From positions 102,702 to 166,701 of the forward strand of contig JBHLKM010000012.1 of NCBI GenBank assembly GCA_048886685.1: a DNA stretch of 64,000 nucleotides, read 5' to 3'. Shown here one piece after another: positions 1-64,000 of this stretch; the stretch's first letter is position 1, and every line of letters begins with the position of its first letter. The notes under the pieces are model-generated. The model worked only from the letters and a program-made list of their open reading frames with translations, was not told where the DNA came from and did no database searches. This DNA comes from Candidatus Hodarchaeota archaeon (GTDB taxonomy: Archaea > Asgardarchaeota > Lokiarchaeia > Sigyniarchaeales > SOKP01). The position numbers were made by a program, and so were the translations under genes.

Positions 1-149
1 TCTTATGTTATTTGTATTTAAATAAATCTTCCTTTATAAAGGTGGTAGATTTGTTGAATGTATAAGCTTAAATCACTAATTTCTAATAGTAATCATGACT
101 AAATTTTTTTTTGTAAAAATTAATGAAGAAAAGAAAAAGTATCATATAG

Positions 150-674
150 TTATCGATTTGTCATGTTATCTAAAATTCGTTTCGTTAACTTAATAAAAGC
201 TTCTTCAACATTCTGACCAGTCTTAGCAGAAGTTATAATTAAATCCATATTATTATTATTGGCAAACTGCTCTGCTTCTTTATCTGTTATTTTAATTTGA
301 CTTTTTAAATCAGACTTATTGCCTATTAATAATAGGGGTTGCTCTCCTCTTGCATTTTTAAAAGTTTCAATCCACTCATAAAGTTTATCAAAAGTACTCC
401 TATCTGTCAAATCAAAAATTACTAAACCGCCATTAGCACCTTCTAAATATAATCTTCTAAGGGATTTAAAAGACTCTTGACCACCTAGATCCCATATTTG
501 AGCAGATACCCCACCATTTATATCCATGTCTTTTTTTAGAAGATTTACACCAAGAGTTGCTTTATAATTTTCTCGGAATTTATTCTCTATAAAGCGATAG
601 ACTAATGATGTTTTACCTACATTCTTTTCGCCCAAAAGAGTTATTTTTATAACCCACTTAGGTTCTTCGTACAT
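150..674 (-). CDS. Rab-like small GTPase (Ras superfamily)
   Basis: G1 GEKNVGKTS, G3 WDLGGQ, G4 NKSD, G5 SAK; no C-terminal Cys motif. Confidence 0.93.
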   Translation of the reverse strand: MYEEPKWVIKITLLGEKNVGKTSLVYRFIENKFRENYKATLGVNLLKKDMDINGGVSAQIWDLGGQESFKSLRRLYLEGANGGLVIFDLTDRSTFDKLYEWIETFKNARGEQPLLLIGNKSDLKSQIKITDKEAEQFANNNNMDLIITSAKTGQNVEEAFIKLTKRILDNMTNR

Positions 675-795
675 AATAGTTCACGTAATTTCGGAAATTA
701 ATAATTTTCTTTATATTCACAATATAGTTTATAATTATTAATAATTTTCTTATTCCATTTTAAGAATAAATTAAAAAAAGTAGAATTTGCGGCAA

Positions 796-1275
796 TTAGT
801 CTTTTTGGAAAACAATCATGAAATCACAATGATTCTCACCGGTTTGTAAACTACACCCCGTCTCTTGAGCAAAACAATGTCTTTCGGTTAGCTTCTCTAC
901 TATTCCTGCTAACACACCAGCTTCAAATGAGCAAAAACCTCCTGTCGATTTTATCCCTTTTTTAATTAAATCCTTGATAGATGAATGATCCTTCATTTTT
1001 AGCTCAATTATTTCATCTGTACTCTCTGTTATTTCAATTTCTCCTAGATTAAATTGAGAAATTATATCTTTTAACTCATTAGGAGTTTGACTTATATCCT
1101 TTACTTGTTTTACTTTTAACGTACTGCCAAGTTCATGACCTATATAGTAGTGAATCGCTTCTAGTTGATGACCTAAAGCCAGCAGAGCTCCAACCTTCAT
1201 ATCCCCAATAGGTTTACCCTCTTTCAAGTTTTTTCTCATTTGAGCTAATATTTTCGAGAGCAATTGTCTATCCAT
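796..1275 (-). CDS. V4R-domain protein (V4R/Bet3-like fold)
   Basis: C-terminal CSFEAGVLAGIVE...ETGCSLQTGENHCDF matches the V4R pattern. Confidence 0.8.
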   Translation of the reverse strand: MDRQLLSKILAQMRKNLKEGKPIGDMKVGALLALGHQLEAIHYYIGHELGSTLKVKQVKDISQTPNELKDIISQFNLGEIEITESTDEIIELKMKDHSSIKDLIKKGIKSTGGFCSFEAGVLAGIVEKLTERHCFAQETGCSLQTGENHCDFMIVFQKD

Positions 1276-1360
1276 ACATTTTCACTTCTTTCATTTTAAT
1301 TAATATTCTATATTATTTCTAGATTATTTTACAACTCATTTACATTTTTCATTTTATTTC

Positions 1361-1660
1361 TTATATTTTTACTGATGAGATGAATGCGTACAGGATAGCA
1401 TCAATGATTTCTTCTTCTGTAATATTTACAGATAATTTTTTATCTGCAATGATCAATGTTGGGACTGACGTAATCCGATATTCTTGTGTAAATTGACGAT
1501 TATCTTCAAGATCGATCAAAATTTTTTCAATTCTTAATTTTTTTCCAAATAATGATATATTTATTCTCTTTAACATTTCTTCGACTGGAAGACAAGGTGC
1601 GCAGTGATTTGACGAAAAGAACAAAATTTTTGGATAGCCTTGATTAATGTCATCGTACAT
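1361..1660 (-). CDS. Thioredoxin-fold protein
   Basis: CAPC CxxC motif and cis-Pro motif SVPTL; 99 aa. Confidence 0.8.
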   Translation of the reverse strand: MYDDINQGYPKILFFSSNHCAPCLPVEEMLKRINISLFGKKLRIEKILIDLEDNRQFTQEYRITSVPTLIIADKKLSVNITEEEIIDAILYAFISSVKI

Positions 1661-1663
1661 TTT

Positions 1664-2215
1664 TTAGGCTTCTTTGTATTTATGATATAAATTTTTAATT
1701 ATTGCTTGAAATGCTTGAAACACACCCTGTCCGGTCTTAGCAGATGTCGTATAATATCCAAGAAAGCCTCTTTCTTCGACTATATTTTTTGCTTTCTCAT
1801 CATCTAATTCATTTTCATCAATTAAATCGGTTTTATTGCCGAATAAAACAATGGGGAGATCTCCAGTATAGCTTTTAATATCTTCATGCCAATTGGGAAT
1901 GTGATTAAAGCTATCGTCGTCAGTATGGCTGAATACTATTATTGCAGCTTTTGATCCTTTGTAAAATGTTGGACGCATAAAATCAAATTCTCTTTGACCC
2001 GCAATGTCCCAAAAAAATAGTTTGCAATTGTTTCCTTCAATTTCCTCATCATATTTAGAAAATTGCGCCCCTAAAGTTTTAATATAATCCTTTTGAAAAC
2101 TTCCCTGAGTATATTTTTTGATTAATGAAGTCTTCCCTACAGCTCCATCTCCGATCACAGTAATCTTAAAAACAAACCCTTTTGCAGCATCATCATTTTT
2201 ACCCATTTCATTCAC
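1664..2215 (-). CDS. Rab-like small GTPase
   Basis: GDGAVGKTS, WDIAGQ, NKTD, SAK motifs. Confidence 0.93.
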   Translation of the reverse strand: MNEMGKNDDAAKGFVFKITVIGDGAVGKTSLIKKYTQGSFQKDYIKTLGAQFSKYDEEIEGNNCKLFFWDIAGQREFDFMRPTFYKGSKAAIIVFSHTDDDSFNHIPNWHEDIKSYTGDLPIVLFGNKTDLIDENELDDEKAKNIVEERGFLGYYTTSAKTGQGVFQAFQAIIKNLYHKYKEA

Positions 2216-2346
2216 TCCGTAGAATTTTAATTAGATTTTTTCCGTTTTTTATGCAATAATTTCAAAATTATTAGATATTATTTTTTATTTATTTTTATTT
2301 GTTATTAATTTATATTAATAATAATAACTCGTTTTAAATATTTACA

Positions 2347-2799
2347 TTGAGACAGATGGCTCAAGACATAGCTGATATGCAATTTTGTGAAAATTGTAAA
2401 ATGAATGTTTTTCCAACAAGACCCAAATTCAATATCAAAATCTTTGGTATATTTGCTGTCTTGATTTCAGCTATAATTATTCCGCCTACAATTGTATATC
2501 TTCCGATTCTATCAGGGCTTTTCATTTTTCTCTTTATAATGTGGGGTTTCATGCTTTTAAATCCTTATTTGATCTATTATGTAGTTAAAAAAAAGGAATT
2601 TTGTCCAAGATGTTTTCAAAAAGTTGTTGAAAAAAACTTGGATTATCAACCTTTTGGTGAAAAAGAACCTGAGGTCTATAAATTTATAGCTCCCCGGAAA
2701 ACATCTTTTAATTGGTATTGTCCTCATTGTGGTAACTCCTTGATTGAAGGCGCAAAATTTTGCAGCTCATGTGGGAAGAAATTTGAGATTCAAAGGTGA
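2347..2799 (+). CDS. Zinc-ribbon membrane protein
   Basis: CxxC pairs flank a hydrophobic hairpin; C-terminal CPHC...CSSC ribbon. Confidence 0.65.
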   Translation: MRQMAQDIADMQFCENCKMNVFPTRPKFNIKIFGIFAVLISAIIIPPTIVYLPILSGLFIFLFIMWGFMLLNPYLIYYVVKKKEFCPRCFQKVVEKNLDYQPFGEKEPEVYKFIAPRKTSFNWYCPHCGNSLIEGAKFCSSCGKKFEIQR

Positions 2800-3302
2800 T
2801 TGCCAATATGGATGGTTTAGAAAGAATTGAAAAAATCATTAGAACCTATTCCGCTAAGAATTTAAAGATTGCCATTGCCGAGTCCTGTACAGGAGGATAT
2901 ATCTCACATATGATAACCAACATTTCTGGAGCCTCTAAAGTATTTGAAAGAGGAATTGTTTGTTACAGCAATCAAGCAAAAATCGATCTACTAAAGGTAA
3001 AACCTAATTCTCTTGAAGTACACGGAGCGGTTTCTCAAAATGTTGTAAAACAATTAGCATATAATATAAGAACATTATCAAATGTGGATATAGGGATTGG
3101 TATTAGTGGTATTGCGGGACCAACGGGTGGTACTCCTGAAAAACCTGTTGGAACAGTCTATATTGGATTCTCAACGGAAGAAGAAATTCAAGTTAATAGA
3201 TTTAATTTTAAAGCAAATAGGATATTGTTTAAAAAATTGGTTTTAGAGAAAATCATTGAACTTTTAGAACAAGAGGTAAAAATTAATAAAAACAAGATTT
3301 AA
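2796..3302 (+). CDS. cinA: CinA C-terminal domain / NMN deamidase (PncC-like)
   Basis: AESCTGG, YSNQAK, GAVS, SGIAGPTGG motifs. Confidence 0.9.
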   Translation: MIANMDGLERIEKIIRTYSAKNLKIAIAESCTGGYISHMITNISGASKVFERGIVCYSNQAKIDLLKVKPNSLEVHGAVSQNVVKQLAYNIRTLSNVDIGIGISGIAGPTGGTPEKPVGTVYIGFSTEEEIQVNRFNFKANRILFKKLVLEKIIELLEQEVKINKNKI

Positions 3303-3428
3303 AATTCTAAAATAGGCTCAATGGCAAAGAATTTATTAAAATTAGTTGTTATAATTTAAATATTGAGTATAATATTTTTTTTGTTAGAATTAATTACAAT
3401 TACAACTGGATAACATAAATTATTCAAG

Positions 3429-3893
3429 ATGGTCGTTCGAGAAGCTGGATTAATATTTAGGGGTTTTACGCTAGTAAAGAAAACCTTTCATAAAACCGAT
3501 AGAGGAAAAATTGATATAGATCTACGAAGTGGACTACTTGATGCTATTATGTCCTTTGCAGAATCTGCTTTTATGGAAAGTTCCCTTGAATACTTTGAGG
3601 GTGAGAAATATATTATTGTATTTACCAAAGAAAAGATTATGTCTGATGATAGCATAGAGCCTGAAAGTTTAACTTCCTATGTTATCTTGGACAGAGAAAA
3701 AAAAACAGAGAAATATATCCATAAGATAATTCAACCTTTATTAAAAAACGTAATAAATGAATTTACAACTATATATACAGGAAAGAATTTATCAGAAGTT
3801 TCTCAATTTAAGAATTTTAAAAATAATTTAGATAGGATCTATGGGTCAGATACAAAAACAATCGACCAAAAACTCAAAGGGGTTTTTTCATAA
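3429..3893 (+). CDS. Longin/roadblock-like hypothetical protein
   Basis: Pattern GLIFRG...DLRSGLLDAIMSFA typical of Asgard longin-like domains; fold inferred. Confidence 0.5.
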   Translation: MVVREAGLIFRGFTLVKKTFHKTDRGKIDIDLRSGLLDAIMSFAESAFMESSLEYFEGEKYIIVFTKEKIMSDDSIEPESLTSYVILDREKKTEKYIHKIIQPLLKNVINEFTTIYTGKNLSEVSQFKNFKNNLDRIYGSDTKTIDQKLKGVFS

Positions 3894-3933
3894 AAACATT
3901 CTTAATTAAACAACCTTAAAACTATATCTTCTT

Positions 3934-4881
3934 TTACCTTTGTGATTCCATAAGAAACCATAAAATTATTGGTAATGCTATTGTAGCATCTGAAATAACT
4001 GTTGAATATTTTGCATTTTCATTCACTTTACCCCAGGATATAGCTTCTTGTAATGTAGCTCCACTTAATCCTCCGGATTCAGGACGATCCATTGTAATTT
4101 GAATCGCATAAGTTGCAGAATTTGGGCAAAATTGCAATGATTGCATTATAAAATTCTTCGGAACCCCACCTCCAACAAAACAAACTCCAGCTTTTTTGGC
4201 GTCCCAAGCCAAGTTGACCATTTCTAGCATATCCTTAAAATGGTTTAAATTTATCTTTTGATTGTGGATTCCTATTTGCATAGCAAGACCTGAATCTGTG
4301 AAGGCAGGACAAAAAATTGGCACTTTTTTCTGTTCACAAATTTTTAGGATAGATTGAGACTCTTTTGGAAGTTGTTCACCGAGAAATCTCAAGAATGAGC
4401 TAACGGACATTTGAGAATCAGGAATCTTCAGATTTGAAATAAAATCTTCAATCCCTTTATACACCTTATTTGGCATAAGTACATCATAAATTCTATTCAT
4501 TTCAGCTTTATGCAAATCTGAATCATTTAAATCACTTGGATTAAAAGATCCTCCTTGTAAATGGTGATATCCTAAAGCTTCTGCTAGGTCATGAGTTAAG
4601 TTTGCACCTGTAGTCACTAAAATATCAATAAATCCTTCTTTTATGAAATCATACACTACTTTTTGCATTCCAGCAGGAACAAGAGCTCCTGCTAAACCGA
4701 AGAACTTTATGCATTCCTCATCATTTATCATTTCTCTATAAATTTCACACGCTAGAGCTAATCTCTTGGCATTAAATCCAGTATTTTTTAATGAATTTAT
4801 AAGGCTTAAAATATTCGTTTCATTTGTTATTTCCAACTGATTTACTTTTTTTAGAATATCTTCTAAATTTTTCTCTGGCAT
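3934..4881 (-). CDS. dys: Deoxyhypusine synthase
   Basis: TTGANLTHD, GGGVPKN, SGGLSGAT, EAISWGK (catalytic Lys). Confidence 0.93.
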   Translation of the reverse strand: MPEKNLEDILKKVNQLEITNETNILSLINSLKNTGFNAKRLALACEIYREMINDEECIKFFGLAGALVPAGMQKVVYDFIKEGFIDILVTTGANLTHDLAEALGYHHLQGGSFNPSDLNDSDLHKAEMNRIYDVLMPNKVYKGIEDFISNLKIPDSQMSVSSFLRFLGEQLPKESQSILKICEQKKVPIFCPAFTDSGLAMQIGIHNQKINLNHFKDMLEMVNLAWDAKKAGVCFVGGGVPKNFIMQSLQFCPNSATYAIQITMDRPESGGLSGATLQEAISWGKVNENAKYSTVISDATIALPIILWFLMESQR

Positions 4882-4886
4882 CTATA

Positions 4887-5792
4887 TCAATGAAAACTTT
4901 TACTTCTAATAAAATACATAAATTCAACAATCAATTTTGCTGCCAAAATGCATGTCATTTTATTTTCCAAATCTAAATTTGGGGCAACTTCAACTAAATC
5001 AAACCCTATAACATCAAAATCTTCTGTTATTTCTTTCAAAATTTTCCACATATCGCGATAAGAAAAACCACCAGGTATTGCATAACCCGTACCAGGAGCA
5101 ATCGAAGGATCTAAAACATCAATGTCAATTGAAACATATAGACTATTAACATTTGATTTTTTGAAAAAATCCTTGATACCATTAATGTAATAATCTAATC
5201 CATCAATGATATGATAAGCATTAAGGTATTTGATATTTTCCGAATTAGCTAAGTTATATTCCTCAATGTCAATATCACGAGTGCCAACAATTAACAAATT
5301 ATTATTATTAACATAATCTAAGTCATAAATTCTATGAGAAATAGTTGCATGGGAATAGACTCCTTTATCCCATTCTTGATAAAAATCTAAATGAGAATCG
5401 AAAATTAACACGCCAAAATCTTCTCTTTTCTTAGTATGATCACCAACAACTTTTACGATTGGATATGTACAGAAATGATCTCCCCCTATCATAATAGGGA
5501 TAATCTTCTCATTCTTTTCATATAAATTTTTAAGAAAACTTTCAATAGAAATAAGATTTTTTTCTACATCTCTCGGTTCAATTGTCACATCTCCCACATC
5601 AACAGCTTTAAAATCAGGTATATGAAATCCCATTTCTGTTGTATAACCAATATCTTCTGTAATATTCCTTATATGTTTAGGAGCGATCGAAGAATTAGGT
5701 AAAACTGTAGATGTTAAATAATCCCATGGTATACCAAAAACTACGTATTTTGTATCCTTTTTAATTTGATTCCCAAAATTAAAAAAATTCAT
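4887..5792 (-). CDS. speB: Agmatinase (ureohydrolase family)
   Basis: GGDH, DSHLD, SIDIDVLDP, APGTG, DLVEVAP; adjacent to dys. Confidence 0.88.
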   Translation of the reverse strand: MNFFNFGNQIKKDTKYVVFGIPWDYLTSTVLPNSSIAPKHIRNITEDIGYTTEMGFHIPDFKAVDVGDVTIEPRDVEKNLISIESFLKNLYEKNEKIIPIMIGGDHFCTYPIVKVVGDHTKKREDFGVLIFDSHLDFYQEWDKGVYSHATISHRIYDLDYVNNNNLLIVGTRDIDIEEYNLANSENIKYLNAYHIIDGLDYYINGIKDFFKKSNVNSLYVSIDIDVLDPSIAPGTGYAIPGGFSYRDMWKILKEITEDFDVIGFDLVEVAPNLDLENKMTCILAAKLIVEFMYFIRSKSFH

Positions 5793-5817
5793 GTGATTTT
5801 CCTACTTTCTAATATTG

Positions 5818-7533
5818 TTACATATTTTCTAAAGTCTCAATTCCTAGGATGTTTAATCCTATTTTAATGACAATCTGAACACATTTTATCAACAATAACC
5901 TAGCTCTTTCCATTTGCTTATCATCAGAAATAACAGGGCATACACTATAAAAAGAATTGAAAGTCTGGCATAAGTTTAAAAGATATTGAGGAATTAAATG
6001 AATATTATAGCTCTGAGCCGCTTCTTCAATAATTTCAGGAAAGTAATTCAAATGCTTTATCAAATTTTGTTCAGTTTCATGATTAAACAAATCCCAGTTG
6101 ATATCTAAATCGATGTTTTCCTTTGATTTTGATATTATCGATTCGATTCGTGCAAAACAGTATTGTATATAAGGACCTGTTTCTCCTTCGAAAGAGATAC
6201 TTTCTTTTGGATTAAAAACAAAATCAGATTTAAGATTAAACTTTAAGATGAAAAAGGTTAATGCTCCCATGCCTATAACCTTCGCTCTAATCTTTTTTTC
6301 TTCTTTACTAAGGTTATGATATCTCTTATCTACTTCGTTATATGCTAGATCGAGCACTTCCTCAATAATATCATCTGCATCAACAATATTTCCCTCTCGA
6401 CTTTTCATTCTCCCTTCTGGGAGATGTATCATGCCATATGATAAATGAAAATTATCTTCTTTGAATCCAATCATTTCTAAAACTTTAAACAATTGCTTAA
6501 AATAAAGATTCTGTTCATTCGCAACGACATATAAAGATCTATCATAATTAAAATCTTGTTTTTTAAGATATGCAAGGTAGATATCTTGAGTAATATAAAT
6601 AGAAGTACCATCACTTCGGAGCAAAATTACATTTGGAATGTTATATTCTTCCTCTAAATCAGCATAAATTGCACCATCTTCAGTTTTTTTAAAAATTCCT
6701 TTCTCTAAATTTTCAAGTATGATTTTTCTTCCTTTAGTATAAATATCTGATTCATTATATTCCTTGATGAATTTTAAATCAAAATTTTTAAAGGTTTCTT
6801 CGAAGCCTTCTAGAGCCCAATTTCTCATTTTCTCCCAAAGAATTCGAGTTTCTGGATCTTCAGCTTCCCATAAGCGTAATAATGTATAGGCTTCATTTAT
6901 TAAATTTTCGTCCTTTTCTGCCATTTCACTGTATTTCAAATAAAAATCTCCTGCAAAATGATCAGACTTTTTTGTTGGTTCTTGATTATTTCCCCATTTT
7001 TTGTAAGCTAGCATAGATTTACAAATATTAATCCCTCTGTCATTTCTTAAGTTAACCTCGAATACTTCTTGCTTTTTATATCGCAATAAATTTGATATCG
7101 AAGTGCCTATCAGTATATTTCGTACGTGCCCTAAATGGAGTGGATGGTTAGTATTAGCAGAAGGATATTCTATCACAATTCTTAATGGTTTCTTACTTTT
7201 TTCCCCTAAAACTTCATAAATCCTTCCATAATCATTTTTCAATTCAAAAATATTCTCTAAAACAATTGAAGGCTTAAGTTTAAAATTCAAATATGGTCCT
7301 ATTGCTTCAATTCGTTCAATAAAATCTGGTGAAGTTAACTCTTTTGCTAACCTTTGAGCAATCTGCTTTGGATTCTTCTTTTCAATTTTACTTAATCGAT
7401 ACACCGGAAATGCATAAGAAAAACTAATGTCTGGTGGAGGAATTTCTATAGTATCTTCAATTTCCTCTAAAGATAGATTAGTAATATGATTTGCAAGAAA
7501 TTCTGCGATAGTGGATTTGTCGATAATTTTCAT
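5818..7533 (-). CDS. argS: Arginyl-tRNA synthetase
   Basis: HLGH (HIGH) motif, RMKSREG, GETGPYIQY, C-terminal ENM. Confidence 0.96.
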   Translation of the reverse strand: MKIIDKSTIAEFLANHITNLSLEEIEDTIEIPPPDISFSYAFPVYRLSKIEKKNPKQIAQRLAKELTSPDFIERIEAIGPYLNFKLKPSIVLENIFELKNDYGRIYEVLGEKSKKPLRIVIEYPSANTNHPLHLGHVRNILIGTSISNLLRYKKQEVFEVNLRNDRGINICKSMLAYKKWGNNQEPTKKSDHFAGDFYLKYSEMAEKDENLINEAYTLLRLWEAEDPETRILWEKMRNWALEGFEETFKNFDLKFIKEYNESDIYTKGRKIILENLEKGIFKKTEDGAIYADLEEEYNIPNVILLRSDGTSIYITQDIYLAYLKKQDFNYDRSLYVVANEQNLYFKQLFKVLEMIGFKEDNFHLSYGMIHLPEGRMKSREGNIVDADDIIEEVLDLAYNEVDKRYHNLSKEEKKIRAKVIGMGALTFFILKFNLKSDFVFNPKESISFEGETGPYIQYCFARIESIISKSKENIDLDINWDLFNHETEQNLIKHLNYFPEIIEEAAQSYNIHLIPQYLLNLCQTFNSFYSVCPVISDDKQMERARLLLIKCVQIVIKIGLNILGIETLENM

Positions 7534-7715
7534 TATTCTTCTTTCTTGTTCAATTATGGTTCTTATATGATAAAGATTAAAACTTTTATCCGTTTTGTAA
7601 AATAAATTTCTGATACCACATAAAATTTTTCATTGAAGTATTATCATCTTTTAAAGAAAATCTAGATTGGATTGCGGGATTCATTCGAGTATTAAAATAA
7701 ATCTTTAGGAGTTAT

Positions 7716-8447
7716 TTATCTAAAAGGAGTAACCTCAATCGTTTTTTCTCTTATATTCTTCCGATTTAAAATTTTTTCCTTCATTTTTGGTATAATCCTA
7801 TCAAAAATAATATATAAATACGGAATGCCTTGATTAGTTAAAATTAGAGAATCATATACAAGTAAGTCAATTCCACTTGGCCTGATTCCAGTAAAAAGTA
7901 AATAAGATTCCATCATAAAGGAAAGCATAACCCCAACCCAAAAAATAAAAATAATTCTTTTATAACTATATCCCAAAATTAATAGGAGTAAATATCCAAT
8001 AATTACTGTTGAAATTTCAACAATTCTTAGGTGTTTCATATGCCTAATCGTAATAATTTCAGTGTCATTTAGAGGTAAGATTTGAGACAACCCAGCAATC
8101 ACAAGCCAACCCCCATATAAAAAAAAAGTCCATAATAGTACTTCCTTCATATTTTCTTTTTCGAACATAATCATAACCCAACTAAAAGCAAGTAATCCAT
8201 AACTAAAATCCATCATAAAATCTACCGCAATTTTTAGATCAGGGGGACTAATCTCTCGAATGCCGGTATTCCACCATACTATTCCATCTATTATTAAAAA
8301 AAGTAAACCACATAATAAACCAACAATAAGAGGGATTTCCTTTTTTTGTATTATTAAAATTGAAATAAATAGAATAAAAAAAATTAAATCAAAAATAAGA
8401 TAATCCAAATCAAAAATCCTAACAACATCATAAGTAACTCGCATCAT
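7716..8447 (-). CDS. Multi-pass membrane protein, unknown function
   Basis: About 7 hydrophobic segments; N- and C-terminal halves look related (TGIREISPP / TGIRPSG). Confidence 0.6.
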   Translation of the reverse strand: MMRVTYDVVRIFDLDYLIFDLIFFILFISILIIQKKEIPLIVGLLCGLLFLIIDGIVWWNTGIREISPPDLKIAVDFMMDFSYGLLAFSWVMIMFEKENMKEVLLWTFFLYGGWLVIAGLSQILPLNDTEIITIRHMKHLRIVEISTVIIGYLLLLILGYSYKRIIFIFWVGVMLSFMMESYLLFTGIRPSGIDLLVYDSLILTNQGIPYLYIIFDRIIPKMKEKILNRKNIREKTIEVTPFR

Positions 8448-8708
8448 CTATAACTCCCCAGAATAACCATTTAAATGAGCCATAAAATCAATCCCCTCAT
8501 ACTTTCTAATAATTGTTTAAAAAACTGGTGAAATTAAAAATTTACCATTTTATTCTTTTAACTCATGAAATGGTTTTAACTTAAAAGAACTAGCATGATG
8601 TTAAATTTATCCTTAAAAGAAGATTAAAATAGTATTAATTTTATAATTAATATCAAAGAAAATTAGAATCTTAAGTTATCAGAATAACTCCTTAATTTGG
8701 GTGTAAAT

Positions 8709-9056
8709 ATGGCTGAAAAAAAAGGTAATTTTATGTTAAAATGGAATGATGAAGCCGGCCAATTTCTTCCCTTAGAATCTGATTCAGATATGAACGATGG
8801 TATATTCTTAGAATTAGTTGAAGAAGAAGATATATGGAAATTTTTCTATATAAAAGGTGCTTCTTTAATCGCTAGACGCACATCGCTCAGAGTTGCAAAT
8901 GGAATAGCAAAAACGGGTTATGTTCATCCACAAACTAATTTGCGCTACGGAGTTGAATGTAAATTAGAGGAAGAGCTTTCGCCCTATGAAGACATGCCCG
9001 AGAATCTTAAAAAACCTCAAAGAACGTGGTATAAAGGCGAGTTTAGAGAATATTAA
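8709..9056 (+). CDS. Hypothetical protein, possibly a divergent single gelsolin-like domain
   Basis: IFLEL...IWKFFYIKGASLIARRTSLRVANGI loosely resembles the gelsolin strand-strand-helix core; ATG at 8709 preferred over TTG at 8697. Confidence 0.4.
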   Translation: MAEKKGNFMLKWNDEAGQFLPLESDSDMNDGIFLELVEEEDIWKFFYIKGASLIARRTSLRVANGIAKTGYVHPQTNLRYGVECKLEEELSPYEDMPENLKKPQRTWYKGEFREY

Positions 9057-9184
9057 AATTATTCCTTCGAAACTTTATTATCTACTCTTTTTGTTTTACT
9101 TCCCCTCTAAATAGAGATGAATTTCGACTATTTTGTGTATTTTTAATCAAAAATATTTTAAATTTTAAAAATATTGCAGAATCA

Positions 9185-11068
9185 ATGAATGACCAAAAAA
9201 TAGAAACGGATTCTGATAAAACACTGCAAAGCGACGAAAAAACGCAACCATATATTATATCCAAAGAAGAATATGATCTCAAAATAAAACCATCTTGGGA
9301 AAAGAAAACGCCATTGATTTTACAAGGCGCAGCAACGATGGGTCAATATACACCTGAAACTAAATATTCTATAGGACTTAGAATAGAAGAACATGCAGCA
9401 GAATACCCAGATAAATTAGCTCTATTATATGAAGATGAAAGATATACTCATAAAGAATTTAATGAATGGATTAACCGGTATGCTAATTATTTTCTTAAAT
9501 TTGGTCTCAAGAAAGGGGATATAGCTGTTGTGTTCGTTGAAAATCGGTCCGAGTATATGTTTATAATCGCTGCCATGGGCAAATTAGGGGTCATATCTTC
9601 ATTAATTAATACAAATCTGCGTAAAAAACCACTTATTCATAGTATAACACATACTCCCGGAAAAATATATATAATTGGAGAAGAACTTTTCCATGCATTT
9701 GAAGATATTAAATCTAAAATAGAACTATCTAATGAACAAAAAGAGGGACTCTTTTTTTTACCGGATAGAGGAGAACTAAAGCCACCTGAGGGATATATCA
9801 ATCTTAAAGAACAAATTATGGATTCTGAAATTACTAATCCACCTACAACTTCAGAAATTATAATGAAAGACCCATTTGTCTATATTTTTACCTCGGGAAC
9901 CACTGGACTTCCGAAGGCGGCGATTCTGCAAAATCGCTCAATTTTGACTGCGATGAGATGGTGGGGAGCTATGGTAGTGGGAATGGAAACTGATGATGTA
10001 ATATACATCACAACCCCGTTATTCCATAGTCATGGAATTAAAGTAGCTTTTGCTGCTGCACTTTATAATGGATCAGCAATGGCAATCGCTAGAAAATTTA
10101 GTGCTGGTAAATTTTGGGATGAAGTTAGGAAATTCAATGCTAATTGTTTTAATTATGTAGGAGAAATATGCAGATATCTATATAATCAACCTCCAAAACC
10201 AGACGATGCATATAATCCCGTTGTTAAGATAGTAGGGAATGGACTTAGACCTGATATCTGGTTAGATTTCAAGAAAAGATTTGATATCAAAGAAATTAGA
10301 GAATTTTACGGAGCTACTGAGGATTTTGTTCCTAATTTTGCAAATATACATAATCTTGATAACACTTGTGGAGTATGTTTAACACCTTATGCTATTGTTA
10401 AATATGATATTGAAGCAGATCAGCCGTTCAGAAATGAGAGAGATCGAATGAAGAAGGTAAAGAAAGGCGAAATTGGGTTGTTATTAGGCCAAATCATAGA
10501 TCCCGATAACTTTTACATGTATATAGATGAAAAAGCTACCGAAAAAAAAGTTTTTCGTGATGTCCTCAGAAAAGGTGATATGTATATTAACACAGGGGAT
10601 TTATTGAGAGATATTGGTTACGGACACGTTCAATTTGTTGACCGTTTAGGTGATACATTTAGGTGGAAAGGCGAAAATGTGTCTACCGAGGAAGTAGAAG
10701 CTGTGATCAACGGTTTTGATCTTATTGATATGTGTTGTGTTTATGGTGTTCTAATACCATATACTGAGGGTCGTGCAGGGATGATGTCAATACATAAAAG
10801 CTTTGATGAAGAGATCGATTTCAAGACTTTTTTAAGTTTTTTACAAAAATACCTACCAAATTACGCGATTCCTAAGTTTATTCGAATTATTGATGAATTC
10901 AGCTTTACTGCTACCCATAAGATTCAGAAGATAAAATTAAAAGCAGAGGGATACAACATTAATGAGATAAAGGACCCATTATTTGTTCTTTTACCAAACA
11001 GTTCTCAATATGTATCCCTCACAAATGAAATTTATCAGGAAATATTAGAAGGAAAACACCCCTTCTAG
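9185..11068 (+). CDS. Long-chain acyl-CoA synthetase (FATP/FadD6-like)
   Basis: YIFTSGTTGLPKAA, EFYGATE, DRLGDTFRWKGENVST. Confidence 0.92.
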   Translation: MNDQKIETDSDKTLQSDEKTQPYIISKEEYDLKIKPSWEKKTPLILQGAATMGQYTPETKYSIGLRIEEHAAEYPDKLALLYEDERYTHKEFNEWINRYANYFLKFGLKKGDIAVVFVENRSEYMFIIAAMGKLGVISSLINTNLRKKPLIHSITHTPGKIYIIGEELFHAFEDIKSKIELSNEQKEGLFFLPDRGELKPPEGYINLKEQIMDSEITNPPTTSEIIMKDPFVYIFTSGTTGLPKAAILQNRSILTAMRWWGAMVVGMETDDVIYITTPLFHSHGIKVAFAAALYNGSAMAIARKFSAGKFWDEVRKFNANCFNYVGEICRYLYNQPPKPDDAYNPVVKIVGNGLRPDIWLDFKKRFDIKEIREFYGATEDFVPNFANIHNLDNTCGVCLTPYAIVKYDIEADQPFRNERDRMKKVKKGEIGLLLGQIIDPDNFYMYIDEKATEKKVFRDVLRKGDMYINTGDLLRDIGYGHVQFVDRLGDTFRWKGENVSTEEVEAVINGFDLIDMCCVYGVLIPYTEGRAGMMSIHKSFDEEIDFKTFLSFLQKYLPNYAIPKFIRIIDEFSFTATHKIQKIKLKAEGYNINEIKDPLFVLLPNSSQYVSLTNEIYQEILEGKHPF

Positions 11069-11107
11069 AAAAATTCCTACTTTTATTGTATCCGTCTAAA
11101 AATCTTC

Positions 11108-12199
11108 TTATTTATACCAAAATTCAGAAGAAGATATATATTTCTTAATTTTTGAGAAGGGGCAAACAGCGATGCAATTCCCACAATCACTTGAATTTTC
11201 AATCCAAAATTCAAAACACTTTTCAGCATCAATATAGTATTTCTTTACACCTGGATTATTAGAAATATTTACGCCACTGAAACTAGGTTCTTTCTCTGTT
11301 GTTATTGCTTCAGTTTCACAAACTTCAGCACATTTAAGACAATTTGCACAAAATTTTCCGACTTTATTTATAAATTTCATATTTGGTTCATCTGAAACTA
11401 AGGGTAAATCTGTGAATACTTTGCAGATCCTCACTCGTGGTCCAAATTCAGGTGTGATTAAGAGTCCTAATCTGCCAATCGCGCCAAGTCCAGCATCAAT
11501 AGCCAACGGAATGCTTAATGCAGTGTCATTACCACATTGAATCGCTCTATATCCTAAATTCCTAATAAATTCTCCTAAACAAGATATTACAAAAGCCATC
11601 TGCGAATAAGCTAAAGCCACAGCTGCTGCTGCGGGTTGTGCTGGTGCGGTTGAAATCGCACCTTCATCCATTTCAATTGCCATGACGATTACCTTATTCA
11701 TTCCCTCTGGTAAATTGATTGGTGTCTCTAATATAGATCCTGAGGTATTACCTCCCCTTACCTTCTTTTTTGAATCTGCTTCACTCATTGAAGAGGGTCT
11801 CACAAACCCATCCTTATAAATCCACTTTTCATTAACATCTGCAATTCCGACTAAGGAGGCACCATAAAGTTTGGCTGCTTTTTTTACTTGCTCTGTAAAA
11901 TTTTTATAATCTTGAATATGATACTTTTGTTTCATCCAATTTATACCATAACCAATATCCATCAATTTTTTTCTCTCCCAAGTGAACGCATATGGAAATT
12001 TCTCATAAACAGTCCAACCTGCAGCAACAAGGGCAAAATCAATCCTAGAATAGCCCTCTTTATGGGAATTTATGTGTTTTTCTATATTTGCTTCGAACAT
12101 TTTACCATAAGTAGGTAGAGATTTATCCCATAATCTCCGATATATCATATTATTTTTCTCATGAAAACGCTGGTATACAGTTTCATCTATTTCATACAT
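11108..12199 (-). CDS. rdhA: Reductive dehalogenase catalytic subunit, no Tat signal
   Basis: AIDAGLGAIGRLGLLITPEFGPRVRICKVFTDLPL; two Fe-S motifs (CANCLKCAEVC; C...CGNCIAVCP); AKLYGASLVGI. Confidence 0.85.
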   Translation of the reverse strand: MYEIDETVYQRFHEKNNMIYRRLWDKSLPTYGKMFEANIEKHINSHKEGYSRIDFALVAAGWTVYEKFPYAFTWERKKLMDIGYGINWMKQKYHIQDYKNFTEQVKKAAKLYGASLVGIADVNEKWIYKDGFVRPSSMSEADSKKKVRGGNTSGSILETPINLPEGMNKVIVMAIEMDEGAISTAPAQPAAAAVALAYSQMAFVISCLGEFIRNLGYRAIQCGNDTALSIPLAIDAGLGAIGRLGLLITPEFGPRVRICKVFTDLPLVSDEPNMKFINKVGKFCANCLKCAEVCETEAITTEKEPSFSGVNISNNPGVKKYYIDAEKCFEFWIENSSDCGNCIAVCPFSKIKKYISSSEFWYK

Positions 12200-12374
12200 A
12201 GCTTAGAACCTAATTCCATCAGTATCGTTATAATAGTATTTCGTCAAAAAAAATAAAAGTTTATGATAATGAACAGAAATTTATTGGAAAAATTCGCAAT
12301 GAAGAGTGATATAAAACATTTGATATATTGAGTATAAGGGATATAAAAAGGAAGGTAGATTATTTACTATAATT

Positions 12375-12758
12375 ATGGTGGAAGCTAGATTTATAAATCA
12401 GATAGGTTTTGGCGTGGATCAACACGGACATAATAATGATTGCACTAATGCCGCAATTAAGGCAATTAAGAATGCAATTTCAAATAATTGTTTATGTGGT
12501 CTTTCAGAAATATGTAATTTCAGAGAACCAAAAGACATTAACCGGATGATGGTTCATGTGAAGATTGGAGCCCCATATCCAGATAATATTGATGAAGAGA
12601 AAGTTTTAGATGCTATTCCTTTTGGGGAAAAGTCTATTGATGTTGTTAAAGGAGGATTAATTACAGAAGGAATAATGATCAAGGAATTAGGTGACACTTC
12701 AGATGAGATTATAGTATGTAATGCAGCTGTTACAGTTTTAATTAAGACTCTAGATTAA
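12375..12758 (+). CDS. Lin0512-family protein
   Basis: GFGVDQHG...TNAAIKAIKNAI, IPFG, GGL motifs. Confidence 0.8.
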   Translation: MVEARFINQIGFGVDQHGHNNDCTNAAIKAIKNAISNNCLCGLSEICNFREPKDINRMMVHVKIGAPYPDNIDEEKVLDAIPFGEKSIDVVKGGLITEGIMIKELGDTSDEIIVCNAAVTVLIKTLD

Positions 12759-12810
12759 GTTCATATACCGTTAAAGATTTTTTAATGAAAAAAATAGAAA
12801 ATTATTCTTA

Positions 12811-14067
12811 TTAAATTGCTTTTTTTACAATCTCAGAGAGATCTAAAGCTTGAATTTCATCGTCATTAATGTTATTTTTAAACTGATTTAGACAGAACGG
12901 GCAACATGAAACAATCATTTCGGCAGATGTCTCTTTTGCTTCTTCTATACGTTCATTTGCAGCAAAAGCAGATAAGTCTTTGAATGCTGATCTAACACCA
13001 CCTCCCGAACCGCAGCACCAAGCATTATGTCTATTTCGGGGCATTTCTAATAATTCAAGGCCAGGAATATTTTGCAGTACCGCTCTTGGTGCTTCATAAA
13101 TACCCATGTGACGACCGATATGGCATGGATCGTGATAAGTGATTTTCATGTTAATTTCTTTGGTAAAGTTCAACTCCCCATCACTTAATTTACCCAATAA
13201 AAACTCAGGTAGATGTTTAACTTCAATTCCATGTTCAAGGCCAAATTTATTTGGATAAGTATCTTTCCAGGTTCTATAACATCCAGCGCAAGATGTTATA
13301 ATCTTTTCTATTCCAGTATCTTTAAAATTTTTTACATTTGTTTCCGCTAAGGTTTTTGCTTTTTCCAATTGACCAGTCATAAAAACAGGGGATCCACAAC
13401 AGCTTTCATTGGTAAGAATTCTGAAATCAACTTGTAAGGAATTGAGTATTTCCGCAGTGGCGGTTGCAACATCCTGTTCTCTATAACTAGATGTACAACC
13501 AACAAAATATGCTAATTTGGCGTCGGGTGTTTGTTTAATATGCGATGGCAACCAGTTTAATCTATCTGCATGTTTTTCCAAATATGGATTTTTTTCTTCC
13601 ATAATATGCTCTGTATAAACTTTTTGTTCAGGCATTGGACCATAACCTTGGTTAACAGCTTCTTCTCTCATAGCCATTAACCATTCTCCAGCGTAATTAT
13701 GAAGTTCTGGTATTTGACATTGCTGTACGCATGCCATACAAACAGAACATTGATAAAATATATTAGCTAGATTTTCCGTCCATTTGAGCTTGCCTGATGT
13801 CACTGCCCAAGTTAACAGGTTTTTACCTCCAAGATAATATGATTCAAACTTTCTAAATTCTCCTGATGGACACACTGTTGCCCAATCAGCATCCTGATAT
13901 ACAGTTCTACAAGTACCACATTTCCCGCATTGGTATATAATGTCCTTATAATGATCTATGCTCTGGTGTCTATCAATCTTATGAATCTCTTGTCTAGTAT
14001 CAATTTGTATAACACCCATTCCTTTAACATATTTAACTTTTTTTGCCGTATTAATCACCCCAACCAT
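12811..14067 (-). CDS. Fe-S oxidoreductase with two CCG domains (GlcF/HdrD-like), copy 1
   Basis: CGKCGTC, CSVCMACVQQC, ESCCG, YHDPCH, WCCGSGGG, CCPFC; start uncertain (ACG at 14049 is the position of the paralog's ATG). Confidence 0.88.
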   Translation of the reverse strand: MVGVINTAKKVKYVKGMGVIQIDTRQEIHKIDRHQSIDHYKDIIYQCGKCGTCRTVYQDADWATVCPSGEFRKFESYYLGGKNLLTWAVTSGKLKWTENLANIFYQCSVCMACVQQCQIPELHNYAGEWLMAMREEAVNQGYGPMPEQKVYTEHIMEEKNPYLEKHADRLNWLPSHIKQTPDAKLAYFVGCTSSYREQDVATATAEILNSLQVDFRILTNESCCGSPVFMTGQLEKAKTLAETNVKNFKDTGIEKIITSCAGCYRTWKDTYPNKFGLEHGIEVKHLPEFLLGKLSDGELNFTKEINMKITYHDPCHIGRHMGIYEAPRAVLQNIPGLELLEMPRNRHNAWCCGSGGGVRSAFKDLSAFAANERIEEAKETSAEMIVSCCPFCLNQFKNNINDDEIQALDLSEIVKKAI

Positions 14068-15472
14068 GTCCAGGGTTCATTATCTTATTAGGATCTAAGA
14101 GATTCTTGACTTTTTTTATTAATTCTTTTGTAGCAGGGAGAGTCTTCTCTTCGTAAATTTTATGAGCCCATTCTGGGGCTTTATACATTACAACCCCGTC
14201 TAAAGAAGAGACCTCTTCATGAATTTCTTTCAGAATTTCTCGAGCTGATTCAATTTCGTTAGTATTATATTTATTAAAATTAATATTAGTACGAGCAACG
14301 CAATAATGACCTCCAAATAAAAGTCTAGAATAAAACTGAGGTGTATGACCGTGTTTGAGAGAAATTTCTCTTGCTAATTCGTAATATTTTACAATGTCTC
14401 GAGTTGAACAATAACTCCCAATCCATTGACCACCACCCCCTCTAGAGAAATTCCAAGCACCCCAAGCTTGCATAGGCAGTACTAGGTTATAGGCATCCGC
14501 TCCCCCTGGCAGTTCCATGATGCCCGCTTCTTTATATATTTGTTCAATTGCTTCACACTGGGCCTCATGTTGTTTCTCAGTATAAGCCTGTGTAGTGACC
14601 GCTCCGATGAAATCTGGCAAATTAGCTTTTAATGGATCTAACGGTACCTTTTTTTCATAAGCACCCACACCGGCTTGAACCCAACCATAATTAAATACAA
14701 ATATATCACATATTCCTAATCCTGCTTTTGAGAGCTTTAACAATACTGGGATTCCTATATCAAATGTCTTTCCCATAAGGGTAAAAGTTTTTCGAAAAGG
14801 TAATTTAGGCCATAATTTGATAGCAGCTTTCGTTACAATTCCAGTGGATCCCTCCCATCCAATGAATAATCCTGCTAAATCAGGTAATGGTTGTCTACCA
14901 TACCAACAATCAGATAAACTACACGATCCTACCCTTACTAATTCACCTGAACCTAAGACTACTTCTAATCCATTTATAAACTCCGCACCCGTGCCACCAA
15001 GCATTCCTAAGTTAAACATACCATAACACAAACAAGATGCTACAACACCCGTTCCTGGAGGTGAAAAAGTGATACCTGCCATAAGATTGGGATGATTCTT
15101 TTCGATATATCTTTGTAAATCTGCCCATGTTGTACCTCCTTCTATTAATGCATACATATCATCTTCATTTACTTCAATTACTCGATTTAAACGTCTTAAA
15201 TCAATAACAATCCCTCCTTTTAGAGGTGTAGCAGTCGATCCAAAATTTATACCAGATACCCAAGGGATAACAGGAATTTTATATTTGTTTGCTAATTTTA
15301 CAATTTCTTGTACCTCTTCTGCCGTATTTGGCATAATTACGATATCACATTTGCCCTCAGGTTCAGCAGTAACAAAATCATAATGATATAGAAATAATTC
15401 TTCTGGTTTATCTGATACAAAGTGCTGTCCTACAATATTTTCTAATTCAGAAATAACTTCATTATTATTCAT
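14051..15472 (-). CDS. FAD-linked oxidoreductase, VAO/PCMH/GlcD family, copy 1
   Basis: FAD_binding_4-type motifs, GLFIGWEGSTGIVTK, C-terminal LDPNKIMNPG; start moved to ATG 15472 to match the paralog, with an upstream GGGTGA. Confidence 0.88.
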   Translation of the reverse strand: MNNNEVISELENIVGQHFVSDKPEELFLYHYDFVTAEPEGKCDIVIMPNTAEEVQEIVKLANKYKIPVIPWVSGINFGSTATPLKGGIVIDLRRLNRVIEVNEDDMYALIEGGTTWADLQRYIEKNHPNLMAGITFSPPGTGVVASCLCYGMFNLGMLGGTGAEFINGLEVVLGSGELVRVGSCSLSDCWYGRQPLPDLAGLFIGWEGSTGIVTKAAIKLWPKLPFRKTFTLMGKTFDIGIPVLLKLSKAGLGICDIFVFNYGWVQAGVGAYEKKVPLDPLKANLPDFIGAVTTQAYTEKQHEAQCEAIEQIYKEAGIMELPGGADAYNLVLPMQAWGAWNFSRGGGGQWIGSYCSTRDIVKYYELAREISLKHGHTPQFYSRLLFGGHYCVARTNINFNKYNTNEIESAREILKEIHEEVSSLDGVVMYKAPEWAHKIYEEKTLPATKELIKKVKNLLDPNKIMNPGHGWGD

Positions 15473-15873
15473 TTTATATTCACCCTTAATTATAAGTATA
15501 AGTGAGTCCCTTATATAAAAATTATCAATCCAAAAACCATTTGAAGTTTTAAAAGGAGATGTAAGTACGGGAGAAAAAAAGATTAATGATTTAGGTTTCA
15601 AGCCAAGTTAAATTCTTATATTTATTGTGGTTGTTAAAAATTCAGATGAAATTTAGCTTTTCTTATTGCATACCTAATATCCAATTGTAATAACTACATT
15701 TGTATAAAAACAATATAAATTTAAATTTAAAGGAGAATAATAAAAAATGATTTTTATATGGTGTGGGTAAGGATTTTTAACTAATATTGCTTTTATTTTA
15801 ACAGCTAGAAGTAAAATATCAGGTAGTATCATCCCAAAAATCCCCAAACTTTTACATTAATTAGAGAAATAAT

Positions 15874-17199
15874 GTGAGAAAATTGGATACTGAAACATAT
15901 CTAAAATATAAAAAACTAAGTAGAGGAAATTGGGGAAAAGACCTCTCTATGTTGAAAATGATGTATGTAGGATTATTAAATCAAATGAAAGATGAGGTAC
16001 TAACCCCAATTAACGAAATGTTATTAAATTATTTCCTTGCTATCCCTAAAGCAAGAAAGGAAGGAAAAACATTCATTATGCACCCATTTAATTACGGACC
16101 AGAAATATTTTATTCAATGAATTTAGTACCTCTAATGCAAGAAACTTATAGTGTTGGATTGGCACCTTTACATCTTAATGAACCCTATATTGATCTCGCT
16201 AACAAAATAGGCTACGGAGATAACCCAACGTTATGTAATGCTCAAAGACCATTAATTGGTTCTTATATGCAAGGAGTAGCTCCAATTCCTGATCTATTGT
16301 TCTTTCTATCAACTCCGTGTAATTCCCTTGCCATGACTTATCAAGTTTTTGAACAGTTAGCGAACATCCCTACGTTTAAAATTGATATTCCGTATTGGAC
16401 TTATGGGAAAGTTGGAGAATTTAATGATGATAAAGTTATTGATTATACTATTAATCAAACTAAAGATTTAATATTGTGGTTAGAACAAAAAACAAAGCAG
16501 AAATTAAATTTAAAGAACTTGCAGGAAACAATGATTAAAGTAAATCAGGCTAGGCAATATATTTTAGAATTTAACGAACTCTTAAAAGCTGTTCCTTGTC
16601 CAGTTAATAGTCAAGCTAGTACAGGGAACTTTCTTTCAATGGTAGGTTGTGGCGGAACGGATGAGGCTGTTAAATCTACTAAATGGTTAAGAGACAATGC
16701 AGCAGAAAATGTTAAAAATGGTGTTGGAGGCATACCTGATGAGAAAATAAGGATTGCTTGGCCTTATACTCATATTTTTTTTGATGGAAATTTATTAACG
16801 TGGTTAGAAAAAACATTCCAAGCAGTGGTCATTATGGATATACTAGGATTTTATCAAGTCTTACCTCATGATGTCTCAACAATTGAAAAATGTTATGAGA
16901 GTTTAGCAAAAGGAACTTTGGATTTTTCGATGATCGGAACATGTAGAGGTCCGATCGAGTACTATATTGATTTTTTAATAAATTATGTTAAGGATTATAA
17001 AATAGATTGCGTGATAATGCCAATGCAGTTTGCCTGTAAGCATGCTTATTCAATGGCGAGAGTTAGCATAGAAGCAGTGCGAGAAGAAACCGAAGTTCCA
17101 ATTTATGTCTTCGGTTGCGATCCTTACGATTCACGTGAAGTAACCTCAGAATCTATAAGGGGAGGTATTTCAAATTTTATAACTCAAGTTGTAATTTAA
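15874..17199 (+). CDS. 2-hydroxyacyl-CoA dehydratase / benzoyl-CoA reductase BzdO(BcrB)-like subunit, paralog 1
   Basis: HGD-D family features: LCNAQ, STPCNS, YKIDCVI, FACK, GCDPYDSR; GTG start. Confidence 0.82.
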   Translation: MRKLDTETYLKYKKLSRGNWGKDLSMLKMMYVGLLNQMKDEVLTPINEMLLNYFLAIPKARKEGKTFIMHPFNYGPEIFYSMNLVPLMQETYSVGLAPLHLNEPYIDLANKIGYGDNPTLCNAQRPLIGSYMQGVAPIPDLLFFLSTPCNSLAMTYQVFEQLANIPTFKIDIPYWTYGKVGEFNDDKVIDYTINQTKDLILWLEQKTKQKLNLKNLQETMIKVNQARQYILEFNELLKAVPCPVNSQASTGNFLSMVGCGGTDEAVKSTKWLRDNAAENVKNGVGGIPDEKIRIAWPYTHIFFDGNLLTWLEKTFQAVVIMDILGFYQVLPHDVSTIEKCYESLAKGTLDFSMIGTCRGPIEYYIDFLINYVKDYKIDCVIMPMQFACKHAYSMARVSIEAVREETEVPIYVFGCDPYDSREVTSESIRGGISNFITQVVI

Positions 17200-17401
17200 A
17201 GAAAGTTAATTCGTATTGTTCGTTCTTTAACTTTTCAATACCATATATATAAAGCAATTGAAAAAGAAAGCGTATCCTTATACCGACTAATTTTCAAAAA
17301 AAAAACATTACTTTTTTAAATTTAAGCAGCATAATTAATAATTAAAAATTAATGTAAAATCCAAGTATTATCTTAACATTAATTAAATTTGCGATTAGAT
17401 C

Positions 17402-18523
17402 ATGACTGTAATGGAAAAATTTACCCAAACGATTCCACTCGTGAATCCTTGGATTAATGATTGGAAAGATGAGGGTAAAAAGGTTTTAGGATATTTTTGC
17501 TCATATATACCTGAAGAAATTATCTATGCAGCTGATATTTTGCCAATCAGAGTGAAGGCAAGAGACTGTACTGATACACCAATGGGGGATGCATATATGA
17601 CTCCAACTGCATGTAGTTTCACAAGATGCTGTCTTGAATTAGCAAATAGGAATGAATACAATTTCCTAGATGGAATTGTTTCTTGTAATTGCTGTGATCA
17701 GATTAGACGTCTTTATGATAACATAAGATATAAAGCTCCACTCCCGTTTCATTATATCATGGGAATTCCTGGTTATGTAAGTAATACCACATTAGAATGG
17801 TTTAAACATGAAATAGTTAGGTTTAAAGAAAGCTTAGAAAAGCATTTTGACATAGTAATTTCTGATGAAAAACTAAGGAAAGCTATCGAAATCTATAATA
17901 AATCTAGGACACTTCTTAAAGAGTTGTACATGCTCAGAAAGCAAGATAAACCACCTATTTCTGGCACCGAAATGAATACTATTATTTCAGGAGGAGTTTC
18001 GATTCCAAGGGAACAATTTAATGAACTTTTAACCCAAAAACTTAAAGAAAGCGAAGGAAAGGAGGGTATTTCTGACTATAAAGCACGAATAATGGTAATT
18101 GGAAGCATGCTTGATGAGCCAGAATATATGAAAACAATCGAAGATCTAGGAGGATTAGTTGTAACAGATTCTCTATGTCTCGGGACTAGATATTTTTGGG
18201 ATTTAGTTGATGAGACAAAAGACCCAATTGATGGACTTACAGAACGTTATTTATCAAAAATCTCATGTCCACGTATGACTGACGGACAACCTAAGAGAGA
18301 AGAATTTATGATGGATCTCATTAAACAATTCAATGTGGATGGAGTCATCTTTCAAAGAATAAAGTTTTGTGCAATCTGGTGGTCAGAGATATTTATGCTA
18401 CGTAATAAATTAGAGAAAGAAAGTATCCCCTTTCTCGAATTGGAAAGAGAATATGTGTTGAGCGGTGCTGGAGCCATGAAGACTAGAGTTCAAACATTTA
18501 TGGAAATATTAGAAGGAAGGTGA
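17402..18523 (+). CDS. BzdN/BcrC/HgdB-like Fe-S subunit
   Basis: KVLGYFCSYIPEEIIYAADILP, CCD, DSLCLGTRYFW, SCPR, KFC, TRVQTFME. Confidence 0.85.
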   Translation: MTVMEKFTQTIPLVNPWINDWKDEGKKVLGYFCSYIPEEIIYAADILPIRVKARDCTDTPMGDAYMTPTACSFTRCCLELANRNEYNFLDGIVSCNCCDQIRRLYDNIRYKAPLPFHYIMGIPGYVSNTTLEWFKHEIVRFKESLEKHFDIVISDEKLRKAIEIYNKSRTLLKELYMLRKQDKPPISGTEMNTIISGGVSIPREQFNELLTQKLKESEGKEGISDYKARIMVIGSMLDEPEYMKTIEDLGGLVVTDSLCLGTRYFWDLVDETKDPIDGLTERYLSKISCPRMTDGQPKREEFMMDLIKQFNVDGVIFQRIKFCAIWWSEIFMLRNKLEKESIPFLELEREYVLSGAGAMKTRVQTFMEILEGR

Positions 18524-19845
18524 GGAAAATGGATGAAGAAACATTTAACAAATATAAAAAACTTGGAAGAGGTAGTTGGGGAAAAGATTTAGGTCTTTGG
18601 AAAACAATGTATACCGGTTTTGTTAATCAAAATAAAAATTTAGAACTTACCCCAATTACAGAATTATTATTTGATGTATTTCTAAGTATTCCTAGAGCAC
18701 GAAAGGAAGGAAATCCAATTATTATGCATCCTTTCAATTGCGAACCTCCGATATTTCATGCAATGAATATAGCCCCTTTAATGCAAGAAATGTTTAGTGT
18801 AGGATTAGCTCCCTCCCATCTAAACGAATTTTATATTGATCTAACTAGTAAAATGGGATATGGAGATAATCCAACTCTTTGTAATGCCCAGAGACCAATA
18901 ATAGGATCTTATATGCAAGGAGCCGCACCTATACCTGATCTCCTTTTTTACGTATCTACACCGTGTAACTCTCTTGCGATGAATTATCAAGTCTTCCAAA
19001 AGTTAACAGGAGTCCCATCATTCAATATGGATATCCCATATTGGGCTTATGAACAATCCGATGAGTTTTATGATGAAAAAACGTTAGATTATATGATTTC
19101 TCAAATGAAAGATCTTATAAATTGGTTGGAAAAAGAGACTAAACAAAAACTTAATCTTGAAAAACTTCAACAGGCTATGATTTGGATTAATGAAGCAAGA
19201 AAAAACGTGTTAGAATTTAATGAACTACTAAAAACGGTTCCCTGTCCTGTACCAAGTATCTCTGGTTTTGGAAATTTTTTTGCAATGATAACTCGCGGTG
19301 GTACTCAAGATGCTGTAAAAGCCACTAAATGGCTTCGTGATACAGCAGCAGAAAATGTCAAAAAGGGGATTGCAGGAGTCCCTGGCGAGAAACTAAGAAT
19401 TGCTTGGCCCTATACCCACGTATTTTTCGATCAAGAGCTCTTACCATGGATAGAAAAGACTTTTCAATCCGTAGTAATCATGGACTTGCTAGGATATTAT
19501 CCAGTTTTGCCTCATGATGTCTCAACAATAGAAAAATGTTATGAAAGCCTCGCGACAGGAACTTTAGATTTCTCCATGATTGGTTCTTGTAGAGGTCCCG
19601 CAGAATATTATGTAGATTTTGTCTTAAATTATGTAAAAGAATATAAAATAGATTGCGTTATAATCCCTATGCAGTTTGCTTGTAAACATGCATATCTTAT
19701 AACTAGGATAGCTGCTGAAGCAGTGCGTGAACAACTAGGAATTCCTACATTGATTTTTGGGTGTGACCCATATGATTCAAGAGAGGTTACCTCTGAAACA
19801 ATAAGAAGTAGGATTTCAGATTTTTTAACTCAAGTCGTTTTGTAA
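18520..19845 (+). CDS. 2-hydroxyacyl-CoA dehydratase / BzdO-like subunit, paralog 2
   Basis: Same length (441 aa) as and collinear with 15874..17199; GTGA overlap with the upstream gene. Confidence 0.82.
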   Translation: MRKMDEETFNKYKKLGRGSWGKDLGLWKTMYTGFVNQNKNLELTPITELLFDVFLSIPRARKEGNPIIMHPFNCEPPIFHAMNIAPLMQEMFSVGLAPSHLNEFYIDLTSKMGYGDNPTLCNAQRPIIGSYMQGAAPIPDLLFYVSTPCNSLAMNYQVFQKLTGVPSFNMDIPYWAYEQSDEFYDEKTLDYMISQMKDLINWLEKETKQKLNLEKLQQAMIWINEARKNVLEFNELLKTVPCPVPSISGFGNFFAMITRGGTQDAVKATKWLRDTAAENVKKGIAGVPGEKLRIAWPYTHVFFDQELLPWIEKTFQSVVIMDLLGYYPVLPHDVSTIEKCYESLATGTLDFSMIGSCRGPAEYYVDFVLNYVKEYKIDCVIIPMQFACKHAYLITRIAAEAVREQLGIPTLIFGCDPYDSREVTSETIRSRISDFLTQVVL

Positions 19846-19861
19846 AGGGGATATATATAAT

Positions 19862-20644
19862 ATGATTGTGGCTGGATGTGATGTTGGTTCTTTAACTGGT
19901 AAAAGCGTTATCTTAAGTGATGGTGAAATTTTGTCTTATAGTATCGTCCCAACAACACCAAAACCGGAAAAAACTGCTTTAAATGCTATGAATGAGGCTC
20001 TTGAGAAGGGTAGTCTAACATTAGATGATATTGATTATATTGTTGGAACGGGTTATGGGAGAGTGAAAATACCTTTTGCAAATTTTGAAATATCTGAATT
20101 AACGTGCCATGGTAAAGGAGCTCATTCCTTTATTCCGTCAATTAGAACAATAATAGATGTTGGTGGACAAGATTGCAAAGTAATAAAAGTAGATCCAAAG
20201 GGAAAAATCCTTGATTTTGCAATGAATGATAAATGTGCAGCTGGAACAGGGAGATTTTTAGAAGTTATGGCTAAAACTCTTGAATTAAGCCTTGATGATT
20301 TAGGATATATATCACTAGAATCAAAAAAACAGGCTAAAATTACAGCTCAATGTAGTGTGTTTGCTGAAACAGAAGTAGTAAGTCTGATGGCAGATGGAGT
20401 AGAAGTTGCTGATATAGTGGCTGGAATACATGATGCTATCGCTTCTAGAATTATGTCTCTTGTATACAGAGTTGGTCTCGAAGAAGAGTTAACAATTACT
20501 GGAGGAGTAGCAAAAAATATTGGTGTAGTTACTTATCTTGAGAAAAGATTGGGTGTAAAAGCTAAAAAGTTGCCAGTCGATCCACAAATAATTGGAGCCT
20601 TAGGAGCTGCTCTAATAGCAAAAGAAAAACTAAAATCCCAATAA
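19862..20644 (+). CDS. ATP-dependent activator (HgdC/BadF/BcrAD ASKHA ATPase)
   Basis: GCDVGS, GTGYGR, IDVGGQD, MNDKCAAGTGRFLE, CSVFAE, GGVAKN. Confidence 0.93.
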   Translation: MIVAGCDVGSLTGKSVILSDGEILSYSIVPTTPKPEKTALNAMNEALEKGSLTLDDIDYIVGTGYGRVKIPFANFEISELTCHGKGAHSFIPSIRTIIDVGGQDCKVIKVDPKGKILDFAMNDKCAAGTGRFLEVMAKTLELSLDDLGYISLESKKQAKITAQCSVFAETEVVSLMADGVEVADIVAGIHDAIASRIMSLVYRVGLEEELTITGGVAKNIGVVTYLEKRLGVKAKKLPVDPQIIGALGAALIAKEKLKSQ

Positions 20645-20700
20645 TTCTTTTTTTTATATTTTTATTTTACTCTATAAAAAATAAAATAATAAAAAAAATT
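20645..20700. terminator. Probable bidirectional oligo-T terminator region between convergent genes
   Basis: T-runs just after the stop at 20644 and A-runs just before 20712. Confidence 0.45.
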
Positions 20701-20711
20701 GTTTAAACTTA

Positions 20712-21953
20712 TTACATAGCTTTCTTTATCAATTCTGAGAGATCAAGCGCTTGAATTTCGTTATTTTCAATATTATTTTTAAATTGATTTAGACAGAAAG
20801 GGCAACAAGAAACGATAGCTTCAGCTGTTGTTTCTTTTGCTTCCTCTATTCTTTCTTTTGCAGCAAAAGCCGATAAATCCTTAAATGATGATCTCACACC
20901 ACCACCCGAACCGCAACACCAAGCATTATGTCTATTTCGTGTCATCTCTATCAATTCAATACCAGGAATTCCTTGTAAAACGTCTCTGGGTGCTTTATAG
21001 ACCCCCATATGGCGTCCAATATGACAAGGATCATGATATGTTATTTTCATATTTATTTCTTTATTAAAATTGATTTCGCTATTTTTTAATTTGCTCCTTA
21101 TAAATTCGGGTAAATGTTTAACCTCAATTCCATGAGTCAATCTAAATTTATTTGGATAAGTATCTTTCAATGTTCGATAACAGCCTGCGCATGATGTAAT
21201 TATTTGTTCAATTCCAGCTTCTCTAAAATTAGTAATATTCTGTTCAGCTAATTCTTTAGCTTTTTCTACCTGACCTGTCATATAAACAGGAGAACCACAA
21301 CATCCTTCCTTATCTAGGATTCTAAAATCAATATTGAGAGAGTTCAATATTTCTGCAGTAGATATAGCAACATTTTGTTCTCTGTAGCTTGATGTACAAC
21401 CAACAAAATATGCTAATTTCGCATCTGATGATTGTTTAATATGTGATGGTAGCCAATTTAATCGATCTTCATGCTTTTCCATATAAGGATTTTTCTCATT
21501 CATTATATGTTCAGTATATTGAGTTTGCTCAAGCATTGGTCCATATCCCGCCTTAACAGCTTCCTCTCTCATTGCCATTAACCATTCACCGGCATAAGTG
21601 TGGATTTCAGGTATCTGACATTGTTGTACGCATGCCATACATACAGAACATTGATAAAAAATCTTGGCTAAATCTTCATTCCATTTGAGTTTATCTGTAG
21701 TTATTGCCCAAGTTAATAGATTTTTTCCACCAAGGTAATATGCCTCAAATCCTCCGAATTCTCCAGAGGGGCAAACTCGAGACCAGTAAGCGTCTTTATA
21801 AACTGTCCTACAGGTTCCACACTTACCACACTGAAAAAAAGTGTCTTTATAATGTGTTAAATCTTGATATCTTTCAAGCTTCTGATTTTCATGAGCTAAA
21901 GTTATTTTAGAAATACCCTTTCCTGGTAAATATCTTACTCTTCTCTTAGACAT
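20712..21953 (-). CDS. Fe-S oxidoreductase with two CCG domains, copy 2
   Basis: Close paralog of 12811..14067 with the same Cys motifs. Confidence 0.88.
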   Translation of the reverse strand: MSKRRVRYLPGKGISKITLAHENQKLERYQDLTHYKDTFFQCGKCGTCRTVYKDAYWSRVCPSGEFGGFEAYYLGGKNLLTWAITTDKLKWNEDLAKIFYQCSVCMACVQQCQIPEIHTYAGEWLMAMREEAVKAGYGPMLEQTQYTEHIMNEKNPYMEKHEDRLNWLPSHIKQSSDAKLAYFVGCTSSYREQNVAISTAEILNSLNIDFRILDKEGCCGSPVYMTGQVEKAKELAEQNITNFREAGIEQIITSCAGCYRTLKDTYPNKFRLTHGIEVKHLPEFIRSKLKNSEINFNKEINMKITYHDPCHIGRHMGVYKAPRDVLQGIPGIELIEMTRNRHNAWCCGSGGGVRSSFKDLSAFAAKERIEEAKETTAEAIVSCCPFCLNQFKNNIENNEIQALDLSELIKKAM

Positions 21954-21954
21954 T

Positions 21955-23388
21955 TTAATCTTCTCCTCTTCCTTGTCCTGGATTCATTATCCCATTCGGA
22001 TCAAGGAGCCGTCTAATTTTTTCAATCAATTCACTTGTTGCGGGAAAAATTTTTTCTTTATGCGTTTTATACGCCCATTTTGGTGATTTATACATTATAG
22101 CGCCATCTACTTGCTGAACTTCATCGTGAATTTCTTTTAAAAGATTTCGTGCTATCTCAATATCATTAGGGTCATTCTTATTGAAATTAATATTTGTACG
22201 TGCAACACAATAATGCCCACCAAACATTATTCTGCTATAAAATTGTGGAGGTTTATTATGTTTTAAACAGATTTCCCTTGCTAAATTATAATAATTCACA
22301 ATATCTCTTGTTGAGCAGTAAGAACCAATCCATTCACCGCCACCTCCTCTTGAAAAATTCCAACAACCCCAAACCTGAGTCGGAGGTGCATCTATAGCTT
22401 CTACACCTTGTTCTCTCGACATAAGCTGTATATTTCCTTTTTTACAAATATCTATAATCGCTTCACACTGAGCTTCATGTTGTTTAGCAGTATATGCCTG
22501 GGTTGCAATGATACATACAAAATCAGGCATACCCCCTTTTATGGCATCTTTAGGTACATTTTTCTCATTTAAATTTTGAACTGATTGGCTCCATCCAAGA
22601 TTAACTACAACTATATCAGTAATTCCAAGGCCAGCTTTCGCAAGTTTAAGCATTACAGGAATTCCAACATCCATCCTAAGAGTTGCTCCCGTAAAAACCT
22701 CATTGAACGGTAATCTTGGCCATAATTTAATAGCAGCTTTAGTTACGATCCCGGTTGTACCTTCCCAACCTATAAATAATCCTGCTAGATCTGGTAATGG
22801 TTGCCTACCATACCATTTATTAGAAATGCTACAAGAACCTATTTTCACAAGTTCTCCCGATCCTAGTACTGCTTCTAAGCCGTTTAGAAACTCAGCACCA
22901 GACCCACCAATCATACCTAAATCAAACATCCCATAACATAGGCATGATGGAACGACTCCTGTACCTGGAGGTGACCATGTAACTCCCGCTCTTAGATCAG
23001 GATGTTTTTTTTCGAGATAACCGATTAGATCTGCCCAGGTTATTCCTCCTTCAACCACTGCATACATATCATCTTCGTTTACTTCCAATACCCGGTTTAA
23101 TCTTCTTAAATCTACAACAATTCCTCCTTTTCTAGGAGTAGCAAGAGAGCCAAAATTTATACCAGAGACCCATGGCACTATAGGAATTTTATATTTATTC
23201 GCAGTTTTGACAATTTCCTGGACTTCCTCTGCAGAATTTGGCATAATTACTATGTCGCATTTTCCTTCTGGCTCAGCTGTTATAAAATCGTAATGATATA
23301 GAAATTGCATTTCAGGTTTATCCGAAACATACTTTTCCCCAACAATTCCTGCTAATTCTATAATAATTTCGTTATCTATCATTTTCAT
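21955..23388 (-). CDS. FAD-linked oxidoreductase, VAO/PCMH/GlcD family, copy 2
   Basis: Close paralog of 14051..15472. Confidence 0.88.
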   Translation of the reverse strand: MKMIDNEIIIELAGIVGEKYVSDKPEMQFLYHYDFITAEPEGKCDIVIMPNSAEEVQEIVKTANKYKIPIVPWVSGINFGSLATPRKGGIVVDLRRLNRVLEVNEDDMYAVVEGGITWADLIGYLEKKHPDLRAGVTWSPPGTGVVPSCLCYGMFDLGMIGGSGAEFLNGLEAVLGSGELVKIGSCSISNKWYGRQPLPDLAGLFIGWEGTTGIVTKAAIKLWPRLPFNEVFTGATLRMDVGIPVMLKLAKAGLGITDIVVVNLGWSQSVQNLNEKNVPKDAIKGGMPDFVCIIATQAYTAKQHEAQCEAIIDICKKGNIQLMSREQGVEAIDAPPTQVWGCWNFSRGGGGEWIGSYCSTRDIVNYYNLAREICLKHNKPPQFYSRIMFGGHYCVARTNINFNKNDPNDIEIARNLLKEIHDEVQQVDGAIMYKSPKWAYKTHKEKIFPATSELIEKIRRLLDPNGIMNPGQGRGED

Positions 23389-23423
23389 CGACCTTATAAA
23401 TTATAGTAAATCTTTAATACTAT

Positions 23424-24515
23424 TTATAGATTAATTGGAAATTTTCCAAACTTTTTACATGTATGAATAAAAGTATTGATATTTTTTTCTGGAGTACCAG
23501 GTGCGAGGTCACATGCAGGGCTAGCAATATATTTTCCATTCTCTCCTACTTCTGAAAGGCAATCTTTAGTGATTTTTTCAACTTCTTGGGGTGTTCCTCT
23601 TAATAAACTAGTAGTAGACACATTACCTGCTACAACTATGAATTTTTTTCCAATGGTCTCAAATGTTTTCTTTAGATCTACATCATCTACACTTATAATC
23701 AGAGTTTTTGGAATTTTAATCCATTGTTCTATTATCGGTTGAGTGTAACCACATATATGGATAAAAATTCCCATAGTATTTAATTTGAGGTTAATCTTCT
23801 TTAAATAAGGAACACAAAACTCTTTAAAAAATTCTGGAGAAATAACCGTTGAAGATGCCGTAGGTTCCGCGATGCCAATAGAATCCAAACCATTTTCAAT
23901 TTGGGCATTACCAAATTCAATACAAATTTCAGATACTTTTTTCAATAATTTATGTACTAGGCTAGGTGACTTTTTCATCCCTCTCATCAAATTTTCAATT
24001 CCTACTACATTCGATGCAGCTGTGAGAGGACCCTCGATAACACCACTATAAATGAAACCCTTATTACTATATTTTTTCTGATATAATTTTGCACAATCTA
24101 AAATAACGGGCATTCGACCATCTTTTTTAGGATCTGGGATTTCTAATTCATCAACAGCACTCAAGGAATTTATTGCAGGTTCGTTAGGCATAGGTAAGAC
24201 TTCCTTTTCATAATATAGCTTAGCTCCAAAAGATTCTGAAATAATATTCAAATCTACTAAACATGATAACAATTCCACCTTAAAGCGATAATGAATATCA
24301 ACTTGCGATTTAATTAAATGATTTGCATTTGACACTATTTCCTTAGCAAAAATCCCCGTTTTCTTAAAATATTCATTTACACTATATCCACCTGCTAATA
24401 ATAATATAGGAACTGTAGATCCAGGAGTTCCAATTAACCCTTTTGCGTATTCCTCTGATACCCCATACTTTTTTAACCCTTCTACAATTAAACTCATTTG
24501 ATATCCTCTTTTCAA
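23424..24515 (-). CDS. UroD-fold methylcobamide methyltransferase (MtaA/CmuA family)
   Basis: PDPKKDGRMPVI, GPLT, AEPTAS, Zn ligands HICG and PACD; adjacent to a corrinoid protein; start may be 24497. Confidence 0.85.
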   Translation of the reverse strand: MKRGYQMSLIVEGLKKYGVSEEYAKGLIGTPGSTVPILLLAGGYSVNEYFKKTGIFAKEIVSNANHLIKSQVDIHYRFKVELLSCLVDLNIISESFGAKLYYEKEVLPMPNEPAINSLSAVDELEIPDPKKDGRMPVILDCAKLYQKKYSNKGFIYSGVIEGPLTAASNVVGIENLMRGMKKSPSLVHKLLKKVSEICIEFGNAQIENGLDSIGIAEPTASSTVISPEFFKEFCVPYLKKINLKLNTMGIFIHICGYTQPIIEQWIKIPKTLIISVDDVDLKKTFETIGKKFIVVAGNVSTTSLLRGTPQEVEKITKDCLSEVGENGKYIASPACDLAPGTPEKNINTFIHTCKKFGKFPINL

Positions 24516-24520
24516 ATATT

Positions 24521-25159
24521 TTATTGTTTTGAAAAATCTTCATTTAAAGTATTAACTGCTTCAACTGCATCTTTACAATAGAAATCAGCCCCAATTTCTT
24601 CCTTGAATTCAGGGTTGGTGGTTGCGCCCCCAATCATTACCTTTACTTTATCCTTAATTCCTTTTTCTTTAAGCTTTTCTACTATTAAACGCATTTCATC
24701 TAAAGTTGGAGACATCAATGTTGATAAACATAAAATTTGTGCTTTAGACTCTTCAATCGTTTCTATAAATTTATTGGAATGGACATTTCTCCCAAGGTCA
24801 ATCACATTATATCCAGAAATAGAAAGAAATGTAGATACAATATTTTTACCAATTTCGTGAATATCACCTTTTACAACCCCAATTACGACTGTTGGTTTAA
24901 TTTTTTCTTTAGTTTCTTTTAAATGAGGAGTGAAAATTTGGAATGCTACATTAAGAGCATCAGCAGATAAGATTATTTCTGGAATGAAATATTCATGATT
25001 TTCATATAATTTTCCAACTTTTTTCATCCCACTTAAAAGAGCAGAAAAGATCGCATCTTGAATATTCAAATTCTTTTTAACAATTTCTTGAGCAATTTGC
25101 TTAGCATTTTCTTCATTTCCCTCTATAACTGAATCTTCTAATTCTTTTAATAAATCCAT
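24521..25159 (-). CDS. Corrinoid (B12-binding) protein, MtaC/MttC-like
   Basis: GDIHEIGKN (DxHxxG), STLM, MIGGA; N-terminal cap domain. Confidence 0.92.
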   Translation of the reverse strand: MDLLKELEDSVIEGNEENAKQIAQEIVKKNLNIQDAIFSALLSGMKKVGKLYENHEYFIPEIILSADALNVAFQIFTPHLKETKEKIKPTVVIGVVKGDIHEIGKNIVSTFLSISGYNVIDLGRNVHSNKFIETIEESKAQILCLSTLMSPTLDEMRLIVEKLKEKGIKDKVKVMIGGATTNPEFKEEIGADFYCKDAVEAVNTLNEDFSKQ

Positions 25160-25261
25160 TTTGCTAATGCTAAACTTCTATTATTTTTATTGACCTTATA
25201 AATTATATTACATCTTTTATATTATTTATAGACCAATTATATTTTCAAAATAATTAATAGA

Positions 25262-26371
25262 ATGCCTGAAAACTTGGTAAAACTAATAAAAGTATTTGGA
25301 GCAGCTCTAGATGCAACAGATTTCCCACTTAGTCTTCAGATTAAACAAAAATATCTAAATCAATTGGCTCAAAATCTCATAATAAATCCTAATTTTTTAG
25401 ATCCCTACGAAGGATTACTTATGTTTAGTACTGTGTTGTCAAAAGATAAATATGTTAAAATGGGAAAATTTCATATTGAATCCTGGTTGACTCCTAAACC
25501 AAATCTTGAAGATTTACCTTCAATAAATCAACTAGAATTTCAAAAATTTACCAGTAAAGGGGCTATTAGAACATATTCAGAGAAACTCGAGAATTACTTG
25601 AAAAATAATATATTACCAGATTTTCCTTTAATGATCGGAGTAGATCATTCTCTAACTGGGGGAGTCTTAAAGGCGTTATCTAACGAATTTGGACCAGAAG
25701 ATTTACTAATCCTTATTTTTGATGCCCATTTTGACGGATTACCTGCTAACATTTCATTGAACATAGCAAAATATATGAATGAACACCCTGAAGAGACAAA
25801 TCCATTGATTTCAGAACATATTAATACTGTTAATGAAAATTTAAATATTGTAGATACATATACATGTGCTTCTTTTTTATTTTATTTATTGAAAGAAAAG
25901 GTTATAATACCTGAAAACCTGATAATTTTTGGGTGTCAGGATTATCCAAACGAAAAATTTCGATCATTAGATGACCCAAGAATTATAGAATTCGTCGAAT
26001 TTTATAATGAAATGGAGCAGAACGGTGTAAAATTTATACCAGTATCTGGCACGTCAACAATGATCAGAAATTTGTCAACAATCTTAAAAGAGACTGAAAA
26101 ATCAAAATTGTATATTTCTTTTGATACAGATGTAGGTGCGTTAAGAGAAATAATTGCAACTCGGTTTAGAAATGCTATTGGAATCGATCAAATGACTATA
26201 ATAAATACAGCTAAGACTATAAAGAATTTATTAAACTCAAAAAAGATTGACTTAATAGGGTTAGATATAATGGAGATTGAAACCCATTTACTTAATCGAG
26301 TTTTTCCTAAATCAGGGAGAACAGATCAAACCATTAAGGTTATTGATAGCTTTTTAGACGTTTTTATATAA
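25262..26371 (+). CDS. Divergent arginase/ureohydrolase-family protein
   Basis: GVDHS, DAHFD, FDTDV, GLDIMEI metal motifs with atypical insertions. Confidence 0.72.
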   Translation: MPENLVKLIKVFGAALDATDFPLSLQIKQKYLNQLAQNLIINPNFLDPYEGLLMFSTVLSKDKYVKMGKFHIESWLTPKPNLEDLPSINQLEFQKFTSKGAIRTYSEKLENYLKNNILPDFPLMIGVDHSLTGGVLKALSNEFGPEDLLILIFDAHFDGLPANISLNIAKYMNEHPEETNPLISEHINTVNENLNIVDTYTCASFLFYLLKEKVIIPENLIIFGCQDYPNEKFRSLDDPRIIEFVEFYNEMEQNGVKFIPVSGTSTMIRNLSTILKETEKSKLYISFDTDVGALREIIATRFRNAIGIDQMTIINTAKTIKNLLNSKKIDLIGLDIMEIETHLLNRVFPKSGRTDQTIKVIDSFLDVFI

Positions 26372-26377
26372 ATTATT

Positions 26378-27049
26378 TTATGGCAGGATATCTCTGTTTT
26401 CCCCAATTGGGCATGATTCAATACAAATATTACACTCTACTACAGTATAATCAGAAAGATTCATTTTATGAGTTTCCAAATAAATATAGCATTTCTCCTT
26501 AATATATTTACCATTAATAAACGCATTTGCTGGACATGCTTCTATGCAGATATTGCATCCCTCACAATACTTACTTTCTCTTATGGGTTCCCCACAAATA
26601 AGTGGAGCTGTTGTAGCTAAGGCTCTTAATCTTATTTGAGAACCAAACCGATCTGTAATCAATAGGTTGTTTTTTCCAATTGGTCCTACTCCTGCTAATG
26701 CAGCTGCTTCCTTTAGAAATAAACCTGGACTATAAGGGATAACACGAGAATTAAAATTTTTCTTTAAAAGATATCTGCGAATTCGATGACAAAATTGTTC
26801 AACAACAGCGTCTGCAAATTGATAACTCCATACAGATTCTCCCTCTTTATGACTCCAGGCATCAAGTATAATATCATATAAGTGAAAACCAATAATGATT
26901 ACTGTTTTTGGGTTATCAATAAAGCTATCAGGACGATTTTTTTCTGGATAATGCTCAAATAATAGCGGATTGGCAAATCCTACAATATCCACACCTATCT
27001 TATTACAATATTCTTTAACTTCTCTGGTTAGTTGGTGATCTCTCTCCAT
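26378..27049 (-). CDS. QueG/epoxyqueuosine-reductase-like Fe-S protein
   Basis: AAALAGVGPIGKNNLLITDRFGSQIRL, CEGCNICIEACP, CNICIESCP; likely start ATG 27049. Confidence 0.78.
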   Translation of the reverse strand: MERDHQLTREVKEYCNKIGVDIVGFANPLLFEHYPEKNRPDSFIDNPKTVIIIGFHLYDIILDAWSHKEGESVWSYQFADAVVEQFCHRIRRYLLKKNFNSRVIPYSPGLFLKEAAALAGVGPIGKNNLLITDRFGSQIRLRALATTAPLICGEPIRESKYCEGCNICIEACPANAFINGKYIKEKCYIYLETHKMNLSDYTVVECNICIESCPIGENRDILP

Positions 27050-27412
27050 AGTAATAATGATTTTCTCAAATTTATTATCTGAAAACAAGAATTTATGACA
27101 AAAAAAGTCTAGTATCAGCATCTAAAGTAAATAAAATGTATTCACTTCTTTGATAATCCAATCTAAATATTAAAAAAGTGAAGAAAATGGTAAAATTAGA
27201 CAAAAACAGTTAATCCGCATTCTTTATTTGAATATCCATATATTTATTTTGGAATCCAAATTTTATAGTTTAATATTATTATAAAATATTATTAAGGTTG
27301 ATTTATACAAGATTTGTAATAGATATCAATCATCATAATAATGAAATATTAATTGTTAAAATCCAAAAATCTAGCTTTAGCTTTAAATTAGGATAATAAA
27401 AATAAAAAAAGG

Positions 27413-27961
27413 TTGAGGAGATTAAAGATTTACGATGCTACTTATAAAGTGGTTATATTCGGAGATGCTGGATGCGGTAAAACCACCTTGACTCAAAGAT
27501 TCCTTACTAATTTATTTAGATCGGATACAAAAATGACTATCGGAGTAGATTTTGAAGTAAAGAGTTTGGAAATTAACGGAAAGAAAGTAAAGCTTCAGAT
27601 TTGGGATTTTGGCGGCGAAGAACGGTTCAGGTTTCTGTTACCTACATATGTAAGAGGAGCTAATGGTGCTCTCTTTATGTATGACGTAACAAATTATTCA
27701 TCTTTAGCCCATATTGATGATTGGTTACTTGTCGTTCGAAAGGAGATTAAATCGGAACAAGACACGTTTCCAATTATAGTCGTTGGTGGTAAAGCAGATC
27801 TTTTAGATGACAGGGAAGTGACTGGTGAGGAGGGTATCAATATTGCAAAATCAAGAGGAGTAGATGGATTCATCGAATGTAGTTCAAAATCAGGTGAAAA
27901 TGTCGAAGAAACTTTCGATGCTTTGACTCGATTAATGATGCAAAGATCAAAATTGCTTTAA
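27413..27961 (+). CDS. Rab-like small GTPase with variant G3/G4 motifs
   Basis: GDAGCGKTT, TIGVDF, WDFGGE, GGKAD, SSK. Confidence 0.92.
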   Translation: MRRLKIYDATYKVVIFGDAGCGKTTLTQRFLTNLFRSDTKMTIGVDFEVKSLEINGKKVKLQIWDFGGEERFRFLLPTYVRGANGALFMYDVTNYSSLAHIDDWLLVVRKEIKSEQDTFPIIVVGGKADLLDDREVTGEEGINIAKSRGVDGFIECSSKSGENVEETFDALTRLMMQRSKLL

Positions 27962-27988
27962 GAAAAATAAATTAAAAAGTAAAAAAGT

Positions 27989-28927
27989 TTACAAATCTAG
28001 CTTTTCACTTTCTAAAGCTTCTTTTTGCTTAAGTCTTAAAGTTTTTCTTCGGTTGGATACCATTATCTGAAAATCTAAATCCTTCTTATAATCACTAGCG
28101 TATTTTAAAATATTTTCAATGGTATTTTCTTCCCTCATTTCACCCATAATGTAGATCCCATTAAACATAGGTATCTCAGAATACTTTCCCACCAATATTT
28201 CTATCATATCTTCAGGTAAAACATCAGATCTGTCTTTAATTGCTACAATCATCAATTCTTCAAGTTTACCATACATTTGTCGTTTACTAAATTGGCAAAG
28301 TACACATTTCGAGCTCCGGTTTTTGAATATATTCAAAATAATTAACCCTACTAAAAATTTGAAATTTCTTATCAGAATCTCTTTGTCGCTACTATGAAAT
28401 TTTGCGCTATATTGTTCAACAAACACTTCAGCCTTGAAATACAAATCAGCAAAGTATAATGCTCTTTCAAAATAAGCGGGAACAATACAAAATATTCTAG
28501 TGAACCAGAACGGTTTGATCCCTTTTGGGGGGTCTTCGTAGAAAATATAATAAACTATTCTACCATCTCTTTCCTTATAGAGAGTAGATTCTTTTTTTAA
28601 CATATTTAAATAGGTCGAAATGGTTGATCGAGCGATTTCTTTAAAATATTTTTTATATTCTTGTTCAACTTCTCCAGTTGTTATCTTTTTTTTCCCTTCT
28701 AAATAGAACTTTAAAATTATTCCTAAAATTCTATTTTCATGAAGCCTTCCCGTTTTAATTTGCTGTTCTTCCGATTCATCTTCCCTAATTTGATACAAAT
28801 ATGCTATTTCGGGGGCAAACTCTTGGATTACTTTATCAATTATTAAAAGCTCAGAATCCTCGATCTGAATACTTTCGAGTTTATCTATTTTAATATCAAA
28901 ATCTTCTATTTTAGAATTTTCTGACAA
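27989..28927 (-). CDS. Winged-helix domain protein
   Basis: ITTGEVEQEY...IARSTISTYLNML...ERDGRIVYY wHTH pattern; C-terminal CVLC. Confidence 0.6.
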   Translation of the reverse strand: MSENSKIEDFDIKIDKLESIQIEDSELLIIDKVIQEFAPEIAYLYQIREDESEEQQIKTGRLHENRILGIILKFYLEGKKKITTGEVEQEYKKYFKEIARSTISTYLNMLKKESTLYKERDGRIVYYIFYEDPPKGIKPFWFTRIFCIVPAYFERALYFADLYFKAEVFVEQYSAKFHSSDKEILIRNFKFLVGLIILNIFKNRSSKCVLCQFSKRQMYGKLEELMIVAIKDRSDVLPEDMIEILVGKYSEIPMFNGIYIMGEMREENTIENILKYASDYKKDLDFQIMVSNRRKTLRLKQKEALESEKLDL

Positions 28928-29167
28928 GTTGAGATTACTCTTTTTTGTTATTATATTTTTATCTATTAATCATTATTAAAAAAAATAATACTTCTTAATA
29001 ATAATTTATGTTCGTCTAAATTAGAACATCGGTTATTTATTTATATTTCGATGATAATCATCTATATTTTGATATATAATGAAAGATATATTTTATACAT
29101 CTCCTTATAACGACTTAATATTTCTCTTACATTTCAATTAATAATATATTAACCCACCAATATTTCA

Positions 29168-30940
29168 CTATTTCTTGTACATCGGATCTGCTTCTTGTAA
29201 TGCTCGTCTCTGTACTTTTCCTATGAAATTTTTAGGGAGATCACCCATTATTGAAATTGAATATGGACATTTATATGGAGCCATATTGTTTTTTGCCCAT
29301 TCTTTTATAGATTGAGGTGATAAATCGCAATCTTCACGAATAGAAACCCATGCTTTAACAATTTCACCAAATTCCTCGTTAGGTAAACCTGCAACAGCAG
29401 CTTCAGTAATATCAGGATGTTTCATGAGAAGTTCCTCAACTTCTTTAGGGAAAACGGAATATCCTTTGCATTTTATGACCTGCTTTTTCCGATCCCTGAT
29501 TTCTATTGTACCATCTTCATTTATAAACCCAATATCTCCTGTTAAAAGCCAAATCTTATCATTATATTTTTTAAGTGTTTCTTTTGTTTCATCTGGTATA
29601 TCTAGATATCCAGACATTACTTGTGGACCAGTAATACATATCTCACCACTATTTTCTATCCCAAAATTCGTATCTTCTGGATTCCCGAGACATATAGGTC
29701 CCTCAGAAAAATCATCAACAGGCCATATTCCCCATTCTGTACCTGGAAAAGGCATCCCTATGCTTCCAATAGGACTTTCGCCAAACAAATTGCCTGCACT
29801 TACGGCTGGACTCGCTTCTGATAGTCCATATCCTTCAACTATTCTCCCACCTGTATTCTCAACAAATTTATCACGAACTGGTCTGTGTAGTGGACCTGCA
29901 CTAGAGATACATAAAATCAGTTTTCCCATGACTTTAGGATATCTTCTTCTAAGATTTTTGAGCTCTGATAATCTTTTAAACAACATTTCTGTCCCGGCAT
30001 ATATCAATCCTTCTTCACATGGTAACCGCTCAATAACCTCACATAATTCGCTTTGAGCAGGAGGTGTTGGAAAGAGCATTATCCATCCCCCTATTGCTAA
30101 GGTAGTATTCATAACTACAGTATGGGCAAAACTATGAAATAAAGGAAGTATTCCTATGTTCCCGATTCCTGGTTTTTCCCCTCCTAACCAGAGTTTACAT
30201 TGTTTTGCATTAGAGACTACATTAAAATGAGTCAAAACTGCTGCTTTGGGTAAACCGGTAGTACCTCCTGTCATAATATATGTAGCAGGATGAGTTCTAA
30301 CATCAATTTTTATATCATCGAATTTTGGTTCTGTCTTTAAAAGATCATTAAACTTTATAGCATTTGGAAAATCTACCTTACCAGAGGGAATCCTTTTTAC
30401 AAATTTTCCTATTGCTTTTTTTACCCCTTTAATGTTCGTAACATCAGCAAGATTAGTATATACAATGGTCTCTATTTTGGTATCAGCTATTATTGGTTTT
30501 ATAAATTGCCCATAAAGTGAATCTAATACAATTAGCATTTTAGGCTTTGTAATATCAAGTTGATGCAAAATTTCAATTGGTTGATAAGTAGGGTTAATCC
30601 CACTTGCGATTGCTCCTATTCTCGTAATAGCATAATATGCAATTATATATTGGACACAATTAGGTAGATGCAGTGCCACTATATCACCTTTTTTTATACC
30701 TAATTTATCTAATGATCTAGCCAAAGATTTAACATAATCTTGAAATTTTTTGTAGGTGATCCACGTATCTAAGAACCAAATAAAATTACTATCAGCATAT
30801 TTCTTTACTTGTTCATCTAAAAGTTCATTTATTGTCTTTTCTTCAAAAATAGCATTATAAGGAACGCCATCAGGCCACCATTTCTTAAACCAACGTTTAT
30901 CTTCATTCACATAGAATGGATCTGAAATATCTAACTCCAT
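29168..30940 (-). CDS. Long-chain fatty acid--CoA ligase (FadD-like)
   Basis: MTGGTTGLPKAA, EGYGLSEA, TGD, DRKK, GKVQRR. Confidence 0.92.
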   Translation of the reverse strand: MELDISDPFYVNEDKRWFKKWWPDGVPYNAIFEEKTINELLDEQVKKYADSNFIWFLDTWITYKKFQDYVKSLARSLDKLGIKKGDIVALHLPNCVQYIIAYYAITRIGAIASGINPTYQPIEILHQLDITKPKMLIVLDSLYGQFIKPIIADTKIETIVYTNLADVTNIKGVKKAIGKFVKRIPSGKVDFPNAIKFNDLLKTEPKFDDIKIDVRTHPATYIMTGGTTGLPKAAVLTHFNVVSNAKQCKLWLGGEKPGIGNIGILPLFHSFAHTVVMNTTLAIGGWIMLFPTPPAQSELCEVIERLPCEEGLIYAGTEMLFKRLSELKNLRRRYPKVMGKLILCISSAGPLHRPVRDKFVENTGGRIVEGYGLSEASPAVSAGNLFGESPIGSIGMPFPGTEWGIWPVDDFSEGPICLGNPEDTNFGIENSGEICITGPQVMSGYLDIPDETKETLKKYNDKIWLLTGDIGFINEDGTIEIRDRKKQVIKCKGYSVFPKEVEELLMKHPDITEAAVAGLPNEEFGEIVKAWVSIREDCDLSPQSIKEWAKNNMAPYKCPYSISIMGDLPKNFIGKVQRRALQEADPMYKK

Positions 30941-31072
30941 AAATTATTCACATATATCAATATATAATTTGTGTCTCTATGTGACTTAGGTTTCTCATAA
31001 TTTAAAATTTTTTAAGTGTAAAAAACAAAAATTAAAAAAAAAAGAATTTGATAAAAAAACTTTTATTAGATT

Positions 31073-33133
31073 TTAAAACCTACTATCCTTTCTTCTCTTT
31101 ACTAGAACTGTGGCTACGCCCACTAATCCAACACCAGCTATAAGTACAATCAGTGCCCAGAAGGTTTTGGACTCGAAAACCATATACACTGAGAAAGTTG
31201 GATCGTGCCAGATTCCAGTACCATCCTCAAACTTAGGATAGCACACAGCATAAGCTAATACAGTAAAATTAGCACTAACTCTGATATCAGAAGAAAAGGA
31301 TTCGACATTAGATTCGCTTGGTGGTGTGAAGGTGTCATGTCTTTCCATTTCACCTGTCCATAGGGCAAGAGGGATAATAGCGGTACTCGCATTAGCTCTC
31401 TGTGTAATTGTTTCATTACCATAATCATAATATGGTCCGGCAATGTCAACAAAATCCAGTGGTTCTGTACCTCCAAGATAATTTCCAATTCTCAGTTCAT
31501 GTGATTCTTCTACATAATCATCATCATTTGCATTGCCATCATAGTAATTGTCTAGTTGTGCCACAGGATCAGTTTGTTCACTATAAGTTGCTACATTTAA
31601 ATGAAAATGTAAAACAGTTGATACATAAATAATTGCCATATCTAAATCATCGATTACAGCGTTTGGATAAGGATTATTTGGATCATTCCAAGGAGCGAAA
31701 AATTGATCTAGTTTAATTTTTCCTAATAAATCAGCTCCTTTGACACTCTTTATTGGATCAAATGTAAACCCAAAATGCATATAGTCGAGATTTTCCTGTG
31801 GTGCTGCGAGATATGAGTCTAAATCAATTCCAACTGGAACTGCAGAGATATTAACATTCTCGAGATCCAATCCCCATGAAATAGTGCCTTCTGGATTTTT
31901 TTGTGGAAGCATGAAATTAAAGTTTTCTACAGAATTTAGAATTAATCGATGAGTGATTTCAGAACTCTGAGGATAAGAAATGTCTGTAGGTGTACCATCA
32001 ATATCTACAGTAGTGTCAACATAATTCACAGAAATTTTATCATCCATATTCAAATCATTATAGAGGAACGCCCCAGCTAGATGATGAGTAAATAGATAAA
32101 ACTCAATGTCGCACCCTCCAAAAGCTTTCGCGAAATCACCTCCTTCTCCACTTCCAAGATTAATGACTTCACTTAAATCAATATGAATTTGAAAGTTTTT
32201 AATCCATAATTCAATTAAGTCGAAGGTAAATTGCGTCCAGATAGCGGTAACTAAAGGTATATCTTCAGTTGGCCTTAATAGCCACTGCATATAACTATCT
32301 TTTCTAGCTATTGCTGTAGCATTCCAATTACCCATCTCTGTATCATATGTGCCAGCAAGAGGAGCATCACCCGAAGGTGCGATTATATCTTGTGTATTAG
32401 AATATTTCCATGTTTTTGTGATTGTGAAATCAGGATTTGGTGTAATTTCTAATTTTTGCCATGTAATAGGGTTTAAAATAAATAGTTCATCACCAGTGAA
32501 AATATCATTTATATGGATTAAAAACCAAGTAACTAATTCTATTCCCTCCCTAACCAGGCTTTCAGACATTTCTCCTCCACTCTCTTCTAGAGTTTTGAAG
32601 AAGTTAATTAGTTTCTTAGCTGCATTTATGAATGAATGATCATTGTCCCAAATGATAAGTGTTACACCAACTCCAATAGTTAATGCGTAATTATATGAAC
32701 CTGTTTTTAGAACTTCACAATATACTGGTCCTGTTCCAGGAATGCCAGTACGATCATAATCTTCTGGTAATATATGATATTCACTGACTCCAGAAACTCC
32801 ATAATTATTGCTTCCCGTAAGCGTAGTTTCGTTGAATGCGCTTAAAACATAGACTCCTGACAACATCTCTCGAGCCTCGAAATCATCATATGCTTGAACA
32901 AATAGCATATTAAAAACTTTTCCTAAAAGGGCTCCAGCGTAACCTAATCCCCCTAACATAGTTCCAAAGCCTCCTTGAAAGTTATTAATTAGATCGCGAC
33001 CAACTCCTTCTTGATTAAAGTCAATTTTATTATCCTCTTCTGCATTTACCATAATTGGCATTGCTGCTATCGATGCGATGAACATAGTAAGAATCATTAA
33101 AGATTTGGTATTTATACCTCTCATATTCAACAC
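31073..33133 (-). CDS. Secreted, C-terminally anchored surface protein
   Basis: Signal-peptide-like N-terminus (...IMVNA/EE), acidic ectodomain with N-x-S/T sequons, WHDP motif, C-terminal TM plus KRRK tail. Confidence 0.7.
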   Translation of the reverse strand: MLNMRGINTKSLMILTMFIASIAAMPIMVNAEEDNKIDFNQEGVGRDLINNFQGGFGTMLGGLGYAGALLGKVFNMLFVQAYDDFEAREMLSGVYVLSAFNETTLTGSNNYGVSGVSEYHILPEDYDRTGIPGTGPVYCEVLKTGSYNYALTIGVGVTLIIWDNDHSFINAAKKLINFFKTLEESGGEMSESLVREGIELVTWFLIHINDIFTGDELFILNPITWQKLEITPNPDFTITKTWKYSNTQDIIAPSGDAPLAGTYDTEMGNWNATAIARKDSYMQWLLRPTEDIPLVTAIWTQFTFDLIELWIKNFQIHIDLSEVINLGSGEGGDFAKAFGGCDIEFYLFTHHLAGAFLYNDLNMDDKISVNYVDTTVDIDGTPTDISYPQSSEITHRLILNSVENFNFMLPQKNPEGTISWGLDLENVNISAVPVGIDLDSYLAAPQENLDYMHFGFTFDPIKSVKGADLLGKIKLDQFFAPWNDPNNPYPNAVIDDLDMAIIYVSTVLHFHLNVATYSEQTDPVAQLDNYYDGNANDDDYVEESHELRIGNYLGGTEPLDFVDIAGPYYDYGNETITQRANASTAIIPLALWTGEMERHDTFTPPSESNVESFSSDIRVSANFTVLAYAVCYPKFEDGTGIWHDPTFSVYMVFESKTFWALIVLIAGVGLVGVATVLVKRRKDSRF

Positions 33134-33269
33134 AAATTTTTTTTAAAAAGTGGTTTGTTTTATTAAGATTATAAATAAATTTCAGCTTTTTAATAATTTA
33201 TGTTCTAATATAATAGAATCTTTAAGATTTGGAACTCTATTTCGTATATAATAAAAATAATCTGCCATA

Positions 33270-34274
33270 TCAGTCTAAGCGCAAGAAAGTATAAAAAAAT
33301 ACAAAAATATACAATACTGCTGAAATTATTAGACTAAAGACTCTTAATAGTTGAGATATTTCAGATGTAGTAAAAAGGACGTTAGAACCTATAAATACCG
33401 CAGCAATAAAATATCCAAAGAAATGACTTTTAAAACTTTTAATTTTAGTTTTTCCTTGGAGAAAATTAACAATTGAAATAAAAATTATAATTATAAAACC
33501 TGCTATGTAGAATAAATTGATTACTTCAAATTTTCCTAAATCTAAAAATAAAAAAAATCCAAATAAAACTACTTCGAGTATCCTAACGTTCCAGAAACTT
33601 TGCTTTTTTGATGGCTCTACAAACAATTGTTCATATTCAGATACTCCTGAGTTCATAAAAAGAATAATAAGAGATCCGATCGCCAATGCTGTGAATAATG
33701 AATATGAGACAATATAAAGAGAAGGAAGTATAGGAATCCAAATTATGTTCCATAAGAAATCTGCTAAGACTATATATTCAGGTAATACAATAATAGAGCA
33801 GAAAAGTGGAATAATAGCAGCAATAACCATCATTATCCATGTAGTAGTCGATATCTTTGTATCTTCTTCCCATCTCTTTTTCCTAAAAGTGGTCAATCTC
33901 CATGCAAAAGATGCAAAACTTAGTATAGATATTAAAGGTGTAATTAAGGGGAAAATAAATATAAAAAGAATGTATAGAGCATTAATTCCATAGAAAAATT
34001 TTAATCTTGAAGGAACTACACTTATAGTTCTATCGATATCATCTAGAGTGTCAGCAAAACGCGCTGCAAATAAAATTAAAAAAAATAACCATGATACACT
34101 AAACACTGTAGGGCAGAGTAATTTTATTAGTATTAATTTAAGTCCAGCATCATTTGAAAACCATAAATTAAAATCAGTAATATTAAAAATTAAAAAAATT
34201 GCAAGTGGTACAAGGATTATCGATATTAAGACTATCAATCGGCTTAATATCAGACCTTTAATCTCTTTTGGCAT
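33270..34274 (-). CDS. Multi-pass membrane protein
   Basis: About 9-10 hydrophobic segments. Confidence 0.6.
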   Translation of the reverse strand: MPKEIKGLILSRLIVLISIILVPLAIFLIFNITDFNLWFSNDAGLKLILIKLLCPTVFSVSWLFFLILFAARFADTLDDIDRTISVVPSRLKFFYGINALYILFIFIFPLITPLISILSFASFAWRLTTFRKKRWEEDTKISTTTWIMMVIAAIIPLFCSIIVLPEYIVLADFLWNIIWIPILPSLYIVSYSLFTALAIGSLIILFMNSGVSEYEQLFVEPSKKQSFWNVRILEVVLFGFFLFLDLGKFEVINLFYIAGFIIIIFISIVNFLQGKTKIKSFKSHFFGYFIAAVFIGSNVLFTTSEISQLLRVFSLIISAVLYIFVFFYTFLRLD

Positions 34275-34420
34275 TATTTCTCTTAGAACATCGAATTTTT
34301 TAATTAAAATTTCAAAGTTTAATAGTTATTCTTATTTTTTTAGAAATAAAATATTATCTTTGATTATTAACTTTTTAAAGGATTTCATTAATAAATAAAA
34401 CAATTTAATTAAAACATTAA

Positions 34421-35164
34421 TTATGACCTTTTTGCACCACAATTAGTGCAAAACAAATCATCTGACGTTATTGTAGCACCACAATTAGTACATGTTGTTT
34501 TTTCCATCATAACCGAACGTTCAATTGCGACATTTACATCTGACAATTCTTTAATTTCTTCTTTTCTTTTTGATTTAGCTTTCATTCCTGCCGGTTTATA
34601 TTTTAAACTCCCAATAAAACCCCCAAAAATTGCTCCTATTAAGCATCCTTCTAAGATAGCTGTAGACACTGCAACAAGATAAGGTAAATTTGTTAAACCT
34701 TCTAATAATCCATCTAATGCTGCAGATCCAAATGGAATAATCAACGATATGATCAAATAACCGATTGATAAAATAATAAGATATCCGATCCCTATGGCAA
34801 AACTAGAATGCATCCCTCCTCTGGGTGTATGAGCAAAGATGGCGCTAGTAATAACGCAGCATAAAATCCATGGAAATGTAACAGCAATAATTAACCCTAC
34901 ATCCTCTGGACGATAAAATATGCACCAATGAATAGGAAATAAGAAAATGAGACCTAGTCCAATAAATGCTCCAGCTAAAATCTCCACAAAAAGACCAAAA
35001 TCACCAAGCGCACCTGTTATGAGTGCTAAGGCTTCGTCAATATTCTCAATCAAACCACCCGTCAATCCTTCAGTCAGATTCAAGAATCTAAAAGAAATCC
35101 ACGCCATTGGGATTAGACATAACATACCCGCACAACCACTGCCTATCACTCTTTTCCATCCCAG
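34421..35164 (-). CDS. Membrane protein with C-terminal zinc ribbon
   Basis: Hydrophobic N-terminal part, CTNC...CTNC at the C-terminus; probable CTG start at 35164 (MGWKRV) preceded by GAGGGG; the ORF track starts at GTG 35149. Confidence 0.62.
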   Translation of the reverse strand: MGWKRVIGSGCAGMLCLIPMAWISFRFLNLTEGLTGGLIENIDEALALITGALGDFGLFVEILAGAFIGLGLIFLFPIHWCIFYRPEDVGLIIAVTFPWILCCVITSAIFAHTPRGGMHSSFAIGIGYLIILSIGYLIISLIIPFGSAALDGLLEGLTNLPYLVAVSTAILEGCLIGAIFGGFIGSLKYKPAGMKAKSKRKEEIKELSDVNVAIERSVMMEKTTCTNCGATITSDDLFCTNCGAKRS

Positions 35165-35445
35165 ACTGATCCCCTCATGTTTCCATATTTACATACAATT
35201 ATTTTATTTCTTATAAGAATTCCAAAAAGTTAATGAATATATATATTTTTGTGTTTAATTTGAATTTTAAAAATCAAAATAATTAAGACCTTTGAAACAA
35301 AAGGAGATGCAGTGGATCATATGAAATGTTAATTTTATTATGAGTAACGTATGTTTCAAGATAACATATTCAAATATAATTAAATATGTTAATGTAAACT
35401 GTCATTAAAAAAATTATAAAAAATAGTTAAAAAATTGAACTTGAT

Positions 35446-36156
35446 TTATTGAATTTTAATGATTCTCCCGTTATCCATCCGAATAGTTTTGGTTCCGTAC
35501 TGAGATAAATCTCTATGTGTAACAAAAATAATGGTTGTTTCCATTTCCTTATTGATTTTCTTTAAAAGCTCCATTACTTGTTTTTCTGATTCAGGGTCTA
35601 AATTTCCGGTGGCTTCATCTGCTAAGATGACCCTTGGTCTATGGATAATTGCTCGGGCAATACCACATCTTTGTTTTTCACCACCTGACATTTGGACAGG
35701 ATAGTGATCTTTACGGTCAAGTAAATCAACGTCTCTTAGGGCAGAAATTGCTCTATTTTCAATTTCTTTTTGGCGTAATACTGTTGGCCATAAAACTGCT
35801 TCTACATTTTCAATGGCGGTTAAGGTGTTCACTAGATTAAAATCTTGAAACACAAAGCCTATTTTTTGACGTCTTAATCTGCTTAATCTATCTTCTGTTG
35901 CTCTTGCGATATTTTCCCCGTCGAATATTATTCTTCCAGAATCAGGCAAATCTAAACCTGATAGAACATTGAGAAGTGTGGATTTTCCACACCCTGTTGG
36001 ACCTTGAATAACCGCGAATTCACCAGCTCTAATCTTTAAATTAACATCTGCTAAAGCTCGAATAATAGCACCTGCTCTTCTATATTCTTTATTAATATCG
36101 ACCGCTTCAATCATAATATCTTTATCTGCCGACATATCTTTTTTCTCCTCACTCAC
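35446..36156 (-). CDS. ABC ATPase, LolD/MacB/FtsE family
   Basis: GPTGCGKST, GFVFQDFNL, MSGGEKQR, ILADEATGNLD, VTH. Confidence 0.93.
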   Translation of the reverse strand: MSEEKKDMSADKDIMIEAVDINKEYRRAGAIIRALADVNLKIRAGEFAVIQGPTGCGKSTLLNVLSGLDLPDSGRIIFDGENIARATEDRLSRLRRQKIGFVFQDFNLVNTLTAIENVEAVLWPTVLRQKEIENRAISALRDVDLLDRKDHYPVQMSGGEKQRCGIARAIIHRPRVILADEATGNLDPESEKQVMELLKKINKEMETTIIFVTHRDLSQYGTKTIRMDNGRIIKIQ

Positions 36157-36694
36157 CTACTTTTTTTAATGCAATAATTGGTCTTACTTTCAATACTTTT
36201 CTATAGGCTAAAAAGAAAGCAATTAATTGAACTATAATAAATAAAGCACTAGTTATTATAACCGGAACTAATCCAATTAAGATTCTACTGATATCTTCAA
36301 AAAAACCCTCTGAATGTAAATATGCTAAGGCAGCAGTATAATGAAATAAAACTTCAATAACAATAAAGAAACCGACAATCGTCGTAAAAAAGATCATCCC
36401 TGAAACTAAGACTAATATATTCTTGTTAGTATACCCAATACATTTGAATGTTGCCCATACACGTCTTTTTCTTGACACTAAGATCCAAGCATAAAGCAAT
36501 GAAAGAAATAAGCTCGTTGCAAAAAAGATAGCTAGAAGATAGTTAGCTGCACCACCGATTTCTTCTTTGATTGCTAAATCCCAGAAAAGGCTAGTTAAAA
36601 ATATTAAAATCGTATATATTAACGTGAAAACTGTAAATATCTTTTTTTCGCGTAGAGATAATAAAATAGCTTTTCTCCACATTCTAAAAGCCAA
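36149..36694 (-). CDS. Minimal FtsX/MacB-type permease (membrane domain only)
   Basis: RKRRVWATFKCIGYT matches the R-x-x-E-I-G-x-L-K-A-I-G FtsX pattern; ends PIIALK; overlaps the ATPase start. Confidence 0.72.
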   Translation of the reverse strand: MAFRMWRKAILLSLREKKIFTVFTLIYTILIFLTSLFWDLAIKEEIGGAANYLLAIFFATSLFLSLLYAWILVSRKRRVWATFKCIGYTNKNILVLVSGMIFFTTIVGFFIVIEVLFHYTAALAYLHSEGFFEDISRILIGLVPVIITSALFIIVQLIAFFLAYRKVLKVRPIIALKKVGE

Positions 36695-36799
36695 TTGATT
36701 TCACCATTTTTTTTTTATTTGTTTTTAAAGTATATTTAAATTTATAATTGATTTTATTTATTTTATTTATAACAATTTAATAATAAATATTTGGTTATA

Positions 36800-37201
36800 A
36801 TGTCAGAAATTGAAGGTATTATAGATAGTTTATTAGACGAAGAACAAAATGTTTTTGGAGTGGCAATTATCGGTAAAGATGGAAAATTAATCACCCAAAC
36901 TGAAAACTGGGATCTTATAAGTGATATAAGTTTAATAAATGAGATACTTAACCAGAAATTAGAGCTAGGTGAGAAGGGAATTACTAGTTTGACGATACAA
37001 GGGATAAAATATATGATTGTTGAAAATACAGAAGAAAGAAAAATTGGTACAAATATAACGGGAAAAGGGCATATTATTATCTGCCCAATCCCTATAGGGG
37101 GTACAGGAGCGTTAGTTACTTATATTAATCCTCAAGCCGGTCCAAGAGATGCCCTCTTTAATGTTCAAGAATACGCGAAAAAACTTGAAAATTTGGTTTA
37201 A
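36800..37201 (+). CDS. Asgard profilin
   Basis: VFGVAIIGKDG...QTENW...SLTIQGIKYMIVENTEERKIGTNITGKGHII resembles Loki profilins; about 133 aa. Confidence 0.85.
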   Translation: MSEIEGIIDSLLDEEQNVFGVAIIGKDGKLITQTENWDLISDISLINEILNQKLELGEKGITSLTIQGIKYMIVENTEERKIGTNITGKGHIIICPIPIGGTGALVTYINPQAGPRDALFNVQEYAKKLENLV

Positions 37202-37218
37202 CTCAATTTACTTTTTTA

Positions 37219-38316
37219 TTATTGAAGTGAAATCCAATAATTTGCAAGCAATTTTCTCAAAGAACTTTTAATCTTGCTTATATCTTCATTTTTAACTTCA
37301 GTTGAAAGTTGGATCTTTTCAAAGATAGGAGTTTTATATTGTTCTCCTAAAAGTGCCTTTATAACAGCATAAACACACTGTGGAAGGCCAATAAGACTAT
37401 AACCACCTTCAAGGATGAAAGCCAATTTACCTTCACATATCCTTTCAGACAATTTCAATAATTTTTCAGTAAAATTATAGTATGAAATTGAGGTTAACAG
37501 CCCATTTCCAATAGGATCAGCAAAATACATATCAAAACCAGCAGCAACTATAATTAAATCAGGATTGAATTCATTTAATATAGGTTCTAATAAATCCATA
37601 AATTCTAGGAACTCTTTATCGGAAATATTCATTGGTATTGGAAAGTTAATGCTCTTACCGATACCCTCCCCCTCTCCCAATTCATCTATAAATCCAATAT
37701 CTCCTTCTACAAAATCAAATTCATGAACAGAAAAATATAGTACATTTGGATCTTCATAAAAATATTGAACTAAACCATCTCCAAAATGAGCATCAATATC
37801 AATAATTGCAATCTTTTTCTTGTAGTGTAGTTGTTTTTTTAAGTATAATATAGAATTTGCGATATTATTAAATATGCAGAGTCCTGATGCTTTTTCTTGT
37901 AATGCATGATGACCAGGAGGTCTCACAAGCGCAAAAGATTGATTAACATCAGAATTCAATACACTTTTTATTGCTTGTATTGTTCCTCCAACTGCCTTTC
38001 TTGCTAACTCAAAAGTATCCTCTGTAATGAATGTCTCATCGCCTAATAATCCATAACCCCTTTTTGAAAAATTTCTAACAGAATCTATATGGTACTTTGT
38101 ATGTGCTAAACCTAATACTGACTCAATTATGGGAATGAATCCAATTCTAATAATTCTCTCATTTAAAAAGACCTCCTTCATTTCCAGAAAATCTAAAACT
38201 GATCTAATTCGCAAAGGTGATTCATATGAAAGAAATATGGGATGTGGATATGGTGGTACATTTTTTATGGCAAAATCGTCATCAGTTATTATTCCAATTT
38301 TACTAGTTCTTGTCAT
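37219..38316 (-). CDS. Histone deacetylase / acetylpolyamine amidohydrolase family
   Basis: ESPLR, RPPGHHA, CIFNN, DIDAHFGDG, AGFD, LEGGY. Confidence 0.92.
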   Translation of the reverse strand: MTRTSKIGIITDDDFAIKNVPPYPHPIFLSYESPLRIRSVLDFLEMKEVFLNERIIRIGFIPIIESVLGLAHTKYHIDSVRNFSKRGYGLLGDETFITEDTFELARKAVGGTIQAIKSVLNSDVNQSFALVRPPGHHALQEKASGLCIFNNIANSILYLKKQLHYKKKIAIIDIDAHFGDGLVQYFYEDPNVLYFSVHEFDFVEGDIGFIDELGEGEGIGKSINFPIPMNISDKEFLEFMDLLEPILNEFNPDLIIVAAGFDMYFADPIGNGLLTSISYYNFTEKLLKLSERICEGKLAFILEGGYSLIGLPQCVYAVIKALLGEQYKTPIFEKIQLSTEVKNEDISKIKSSLRKLLANYWISLQ

Positions 38317-38424
38317 TTTAAAAATTAAAAATATTCTTTAATAGCTAAATTATTATAATTAAATTTACATACATTTATTTTAAATAAATTTCAATTTTCA
38401 AAATAAAATAGAATTGTTCAAATT

Positions 38425-40635
38425 ATGACAGCAATAGAAATTTTTTATACTATTTTACTAAATACTCTCCCAATAATCATTTTGATTATACCATTGTTTT
38501 TTATTTGGAAGAAAACTATAGGAAAATTATATTTTAGAATTGTTGGAGGAATCATTATATTTTTTCTAATATATTGGATCCTTCCAATAATATTTCAAAT
38601 AGGAGAGACTCCTGATGAGTTAACTGTGCCGTCGGCAGATGTAGGAAATGTCGCTTATGGGATTGGGTATATTTTTGCACATTTCGGTTCACTAATTTCG
38701 CTATTCTTTTCTTATCCTCTAATAACACTTCCTTTTATATTTTTTACTGCCCCATTTATTTCTTTACTAATTTCATGGAATAAATTGAGAAAAGAAGAAG
38801 GCTCAACAAAAACTAAATTGGAGGAATTAAGTTACCAATTCAATGAAAGCCCAATAGAACGAACAAAAAAAGAGTTGTTAAGAAATAATTGGAGAAGAGA
38901 GAAACAAATCCTTAAATTAATGATTGTACTTTTACCGATATCGCTCTACCTTTTACAAGTAATATTAGAAATTTCCAACTTACAAGATGAATCTGTAACG
39001 ACTGGCGAAACAGCCTTAGGATGGTTTCTTGAAATCTTATTTGTTTACTTAGCAACTTTTATCTTTAGCATAGAAATCTTATCTTCTAGCCAGATAGCAT
39101 TGAAAGGTCAATACTTTGGTGAAAAAATTAGAGAACAAACTTATAAAAGCTTGTATACAATTGGGGCTCCGATGTCGATATTTTCAATTATCTTATTTAT
39201 ATTACAATATGAAACATCAATTGGGATTATAATTTACTTCTTTGCTTATTTTATAATGGCTTCAGTAATTTTCATCTTATTTATTGATATCTTTGAACCA
39301 ATTTCTATTTTTCTATTTGTTAAATTAATAAATTGGTGGAAAAATAGAAAAAAGCAGAAAGCTGATCGTACAAATTTCTATTATATGCTAATTTTTGGAG
39401 CTCTTGCAGTAGTTATTTATTTAATATTAAATTTGATTCTAACTAATTTTGGATACTCCTCTCTTTTTGGAGAACCAGGTTCAATTGAAGAGGATTTAAT
39501 ATATGAAGCTGGGGAGTATATAACATCAGATCCTACATTTTATCGCGCTTTACAATATGATTTAATTATTATTTATGGGATTTTAACAACAGAGATTGTT
39601 TCAACAATAATTTTGACATTATTTCTGGTATACGGATTAAAATATTTACAAAGTATTGGATTAGGCATTATCGCCTATCTACCATTTATAATAGTGCTTT
39701 CTCTTTTACTTGGGAGCACTGTAAACTATTGGTTAACAGGGAAAGTTAGTTATACTGAAATTTTCGGAACTGGTTTTTATACATTAAGAACAGCAAGTTT
39801 AACGGCAAAATTACCCGGGTTTTTAAATGGATTAGCGGCACCTTATCTGTATACTCGTTATATCTTCAATGTTATCATATGGGGATTATTCGTTTTTTAT
39901 TTTAAAAAATCTTTCAAAACTAAGAATATACCAATTGGCGAAGAATTAATCAAGAAAATTGTCTTTTCTAACATCTCTGATTTCTTATCATTTAATACTT
40001 ATGCCAAAGGAGATGTATCTTATTTAATTTCCAAAGAAAAGCAGATTGAAATTAAGCAAATAGAACAAGAGCGCGAAGAAATAAAAAATCTCTTAAATAA
40101 CTTAGAAAATGATAAATTATTGGAAGAATTGAAACCAGAAAATGAAAATGAGAAACGTAGATTCTATTTTACTTTAAGATATCTTTATCAAAACAACTTG
40201 ATCAATATATGGAAGCCAGAATTGAGTTATCTTTATGAAAAAGCAGAAAAACAGGGTCTTTACGTTATTTATGATGATGGGCGGGGAGTCTTTAATTATG
40301 CTTTTCGAAGTGATGAAATACAAGACCCAGGTTTAGTATCTGGTATGTTTTCTGCAATTACCTCATTTGTAAAAGAAATGACTAAATCTACAGAGGCCTT
40401 GAAAAAAATTGACCATGGAGATATCACCATTCTTTTAGAGTATGGTAATAAAATATTCGGAGCACTTTTTATAAAAGGAACTCAGAGTTCTGAAGTAAGA
40501 ATACCCCTGAAAGAATTTGTTCAAAAATTTGAGCAGAAATACGGAGATGTATTAAAAGATTGGACTGGATCACTTACTCCTTTTAAAGCCGATGAAAACA
40601 ACAAACTTGTAGAAGATATTTTTAAAGAAGACTAA
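38425..40635 (+). CDS. Polytopic membrane protein with C-terminal longin/roadblock-like domain
   Basis: More than 10 TM segments, then LYVIYDDGRGVF...DPGLVSGMFSAITSFVKEM...IDHGDITILLEYG. Confidence 0.68.
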   Translation: MTAIEIFYTILLNTLPIIILIIPLFFIWKKTIGKLYFRIVGGIIIFFLIYWILPIIFQIGETPDELTVPSADVGNVAYGIGYIFAHFGSLISLFFSYPLITLPFIFFTAPFISLLISWNKLRKEEGSTKTKLEELSYQFNESPIERTKKELLRNNWRREKQILKLMIVLLPISLYLLQVILEISNLQDESVTTGETALGWFLEILFVYLATFIFSIEILSSSQIALKGQYFGEKIREQTYKSLYTIGAPMSIFSIILFILQYETSIGIIIYFFAYFIMASVIFILFIDIFEPISIFLFVKLINWWKNRKKQKADRTNFYYMLIFGALAVVIYLILNLILTNFGYSSLFGEPGSIEEDLIYEAGEYITSDPTFYRALQYDLIIIYGILTTEIVSTIILTLFLVYGLKYLQSIGLGIIAYLPFIIVLSLLLGSTVNYWLTGKVSYTEIFGTGFYTLRTASLTAKLPGFLNGLAAPYLYTRYIFNVIIWGLFVFYFKKSFKTKNIPIGEELIKKIVFSNISDFLSFNTYAKGDVSYLISKEKQIEIKQIEQEREEIKNLLNNLENDKLLEELKPENENEKRRFYFTLRYLYQNNLINIWKPELSYLYEKAEKQGLYVIYDDGRGVFNYAFRSDEIQDPGLVSGMFSAITSFVKEMTKSTEALKKIDHGDITILLEYGNKIFGALFIKGTQSSEVRIPLKEFVQKFEQKYGDVLKDWTGSLTPFKADENNKLVEDIFKED

Positions 40636-40649
40636 TCTTTTTTTTAATT

Positions 40650-41474
40650 TTATTCTGGGATAGTTGCAACAGCGCGAACCCACCCTGCGCTAGCTCTTGC
40701 TATTTTTATTGGAAAACAATAAATTGTTGCACCAACCGGAGGAACTTTATCTAAGTTAGAAAGTTTTTCTATTTGAAAGTATCCTAGTTCAATGCCAGCG
40801 AAATGACCTTCCCAAATAATAGAAGGATTTGGATTTTTAGCTTTAACTGATTCTGTCCATTTCTGAGCAGTAATACTAAAAGGGGCATCCCAACTCCATG
40901 CATCAGTCCCTACAACATGGACACCCTGTCTAATGATATGTAAGGTCGCATCTCTTCCTACTCCGGCTCCTCGATTGATATATTCTTTCGTCCCAGCATA
41001 TTTAGATGCATTTGTGTAAATGCATAAGATATCTCCTTCTTGTAATTTGTGGTGAATGCCTTCTAATTTCTTATCGATATCTTCAGCTGTCATTACGTGA
41101 CCATCCTCAAAATCAGTACAATCCAAAACAATAAGTGGGCCAATACCCCATTCTAAAGGAAATTCATCAATTGTCATTGCTTTTCTCTGCTCTGTTTCTC
41201 TGTCCTGGATCGGGGAAAAGTGCCATGGAGCATCCATATGAGTCCCGTTATGAGTGGTTATTGTTATTATTTCACTTGCCCATCCCTTTCCATCTGGTAG
41301 GTGTTCTTCTGGATTCAATTCAGGAAAAACTAAAGCCATCTGTTTCCCACCCGATTCGTGATCACTATATACGATTTTAAGACGACTATAAGGTGGATCA
41401 AAAATTAATTCCTTAGGATTAATTAATGGAATTGATAAATCTATAAACTTCATATTAAATTTTAATGATATCAT
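40650..41474 (-). CDS. Cyclase family (kynurenine formamidase-like) metal hydrolase
   Basis: HNGTHMDAPWH, GTDAWSWD, IEKLSNL, VRAVA. Confidence 0.88.
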   Translation of the reverse strand: MISLKFNMKFIDLSIPLINPKELIFDPPYSRLKIVYSDHESGGKQMALVFPELNPEEHLPDGKGWASEIITITTHNGTHMDAPWHFSPIQDRETEQRKAMTIDEFPLEWGIGPLIVLDCTDFEDGHVMTAEDIDKKLEGIHHKLQEGDILCIYTNASKYAGTKEYINRGAGVGRDATLHIIRQGVHVVGTDAWSWDAPFSITAQKWTESVKAKNPNPSIIWEGHFAGIELGYFQIEKLSNLDKVPPVGATIYCFPIKIARASAGWVRAVATIPE

Positions 41475-41529
41475 TTAATTTAAATTTAAATAATAATCAT
41501 ATTCTAAGAACATAAGACTTCGGTATCAT

Positions 41530-42390
41530 TCATAGATTTAATAAATTAACTGCATTCAATCCCAAAATTTTATCAATTTCCTCTCTTGTTAAAAAATCAA
41601 TATTTTCATAATAATTCACAGCTATTTCTATCATTTCAGGGCTATTACCATCTGAACCATATAGGATTTTATTTACTCCAATAATTTCTTTTGCTTGAAT
41701 TAGTAAATCTTTTAAACGAGAAGGCATCATATAAGTTAAATTGCTTAAATCTAAATAGACATTAGGATATTGAGCTGCTAATGCAATAGCGATGTCAGTG
41801 AAAGGATATCCCATATGAGTGATTATTATATTGACTTTTGTAAATGAACCAGCAAATTCGTCAATATAAATTGGATTTGAGTAAGTCAATACATTTTTTG
41901 TCGTTCCAGGAGGAGGATAGCCACAATGCATAACAATGGGGACCTTAAATTGTTGAGCTGCCTCCAATACGGGATAAATTAATTGATCATTAAGCCTTTT
42001 TTTTCTAAATGTAAGCATTATTTTAAATCCTTTATATCCTTCCTCGGTAATTGCTTTTCTTATTTCTTCTTTAACATCAATAGTGCTATAAGATTTTTCT
42101 GGAGGATTATAGAAAGGGATGAAAAAATCAGGAGAATATTCAACCCATTTTTTTACGTCTTGATTCTCCTTCATATTTACTGGTAATAATACAGCTTTGT
42201 CAATTTTTGCGTTCCTAAAATGGAACATTGCTTTTTCCATTATATTGGAAGTATTGATGGTTTTTACCTTTTCAAGCTTCTTCACCATTCTTTCATAAAA
42301 TCCGTATCCTTTAAAATTTATTGAGCCGGTTTCTACTACTTTTCTTGTATTCATTGATTGAAAAAGATGACAATGAAAATCAATTTTCAA
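41530..42390 (-). CDS. Amidohydrolase_2 family metal hydrolase
   Basis: IDFHCH, MHCG, THMGYP, NVYLDLS, YGSD. Confidence 0.88.
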   Translation of the reverse strand: MKIDFHCHLFQSMNTRKVVETGSINFKGYGFYERMVKKLEKVKTINTSNIMEKAMFHFRNAKIDKAVLLPVNMKENQDVKKWVEYSPDFFIPFYNPPEKSYSTIDVKEEIRKAITEEGYKGFKIMLTFRKKRLNDQLIYPVLEAAQQFKVPIVMHCGYPPPGTTKNVLTYSNPIYIDEFAGSFTKVNIIITHMGYPFTDIAIALAAQYPNVYLDLSNLTYMMPSRLKDLLIQAKEIIGVNKILYGSDGNSPEMIEIAVNYYENIDFLTREEIDKILGLNAVNLLNL

Positions 42391-42492
42391 ATTCTCTCAC
42401 TAAATCAGCTATTATACAATGATTAAACTCATGATTAATTCAATTAGAATTTTATGAAAAACGAATTAGAGTATAGATATCTTAATTAATAG

Positions 42493-42954
42493 TTAATCCT
42501 TGAAAATAGTACTAATACGATCTTCCATACTAAATCTTAGATCACCGAGGATCTCATCAATTACTGGTTCAAATACTTTAAAGTGTTTAGAGGTTTTCAT
42601 AGAAACGTCATTAAGATTAAAATGTTTGAGAAAACGAGTTGTTATTTCCTGTAAATGCTTTTTTACAAAATTATGATTTGTTCCTTTTTCGATAATGGCA
42701 AAAGTTAATAATGGGAGAGATTCATCAGTTTTCTTACTTGCTATGTGAACCATTTCATAATAACATATAATTTCAAAATTCGAAAGTGATATTACGTTAA
42801 TCTCATCACCAAATACCTCACTTATGAATTCTTCTATTCCAACTAAAAGTCGGGCACGGATTTCTGGATTTAATATATTATCTGAAGATGAATAATATTT
42901 ATTTTCAACTAAAGATTTCATGCCTAAGTTAATACCGAGTTCTAAAATAGCCAT
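42493..42954 (-). CDS. Longin-like hypothetical protein
   Basis: Similar pattern to 3429..3893 (EIRARLLVGIEEFISEVF; ends DILGDL..SMEDRI). Confidence 0.5.
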   Translation of the reverse strand: MAILELGINLGMKSLVENKYYSSSDNILNPEIRARLLVGIEEFISEVFGDEINVISLSNFEIICYYEMVHIASKKTDESLPLLTFAIIEKGTNHNFVKKHLQEITTRFLKHFNLNDVSMKTSKHFKVFEPVIDEILGDLRFSMEDRISTIFKD

Positions 42955-43181
42955 ATCTCAAGATATAAACTACAAATTTAATCTCTTTATTACTGTTTTT
43001 TTAAACCTACATTTAATATAATTTTAATGGTTTTTCTCAGATATAACAAATTTAAAAAAGTTCTGAGATTAGAGAAGAAATAATATCTACTTGTGATGAA
43101 TGAATTAATAAAGCCCTCATAATTTCTTATCAAATAGGCCTTATATAAACACTCTAAAACTGCCCATCACATTATTATACT

Positions 43182-43922
43182 CTAAGAGTAGAAAGGAAGA
43201 GTGCTGAATTTCTTTTGGATTTTAATAAATGGATGTAAAACCATTTTTTTGGTGAGTGCCGATGCATCTTCTATATCTGAGTAAATGGAATACCATTTTT
43301 CAGCCTTTCCAAACACAATTTTTAACATTGCCTTCTTATTAAGGAGAACATCCTTTGCGATATCCTTTGGCATATTCGCCATTGTTTCTTTAAAAACTTT
43401 ATCTATAGCAGTTTTTACCTTCAGTTTAGGTTTATCACGTAGTTTTTTAACTACACATTTCATATAATCTTCATATTCACTTAAATATTCACACATGTTT
43501 TCAACATAATCAACAATCTTTTGAGCATCAATTCTTTTCGAATCAAAACTTTGAAATGTCTCTCCAATCCTTTTTTTCGCTTTATCTATAAGACCATCTC
43601 TAATTTCTTTAATCAATACATCCACTGATTCCTCGCCTAAGATAACATCACCGGCCTTTTGTTCTAATCCTGAGAGTAGCCTTTTCTCTATTTCTAATGG
43701 TGAAGATTGATTGCTTTTATGAATATTTTTAATTTCTTCGACATGTTCTGTATCTTGTATATTCTCTATACGATCCTCTGCAATGTCTTTTTCCAATTGA
43801 TTACTATCTTGTTCTGTTTCCATGCAGGAAGGACAAATTCCGTTATATGCATGTACCTCACCTATCCAAGGCTCAGTATCATATACCCTTTTACATTTCT
43901 CACAATGATTATATTTTACCAT
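43182..43922 (-). CDS. Hypothetical protein with N-terminal Zn finger and helical C-terminus
   Basis: CEKC...CPSC; charged helical remainder. Confidence 0.55.
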   Translation of the reverse strand: MVKYNHCEKCKRVYDTEPWIGEVHAYNGICPSCMETEQDSNQLEKDIAEDRIENIQDTEHVEEIKNIHKSNQSSPLEIEKRLLSGLEQKAGDVILGEESVDVLIKEIRDGLIDKAKKRIGETFQSFDSKRIDAQKIVDYVENMCEYLSEYEDYMKCVVKKLRDKPKLKVKTAIDKVFKETMANMPKDIAKDVLLNKKAMLKIVFGKAEKWYSIYSDIEDASALTKKMVLHPFIKIQKKFSTLPFYS

Positions 43923-44087
43923 AAATATATCAATCCTTGCTTTTTATAAATAAATCTCCTTTAATTTAATACTGTTTGTTTAAATTTTCATTGCATTTTT
44001 TTCTTTTCATACTTCGTATACTTAAGTTCATCAATTCATTAAAATTAAATAATTTTGAACAAATATTGGAGATATTTCAATCAATTC

Positions 44088-46034
44088 CTACATTGATAAT
44101 TCTCCGAAAATCTCGTTAACTATAGCTCCAAGTAAAGGTGAACTATTTACATTTAATTCCTGAAAAGATTTAGCTGCTTTATTTAACATGTCCCAGATCT
44201 CTTTTTTATTTCTAATAGAATCTGAGAATTTATTCAATTTCTTTATGGCAGGATACGACTGTCCTTTACTGACGTAACAAGCTACAAAAGGCTCAACAGG
44301 TCTCATAGAGATAATATTTTCCCCAATTTTAATACGATCAATAGCTTTTGCAAAGATCTCAGAACTAAAAGCATTAAAAGCTGAGATAAAAGAGCTAAAA
44401 AGGTCACTGTAATCCCAATCTTTAATAAACGTATGATTGAAAAAAGAATTTCCAGCTTCACTCATTATTATAAGTAATATAGGATCTTCTTCAATCAAAT
44501 CTGGTGGTTCTATCATCTTTTTGCCCATCATATGATCGAGAGTTTTATCTATTTCAACAAATTTTAATCGTTCCTCTACAGGGGTGTCAGCTTTTAGCAA
44601 ATTTTCCCATTTTTCAAGCTGTTGTAATAATTTATCATGTTCGGTTGAAATTGCTCTAGCTAATAAGTGAAGTCCATGCTCATCCGCTATTCGCTCAGCT
44701 TTAGTGAATAACTGTCTTGCATCTCCCATATTCCTTTGAATTAATGCCAATTTACCTTGTAAGAGACTAGTTTCTGCCATCAAACGAAAAGAATGTTGAT
44801 AATCAGAATATTCGGATAATCGTTTAATAAGGAGATTAATCTCTTGCAATACTTCTTGTTTATTATATTTTTGTAGTTCAAGCAAGAAAATATCACATAA
44901 GTGAAGAAGTGCACGTTCGGTGAATTCCCAATTGATGATCTCCTCTTCAACGACCTGTCGAAGTATTTTTTTAGCTTCTTCTTGATCCAGAGAATTTAGA
45001 CTCATTTTTAGTAACAATGCTTCATTTACACGGCACGCCACATCAGCCATCTTATTTTTTTCTTGTTCGTTGATTTGTTGCATGCGTAATAAATACTGCT
45101 CTGCTTGCTTAAGAGAATAAGCATCTAGAGAAACAATAAAAAGAGAATCTAGACCAGCTATTAATCTTATTTTATCATCTAACTCTTCCCAAATCGTAAG
45201 ATTTCGATTTAGAACTTCCATAGCACGATCCAAATTCCCCTTTTGCCGGTATATTAATGAAGAATTATTAAGACATTGTGCGATGAAACTTTTGTTGCCT
45301 ATTTCTTCAGTAAGTGCTAAGCTCTGCTTTGTATATTCTAAAGCAAGGTCTAATTCACCTATTATACCGTGTATTACCCCGAGATCTTTAATGGTTCTCC
45401 AATCATCGCGTTTGCGGTAAGTTCTTTGAATTTTTAGACATCGTTCCATATAATCCATGGCTCGATCCAAGTTTCCAGTGTTAAAATAATATATACTATT
45501 AGTTTGTAAAGCTCGTGCTATTTCCTCATAGTTATCATGCTCCTCAGAAATTTTTAGGCTCTCTTCCCCATATTCCAAGGCTTTATCTATATTATGATCT
45601 TTATAAAAAGAAATTCTACTTTTGACTAATTTTAAAACAGCGTTTCTTTTTGCAAAGTCTGACAGTGATATATTAGTAAGTTGTTTAAGTAGATTTTCTC
45701 CTTTTGATAATAAATCTAATATTGCATCAAAATCTCCTAAATCCAATAAAATCCAGCTCTTAGAAATATAACTATCAATTAGGAAGGATTTGTTTCCGAG
45801 TTCTTGACTCATACTACAAGCCTGATCAGCAAATTTCAGAGCATCAGTAGATTGTCCAAGCTCATAAAAGATATTACTCTTTAATATTTGAGAAAAAAGT
45901 CGCTCTTCAGGAGTGAGATCAATTTTTTGTTCGAAATCTTCTAAAGCATTAAGAGATTTTAAATATAAACCTTCTTTAAAAAGTAAGTTTACACTTTGTA
46001 ATTTTTCACTAATTAAATCTGAGATTGGAATCAA
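44088..46034 (-). CDS. TPR (MalT/NAP-like) protein with C-terminal longin-like domain
   Basis: Repeated TPR-like helices; C-terminal LLIIMSEAGNSFF...LFSSFISAFNAFSSEIF. Confidence 0.75.
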   Translation of the reverse strand: MIPISDLISEKLQSVNLLFKEGLYLKSLNALEDFEQKIDLTPEERLFSQILKSNIFYELGQSTDALKFADQACSMSQELGNKSFLIDSYISKSWILLDLGDFDAILDLLSKGENLLKQLTNISLSDFAKRNAVLKLVKSRISFYKDHNIDKALEYGEESLKISEEHDNYEEIARALQTNSIYYFNTGNLDRAMDYMERCLKIQRTYRKRDDWRTIKDLGVIHGIIGELDLALEYTKQSLALTEEIGNKSFIAQCLNNSSLIYRQKGNLDRAMEVLNRNLTIWEELDDKIRLIAGLDSLFIVSLDAYSLKQAEQYLLRMQQINEQEKNKMADVACRVNEALLLKMSLNSLDQEEAKKILRQVVEEEIINWEFTERALLHLCDIFLLELQKYNKQEVLQEINLLIKRLSEYSDYQHSFRLMAETSLLQGKLALIQRNMGDARQLFTKAERIADEHGLHLLARAISTEHDKLLQQLEKWENLLKADTPVEERLKFVEIDKTLDHMMGKKMIEPPDLIEEDPILLIIMSEAGNSFFNHTFIKDWDYSDLFSSFISAFNAFSSEIFAKAIDRIKIGENIISMRPVEPFVACYVSKGQSYPAIKKLNKFSDSIRNKKEIWDMLNKAAKSFQELNVNSSPLLGAIVNEIFGELSM

Positions 46035-46208
46035 TTTTTAACCCATATAAATTTAAATAAAAAGAAGTATGATTTCCTTAAATAATTTTTTGGGAAATAG
46101 ATCTGATAATAATGTTATTTATAAGAATTCGTCTAATTACCTTAAAATTACTAAATATTATGTAAAACCTTAAAAAAAGTTTAAATCGTTTAGAACCGTT
46201 TTAAATTT

Positions 46209-46301
46209 ATGTCTATAGTTGGAATAAATCACGAAAAATGCTCTGGTTGTAAAAGATGCATAATTGATTCCACAAGAAGCTTCCTCCTCGAGCACCATTA
46301 A
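46209..46301 (+). pseudogene. Remnant of a 4Fe-4S-binding N-terminus (ferredoxin/nitroreductase-like)
   Basis: Hand translation MSIVGINHEKCSGCKRCIIDSTRSFLLEHH*: CxxCxxC present, the expected fourth C-P reads S-T, then a stop. Confidence 0.55.
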
Positions 46302-46412
46302 ATGTGGTAAGTTTAGAATAAAATTCTAATTAATCGATTTTTATTTTTCAAATAATTATGTAAAAGTTTTTTAAATTGATTTCTGAAAATCAAAATTGCA
46401 AAATGCGCAACT

Positions 46413-47456
46413 TTAGGTTAATGTTTTGAAGCTTGGGAAGGGTTCCATCCTATCTTCCCGTAATTGTAAAGTTATTGCTTCTTCAGGGCAAACTCTATGA
46501 CATAAACCACAACCAAGGCATTTATTCCTATCAACTTCAGCAAAATTTTCTTCCATTGAAATAGCATCAACAGGACATCTATCAACACAGGCATTACACG
46601 CAATACACAGATCCTTATCAATTATTGATTCAAAAATTGCATTCATGAACTTATGTTTATCAAAACCAAATTGAGTTATGCCTCTCATTAAACCACAACA
46701 ACATGGACAACAATTGCAAATATTTGATAAATGGGTTTTATTAGCTCCTGCATGTACTAATCCTGCTTCATCAGCTTCATCGATTATTCCTATTGCTTCA
46801 TCAGCAGTAATTTCTCTTCCTATACCGTTTTCAATATAATACTCAGCAGCAGCACCAAAACTTAAACAATTTTCCATAGGATATTCTTTATTACAGCTAC
46901 CTTTAATGAGTTTAGTTTCTTTTCTGCAAATACATTCTGTAACAGAGATTACTCTAGCATCTCGTATGCTTTGTTTAAGTTTTTGATAAGGTATTAGCAC
47001 TGTATCAGGTTCTATTGTTTCTTCGATCGGGATAACCTTAAAGCCTGGTACATTAAACTTACCTAGTTCAAATATATATTTTGTATCAAAATATTCTCGA
47101 TATAATTGAGCAAGATCCTCATCTATTTTTTGCACCGAATATTCATAGAGTCCAATCATAAAAGGTGCCAAATTATAGATGGTTATGTTACCCCGTCGGA
47201 TGCGGAAAAGTAGTCCTTTTTTAGCCAAAGATTCTAATTCCTTCTCGACTATACTTTTATCTAAACCGGTTCGTTTTGCTACTTGATTTGCAGTTTCCCT
47301 TTCCTGAGAAGGTTTCAATTTTAAAACAATTTCTGCATCTTCAGGTGAAAAAAGCCTTTTTAATATTTTTACTCCAACACCAGATGAGGTTTCAGGAAAA
47401 CCCAATGAGTTTTTATTTATATATTCTCTCAATTTCACATAAGATTCGTCAGACAT
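46413..47456 (-). CDS. 4Fe-4S dicluster protein with N-terminal HTH-like region
   Basis: CICR, ICNCCPCCC, two CxxCxxCxxxCP motifs. Confidence 0.82.
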   Translation of the reverse strand: MSDESYVKLREYINKNSLGFPETSSGVGVKILKRLFSPEDAEIVLKLKPSQERETANQVAKRTGLDKSIVEKELESLAKKGLLFRIRRGNITIYNLAPFMIGLYEYSVQKIDEDLAQLYREYFDTKYIFELGKFNVPGFKVIPIEETIEPDTVLIPYQKLKQSIRDARVISVTECICRKETKLIKGSCNKEYPMENCLSFGAAAEYYIENGIGREITADEAIGIIDEADEAGLVHAGANKTHLSNICNCCPCCCGLMRGITQFGFDKHKFMNAIFESIIDKDLCIACNACVDRCPVDAISMEENFAEVDRNKCLGCGLCHRVCPEEAITLQLREDRMEPFPSFKTLT

Positions 47457-47507
47457 TATTTTAACCTCAATAATATATTGTATTATTATTTATAGGGAAA
47501 ATTTAAT

Positions 47508-48677
47508 TTATATTCGACGAGGGGGCATCATTCGAGCAATTCTTAATGGTGTTTTAATCATAGAAATGGCATTTTCAGGACAGAAATATGCACAAACACC
47601 ACATCCTATGCAACTTTCCTCATCCCTTTCTGCAATATTATCTTCGTTGAGTTCTATTATCAATCGATGACATTTTTCTACGCATGTACCACAGCCTACA
47701 CATAATTCTGGATCAATCTGTGCTAAATAATTTGTATAGCTAGCAGTTGGTGCTACCATAAATCCTCCACCTTGAGGACAACAATCACTACAACAATTAC
47801 ATATCGCATCTTCACGAAGCTGGGGATTTGCGCGCAAATGCATAACTTTATGCACTAGCCCATCATCACGGATCTTTGCTAATATATCTAAAGCTTCTTC
47901 CTTAGTTATAAGTCTCGCAAAACCATGTTTCGCTGTATGTCGTGCACTCTTACCAAATGTAAAGCAACTTTCTCTGATATTCGTTTGTTTACAAGGATTT
48001 CCAAGAACTCTTGCATGGTTTCGGCAAAAACAATTACCAACAGCTATATCATCATATTTTTCAACAATTTCTTGAACTGTTTGAGTCGGTAAAATCATCT
48101 CTTCAGGAGATTCTATCGTTTCATCTACTACAATTTGAATATCTTCACCTGTTGCCTGATTAGTTAAGCTACTAATTATAGTTCTGTCGAATGGGATCGT
48201 TTTATCAATTGTGGATTTATATGTGTCGTAATTTTTTTGAATATTTTCTTTTCTTTTTTCGCGCAAACTATGCTGTAATCTAGCGAGTTCTTTAATATTA
48301 TCATCCTCTACATCAATATCTCTCATAAAAATATAATCAAAAATTCTACCAACTGTGAGTATACGGTAAATCGGTACACCTTCACTTGTAGGTTGATCCA
48401 TTATTACCCCATTTTTAGCAAGGGCGTCAACCTTTTCTAAGATTTCATCTTCACTTAATTCAATATCTTTATTTTTTAAACTCTCTTTCAATTCTTCCAT
48501 AGTTAATGAGCTTTTTTCTTCAAAGGCTCCTATAAAATCAGCATTATCCTCCCCAACAGCAATTCTTATTATTCCCACTAATTCTTCTGGAAGTTTAGTA
48601 CTTGGTTTTGCTCTAGTTATAATTTCGGTCGCTTTTATAAATTTTTGATCTAGATTTTTTTCTTCACTTATCGACAT
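47508..48677 (-). CDS. 4Fe-4S dicluster protein, paralog of 46413..47456
   Basis: CFCR, ICNCCSDCC, two ferredoxin motifs. Confidence 0.82.
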   Translation of the reverse strand: MSISEEKNLDQKFIKATEIITRAKPSTKLPEELVGIIRIAVGEDNADFIGAFEEKSSLTMEELKESLKNKDIELSEDEILEKVDALAKNGVIMDQPTSEGVPIYRILTVGRIFDYIFMRDIDVEDDNIKELARLQHSLREKRKENIQKNYDTYKSTIDKTIPFDRTIISSLTNQATGEDIQIVVDETIESPEEMILPTQTVQEIVEKYDDIAVGNCFCRNHARVLGNPCKQTNIRESCFTFGKSARHTAKHGFARLITKEEALDILAKIRDDGLVHKVMHLRANPQLREDAICNCCSDCCPQGGGFMVAPTASYTNYLAQIDPELCVGCGTCVEKCHRLIIELNEDNIAERDEESCIGCGVCAYFCPENAISMIKTPLRIARMMPPRRI

Positions 48678-48772
48678 TTTTAATCAAATCTACTTAAATT
48701 ATTGTTGTATAAAAATTTTGAGCTTAACAAAGCTCTTTTTTTTATATTTTTATTTGCTTAAAGACAGATGAT

Positions 48773-49015
48773 CTAAGACGATATTAAAGAGGGGCACACC
48801 CTTGTAGCCTCATTATCTAGAATTGTATTAAATTGACGTTTTGTTATTACTTCGAATAATTTCATTGCCCTAGGGTCGCTCCTATCCAGCTGCATATAAC
48901 CTAAAACTGGAAGATAAGCGTAACACATTAAAGATCTCAAGTAAGACTCCCATGCTTCATCAAAATCAAAACTAGTAATACCTCTTCCTTCTAATTGCTT
49001 AATGACTGATACTGT
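48773..49015 (-). pseudogene. 5'-truncated remnant of an APH/EcKinase-like phosphotransferase (C-terminal helices)
   Basis: Open frame with no start at its 5' end: ...IKQLEGRGITSFDFDEAWESYLRSLMCYAYLPVLGYMQLDRSDPRAMKLFEVITKRQFNTILDNEA...*; family by pattern recognition only. Confidence 0.6.
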
Positions 49016-49060
49016 TTAAAGCAAAACTTTAAATTCATTATATGACCAGAAGAACTTACT

Positions 49061-50419
49061 ATGGTTGAAAAGGAGCTTATACAATCTTCTCTCCATTTAA
49101 TTGACAATTGGTTAGATTATCAAGTATACATTAAGGAGATTCCTGGGCTTGCAGTGGGAATTGCCTTAGAAAATGAATTGATATTTAAAAAGGAATATGG
49201 ATATGCGAATCTGGAAAAGGAGGAAAAGTTAACTGATCAACATCTGTTTCGGATTGCATCCCATTCTAAATTGTTTACAGCAACAGCAATAATGATGCTC
49301 TATCACGAGGGAAAGTTATCAATTGATGATAAAGTCTCGAAATATTTACCCTGGTTTCAATCAGTAGAAGATAAAGAATTAGCACGCATTAGAATTCAGC
49401 ATTTATTAACACACTCAAGTGGAATAACTCGGGATGGTAATACAGGTCATTGGCTAAACTTCAAATTTCCTACGCTGGAGGAGATTAAAGCACAATTCCA
49501 AGAAAAAATCCGCTTTTTTGAACCAAGTGAAACGTTAAAATATTCTAATTTTGGATACGTGCTCTTAGGACAAATTATCGAGGAAGTATCAGGACAGAGT
49601 TATCAAGATTTTATTCAAAACCGCATACTTTCACCATTAGGAATGCAAAATACTGTTTTAGACGTAGATGATACTAATTTAGCTAACCATGCCACGGGAT
49701 ATAAACGTCGGTGGCCAAATCAAAAAAGAAAATCTTTTAACCACATACCCGCGAATGTCATGAGGGCAGCTACAGGACTAAGCAGTACTGTAGAAGATTT
49801 AACAAAATTTTATCAAGCTCACATGTTTGGTAATGAAATTTTAATCCCTGATTATATCAAGCGAGAAATGCAGAGAACCGAGTTTAAAGAATTTGAAGGT
49901 GAGTATGGATTTGGATTTTTTTTGCAAAAAATTGGAGAATCAACTCTTGTTGGTCACGGTGGAGGTTATCCTGGCTTCGTCACGCAATCCGGCTTAATTC
50001 AAGATCAGAAAATCGTAGTTGTAATTTTAAGTAATGCGGTAGATGGTTCTGCTGATATTCTCCTAAATGGTATTGTTGGAATTCTCAATAAACTCAAGAA
50101 AGATAAAGAGAAATTCTTGGTAAAAGAACAAGAGGATAGGTCAGACTTTTCTAGCATAATAGGTTTTTATGGAAGTGGTGATTGGGCTACACCTCTCTAC
50201 AGTCAAATTGGATCAAAATTGGTATCGATTGCTCCTGGATTAGATAATCCAATAGAATTTTTTATAATTTATGAACATGATCAAGGTTTTAAATTTATCA
50301 TTCCGAAGGGTTTTCCTTGGTCAGGTCAGCCTTTCGAGTTTATAGATGGACTTAAAGGAGAAAAAATCTTAATTGATGCTCACAAAGGAAAATTATTCCG
50401 ATTTTACTTTAAATATTAG
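49061..50419 (+). CDS. Serine hydrolase, beta-lactamase class C / D-aminopeptidase family
   Basis: SxxK (ASHSK), LLTHSSG, YSN, HGG. Confidence 0.9.
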   Translation: MVEKELIQSSLHLIDNWLDYQVYIKEIPGLAVGIALENELIFKKEYGYANLEKEEKLTDQHLFRIASHSKLFTATAIMMLYHEGKLSIDDKVSKYLPWFQSVEDKELARIRIQHLLTHSSGITRDGNTGHWLNFKFPTLEEIKAQFQEKIRFFEPSETLKYSNFGYVLLGQIIEEVSGQSYQDFIQNRILSPLGMQNTVLDVDDTNLANHATGYKRRWPNQKRKSFNHIPANVMRAATGLSSTVEDLTKFYQAHMFGNEILIPDYIKREMQRTEFKEFEGEYGFGFFLQKIGESTLVGHGGGYPGFVTQSGLIQDQKIVVVILSNAVDGSADILLNGIVGILNKLKKDKEKFLVKEQEDRSDFSSIIGFYGSGDWATPLYSQIGSKLVSIAPGLDNPIEFFIIYEHDQGFKFIIPKGFPWSGQPFEFIDGLKGEKILIDAHKGKLFRFYFKY

Positions 50420-50480
50420 AAAGTACAAAAACACTTAATATAACTGTAAGAAGATTAGGACATCATCTTTTTGGCTTGAT

Positions 50481-50574
50481 TTTCCATTGAATTTTTATGA
50501 AAATCAGACTCTAAATTTACCTTTCCAGCCCAATTTTCAATATAATTGGTACAAAATTTAAAAGGGCTCGATCC
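50481..50574 (+). repeat. Dispersed intergenic repeat copy R1 (degenerate, near full length)
   Basis: ...gaaaatcagactctaaatttacctttccagcccaattttcaatataattggtacaaaatttaaaagggctcgatcc aligns to R7. Confidence 0.8.
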
Positions 50575-50708
50575 TTGTTCTGTTTCCCTGAAATCTAATT
50601 CATTTTTGAATATAGTATTTCTCCGAATGTAATTTTATTGTATTTTTCATAGTGAAAATGAGATACAAAAAAAGGAAAAATTAAAAAGTCAAAAGATTAT
50701 TATGGGGA

Positions 50709-51017
50709 TTGGGACACATGAATATCTATGAGAAATTTATGAATGAAACTATATGTGCCATAATGAATATAATCAGATATGAATATAGATCAATAATAAC
50801 TGTAAAAAAAATTAGAAATTTCTATAATATTACGTCCATAGATAACTCTAAAATTAATTTTTATTGGAGATGTCTGCAATCTCTTGAAGAAACTGGAATT
50901 TTGAGGAGATATGGGCCTAAAAAGCCAAGAAAATATCGAGTTCTCAATTTTTTTAAACTATTTGAACTATTTCATGACACTTACGTTAATCAGGGAATGC
51001 TTACCAAAAATTTATAG
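50709..51017 (+). CDS. Small hypothetical protein, possible wHTH
   Basis: 102 aa; LQSLEETGILRR...PRKYRV resembles a recognition helix plus wing; lies between R1 and R2. Confidence 0.5.
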   Translation: MGHMNIYEKFMNETICAIMNIIRYEYRSIITVKKIRNFYNITSIDNSKINFYWRCLQSLEETGILRRYGPKKPRKYRVLNFFKLFELFHDTYVNQGMLTKNL

Positions 51018-51044
51018 TTAAATCTCATTGCCATTTAGTATTCC

Positions 51045-51103
51045 TTTACCTTTTCATTTCAATTTCACAGACAATTGGGACTAAATTTAAAAAAGCTCAA
51101 ACC
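51045..51103 (+). repeat. Repeat copy R2 (3' half only)
   Basis: tttaccttttcatttcaatttcacagacaattgggactaaatttaaaaaagctcaaacc. Confidence 0.78.
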
Positions 51104-51270
51104 TTCAAAAGAAAACCTTAAATTCATTATAAGACCAGAAGAACTTACCATGGTTGAAAAGGTATTAATAAACTCATCTCTCCATTTAATTGACAATTGG
51201 TTAGAGTATATATTAAGGAGATTCCTGGACTTGCGGTGGGGATTGTCGTAGAAGATGAATTGATATTTAA
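51104..51270 (+). pseudogene. Duplicated upstream region and 5' end of the 49061 serine hydrolase, frameshifted and truncated
   Basis: Aligns to 49014-49188; ATG at 51150; 7-nt deletion (ttatcaa) after ...tggttaga. Confidence 0.9.
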
Positions 51271-51280
51271 CTTATTCTGA

Positions 51281-52423
51281 TTAAAAACTCCTTCCGATTA
51301 TATTAATCCAATTAAGAATGAAATCTAATGCTAATTTTCTATTACCAACTTGACAATGATTCGCCCCATATTCTATTTCCGTAAATAAACGACACGTCAG
51401 AGATTTTACGTTTTTCAATGCTTCTATTTGTTTATAAAACATCTCGATTGGTATAAAATGATCTTTCGAACCAGCTAACAATAAGACGTCCTGTGTGATT
51501 TTATTAGAAATTTCCGCACATGTAAATAGCCTTACTTTTTTTATATATTCATAAGGCGTATTAACCCCCATGACACACATCCCATGGTTCACACCCCAGT
51601 TTGCGATTAAGCTTGTTTTCATGCTGTCATACATGATTTTATTTATAATCTCAACCTCGTTCTGATCAAGCAAATTTTTAAACATGTCTTGAGCTCTATT
51701 TCCCCCGGCATGAAGGATGACATGAAAGAAATCATAAATAATACCAAATACGACAACTCTTGTTATTCTTGGCTCAAAAGCAGCAGCTCTAAGACATAAA
51801 TAGCCACCTAGCGAGATTCCTATTAAGATAATATCAGTTAATCCAAAGAAATCGAGAACGACTTTCATCGGCTTTTCCCATTCATGGGTCATGTACAATT
51901 TATTTTTAATACGTGCTCCTCCTTGACCTGGACCCTCGAAGATAATAACTTCATATCCTGCATCTTGGATATAAGACCCCATAACGTATAATTCTTCTAA
52001 GAAGCTATCATAACCCCCAAACATTATAACAGTATCCTTTTTTTCATCATTTTTCAGGTGAAATGCGGGCAAAAATGAATCCTCATATGGAATTTCAATC
52101 CTTTGATTTTTGGCACTTTCATATATCTGATAAAATAGCTCAATAAATTTATCATAGAGTTGTTCCTTATCTGGATCGTCCGGTGAAGTAAAAAATTCTG
52201 CTGATCTATATGACATAGCAGCAGTGGGTAAATTGCCCTCCTTTAATGCTTTATCTGCGATTCTAAGGGTCTCTCGTTTCCAATCAGAGAAATCTTTTAT
52301 TTTGGGGGCTATTTCTTTTACATCTTCGATATTTACTCCATTTGCTATCAATTTATTCAGTTGGAAGTTGATATTTGGCAGCTCATGCAACTCATAATAT
52401 CCGACTGTAAAGTTATAATTCAC
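51281..52423 (-). CDS. Alpha/beta hydrolase (FrsA/DHPON-hydrolase-like)
   Basis: GGYDS, EGPGQG, GISLGG nucleophile elbow, HCQVGN. Confidence 0.85.
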   Translation of the reverse strand: MNYNFTVGYYELHELPNINFQLNKLIANGVNIEDVKEIAPKIKDFSDWKRETLRIADKALKEGNLPTAAMSYRSAEFFTSPDDPDKEQLYDKFIELFYQIYESAKNQRIEIPYEDSFLPAFHLKNDEKKDTVIMFGGYDSFLEELYVMGSYIQDAGYEVIIFEGPGQGGARIKNKLYMTHEWEKPMKVVLDFFGLTDIILIGISLGGYLCLRAAAFEPRITRVVVFGIIYDFFHVILHAGGNRAQDMFKNLLDQNEVEIINKIMYDSMKTSLIANWGVNHGMCVMGVNTPYEYIKKVRLFTCAEISNKITQDVLLLAGSKDHFIPIEMFYKQIEALKNVKSLTCRLFTEIEYGANHCQVGNRKLALDFILNWINIIGRSF

Positions 52424-52551
52424 GTTTTATCACTCTTTAATAACATGATTAATAATTAAATGAACTTAGATGAAACTAAAATAGTAAATTAAATTTAATA
52501 AGTCTAATTATATCTAAAAGGTTAATATATAATTACATTACAAATAAACAC

Positions 52552-53346
52552 ATGTCAACAATTTATTTTACCAAAAATCCAGATAGAAAAAGATTTGTAG
52601 CATCATTACTATCTAGGTTAAGAAGTAATATTGAAGGAAAAGTGCTTATAAAAGTGAACCTTGTTTCATATAATCATTACCCTACAACAACTCATCCCGA
52701 AATGATTGAAGCCGTATATGATCAAATCAAATTGAACGCTTCAGAAATTATTTGTGGAGATGGTCATGGTGTAGACGTATCTACAAAAAAAATAGAAAAT
52801 CATCCAATAATAGAAAAATGTAAGGAATTAGGTATTTCTTTCGTAAATTTCTATGAACATTCTTTCAAAAAGATAAAAACCTCTCGAAATTTTACATTAA
52901 AAGTCTCTGAAATTCCATTTCAGCAGGATTTTATAATTTCTCTTCCAATTTTAAAGGATCATTTTATTTTAAACCTTACTAATGCTCTGAAAGATAAATT
53001 TGGATATTTATCAAAGACCGAACGAATAAAAATGCACACCAAGATCAAAAATATTAACAAAGGAATTGCTGAATTAAATACTGTACTTAAATCTAATTTA
53101 ATTATATGCGATGCCTTGAAAGTTTTAGTAAAAGCCCAAGAAGTTAGACATGGGGGAAAAGAAAAAAATCTGGGTTATCTTTTTGCTGGAACCGATCCCG
53201 TTGCCTTAGATTATTACGGATATAAGCTATTACGACCAATTTCGATAAAATTGGAAAACATAGATAATCCACTACAAATAAAATATATAAAATATGCTTT
53301 AGATTATGGAATTGGGTCTAAGGATTATAATTTGGAAGAAATTTAA
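52552..53346 (+). CDS. DUF362 domain protein
   Basis: VLIKVNL, TTHP, ISLPILKDH, ALKDKFG, DPVALD. Confidence 0.82.
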   Translation: MSTIYFTKNPDRKRFVASLLSRLRSNIEGKVLIKVNLVSYNHYPTTTHPEMIEAVYDQIKLNASEIICGDGHGVDVSTKKIENHPIIEKCKELGISFVNFYEHSFKKIKTSRNFTLKVSEIPFQQDFIISLPILKDHFILNLTNALKDKFGYLSKTERIKMHTKIKNINKGIAELNTVLKSNLIICDALKVLVKAQEVRHGGKEKNLGYLFAGTDPVALDYYGYKLLRPISIKLENIDNPLQIKYIKYALDYGIGSKDYNLEEI

Positions 53347-53355
53347 TTCTTTTAC

Positions 53356-53390
53356 TCATTGAAATCAGACTTTGAATTTACAATTTGGGA
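53356..53390 (+). repeat. Repeat copy R3 (internally deleted)
   Basis: tcattgaaatcagactttgaatttac joined directly to aatttggga. Confidence 0.7.
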
Positions 53391-53408
53391 TTTTCTGTTA
53401 AAATTTTT

Positions 53409-55478
53409 TTATCCAAGATTATTGTAAAATTCTACAACTTTTTTATAATTCGGATTAATATCCAAAGCTTTTTTACACCTCTCACGGGATTTGTCATCAT
53501 CTCCCAGGGCTAAGTATATTTTTGCCAGATAATAATAAGCAGGAACATAATTAGGATTGATTTTTAAAGCACGCCTTATATATTCTAGACCTTTATCATA
53601 TTCTTCTAACCCGCAATAACCAAATCCTATTTCGTTTAAGGAATCTATATGATTAGAATCAATCTTTAGTACATGATTACATGCCTTAATTGCTTCATGA
53701 TATTCACCACTATTATTAAAAATATAGGCTGATGTGCTCCAACCTTCTTTGAAAAATCTATCACGCTTTAACGCTTCATTACAAGTCTTTTTGGCTTCAG
53801 AAAGATTACCCTTATTACTTAAAACATGTGCTAGTAAAAATAAACTTGATTTTGAATTTTGATCAATCTCTAAAGCTTTCGTACAGTATTCAATAGCCAA
53901 ATCAAACTTTTCATTTAATTCATGTATTGATCCTAAAACAATCCAAGTATCTGGAAATTTTGAGTTGATATTAATCCCTTTTTCGCATAATTTGATAGCT
54001 TTATCATATTCTCCTTTATCTCTATAATTAGCAGCAATAGAATTTAGGGCAGGTATATAATTTGGGTTAATCTGTAAAACCTTTTGGTAAGATTCCAACG
54101 CTTCTTTACTTTTTCCAATTGAATCAAACGATCTACCTCTCAAAACTAAGGCTTCGAGCCTATCTGGGTCTAATTCCAAAGTAATGTTGCATTTATCTAT
54201 TGCTTCTTCAAATTTGCTCATATTGTAATAAATTGTAGCTAAAATAAACCAGACTCCAATGAACTCGAAACCTCTATCTTCGATTCTATTTACATATTCG
54301 AGCGCTGTATCATAATCAAAGATATAACTATAGTTTAATGCTAAAAACGCTAATGCTAGAATATAATTTTCATCGATTTCCAAAGCTTTTCTACATGCTT
54401 CCATTGCTTTTTCATAATTATTTAATTTAACATTAATGTTGTTATGTAAAATCCATGCACCTTTAGAGTTCGGGTTCAATTTTAACGCCTTATTCGCAGA
54501 ATCTATAGCCTTTTCATAATCATAATTATAAAAATAATTGAAACCAAGATTTGTCCATAAAATTTCATTATCTGGTTCAATTTCTACTGCATGCATAGCT
54601 GCTTCTATTGCCTCTTCTAATTTATAAATTCTTTCATAACACCATGAAAGGTTGCTCCACACAGAAAAATATTCACCTGGAATATTTAATGTGTGTTTCA
54701 GAAGTACAATGGCTTTTTTATATTCTTTATTATACATGAGTTCTAAGGCAATTTCTTCCCAGGCAGTGACATTGTTTGGATTAAATTCAAGATCAAGTAT
54801 ATTCTTATACGCATTAATGGCTTGGTCATTTTCATTCAAGGACAAATAAGCAGAACCAATTCCTTTCCATGCTTCTGAATATGAGGGATTTAGATTTACA
54901 GCCTTCCTAAAAACCTCAATTGCCTTCTTATACTCTTTACAGAATGAGTATGCATCACCTAAATTCGTCCAACTTGTTATTATATAAGGATTTAATTCTA
55001 TCGATTGCTTAAAAGCATTAATCCCCTTATTATATTCACCATTTTTTACATATGATTTACCAAGATCCTCCCAAATATATGGATCTTCCGGATATTTCTC
55101 TAATAAAATCTTATAAGCTAATATTGAGTGAATATATTCACTAATATCGATACAAAGTTTGCCTATCTGCTTCCAAATATCTTTTTCTTCAATGTTGATA
55201 CCTATGAAATTTCTGTAAGCTTGTATCGAATTGTTATCTTCACATTTACCAAAGCTAATTGCGCGATGTGCTATACCTGAATCAAGCTCTAACGCATTAT
55301 TATAATACTCTTTTGCTTTATCAAGTATATACAACTTGTTATATGAGAGGGCTATATATAGATAGCTAACTGTTCTACTTGGATTTAATGCTAAATCACG
55401 TTTGAAGGCATCAACTGCTTCACTAAATTTCGACTTTAAAAATGATTTCTTGCCTTTGCTAAACCATTTATCTTTCAT
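53409..55478 (-). CDS. Multi-TPR protein
   Basis: More than 15 TPR units (W.NLG...A...Y.KA..LNP); start ATG 55478 or TTG 55508. Confidence 0.9.
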   Translation of the reverse strand: MKDKWFSKGKKSFLKSKFSEAVDAFKRDLALNPSRTVSYLYIALSYNKLYILDKAKEYYNNALELDSGIAHRAISFGKCEDNNSIQAYRNFIGINIEEKDIWKQIGKLCIDISEYIHSILAYKILLEKYPEDPYIWEDLGKSYVKNGEYNKGINAFKQSIELNPYIITSWTNLGDAYSFCKEYKKAIEVFRKAVNLNPSYSEAWKGIGSAYLSLNENDQAINAYKNILDLEFNPNNVTAWEEIALELMYNKEYKKAIVLLKHTLNIPGEYFSVWSNLSWCYERIYKLEEAIEAAMHAVEIEPDNEILWTNLGFNYFYNYDYEKAIDSANKALKLNPNSKGAWILHNNINVKLNNYEKAMEACRKALEIDENYILALAFLALNYSYIFDYDTALEYVNRIEDRGFEFIGVWFILATIYYNMSKFEEAIDKCNITLELDPDRLEALVLRGRSFDSIGKSKEALESYQKVLQINPNYIPALNSIAANYRDKGEYDKAIKLCEKGININSKFPDTWIVLGSIHELNEKFDLAIEYCTKALEIDQNSKSSLFLLAHVLSNKGNLSEAKKTCNEALKRDRFFKEGWSTSAYIFNNSGEYHEAIKACNHVLKIDSNHIDSLNEIGFGYCGLEEYDKGLEYIRRALKINPNYVPAYYYLAKIYLALGDDDKSRERCKKALDINPNYKKVVEFYNNLG

Positions 55479-55885
55479 TTTCCTTATAATTAAATTAAGG
55501 TTTCTCAATTATATAAGATTTAAATACCCAGATCTACATGTATCTAACAGTATAGAAATATTAGAAGATATTAATCCACTAATCACATAAATTATTAAAT
55601 TTTCAGAGGAGTAAGAATGTTTAAGTAGGATTTATCTTCAATTGAATTAATTAGATTTTCACATTTTAAAAAATTTTAAAAGGTTTTTTATTTTCTTCAA
55701 ATATACAATCTTTTGGGTATTTTAGATAATTTATGACAAATATGTAAATCTTTATATAAGAATCATTTTTTGATTATAATTAGGAAAATAATCTACTAGA
55801 AAGAAAACCAATGTAAAAATTAAACATCAATTAGCTTAATTGAAATAATTTTCAAATAATATCAATAAAAAGGTGTATATTTGAT

Positions 55886-56263
55886 TTGTCGTTCCAAGAA
55901 AATATTGATAGGTTAGGAAAATTAGTCCCCGTATATGTAATCTCGTTTTTAGGCGCTGTTTCGTCATTTTTTCAACTATTTTACGAAGAAGACCCAATAT
56001 ATGCTAGATTAGCTATAATTATCATTGTAGGAATTAGTGTAATACTTACCTTGGTAATTGAGCTGGTAGTTCTAAAAAGAAAAAAAATAATACAAATTAT
56101 TATCGCAATAATAAGTGGAGCTCTATGGATCTTCTTTATTAATTTGCGATTTTTCGATTTCGAGAATATATGGGAATTAACTATCCAATTTGTGACTACA
56201 ATATATACTTTCCTAATAGCTCTCTTTTCTCAATATTTAACTGAAGAAGAAAATGGGAATTAG
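55886..56263 (+). CDS. Small 4-TM membrane protein
   Basis: Four hydrophobic segments; KLVPVYV motif; upstream AAGGTG. Confidence 0.6.
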   Translation: MSFQENIDRLGKLVPVYVISFLGAVSSFFQLFYEEDPIYARLAIIIIVGISVILTLVIELVVLKRKKIIQIIIAIISGALWIFFINLRFFDFENIWELTIQFVTTIYTFLIALFSQYLTEEENGN

Positions 56264-56353
56264 GGTAATCACATTTTAAATTAATTTTTTTTTCCTATTT
56301 AAAGGGATATTAAATAGTCTCAAACTTGCTGCACAATATAATCAAAAAGGAAT

Positions 56354-56398
56354 AAATTTGCCTTTCTATTCCGATTTCACTGAAATTTGGGACAAAAT
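56354..56398 (+). repeat. Repeat copy R4 (3' hairpin part)
   Basis: aaatttgcctttctattccgatttcactgaaatttgggacaaaat. Confidence 0.7.
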
Positions 56399-56476
56399 GT
56401 AATATTTTTATTATCTTAAAAATTAAGAGAAAGAGAAATATAAATTCATAATAAAAAAATTTTTGTGAATCAGATT

Positions 56477-57259
56477 ATGCCAAAAAAGTTAGTAGGAGAT
56501 ATAAAAATATATTATGAAATCACTGGTGAAGGTGAACCATTATTACTTATTCATGGGTTAGGCTCTAGCACACGGGATTGGGAAGAAAATATTCCTATTT
56601 TTTCTAAAAAGTATCAAGTTATTACTGTGGATATTCGTGGACATGGAAAAACAGATAAACCTAAAGGACCATATAGTATAAAAAATTTTGCTAAAGATAT
56701 TGCTGAACTATTAATGTCATTAGGACTCAGTTCTGTAAATGTTCTAGGGGTCTCTTTGGGTGGAGCAGTTGTTATTCAACTCACAATTGATTATCCAGAA
56801 CTAATAAAAACTCTGGTAATCGTAAACGCAGCTCCTACCTCTGGAGATCTTTCTTTGCTTGAACAAGTTATCAATGGCAGGATAGAACTTATTAAGGTTA
56901 AAGGGATGAGAGGTATGGGTGAAACATTAGCTCCCGTGTTATTTATAAAACCTGAACAAGAAGAATTGCGTAAGAAATTCGTTGAGAGATGGGCTGAAAA
57001 TAATAATGAAAGCTACATAAATGCTTTGAAATCTCTCATAACATGGAATGTTAGTGACAACCAGCTTCATACAATTAAGTGTCCAACATTAGTTCTTGCA
57101 TCTGATGAAGATTATACTCCAGTTTCTGTTAAAGAAGAATTAGTAAAGAAAATTCAGAATTCTCATTTAGTGATTATTAATGATGCTAGACATGCTGTTC
57201 CTATGGAAAAACCTGAAGAGTTTAATGCTGCAGTAATGGAGTTTTTATTAAAATATTAA
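56477..57259 (+). CDS. Alpha/beta hydrolase (3-oxoadipate enol-lactonase-like)
   Basis: LIHGLGSS, DIRGHG, GVSLGG, ARHAVPMEKPEEFN. Confidence 0.88.
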   Translation: MPKKLVGDIKIYYEITGEGEPLLLIHGLGSSTRDWEENIPIFSKKYQVITVDIRGHGKTDKPKGPYSIKNFAKDIAELLMSLGLSSVNVLGVSLGGAVVIQLTIDYPELIKTLVIVNAAPTSGDLSLLEQVINGRIELIKVKGMRGMGETLAPVLFIKPEQEELRKKFVERWAENNNESYINALKSLITWNVSDNQLHTIKCPTLVLASDEDYTPVSVKEELVKKIQNSHLVIINDARHAVPMEKPEEFNAAVMEFLLKY

Positions 57260-57294
57260 TTAGTTATTAAATTTGTTTTGCTCGTATTAATTCC

Positions 57295-57870
57295 TTAGAC
57301 TCTGAATATGTCATATTCAGCTGTATTGTGTAAAAAGAACTTTTTTTCAGCTTTATAAGGAGGATAAGAAAATAATTCGATATGGGATATCTTCGCTATG
57401 AAAGGATTCTTAATCTGTAAATCAAGATAATTTTGGGAAAGTTCCACTGCTTTAGATATTTCTTGAGTTGGGAGCTCTAATAAAAGAGTCACATGTGGGC
57501 TCCACATACTATCTGGATTTCGATCCAAAACTACTCCTTGGTTTTCCAATGTCTCCAAACAGAGTTTTCTTAAAGAATGAAGATTGCTTGAATATTTTGG
57601 ATTTAGATAGAAAACATGGGTGGCAGGAAACGTAGTTAAACCAGTAAATTCAAGTGAAAAGGAGTTATATCTTGAAATTGCAGATTCCAATGCATCATAA
57701 TATTCTTGTTTTCTTAATTCTTCATGTTCAAATAATGTTATGTGGGGTGGTACTCGCACATATGCTCGACCATGCAAATCTGGGGAATCATTCAAAACTT
57801 TCCGTAATTCTATCAACCTTTTAGTTGATTGATCATCAAAGCAAACGATTATTCCAGTCCAAAAATCCAT
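57295..57870 (-). CDS. 2H phosphoesterase (2'-5' RNA ligase-like superfamily)
   Basis: Two HxT motifs: PHITL and PHVTL. Confidence 0.82.
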   Translation of the reverse strand: MDFWTGIIVCFDDQSTKRLIELRKVLNDSPDLHGRAYVRVPPHITLFEHEELRKQEYYDALESAISRYNSFSLEFTGLTTFPATHVFYLNPKYSSNLHSLRKLCLETLENQGVVLDRNPDSMWSPHVTLLLELPTQEISKAVELSQNYLDLQIKNPFIAKISHIELFSYPPYKAEKKFFLHNTAEYDIFRV

Positions 57871-57947
57871 GTTTCTTAAATTAAATAATCTAATTTAATT
57901 ATATTAATTTTAAATTAATAACTACTTGAAAATTAATGAAGAAATGG

Positions 57948-57989
57948 CTTCTTAAAACCTTTTGTACTATAACGTCAATTTAAGATTTT
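57948..57989 (+). repeat. Left-arm motif L1, homologous to the sequence immediately 5' of R8
   Basis: cttcttaaaaccttttgtactataacgtcaatttaagatttt versus tttccttaaaagcctttggtactataatttcgatctaagatt at 63881. Confidence 0.65.
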
Positions 57990-58097
57990 GGGTGTAAGCT
58001 GGGGCTAAATTATTTATATGATTCTATAATAATTACTAATTAAAATCCTAATGAGTGAAATTTACCAAGAAAGAGTAATTTAAATTATATTAAACGA

Positions 58098-59627
58098 ATG
58101 AGAGAAATTATGGAAGTAATGGCTATTATTGAAACAAAGACTGGAAAATTACAAGGTTATAGCGAAAAGGGTGTGGAAGTATATAAAGGAATTCCATATG
58201 CTGAACCTCCGATTGGCGACTTACGATTTCTCCCACCTGTTGCGAAAGAACCTTGGGATGGAGTGCTTGATGCCACTAAATATGGTCCTTGTTCGTTTCA
58301 AGGATATAACCAATTTGCAGATTGGTATGAGAAACTTGAACCAGAAAGTGAAGATTGTTTGACTCTTAACATTTGGACACCTGGAGCAGATGATGAGAAA
58401 CGACCCGTATTGTTTTGGATACATGGGGGAGGTTTTACTGCGGGAGGAGGTAAACAGGAATTTACGGAAGGTTTAGCCTTAGCTAAACGAGGAAATGTCG
58501 TAGTAGTTACCATCAACTATCGGTTAGGATTATTAGGTTTTTCATATATTCCAGATGTTACTATAAATGCTGGGATACTGGATCAAGCTCTTGCGCTCAA
58601 ATGGGTGCATGATAATATTGAAGCTTTTGGTGGAGATCCTAAAAATATCACCATATTTGGTGCGTCAGCCGGAGGTTATTCCGTGTTAATGTTACCTGTC
58701 ATGCCGCAAGCTAAAGGGCTTATTCGACGAGTAATCGCTGAAAGCGCTCCTAGGATTAACTCAGAGGTAAGTGATAAAAGTACAAGGGCTGTCATGCGTA
58801 AATTAAAAATTAAAAAGGGAGATATTGAATCATTGCGTAAAATCCCTCCTGAAAGAATCATTGAAGCACAGAATGAATATGTAGAATCAGATCCAACCAA
58901 TCTCATTGCCTTTAGGCCATTAATAGATGGTAATACGATCCCTAAACATCCTTTAAAAGCATTCCAAGATGGAGATTTAAAAAACATCGATTTTTTGATA
59001 GGAACAACCCTAAATGAAGCAAAAATCCTTGTCTCTCTAGATCCAAGAATGAATGAAATGGTAAAAGCTGCTGGAGAAAATGCTATTTTAGCTTTATTGG
59101 GCACTACGGGATTAGATATGAATAAAAGAAGAGAAATTATAGACATCTATAAAAGTGCAAGGAGAGGAAAGTTTCCCATACAGCCCATTGATTTATTGGA
59201 TGCGGTCGGAACTGATTCTCTGATTCGTATCCCCACAATACGTCTCCTTGAAGCTCAATCAAAACATCAACCTAATACCTTTAATTACATGTTTAACTTC
59301 ACCTGTCCACTATTCGATGGCGCTCTCGGTTGTCCCCATGCATTGGAAGTACCATTTGTTTTTAACACATTAACTGCTACAGGCATTCCTAAATTAATCG
59401 GACAAGGTCCTGATATTGAGAATCTTAGTGAAAAAATGATGAATGCTTGGATTGCTTTTGCTCATACTGGAAATCCAAATCATGCTGGAATTCCTGAATG
59501 GACTTCATATGATAGTATAAATAGAGCAACTATGTGCTTTGGAAAAGAAATCAAAATTGTAAATGCTATTTTTGATGAAGAAAGAAAGGCTTGGGATGGG
59601 ATCTCTTCGGATCTCTTCGAAATTTAA
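58098..59627 (+). CDS. Type B carboxylesterase (PnbA-like)
   Basis: GIPYA, SEDCLTLN, WIHGGGF, FGGDPKNITIFGASAG, HALE. Confidence 0.93.
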   Translation: MREIMEVMAIIETKTGKLQGYSEKGVEVYKGIPYAEPPIGDLRFLPPVAKEPWDGVLDATKYGPCSFQGYNQFADWYEKLEPESEDCLTLNIWTPGADDEKRPVLFWIHGGGFTAGGGKQEFTEGLALAKRGNVVVVTINYRLGLLGFSYIPDVTINAGILDQALALKWVHDNIEAFGGDPKNITIFGASAGGYSVLMLPVMPQAKGLIRRVIAESAPRINSEVSDKSTRAVMRKLKIKKGDIESLRKIPPERIIEAQNEYVESDPTNLIAFRPLIDGNTIPKHPLKAFQDGDLKNIDFLIGTTLNEAKILVSLDPRMNEMVKAAGENAILALLGTTGLDMNKRREIIDIYKSARRGKFPIQPIDLLDAVGTDSLIRIPTIRLLEAQSKHQPNTFNYMFNFTCPLFDGALGCPHALEVPFVFNTLTATGIPKLIGQGPDIENLSEKMMNAWIAFAHTGNPNHAGIPEWTSYDSINRATMCFGKEIKIVNAIFDEERKAWDGISSDLFEI

Positions 59628-59726
59628 TATTATCTTAATTTTTTTTTATCTTTAGGCTAGCTTTTTTTAATTTAGTGCTGTATCTGGTATACAGAAATAA
59701 TCTAATCTTCTTACATTTTCTTTCGC

Positions 59727-59779
59727 TTTTTCAAAGGAATTTTCATGGAACTCAGACGCTGAATTTACCCTTCATGAAA
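59727..59779 (+). repeat. Repeat copy R5 (5' core)
   Basis: tttttcaaaggaattttcatggaactcagacgctgaatttacccttcatgaaa. Confidence 0.9.
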
Positions 59780-59822
59780 GAAAAAGAAGTTGCTATCAAT
59801 TCTTTTTTGAAGTATGTGCTGG

Positions 59823-61595
59823 TTATATTCTTAATTTTCCGTCAATTAACTTCTGATGATAATTCTCTTCAAACTTGATATAAAGGCCCTTAATAGAATC
59901 CCAAAAGAAAAGAGGATCTCTTACTTTAGAAATATCATACCCTTCTTTGCGAAGATTCGTTTTTGTTATTTTTAAAGAACCTGTTAAAGCCAACTCTTCC
60001 CTGATCCTAAGGAAGATTGGAATGGAATATTTAGGCAAAGATTCCACAACGAATTTAGAAAAGTCCTCAATATCAAATTCTGATTCTGATTTCAACAGTA
60101 CCGAAGCCATTCCGGTTTTTCCTTCCGTGTTAGGTATAGAAACACCATATACAGCGCTTGTTTTGATATCAGGATGTGAATTTAGAATTGTTTCTATCTC
60201 CAATGTGGATACATTTTCTCCCTTCCAGCGATAAGTATCACCATATCGATCCCCAAATGAAAGCCAATTATTATCATGTAAGTGCATAAGATCCCCAGTT
60301 ATCATATAAGCATCATTCTCCTTAAAAACTCCCGTCAGCATTTTTTTGTTAGTCTCTTCTTTTTGTGTATATTTTTCGAAAGTATTATAATTCTCTACTT
60401 TCAGTAACAACATACCTATTTCCCCAGACTGACATTTGATACAAAAACCGGAATTATTTTTGTAAAATTCTCCTGATTCAGGATTAATCTTAATTAAAGC
60501 ATGAGTATCTGGGTTCATGCGACCTACCATTCCTGGGATCTCATCTGCGTTAAAAATAGGACCGAATGCTTCTGTAGCACCGTAAAACTCATAAATATGT
60601 TCGATATTAAACCTTGATTTAAATTGGTGCCAGATTTCTTCTCTTAATCCCATCCCGAGTAGTCTCTTAAGTGTATGATTCTTTTCTTCTTCAATCTCAG
60701 GTTGATTTAAGAGGTACCGCGGGATTTCACCAATGTATATTGTAAATGTAATCTTATATTTTTGCACATCTTTCCAAAATTGTGATGCTGAGAATTTCTT
60801 TTTAAGAACCATCGCAGCTCCAATGTGAACTGCCCCTACCCAAACCACTACTGCTAAAGAATGATATAAAGGTGTAGTTAAATAGACAACATCTTCAGAA
60901 CTTACTCGAGAAAAAGCATGCATATGGAATATTCCACCCCCTACTCCATTAACAATAATAACCGCTTTAGGAAGCCCTGTTGTCCCTGATGTATAAATAT
61001 ATACCGCTTTATCATCCGGATGGGAATTCATGGTTGTCTTGGGATTATCCCTCGAGACTGAATGTAATTCTTCTTTTAAAATTATATAATCATTATAATC
61101 ATGAGCTTTGGTTTGATGAGCATTAATAACAAAGATACGACTTTTTTTAATTGAGAGATCGGATATAACTTCATGTAGTGATGGTAAGTTGGTTCCATCA
61201 ACGATTATCCATTTGGGGTTAACAATATTTATAGCATGAACTAATGCTCGTTTTTTTTGATTAGTATTAACTAGGGCGCTAATTCCCTGTATTTTGTTTA
61301 TTCCTGTTGTAATAAAAAGATATTCAGGAGAATTTTCTAAGATCAAAGCAACAACATCTCTAGGTTTCAAACCTACACTAAGAAAATAATTAGCATAAGT
61401 ATTACTTTCTTCATTAAATTGCCTCCAGGTCCAGGATTTATCTTCGAAAAATAATGCTTTTTCATTTGGCATTTTTTTTGATGTATTTTCAATAAGATTC
61501 CCCACACCTATTAGAGAATTTTTCTCTGCTCTATCAAATTCCTCCAAAAATCTCTTCCTTACTTGCATTTCTTTTGGTGTTAGCTCCAAGGGCAT
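59823..61595 (-). CDS. Long-chain acyl-CoA synthetase (FATP/FadD6-like)
   Basis: YIYTSGTTGLPKA, EFYGATE, GDTYRWKGENVST; start at ATG 61595 behind AGGTGA (the longer ORF runs into repeat R6). Confidence 0.92.
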   Translation of the reverse strand: MPLELTPKEMQVRKRFLEEFDRAEKNSLIGVGNLIENTSKKMPNEKALFFEDKSWTWRQFNEESNTYANYFLSVGLKPRDVVALILENSPEYLFITTGINKIQGISALVNTNQKKRALVHAINIVNPKWIIVDGTNLPSLHEVISDLSIKKSRIFVINAHQTKAHDYNDYIILKEELHSVSRDNPKTTMNSHPDDKAVYIYTSGTTGLPKAVIIVNGVGGGIFHMHAFSRVSSEDVVYLTTPLYHSLAVVVWVGAVHIGAAMVLKKKFSASQFWKDVQKYKITFTIYIGEIPRYLLNQPEIEEEKNHTLKRLLGMGLREEIWHQFKSRFNIEHIYEFYGATEAFGPIFNADEIPGMVGRMNPDTHALIKINPESGEFYKNNSGFCIKCQSGEIGMLLLKVENYNTFEKYTQKEETNKKMLTGVFKENDAYMITGDLMHLHDNNWLSFGDRYGDTYRWKGENVSTLEIETILNSHPDIKTSAVYGVSIPNTEGKTGMASVLLKSESEFDIEDFSKFVVESLPKYSIPIFLRIREELALTGSLKITKTNLRKEGYDISKVRDPLFFWDSIKGLYIKFEENYHQKLIDGKLRI

Positions 61596-61685
61596 TTTCT
61601 CACCTGTTTTTAATATCGATTCTATGGATTTAATATAGATTATAGCTCCCTTATATTTAAATCCACTGAATAAAATAGAGATTAG

Positions 61686-61738
61686 TTTTTTCACTAAATT
61701 TTAATTGAAATCAGACGCTGAATTTACCTTTTACGAAA
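61686..61738 (+). repeat. Repeat copy R6 (5' core)
   Basis: ttttttcactaaattttaattgaaatcagacgctgaatttaccttttacgaaa. Confidence 0.85.
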
Positions 61739-62120
61739 TTTTTACCTTAACAATTTTTATTTCTTTTTTTTATAGATATTAAACGGGAGTTAAAATTATA
61801 CACTTGGATCAGTGGAGAGCCGTCTATATAAATCATTTTTTTCAAAAAGGCAAATACCAGGATAATGATAACTATAAAATTTAATTTTAGCTTTTAACTT
61901 AGATTAGGTTGAATTTTCAATATATTTTTCACACACTTTTGATAATAGGAAATTCACCAATTTAAAGTAATTAATATTTCCTCCTATTAATTAAATTTAA
62001 TATAATTGGTGGACAATTTTTTTTGTTAAAGATAATAAATAAATATTTGAACGGTGCATGCTAAGTTAAATTTACAATATGCAAGAATAAATGAAAATAA
62101 AATAGAGGAATGGAACAAGA

Positions 62121-63017
62121 ATGGGAATTATTTACAAATTTTATGAACCTGATAATGATTATGAGCAGATTCAAGCCGATTTATACAATAATGCCATTGG
62201 AAAATATGGAACCCCAGGAAATGCAACAGCTGACCAGATCAAAGAAAGATATAGGGTCGAAGGTTTTGATAATAAAGGTGTCCAATATGCATTTGATGAT
62301 GATAAGCCAATTGCATATATTCAAACAAGGAAAGTAGTCGAAACAAAACAGGTTTATATCGGATATCCTTGGTCAACAACTGATTGTCCTGAAGAAGTTA
62401 AGGATGAGATGTTCAAAAATATGGTAAATTATCTATATACACGTGATTCTGAATATAAAATAGTTTGCGGGGTAATCCAAGATTCCTGGACGGATGTACG
62501 GGATTTTTTAAAAAAATACAATTGTACTGTAGAAAACGAGTATAAAACTTACCTTTTGGATATTACAAACCTTAGTAAACTCGATAATAGTGGTTATACC
62601 TCTAAAATCGGAACTTCTGATGACGAGGAGGCACTTTTTGAATTATGCATGTCTGAACCCGGTTTCAGTGATACCTTTCCAAATGAAGAAGCAGTGAAAA
62701 TTTTTGTTAAAGACGTCCTTAAGGAACTTGAAACTATACTTATTTACAAAAATGATGAGTTAGTATCCTCTGGCGCAGTTTTTTCTTATGAACCAGATAG
62801 AAATAATATTATTAATACACGATTTACAGCTACAAGAGATTATAAGTTCGAGTATTGGAAGGCATACGTTATTGAAATAGCTAAAAGATTAAGAAAGAAA
62901 GGTTTAGATGGAATGAAATTTACCTTATTTGATCGTCAACCAGAATATTTAGAATTTTATGATAAATATTCTTCAGGTTCTAGGACTGGATTTATATATG
63001 CAGTTCCGAAACCTTGA
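62121..63017 (+). CDS. Hypothetical protein, possible tandem GNAT fold
   Basis: 298 aa, two-domain alpha/beta pattern; no clear acetyl-CoA motif A. Confidence 0.45.
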   Translation: MGIIYKFYEPDNDYEQIQADLYNNAIGKYGTPGNATADQIKERYRVEGFDNKGVQYAFDDDKPIAYIQTRKVVETKQVYIGYPWSTTDCPEEVKDEMFKNMVNYLYTRDSEYKIVCGVIQDSWTDVRDFLKKYNCTVENEYKTYLLDITNLSKLDNSGYTSKIGTSDDEEALFELCMSEPGFSDTFPNEEAVKIFVKDVLKELETILIYKNDELVSSGAVFSYEPDRNNIINTRFTATRDYKFEYWKAYVIEIAKRLRKKGLDGMKFTLFDRQPEYLEFYDKYSSGSRTGFIYAVPKP

Positions 63018-63185
63018 ACGCTTTGAAAAATTTTTCAAAACTCAATAATTTTTCTCTTCTTTTTTTTTCTTTAATAATATCTAAAAAGAGTGATGATTAA
63101 AAATGGTATAATCAAATCAAAATGTTAAATATTCATAACCTTAGGAGAAATCTCATTGATTACGGTCTAAAGATTTAAAATTTTT

Positions 63186-63280
63186 TTTTCAAAGGAATTT
63201 TCATTGAACTCAGACGCTGAATTTACCTTTCCATTCTAATTTCACAGAAAATTGGGATAAAATTTATAAAGACTCGAATC
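63186..63280 (+). repeat. Repeat copy R7 (most complete core plus 3' hairpin)
   Basis: ttttcaaaggaattttcattgaactcagacgctgaatttacctttccattctaatttcacagaaaattgggataaaatttataaagactcgaatc. Confidence 0.93.
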
Positions 63281-63310
63281 AGTTATAGAAATTTTATAAA
63301 CTTCATTTTC

Positions 63311-63829
63311 CTAAGCTAGGTTTTCTGAGTTATCCCAATACCATAAGTGATCGCAATAATCATCTCCCTGCATCAATGTCTTATTTCTCCTAAGCTTAAC
63401 ACATGGATTACACGCCCTTGCATAAGCATGATCAGGGTTACAGACAACAAGATACCCAATATCCTCGGCTTCAAGCTCTTTAAACACCTCAGCATCAAGA
63501 CACTCAGTAACATGCAATCCCAGTTCTGACTCAGTATCCTTCACGTATCTGATAGTTACCCTGTTCCTGATCTCAATGGACTCATTGTCCTCTTTCTCTA
63601 TCCGTATAAAATCAGCGAACTCGTTAACGGGTCCAATTTCTTGAAGCTCTTCTGTAACCCAATTAAACATGTCTTCATAGAAGGTTTTTTCAACGATCTC
63701 GTGAACCCTTGCTTTACCAATTGTCTTCTCCATTTTTCTAACAAGGAGCACGAGGGGACGGTATTTCTCTGTAAGGTATTCTTTGTAGGTTAGCGTCTTT
63801 TTGCCTCGGTTGATGATTGACTCACTCAT
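63311..63829 (-). CDS. L-2-amino-thiazoline-4-carboxylate hydrolase family (ATC_hydrolase) protein
   Basis: VTECLDAEVF...IGYLVVCNPD...LRRNKTLMQGDDYCDH; about 42% GC in two 60-nt lines counted. Confidence 0.85.
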   Translation of the reverse strand: MSESIINRGKKTLTYKEYLTEKYRPLVLLVRKMEKTIGKARVHEIVEKTFYEDMFNWVTEELQEIGPVNEFADFIRIEKEDNESIEIRNRVTIRYVKDTESELGLHVTECLDAEVFKELEAEDIGYLVVCNPDHAYARACNPCVKLRRNKTLMQGDDYCDHLWYWDNSENLA

Positions 63830-63880
63830 GATATTGTGAAGGAAATGTGTAAGTTATTCTAATAAGTCCAAAAGGAGTAA

Positions 63881-64000
63881 TTTCCTTAAAAGCCTTTGGT
63901 ACTATAATTTCGATCTAAGATTGTTTTCAAAGGAATTTTCATTGAACTCAGACGCTGAATTTACCTTTCCAACCCAATTTCAAAGGAAATTAGAATAAAA
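63881..64000 (+). repeat. Repeat copy R8 with left arm L2, runs off the window end
   Basis: 63924-63971 is identical to 63186-63233 over 48 nt; followed by acccaatttcaaaggaaattag. Confidence 0.93.

What the first reader, a model, noticed from the sequence alone, without database searches (positions are those of the whole stretch)
50481..64000. Candidate gene-cassette array: 8 co-oriented non-coding repeats separating accessory genes, not attC-like
Seen: related repeats at 50481, 51045, 53356, 56354, 59727, 61686, 63186 and 63924. All are on the same strand and intergenic, and I saw no convincing copy in the first 50 kb. They delimit units of 1-3 unrelated accessory genes in mixed orientation: a small wHTH-like gene; an a/b hydrolase plus DUF362; a TPR plus membrane protein; an a/b hydrolase, 2H phosphoesterase and esterase; an acyl-CoA synthetase alone; the 62121 gene alone; the ATC hydrolase alone. 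Known: integrons build cassette arrays, including in archaea, but attC sites have RYYYAAC...GTTRRRY ends and their cassettes are usually co-oriented; neither holds here. Inference: the repeat may be the recombination or insertion site of an undescribed Asgard gene-capture system, with its enzyme outside the window. The alternative is a locally clustered MITE/REP-like element.
Basis: partly seen in the sequence, partly recalled or inferred. Interest (0 to 1): 0.88.

Follow-up and report, generated by a model that had tools for sequence, protein, structure and literature searches.

The report
Asgard recombinase-site gene cassette arrays
A short DNA site repeated about 50 times in this Loki-type archaeon marks the joints of small gene blocks that are swapped between species; it is most likely the attachment site of a small integrating element found intact in relatives, so it works like an integron without being one.

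Summary
The eight repeats are real, co-oriented and intergenic, but unequal: three full, three left-half, two right-half, all sharing one 13-bp stretch. The genome holds 50 copies in 13 clusters (36 of 37 neighbours co-oriented). The site occurs in 49/51 genomes of the genus and 38/42 of a second genus (Promethearchaeota). Flanks are exchanged inside the shared stretch, and at least four site-to-site units recur at 86-92% identity with different neighbours in different species, one across genera. In relatives the full site lies directly upstream of an RHH gene plus an intact XerA-like tyrosine recombinase, followed by a helicase and cargo: a 6-9 kb integrative element. This genome keeps only RHH stubs. 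It is not an integron (no attC ends; recombinase far below the IntI cut-off). Best reading: attachment sites of this element, accreted in tandem with non-autonomous cassettes, like CIME arrays but at many loci with gene-sized units. That the enzyme cuts this site is inferred, not shown, and most of this window's genes lack the site in other genomes. The scan noted a look-alike array in another genome (e1-5527114) and analogous arrays in bacteria.

The parts
50481..50574 (+). R1, full site: T-tract, variable 6 bp, 36-bp core (starts 50490), tail = stub of the region upstream of the RHH-recombinase operon
   Evidence: core 31/36, tail 39/49
50709..51017 (+). Small gene of unit R1-R2; an 80% identical homolog lies downstream of a co-oriented site in G011
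   Evidence: no Pfam hit
51045..51103 (+). R2, right-half site (end of core plus tail), attL-like
   Evidence: left 5/23, right 9/13, tail 44/49
51104..51270 (+). Truncated copy of the 5' end of the beta-lactamase-family gene (49018-49188); a third copy on contig C2 is joined to a site at the same break
51281..52423 (-). alpha/beta hydrolase (cargo)
   Evidence: PF00561
52552..53346 (+). DUF362 gene (cargo); 84-90% identical copies in 11 other genomes, none with the site directly after it
53356..53381 (+). R3, short left-half site without tail, attR-like
53409..55508 (-). TPR protein (cargo)
55886..56263 (+). 125-aa putative membrane protein (cargo); in G135 it lies two genes from the 62121 homolog
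56354..56403 (+). R4, right-half site plus tail, attL-like
   Evidence: left 5/23, right 11/13, tail 35/49
56465..59627 (.). Cargo: alpha/beta hydrolase (+), 2H phosphoesterase (-), carboxylesterase (+)
59727..59773 (+). R5, core without tail (core starts 59738)
   Evidence: 33/36
59823..61694 (-). AMP-binding (acyl-CoA synthetase-like) gene (cargo)
61686..61732 (+). R6, core without tail (core starts 61697)
   Evidence: 34/36
62121..63017 (+). 298-aa gene of unknown family; 95-96% identical DNA in G117 and G135; in G135 it follows a co-oriented site directly
63186..63280 (+). R7, full site (core 63196-63231; the 13 bp shared by all eight copies = 63219-63231)
   Evidence: 35/36, tail 44/49
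63311..63829 (-). ATC hydrolase gene (cargo); its upstream region is shared by 12 units that end at a site
63924..64000 (+). R8, full site cut by the contig end

Best explanation
The repeat is the attachment site of a small integrative element of Promethearchaeota. Intact elements (relatives only) read: site, RHH/coiled-coil/winged-helix gene, XerA-like tyrosine recombinase, a second conserved site X, an exchangeable helicase or ATPase gene, cargo, and a last gene whose first codons lie in the next site. Inferred mechanism: the recombinase exchanges strands in a 13-bp stretch (GAA, 7 bp, TTC). A circle enters a poor-match chromosomal site and leaves half sites (R2, R4; R3), or enters an existing full site. 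The non-palindromic overlap fixes orientation, so arrays grow co-oriented. Units that lost recombinase and helicase remain as gene-sized cassettes, moved when an intact element visits. SHOWN: site, clustering, exchange zone, shared units, linkage of site and operon. INFERRED: that this enzyme cuts it, circles, action in trans.
For: Co-orientation and clustering. Among 138 copies, 15 pairs share the left flank, 235 the right, none both; variants left of core position 23 follow the left flank, those right of 36 the right flank, bracketing the stretch common to all eight window copies. A GNAT unit in three species starts and stops in that stretch with different neighbours. Further site-to-site units: 91% identical between two genera (G136/G009), 92% (G099/G124), 86% (G001/G009). 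Same locus, different inner units in G009 and G015; array in G014 where this genome has none; G130 has an array with other cargo at this window's locus. Site or its tail directly upstream of RHH-recombinase in G117 (3), G129, G017, G144 and several metagenome contigs; catalytic R151 K175 H242 R245 H268 Y278 invariant. RHH stubs follow two copies in this genome. Complete site-to-site element of 6.3 kb in L099.
Against: No excision, circle or cleavage was observed. The recombinase was not found in this genome, and at E<=1e-40 only in 6/50 and 4/42 genomes of the two genera. Most window genes lack the site in other genomes. Some junctions break near the left end of the site (positions -10 to +9), not in the 13-bp stretch, and a variable 6-bp block there resembles a Tn916 coupling sequence. 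Site X is unexplained and absent here. The linkage test rests on 15 left-sharing pairs that are not independent. Site-flanked TPR paralogs are not one clade.
Confidence: 0.6

Rival explanations
1. Passive scars: the repeats are left-overs of repeated integration and decay of the same element; later shuffling is by homologous or slippage recombination between 40-90 bp repeats, not by a dedicated cassette reaction.
For: Tails stop at many positions, some inside the RHH gene; recombinase absent from most genomes; window genes mostly site-free elsewhere.
Against: The 36-bp core is about 85-100% conserved per position while tails decay; exchange is confined to positions 24-36; intact units appear in different arrays of different species and genera.
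Confidence: 0.22
2. The repeat is the left end of a Tn916-like tyrosine-recombinase transposon (right end = X, crossover in the variable 6 bp at positions -6 to -1) that often transposes one-ended and leaves orphan left ends.
For: Variable 6 bp between a conserved T-tract and the core; X ends sharply and could pair with the core's left arm; the beta-lactamase-family junction breaks near -1 in a target resembling the left end.
Against: The same helicase genes follow X at different loci, so X is not the outer end; the 6 bp and left core travel with the left flank; half sites R2 and R4 lack this part altogether.
Confidence: 0.1
3. The host XerA recombines the sites, as XerCD does with pdif modules; the linked recombinase is a passenger.
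For: Arrays persist in genomes without the element's recombinase; this genome's only PF00589 protein is a 315-aa Xer-type gene.
Against: No dif-like ATAA-N6-TTAT core in 122 copies; the site is tied to the element's operon and was not found in the other families searched; no copy near the host gene.
Confidence: 0.05
4. Ordinary MITE/REP element or a transcription-factor site.
For: Copies lie on 11 contigs, all outside genes of 100 aa or more.
Against: Strict co-orientation and clustering; flanking genes in all four orientations about equally, 13/12/11/10; flank exchange inside the repeat; no Y1 transposase, resolvase or reverse transcriptase found here; no Rfam match.
Confidence: 0.03

Closest known systems
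Tandem accretion of integrative elements and CIMEs (review PMC5704250; Dehalococcoides ssrA islands, PMC3146451)
   Same: Co-oriented att repeats separate autonomous islands (integrase module beside the left site, then cargo) and integrase-less islands; over a dozen repeats were seen downstream of ssrA.
   Different: There the target is one conserved host gene (tRNA, ssrA) and Dehalococcoides uses serine recombinases. Here the site is not a tRNA/tmRNA end, occupies 13 loci in one genome, units have a median of 1.5 kb, and most genomes lack the integrase.
Integrons and CALINs, including archaeal ones (PMC9668308)
   Same: Arrays of small accessory-gene units bounded by a co-oriented site, exchanged between species, often without an integrase in the genome; tyrosine recombinase.
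   Different: No attC ends; recombinase is 302 aa and scores 48.5 against a cut-off of 265 for IntI; genes in both orientations with their own upstream regions; half sites as from double-stranded att exchange.
Atabeyarchaeia integrative elements such as Yucahu-i (PMC11529989)
   Same: Asgard elements of 8-12 kb with a tyrosine integrase as first gene and a short AT-rich att repeat at both ends.
   Different: Described as single insertions; no arrays of orphan sites or gene-sized cassettes in the passages I read. Relatedness of the integrases was not tested.
Heimdallarchaeia aloposons (PMC8813620)
   Same: Asgard mobile elements carrying cargo.
   Different: Giant genes, ParA-like ATPase, tRNA targets; none of these here.

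Membership tests
Integron / CALIN | attC with RYYYAAC ... GTTRRRY ends | tested here: not met
   0 of 122 copies; IntegronFinder itself not available
Integron / CALIN | IntI-class integrase | tested here: not met
   TIGR02249 48.5 bits vs cut-off 265; aligns to XerA 5HXY without a long insertion
Integron / CALIN | Cassette genes mostly co-oriented | tested here: not met
   All four orientation classes about equal
Integron / CALIN | Site-bounded units shuffled between arrays | tested here: met
Integrative element / CIME tandem array | Direct att repeats bounding an element with its own integrase | tested here: met
   L050, L099; in relatives, not in this genome
Integrative element / CIME tandem array | Integrase-less units that keep both sites | tested here: met
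Integrative element / CIME tandem array | One conserved host target gene (tRNA, ssrA) | tested here: not met
   13 loci; only one copy within 3 kb of a detected tRNA, but only 14 tRNAs were parsed
Integrative element / CIME tandem array | Excision as a circle, integrase-dependent | not testable with these tools
   Only assembled contigs could be laid; no terminal repeats on element contigs
Xer/dif (pdif) modules | 28-bp dif site with ATAA-N6-TTAT core, alternating orientation | tested here: not met
   the Loki dif sequence is unknown to me, so this is a test against the general consensus
MITE / REP | Dispersed copies in random orientation | tested here: not met
MITE / REP | Target-site duplications | not tested
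   Right ends are variable, so no fixed boundary to test
Tn916-like transposon | Crossover in a variable 6-bp coupling sequence at both ends | tested here: inconclusive
   Variable 6 bp present but linked to the left flank; some junctions fall there

The most novel reading that the evidence does not exclude
An integron analogue of Lokiarchaeia: sites are kept by selection as standing landing pads in nearly all genomes of two genera, and single-gene cassettes are actively excised, exchanged across genera and re-integrated by a double-stranded tyrosine-recombinase reaction supplied in trans by a visiting satellite-like element.
Probability: 0.3. Interest if true: 0.87.

Novelty: new variant of a known kind. 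Interest (0 to 1): 0.72.

Why it matters
How Asgard archaea take up and rearrange accessory genes is largely open. This gives a defined site, a candidate 302-aa recombinase with a partner protein, and dozens of natural substrates in nearly every genome of two Loki genera, all testable in E. coli or in vitro. It also explains variable regions and many assembly breaks in these genomes, and integron searches cannot see it.

Tried and rejected
Rfam: no match. No viral contig holds the site or the recombinase. No resolvase, reverse transcriptase or Y1 transposase found in this genome. No RNA holder listed. Laying contigs of four runs: joints between repeat copies are uninformative; the joint 63250 to 62033 in two runs fits the G135-type arrangement as well as a circle, so it is not counted. 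Synteny breaks at arrays in G005 were set aside because that genome is scaffolded with N. AlphaFold model of the recombinase was poor, pLDDT 41; the RHH model gave only weak winged-helix matches. PADLOC found no defence system in ten element genes. Site-flanked TPR paralogs are not one clade, so they are cargo, not machinery. A retro-element reading (poly-A, truncated end) was dropped: no RT, and half sites of both kinds exist. A divergent site variant in G093 was found only beside its own two elements. Literature searches found no description of this site or element; the library lacks most subscription papers.
Full report
Observation. The window is the end of contig C12. A profile built from full copies finds 50 copies in the genome, none in the reversed genome and none earlier on C12. 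They form 13 clusters; 45 of 50 have a neighbour within 5 kb (random mean 5.2, maximum 16) and 36 of 37 adjacent pairs share a strand; in relatives 59 of 61 do. None lies inside a gene of 100 aa or more, and flanking genes occur in all four orientations about equally.

Anatomy. Over 109 copies the site is a T-tract, a variable 6 bp, a 36-bp core conserved at about 85-100% per position (except position 21), and a tail that stops at many places, most often right after the core. In the window R1, R7 and R8 are full, R3, R5 and R6 lack the tail, and R2 and R4 lack core positions 1-23; all share positions 24-36, which read GAA, 7 bp, TTC. An inverted trinucleotide around a 7-bp non-palindromic overlap is the layout of lambda-type att cores (my knowledge; inference).

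Range. The repeat was found in 17/17 genomes of the genus and in none of 12 from other families. A 28-bp pattern hits 49/51 genomes of the genus, 38/42 of a second genus and a few others, with zero control hits. Record titles name the hosts as Promethearchaeota.

Flanks are exchanged inside the site. Among 138 copies, pairs sharing the left flank (15) and pairs sharing the right flank (235) never coincide; non-consensus bases at positions -6 to 20 go with the left flank and positions 37-50 with the right flank. A GNAT gene unit in three species is about 90% identical from the 13-bp stretch of one site to just past that of the next, with different neighbours on both sides. Other site-to-site units recur: 91% between G136 and G009, which belong to different genera; 86% between G001 and G009; 92% between G099 and G124. 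A seven-copy array in a third genus carries relatives of the same cargo genes in another order. On unbroken contigs, G014 has a five-site array between core genes where this genome has none, G009 and G015 share outer units but differ in inner ones with the break at a site, and G130 has a co-oriented array with other cargo beside the same gene block as this window. Limit: most genes of this window occur elsewhere without the site, though the 50709 and 62121 genes follow a co-oriented site in G011 and G135.

The enzyme. The longest tails run into a gene with an RHH (NikA-like) start. In G117, G129, G017, G144, G093 and metagenome contigs this 172-aa gene is followed by a 302-aa tyrosine recombinase with all six catalytic residues, closest to XerA among solved structures but far below the XerA and IntI cut-offs. 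The family has 195 clusters, named only from Asgard bins among the rows shown. About 190 bp downstream is a second conserved sequence X, then an opposite-strand gene from one of three groups: SF2-helicase-like by language-model features (a lead only), D5-like primase-helicase by Pfam, or a P-loop ATPase. The last gene before the next site often begins inside the core on the minus strand; 12 of 119 copies have that frame open for 100 codons or more, mostly in intact elements. L099 holds a complete 6.3-kb site-to-site element and L050 a tandem of autonomous and non-autonomous units. This genome has only RHH stubs after two copies and no recombinase of the family, helicase or X; the recombinase was found in 6/50 and 4/42 genomes of the two genera.

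Mechanism. Most likely the repeat is this element's att site; integration into weak chromosomal matches leaves half sites, full sites attract further circles in one orientation, and deleted derivatives persist as cassettes mobilised in trans (0.6). That the enzyme cuts the site, that circles form and that trans action occurs are inferred. Rivals: passive scars shuffled by homologous recombination (0.22), a Tn916-like left end using the variable 6 bp, which some junctions favour (0.1), host XerA (0.05), MITE or regulator site (0.03).

Comparison. It works like an integron array but fails the attC and IntI tests (criteria from PMC9668308). It fits tandem accretion of integrative elements and CIMEs (PMC5704250; PMC3146451), except that there is no single host target gene, many loci are seeded and units are gene-sized (median 1.5 kb). 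Asgard elements described so far (PMC8813620, PMC11529989) do not show such arrays in the passages read. I found no description of this site. Earlier notes of this scan list a look-alike array in another genome and analogous non-integron arrays in bacteria; they are unchecked and were not used as support.

Verdict. Real, ordered and mobile; a new variant of a known kind with a testable enzyme-site pair. Interest 0.72.

Noticed in passing
L191:8298-9830, L099:587-1777, L050:14274-15791, L050:1934-3166: Three unrelated helicase/ATPase genes occupy the slot right after site X, with homology breaking at X: X may be a module-swapping site or origin. In G131 and G137, X itself is repeated.
   Followed up: partly
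L015:15798-17021, L113:12138-15779, L099:5903-7033, L059:1100-2347: Genes starting in or next to the site are mosaics sharing a peptidase S24/S26-like domain with variable ends (weak hits to a deaminase and to ubiquitin in two); one has the core in frame inside a 1213-aa ORF. Polymorphic-toxin-like shuffling is possible.
   Followed up: partly
window 63830-63920 and 11 other sites: A shared promoter-like upstream region on the minus strand precedes the site and serves unrelated genes (TPR paralogs, ATC hydrolase, others).
   Followed up: partly
window 44088-46034; L002:13604-15637: MalT-like TPR family with 32 paralogs in this genome; six are flanked by the site on both sides in the same orientation, and two such units are 82% identical from tail to site.
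   Followed up: yes
window 12784-23098: Paralogous gene blocks repeated at spacings of about 2646 and 7901-7910 bp, 71-79% identical.
   Followed up: no
G000 C15:111781-111930 (L002:15782-15931): A second small repeat follows some sites and occurs without them on C15 and C2.
   Followed up: partly
L188:11042-11610, L197:2053-3920, L115:7120-7871: Toxin-antitoxin-like pairs (RHH_12 with PemK, PIN, TumE) lie beside the recombinase in several elements.
   Followed up: no
window 63219-63231: The 13-bp stretch loosely resembles the 11-bp att motif reported for Atabeyarchaeia Yucahu-i (8 of 11 by eye; both AT-rich, may be chance).
   Followed up: no
G000 ends of C3 and C13: Tandem 288-bp repeats break the assembly there.
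   Followed up: no

Follow-up and report, generated by a model that had tools for sequence, protein, structure and literature searches.

The right-hand end of this stretch of Asgard archaeal DNA (the window, 64,000 nt) raises the question of whether a single gene of unusual composition, enclosed by two identical direct repeats, is a mobile cassette and, if so, to what kind of system it belongs. An earlier note had described exact 48-nt direct repeats bracketing one gene, and the description is borne out: window positions 63186–63233 and 63924–63971 match at 48 of 48 positions with a start-to-start spacing of 738 nt, and one intact ORF lies between them. Beyond the exact repeat, similarity continues at ~90% over 80 nt (63183–63262 vs. 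63921–64000). The unit opens with a junction site, or core (63185–63233, plus strand, 60.0 bits with nhmmer; the exact repeat is 63186–63233), the invariant centre of which occupies 63204–63227 and reads TTGAACTCAG (63204–63213), ACG (63214–63216), and CTGAATTTACC (63217–63227). There follow a small plus-strand hairpin at the left end of the unit (TTCTAATTTC-ACA-GAAAATTGGGA, 63234–63257), an intact minus-strand gene of 172 aa assigned to PF14196 (ATC_hydrolase, 63311–63829), and a conserved promoter-like segment, module A, which lies in the interval from the gene start to the right site (63870–63922). The right core (63924–63971, plus strand, 59.9 bits, centre at 63942–63965) is identical to 63186–63233, and behind it a second plus-strand hairpin (CCCAATTTC-AAAG-GAAATTAGAAT, 63973–63996) opens the next unit, which is truncated by the contig end at 64000. 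On the other side, an AT-rich remnant (63055–63184) separates the block of a 298-aa gene from the left site. Read on the reverse strand, 63147–63170 resembles the closing codons (...TVINEI) of genes from one family, intact 3′ ends of which lie directly after the hairpin in units on three other contigs of the genome (C15:109567, C19:89557, and C25:3942); the segment is probably the leftover of a lost cassette that once separated the 298-aa gene from the left site.

The gene itself had been called compositionally foreign from a partial count of ~42% GC, and the full count agrees. The ORF has a GC content of 41.2% (0.412), which ranks at the 99.2nd percentile among 3026 ORFs of the genome, and a GC3 of 43.9% (0.439, the 99.8th percentile), against a genome mean GC3 of 22.4% (0.224, sd 0.036); the neighbouring ORF of 298 aa (62121–63017) is ordinary in both respects (GC 0.326, GC3 0.227). 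The ORF matches the PF14196 profile at an E-value of 2e-16 and 61.6 bits (gathering cut-off 28.1) over profile positions 8–142 of 145, and the protein carries all of the columns that are invariant across 27 homologues. It is assigned to the PF14196 family, with an enzymatic activity that is predicted. No close orthologue was found in 29 other species of the genus, where the best match has 32% identity, and in an alignment-based scan of genome contigs the best matches among named genomes are Bathyarchaeia, at 42–48% identity. A maximum-likelihood tree places the clade of the window gene, together with 15 metagenome proteins, as sister to a Bathyarchaeia-dominated clade (support 99/97) and the PF14196 paralogues of the genus itself in a separate clade (support 99/98). 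Judged by its sequence, the gene is foreign in origin and Bathyarchaeia-like.

The expectation that the nearest neighbours would fall outside the Lokiarchaeia held for the deeper sister clade, which is Bathyarchaeia, and failed for the closest relatives, which have 74–91% identity and occur on AT-rich metagenome contigs, three of them bearing the site. Seven such metagenome loci were recovered (L058–L064), and in all of them the ATC homologue has a GC3 of 0.39–0.45. Homologues with identities as low as 63% hold this value on contigs of 28–36% GC, so that the composition has not drifted toward that of the host despite clear divergence of the sequence. Because the clade has diversified within contigs that are AT-rich and bear the site, with no loss of its high GC3, the gene must already have circulated for a while in a Loki cassette pool and is not a fresh import.

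The earlier note had further ranked this cassette as the most recently captured one. With the contig ending 29 nt past its right site and no polarity known for the array, a rank as the latest capture is no more than a possibility. The only hint of recency is the unusual identity of its two sites, which fits a young unit without being proof of one. When 9316 site pairs are compared in a 48-nt frame shifted by 2 nt relative to the exact repeat, no more than 0.8% attain 46/48, and the best value among 88 adjacent co-oriented pairs, 47/48, is the one computed for the ATC-unit pair in that shifted frame. Adjacent sites are on average no more alike than random pairs (means of 37.0 and 36.8 of 48, respectively). 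A search for a contig that continues the end of C12, the contig of the window, found none, and neither a circle nor an empty site was observed. The route through the left neighbour is uninformative, since homology of the 298-aa gene ends 130 nt before the site. A locus in another genome (L158, G059:C234, ~707–775) has a core end and hairpin that agree letter for letter with the right site of the window, through ...GAAATTAG, next to a left-hand block that differs from that of the window; this locus may show what follows the C12 contig end.

The two sites of the ATC unit belong to a larger family. An 18-nt core motif is found at six places in the window, always on the plus strand and always in the last 14 kb, compared with 0.03 occurrences expected from shuffles, and an iterated nhmmer profile recovers 46 copies in the 4.4-Mb genome (G000). 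All 46 cores are intergenic, and they form co-oriented clusters on contigs C12, C15, C25, C34, C19, C20, C5, and C2; several contigs (C12, C19, and C6) end in or beside a copy. The repeat is modular, with an optional module A on the left (~55 nt), a T-run, the core of ~50 nt, and an optional hairpin with an A-rich tail on the right, and individual copies carry this common unit at differing lengths. The array of the window, in which every site lies on the plus strand, illustrates this range: it begins with a full site at 50480–50527 and continues with a right-half site that consists of TTTACC, hairpin, and A-rich tail and is missing its left half (51045–51094), a degenerate site reduced to the centre (53356–53382), a decayed site with an internally deleted centre and a hairpin (56345–56398), and two further full sites (59727–59774 and 61686–61731). 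An orphan module A with no core (57954–57987) lies upstream of a LigT-like gene on the minus strand (57295–57870). Of the genomes sampled for the motif, 22 of 23 within the genus carry it, as do 2 of 16 from neighbouring genera, and the combination of core end and hairpin is found in 32 of 52 genomes of the genus. A role of the core as promoter or terminator of particular genes is ruled out by the gene orientations around the 46 cores, which are random on either side (left 24:19, right 22:23). Where the left-hand gene is directed away from the core, its start lies 73–125 nt from it, an interval that corresponds to module A, which by its position looks like a promoter or 5′ region carried beside the site.

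Whether these sites mark points of exchange was assessed through the linkage of 137 sites to their flanks. The sites came from seven metagenome contigs and, within the genus, from G000 and some 20 further genomes; flank homology was scored at a distance from the repeat (past −75 on the left and past +105 on the right). Seventeen site pairs share the left flank only, 14 share the right flank only, and none share both. Similarity within the repeat follows the same division when position contrasts are computed with 8 + 8 independent clusters. At core positions 1–19, left-linked pairs stand at 0.87, right-linked pairs at 0.68, and the background at 0.74 (left above right, p = 0.0013), and at positions 20–44 the three values do not differ (0.88, 0.87, and 0.87). 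Farther to the right the relation is reversed, with 0.58, 0.72, and 0.59 at positions 45–75 (right above left, p = 0.056; right above background, p = 0.009) and 0.53, 0.71, and 0.54 at positions 76–104 (right above left, p = 0.0099); throughout positions 45–104 the right-linked pairs exceed the background at p ≤ 0.009. The history of the flanks thus switches within the invariant centre, TTGAAATCAG-ACG-CTGAATTTACC, and since no pair shares both flanks and the linkage switches in the centre, the sites are exchange junctions. For the left site of the ATC unit, the exchange region would be 63204–63227, where the flank linkage switches. In single pairs the central triplet tracks neither flank and position 44 already goes with the right side; these cases are few, and they suggest that the exchange region may narrow to roughly CAGACGCTGAATTTA.

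The 24-nt centre is invariant over about 50 species, in which syntenic DNA is just 70–75% identical. Aligned by eye, the arms of the centre (TTGAAATCAG-ACG-CTGAATTTAC) are complementary at 7 of 10 positions. The hairpin behind the core is linked as a whole to the right-hand flank, and this linkage holds genus-wide for the hairpin type at the left end of the ATC unit. A crossover in the loop of that hairpin had been considered on the grounds that 63233–63243 is a perfect complement of 63986–63996 and that the two sites of the ATC unit look like reciprocal hybrids. It is ruled out by the right-flank linkage of the hairpin and by its arms, which vary independently over 52 sites of the genus (T-G in 4, C-A in 5, and T-A in 1).

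The ATC gene provides a case of the same behaviour at a single locus. In three of the metagenome loci (L059, L060, and L061) the gene is preceded at ~100 nt by the same core, with the relative orientation seen in the window, and homology to the window spans the gene, module A, and the core, ending right after GAATTTACCTT. Past this point all four contexts differ, and the 3′ side of the gene is different in every context. Two other loci depart from this arrangement, with no core beside the gene in L058 and the next core 1.5 kb away in L063. Since the gene recurs with module A and the core and with differing flanks, the travelling unit consists of gene, module A, and left half-site, as the linkage test predicts. 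The term cassette, used in the earlier note, is supported, the unit being part of a repeat-bounded array whose repeats behave as exchange junctions.

The arrays as a whole are enriched in foreign-looking genes. Array ORFs have an elevated GC3 (0.266 vs. 0.225, p = 4e-8) and 8 of 58 exceed the 99th percentile of the genome, with the ATC gene ranking third; as the array genes are compositionally shifted, the arrays are acquisition hotspots. Collinear synteny with the genus, at 70–75% DNA identity, stops near window position 43,000 (about 43,036), and to the right of this point single genes recur elsewhere at far higher identity and with unrelated flanks. The variable region begins ~7 kb before the first core, and this coreless part (43100–50480) holds TPR, Fe-S, and beta-lactamase-fold genes that have relatives on other contigs in other species. 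Array genes found elsewhere are 88–96% identical, compared with the 70–75% of syntenic core DNA. A DUF362 gene (52552–53346) has 88–90% DNA identity in seven other species, a 102-aa gene recurs at 88% inside the array of G011, the 298-aa gene is 95–96% identical in 2 of 51 species (G040 and G023), and several blocks are 93% identical between the arrays of G016 or G061 and those of G000. The homology around the DUF362 gene comprises the gene and ~80 nt of promoter, with flanks that differ in every species, and one copy (L151) has 23S-trailer-like sequence upstream.

Many of the block breakpoints fall just outside a gene and off any core, as for the DUF362 gene and for the 298-aa gene, the homology of whose block to G040 and G023 stops at 63051/63055. 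One block of 963 nt, 93% identical between L163 (G016:C56, 3341–4294) and G000:C25:10226–11188, lies between two cores in both genomes and is in opposite orientation relative to them. At another junction, both sides of the degenerate site at 53356 (window 53351–53397) are matched in L148 (G014:C107, 3942–4902), which has 961 extra bases at the equivalent of this site and no recognisable core, giving an occupied and a nearly empty version of one junction. The off-core breakpoints, the inverted block, and the common occurrence of half-sites and remnants point to a second, less orderly reshuffling process, and the arrays, read from their sequences, are patchworks that this process has also shaped.

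A further property of the site family is its link to the 3′ end of the 23S rRNA gene. Contig C15 ends in the last 80 nt of the 23S rRNA, with an array of 22 kb directly behind; the terminal segment (G000:C15:111001–113072, L066) runs to 23S rRNA positions 2908–2987 on the minus strand. The trailer of ~115 nt is duplicated beside the last core of this array, and the first gene block of L066 (~930–1875) is bracketed by two such trailer copies (78% identity) in place of cores, so that the trailer itself seems to serve as a junction as well. At this native 23S end, the only one assembled, no core directly follows the trailer and the core does not occur inside the 23S gene. Orphan copies of the 23S end (the last 40–80 nt plus trailer, at 80–90% identity) are present at C15:96875–96983, C2:289123–289253, and C2:289898–290099 of G000, far from any assembled rRNA gene. 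At five places in three genomes (one in G000 and two each in G005 and G001), a copy of the 23S end or trailer lies 7–53 nt from a core in reverse orientation, and L059 has a trailer-like piece adjacent to its ATC gene. Taken from these sequences, the site family probably arose just behind the 23S trailer. The link is not one of present location for most members, as the majority of arrays are not beside an rRNA gene and the single-contig genome G005 alone has five array loci.

The search for an enzyme covered several scales. No recombinase was found in the 21-kb variable region of the window, and neither a recombinase nor a common gene family was found at 13 array borders in three genomes. The genome encodes a single Xer-type tyrosine recombinase (PF00589), located on a contig other than that of the window (C2:183383), and G005, G022, and G023 likewise have a single Xer-like PF00589 gene each. 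No resolvase, Y1 transposase, or Cas1 was found in the genome, and one sub-threshold TnpB-like match is distant. The IMG/VR database had 0 exact matches to a 22-nt form of the centre; a virus or plasmid carrying the site was sought with a looser pattern as well, and the matches obtained were attributable to chance (best 18.8 bits).

Our favoured reading, which we consider probable with some reserve, is that the 738-bp unit belongs, as a single cassette, to a genus-wide array system that is integron-like and yet not an integron. Sites of ~50 nt, co-oriented and conserved in sequence, separate blocks of accessory genes, and the two sides of each site have independent histories. The point of exchange lies in the 24-nt centre, an imperfect dyad around a variable triplet (ACG/ACT), and a cassette would extend from one site centre to the following one; the ATC cassette would then comprise the right half-site, the hairpin, the ATC_hydrolase gene on the minus strand, module A, and the left half-site. 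Two sites would most likely be joined by a recombinase that acts in trans and recognises the centre as double-stranded DNA. Between two direct copies, a block would be excised as a circle with one site, and the circle could insert again at any further copy, whether in its own cell or in a related one. The circular intermediate, the conservative site-specific chemistry, and the enzyme would all be components of such a mechanism, and given the junction behaviour of the sites the circle of 738 bp in this case is a sound prediction. A broader reading is plausible, if somewhat short of probable: that the arrays represent an undescribed gene-capture system of Loki-type Asgard archaea, with a 24-nt double-stranded site derived from behind the 23S trailer and an enzyme in trans, either a repurposed host Xer-type recombinase or an unrecognised protein, acting on arrays at many loci that would import genes from other archaeal phyla, e.g., Bathyarchaeia, and hand them on from one species to another.

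A serious rival to a dedicated enzyme, even if an unlikely one, is homologous recombination at the short centre that all copies have in common. The ~50-nt repeats would act as portable homology, on which host recombination excises, integrates, and swaps blocks. A recombinase is missing both near the arrays and as a candidate typical of the genus, the switch point lies in the only segment common to all copies, where crossovers must fall, and the off-core breakpoints and the one inverted block indicate that other recombination is active. The invariance of 24 nt over about 50 species with DNA at 70–75% identity nevertheless suggests sequence-specific recognition, the arrays are strictly co-oriented, and adjacent copies have not been homogenised (mean 37.0/48, as for random pairs), so that gene conversion must be weak. 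A distinctly smaller probability is given to the view that the sites are att duplications left by successive small integrative elements behind the 23S trailer, which would make the array a graveyard and the identical pair its youngest member. The expected traces are found in the position of the C15 array directly against the 3′ end of the 23S, the copies of this end or of the trailer 7–53 nt from a reverse-oriented core at five places, the trailer-like piece by the ATC gene in L059, the differing lengths of the common unit, as for attL/attR pairs of different elements, and the status of the identical 48-nt pair as the most similar of 88 adjacent pairs. Such elements should have brought an integrase, however, and none is borne by any array examined; units of 0.3–0.7 kb are too small to encode their own machinery, no viral contig has the site, and most arrays are not by an rRNA gene (as with the five loci in G005).

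Two further explanations remain. A selfish element of the MITE or REP type, or a regulatory intergenic element, inserted between existing, immobile genes would look like the repeat, which is short and non-coding, lies between genes in many copies, and has small inverted repeats. Orthologous loci should in that case share both flanks, yet 0 of the 31 flank-sharing pairs do, which largely refutes the explanation; moreover, the copies are clustered and co-oriented instead of dispersed, bear no consistent relation to gene orientation, and enclose genes that are accessory, compositionally shifted, and mobile between species. It is accordingly held to be very improbable. Least probable of all is an assembly artefact, in which contigs of metagenome-assembled genomes would be misjoined at the repeat and so acquire false differing neighbours. 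The termination of C12, C19, and C6 in the repeat and the status of the genome as a MAG with an estimated contamination of 8.4% invite this suspicion. Against it, the ~50-nt site is shorter than a sequencing read, so that reads span the junctions, and arrays of the same architecture occur in the single-contig genomes G005 and G021 and in about 50 independent assemblies or metagenome contigs.

The site-bounded cassette system favoured here can be set beside several known arrangements. pdif modules of Acinetobacter plasmids and the IMEX elements at dif use short double-stranded dyad sites on which the host Xer recombinase acts in trans. Like the Asgard cassettes, these modules have no enzyme within or beside them, and the genome analysed here has one Xer-type tyrosine recombinase. 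Unlike the Asgard sites, which are direct, pdif sites alternate in orientation, and dif generally has two 11-bp arms around a spacer of 6–8 bp, whereas the Asgard centre has imperfect arms of 7–10 bp around a variable triplet of 3 nt. Tandem integrative elements at the 3′ ends of tRNA and tmRNA genes are similar in that direct repeats, in the Asgard case probably derived from beside a stable RNA gene, border successive insertions and have unequal lengths, and in that one array begins at the 23S 3′ end; they differ in that the Asgard target is an rRNA trailer, the units are single genes without integrases, and most arrays are away from rRNA genes. A further comparison is with the hypervariable region HVR2 of SAR11 (Wilhelm et al. 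2007, PMC2217521). Like the Asgard arrays it is a hypervariable island of accessory genes, and it is reported to lie next to the rRNA genes. To our knowledge, neither a repeated junction site nor a cassette structure has been described for it.

The closest comparison is with integrons. Integrons and CALINs share with the Asgard arrays the co-oriented sites, the small accessory cassettes, the exchange between genomes, the genes from other phyla, and, in most cases, the absence of an adjacent integrase. The attC site, an imperfect inverted repeat that forms a long hairpin, is conserved in structure and not in sequence, whereas the Asgard site is conserved in sequence. When both strands of three copies were folded as DNA together with their flanks, z was close to 0 (−1.6 to +0.6), and attC-like folding was rejected. 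No Rfam family matched the repeat. Integron ORFs are mostly co-oriented and promoterless, whereas array genes in the Asgard genomes occur in both orientations and some cassettes include a promoter-like module. Integrons also have a platform of IntI and attI, which CALINs by definition lack; the Asgard arrays have neither adjacent, occupy many loci per genome, and are linked to the 23S trailer. The archaeal integrons described by Ghaly et al. 2022 (PMC9668308) have canonical attC structure, IntI, and mostly co-oriented ORFs. These canonical archaeal integrons were the nearest match in a full-text literature search, which found no published description of the present array family, and Wu et al. 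2022 offered nothing comparable, nor did the other papers found. The family is a site-bounded cassette array with a non-attC site, and it would be categorically new if its enzyme were novel.

No known organisms are more closely related to eukaryotes than the Asgard archaea, and the way in which foreign genes reach these archaea is a standing question. To date, the canonical integron (Ghaly 2022, PMC9668308) is the sole cassette-capture system reported from them. The array family works like an integron, yet its site is defined by sequence, its genes lie in either orientation, each genome has many loci, its copies are linked to the rRNA trailer, and it has no integrase nearby. Through it, genes move between species of the genus, and at least one comes from another phylum. 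As a substrate on which the mechanism can be approached, the 738-bp ATC unit, with a perfect site at each end, is the smallest and cleanest.
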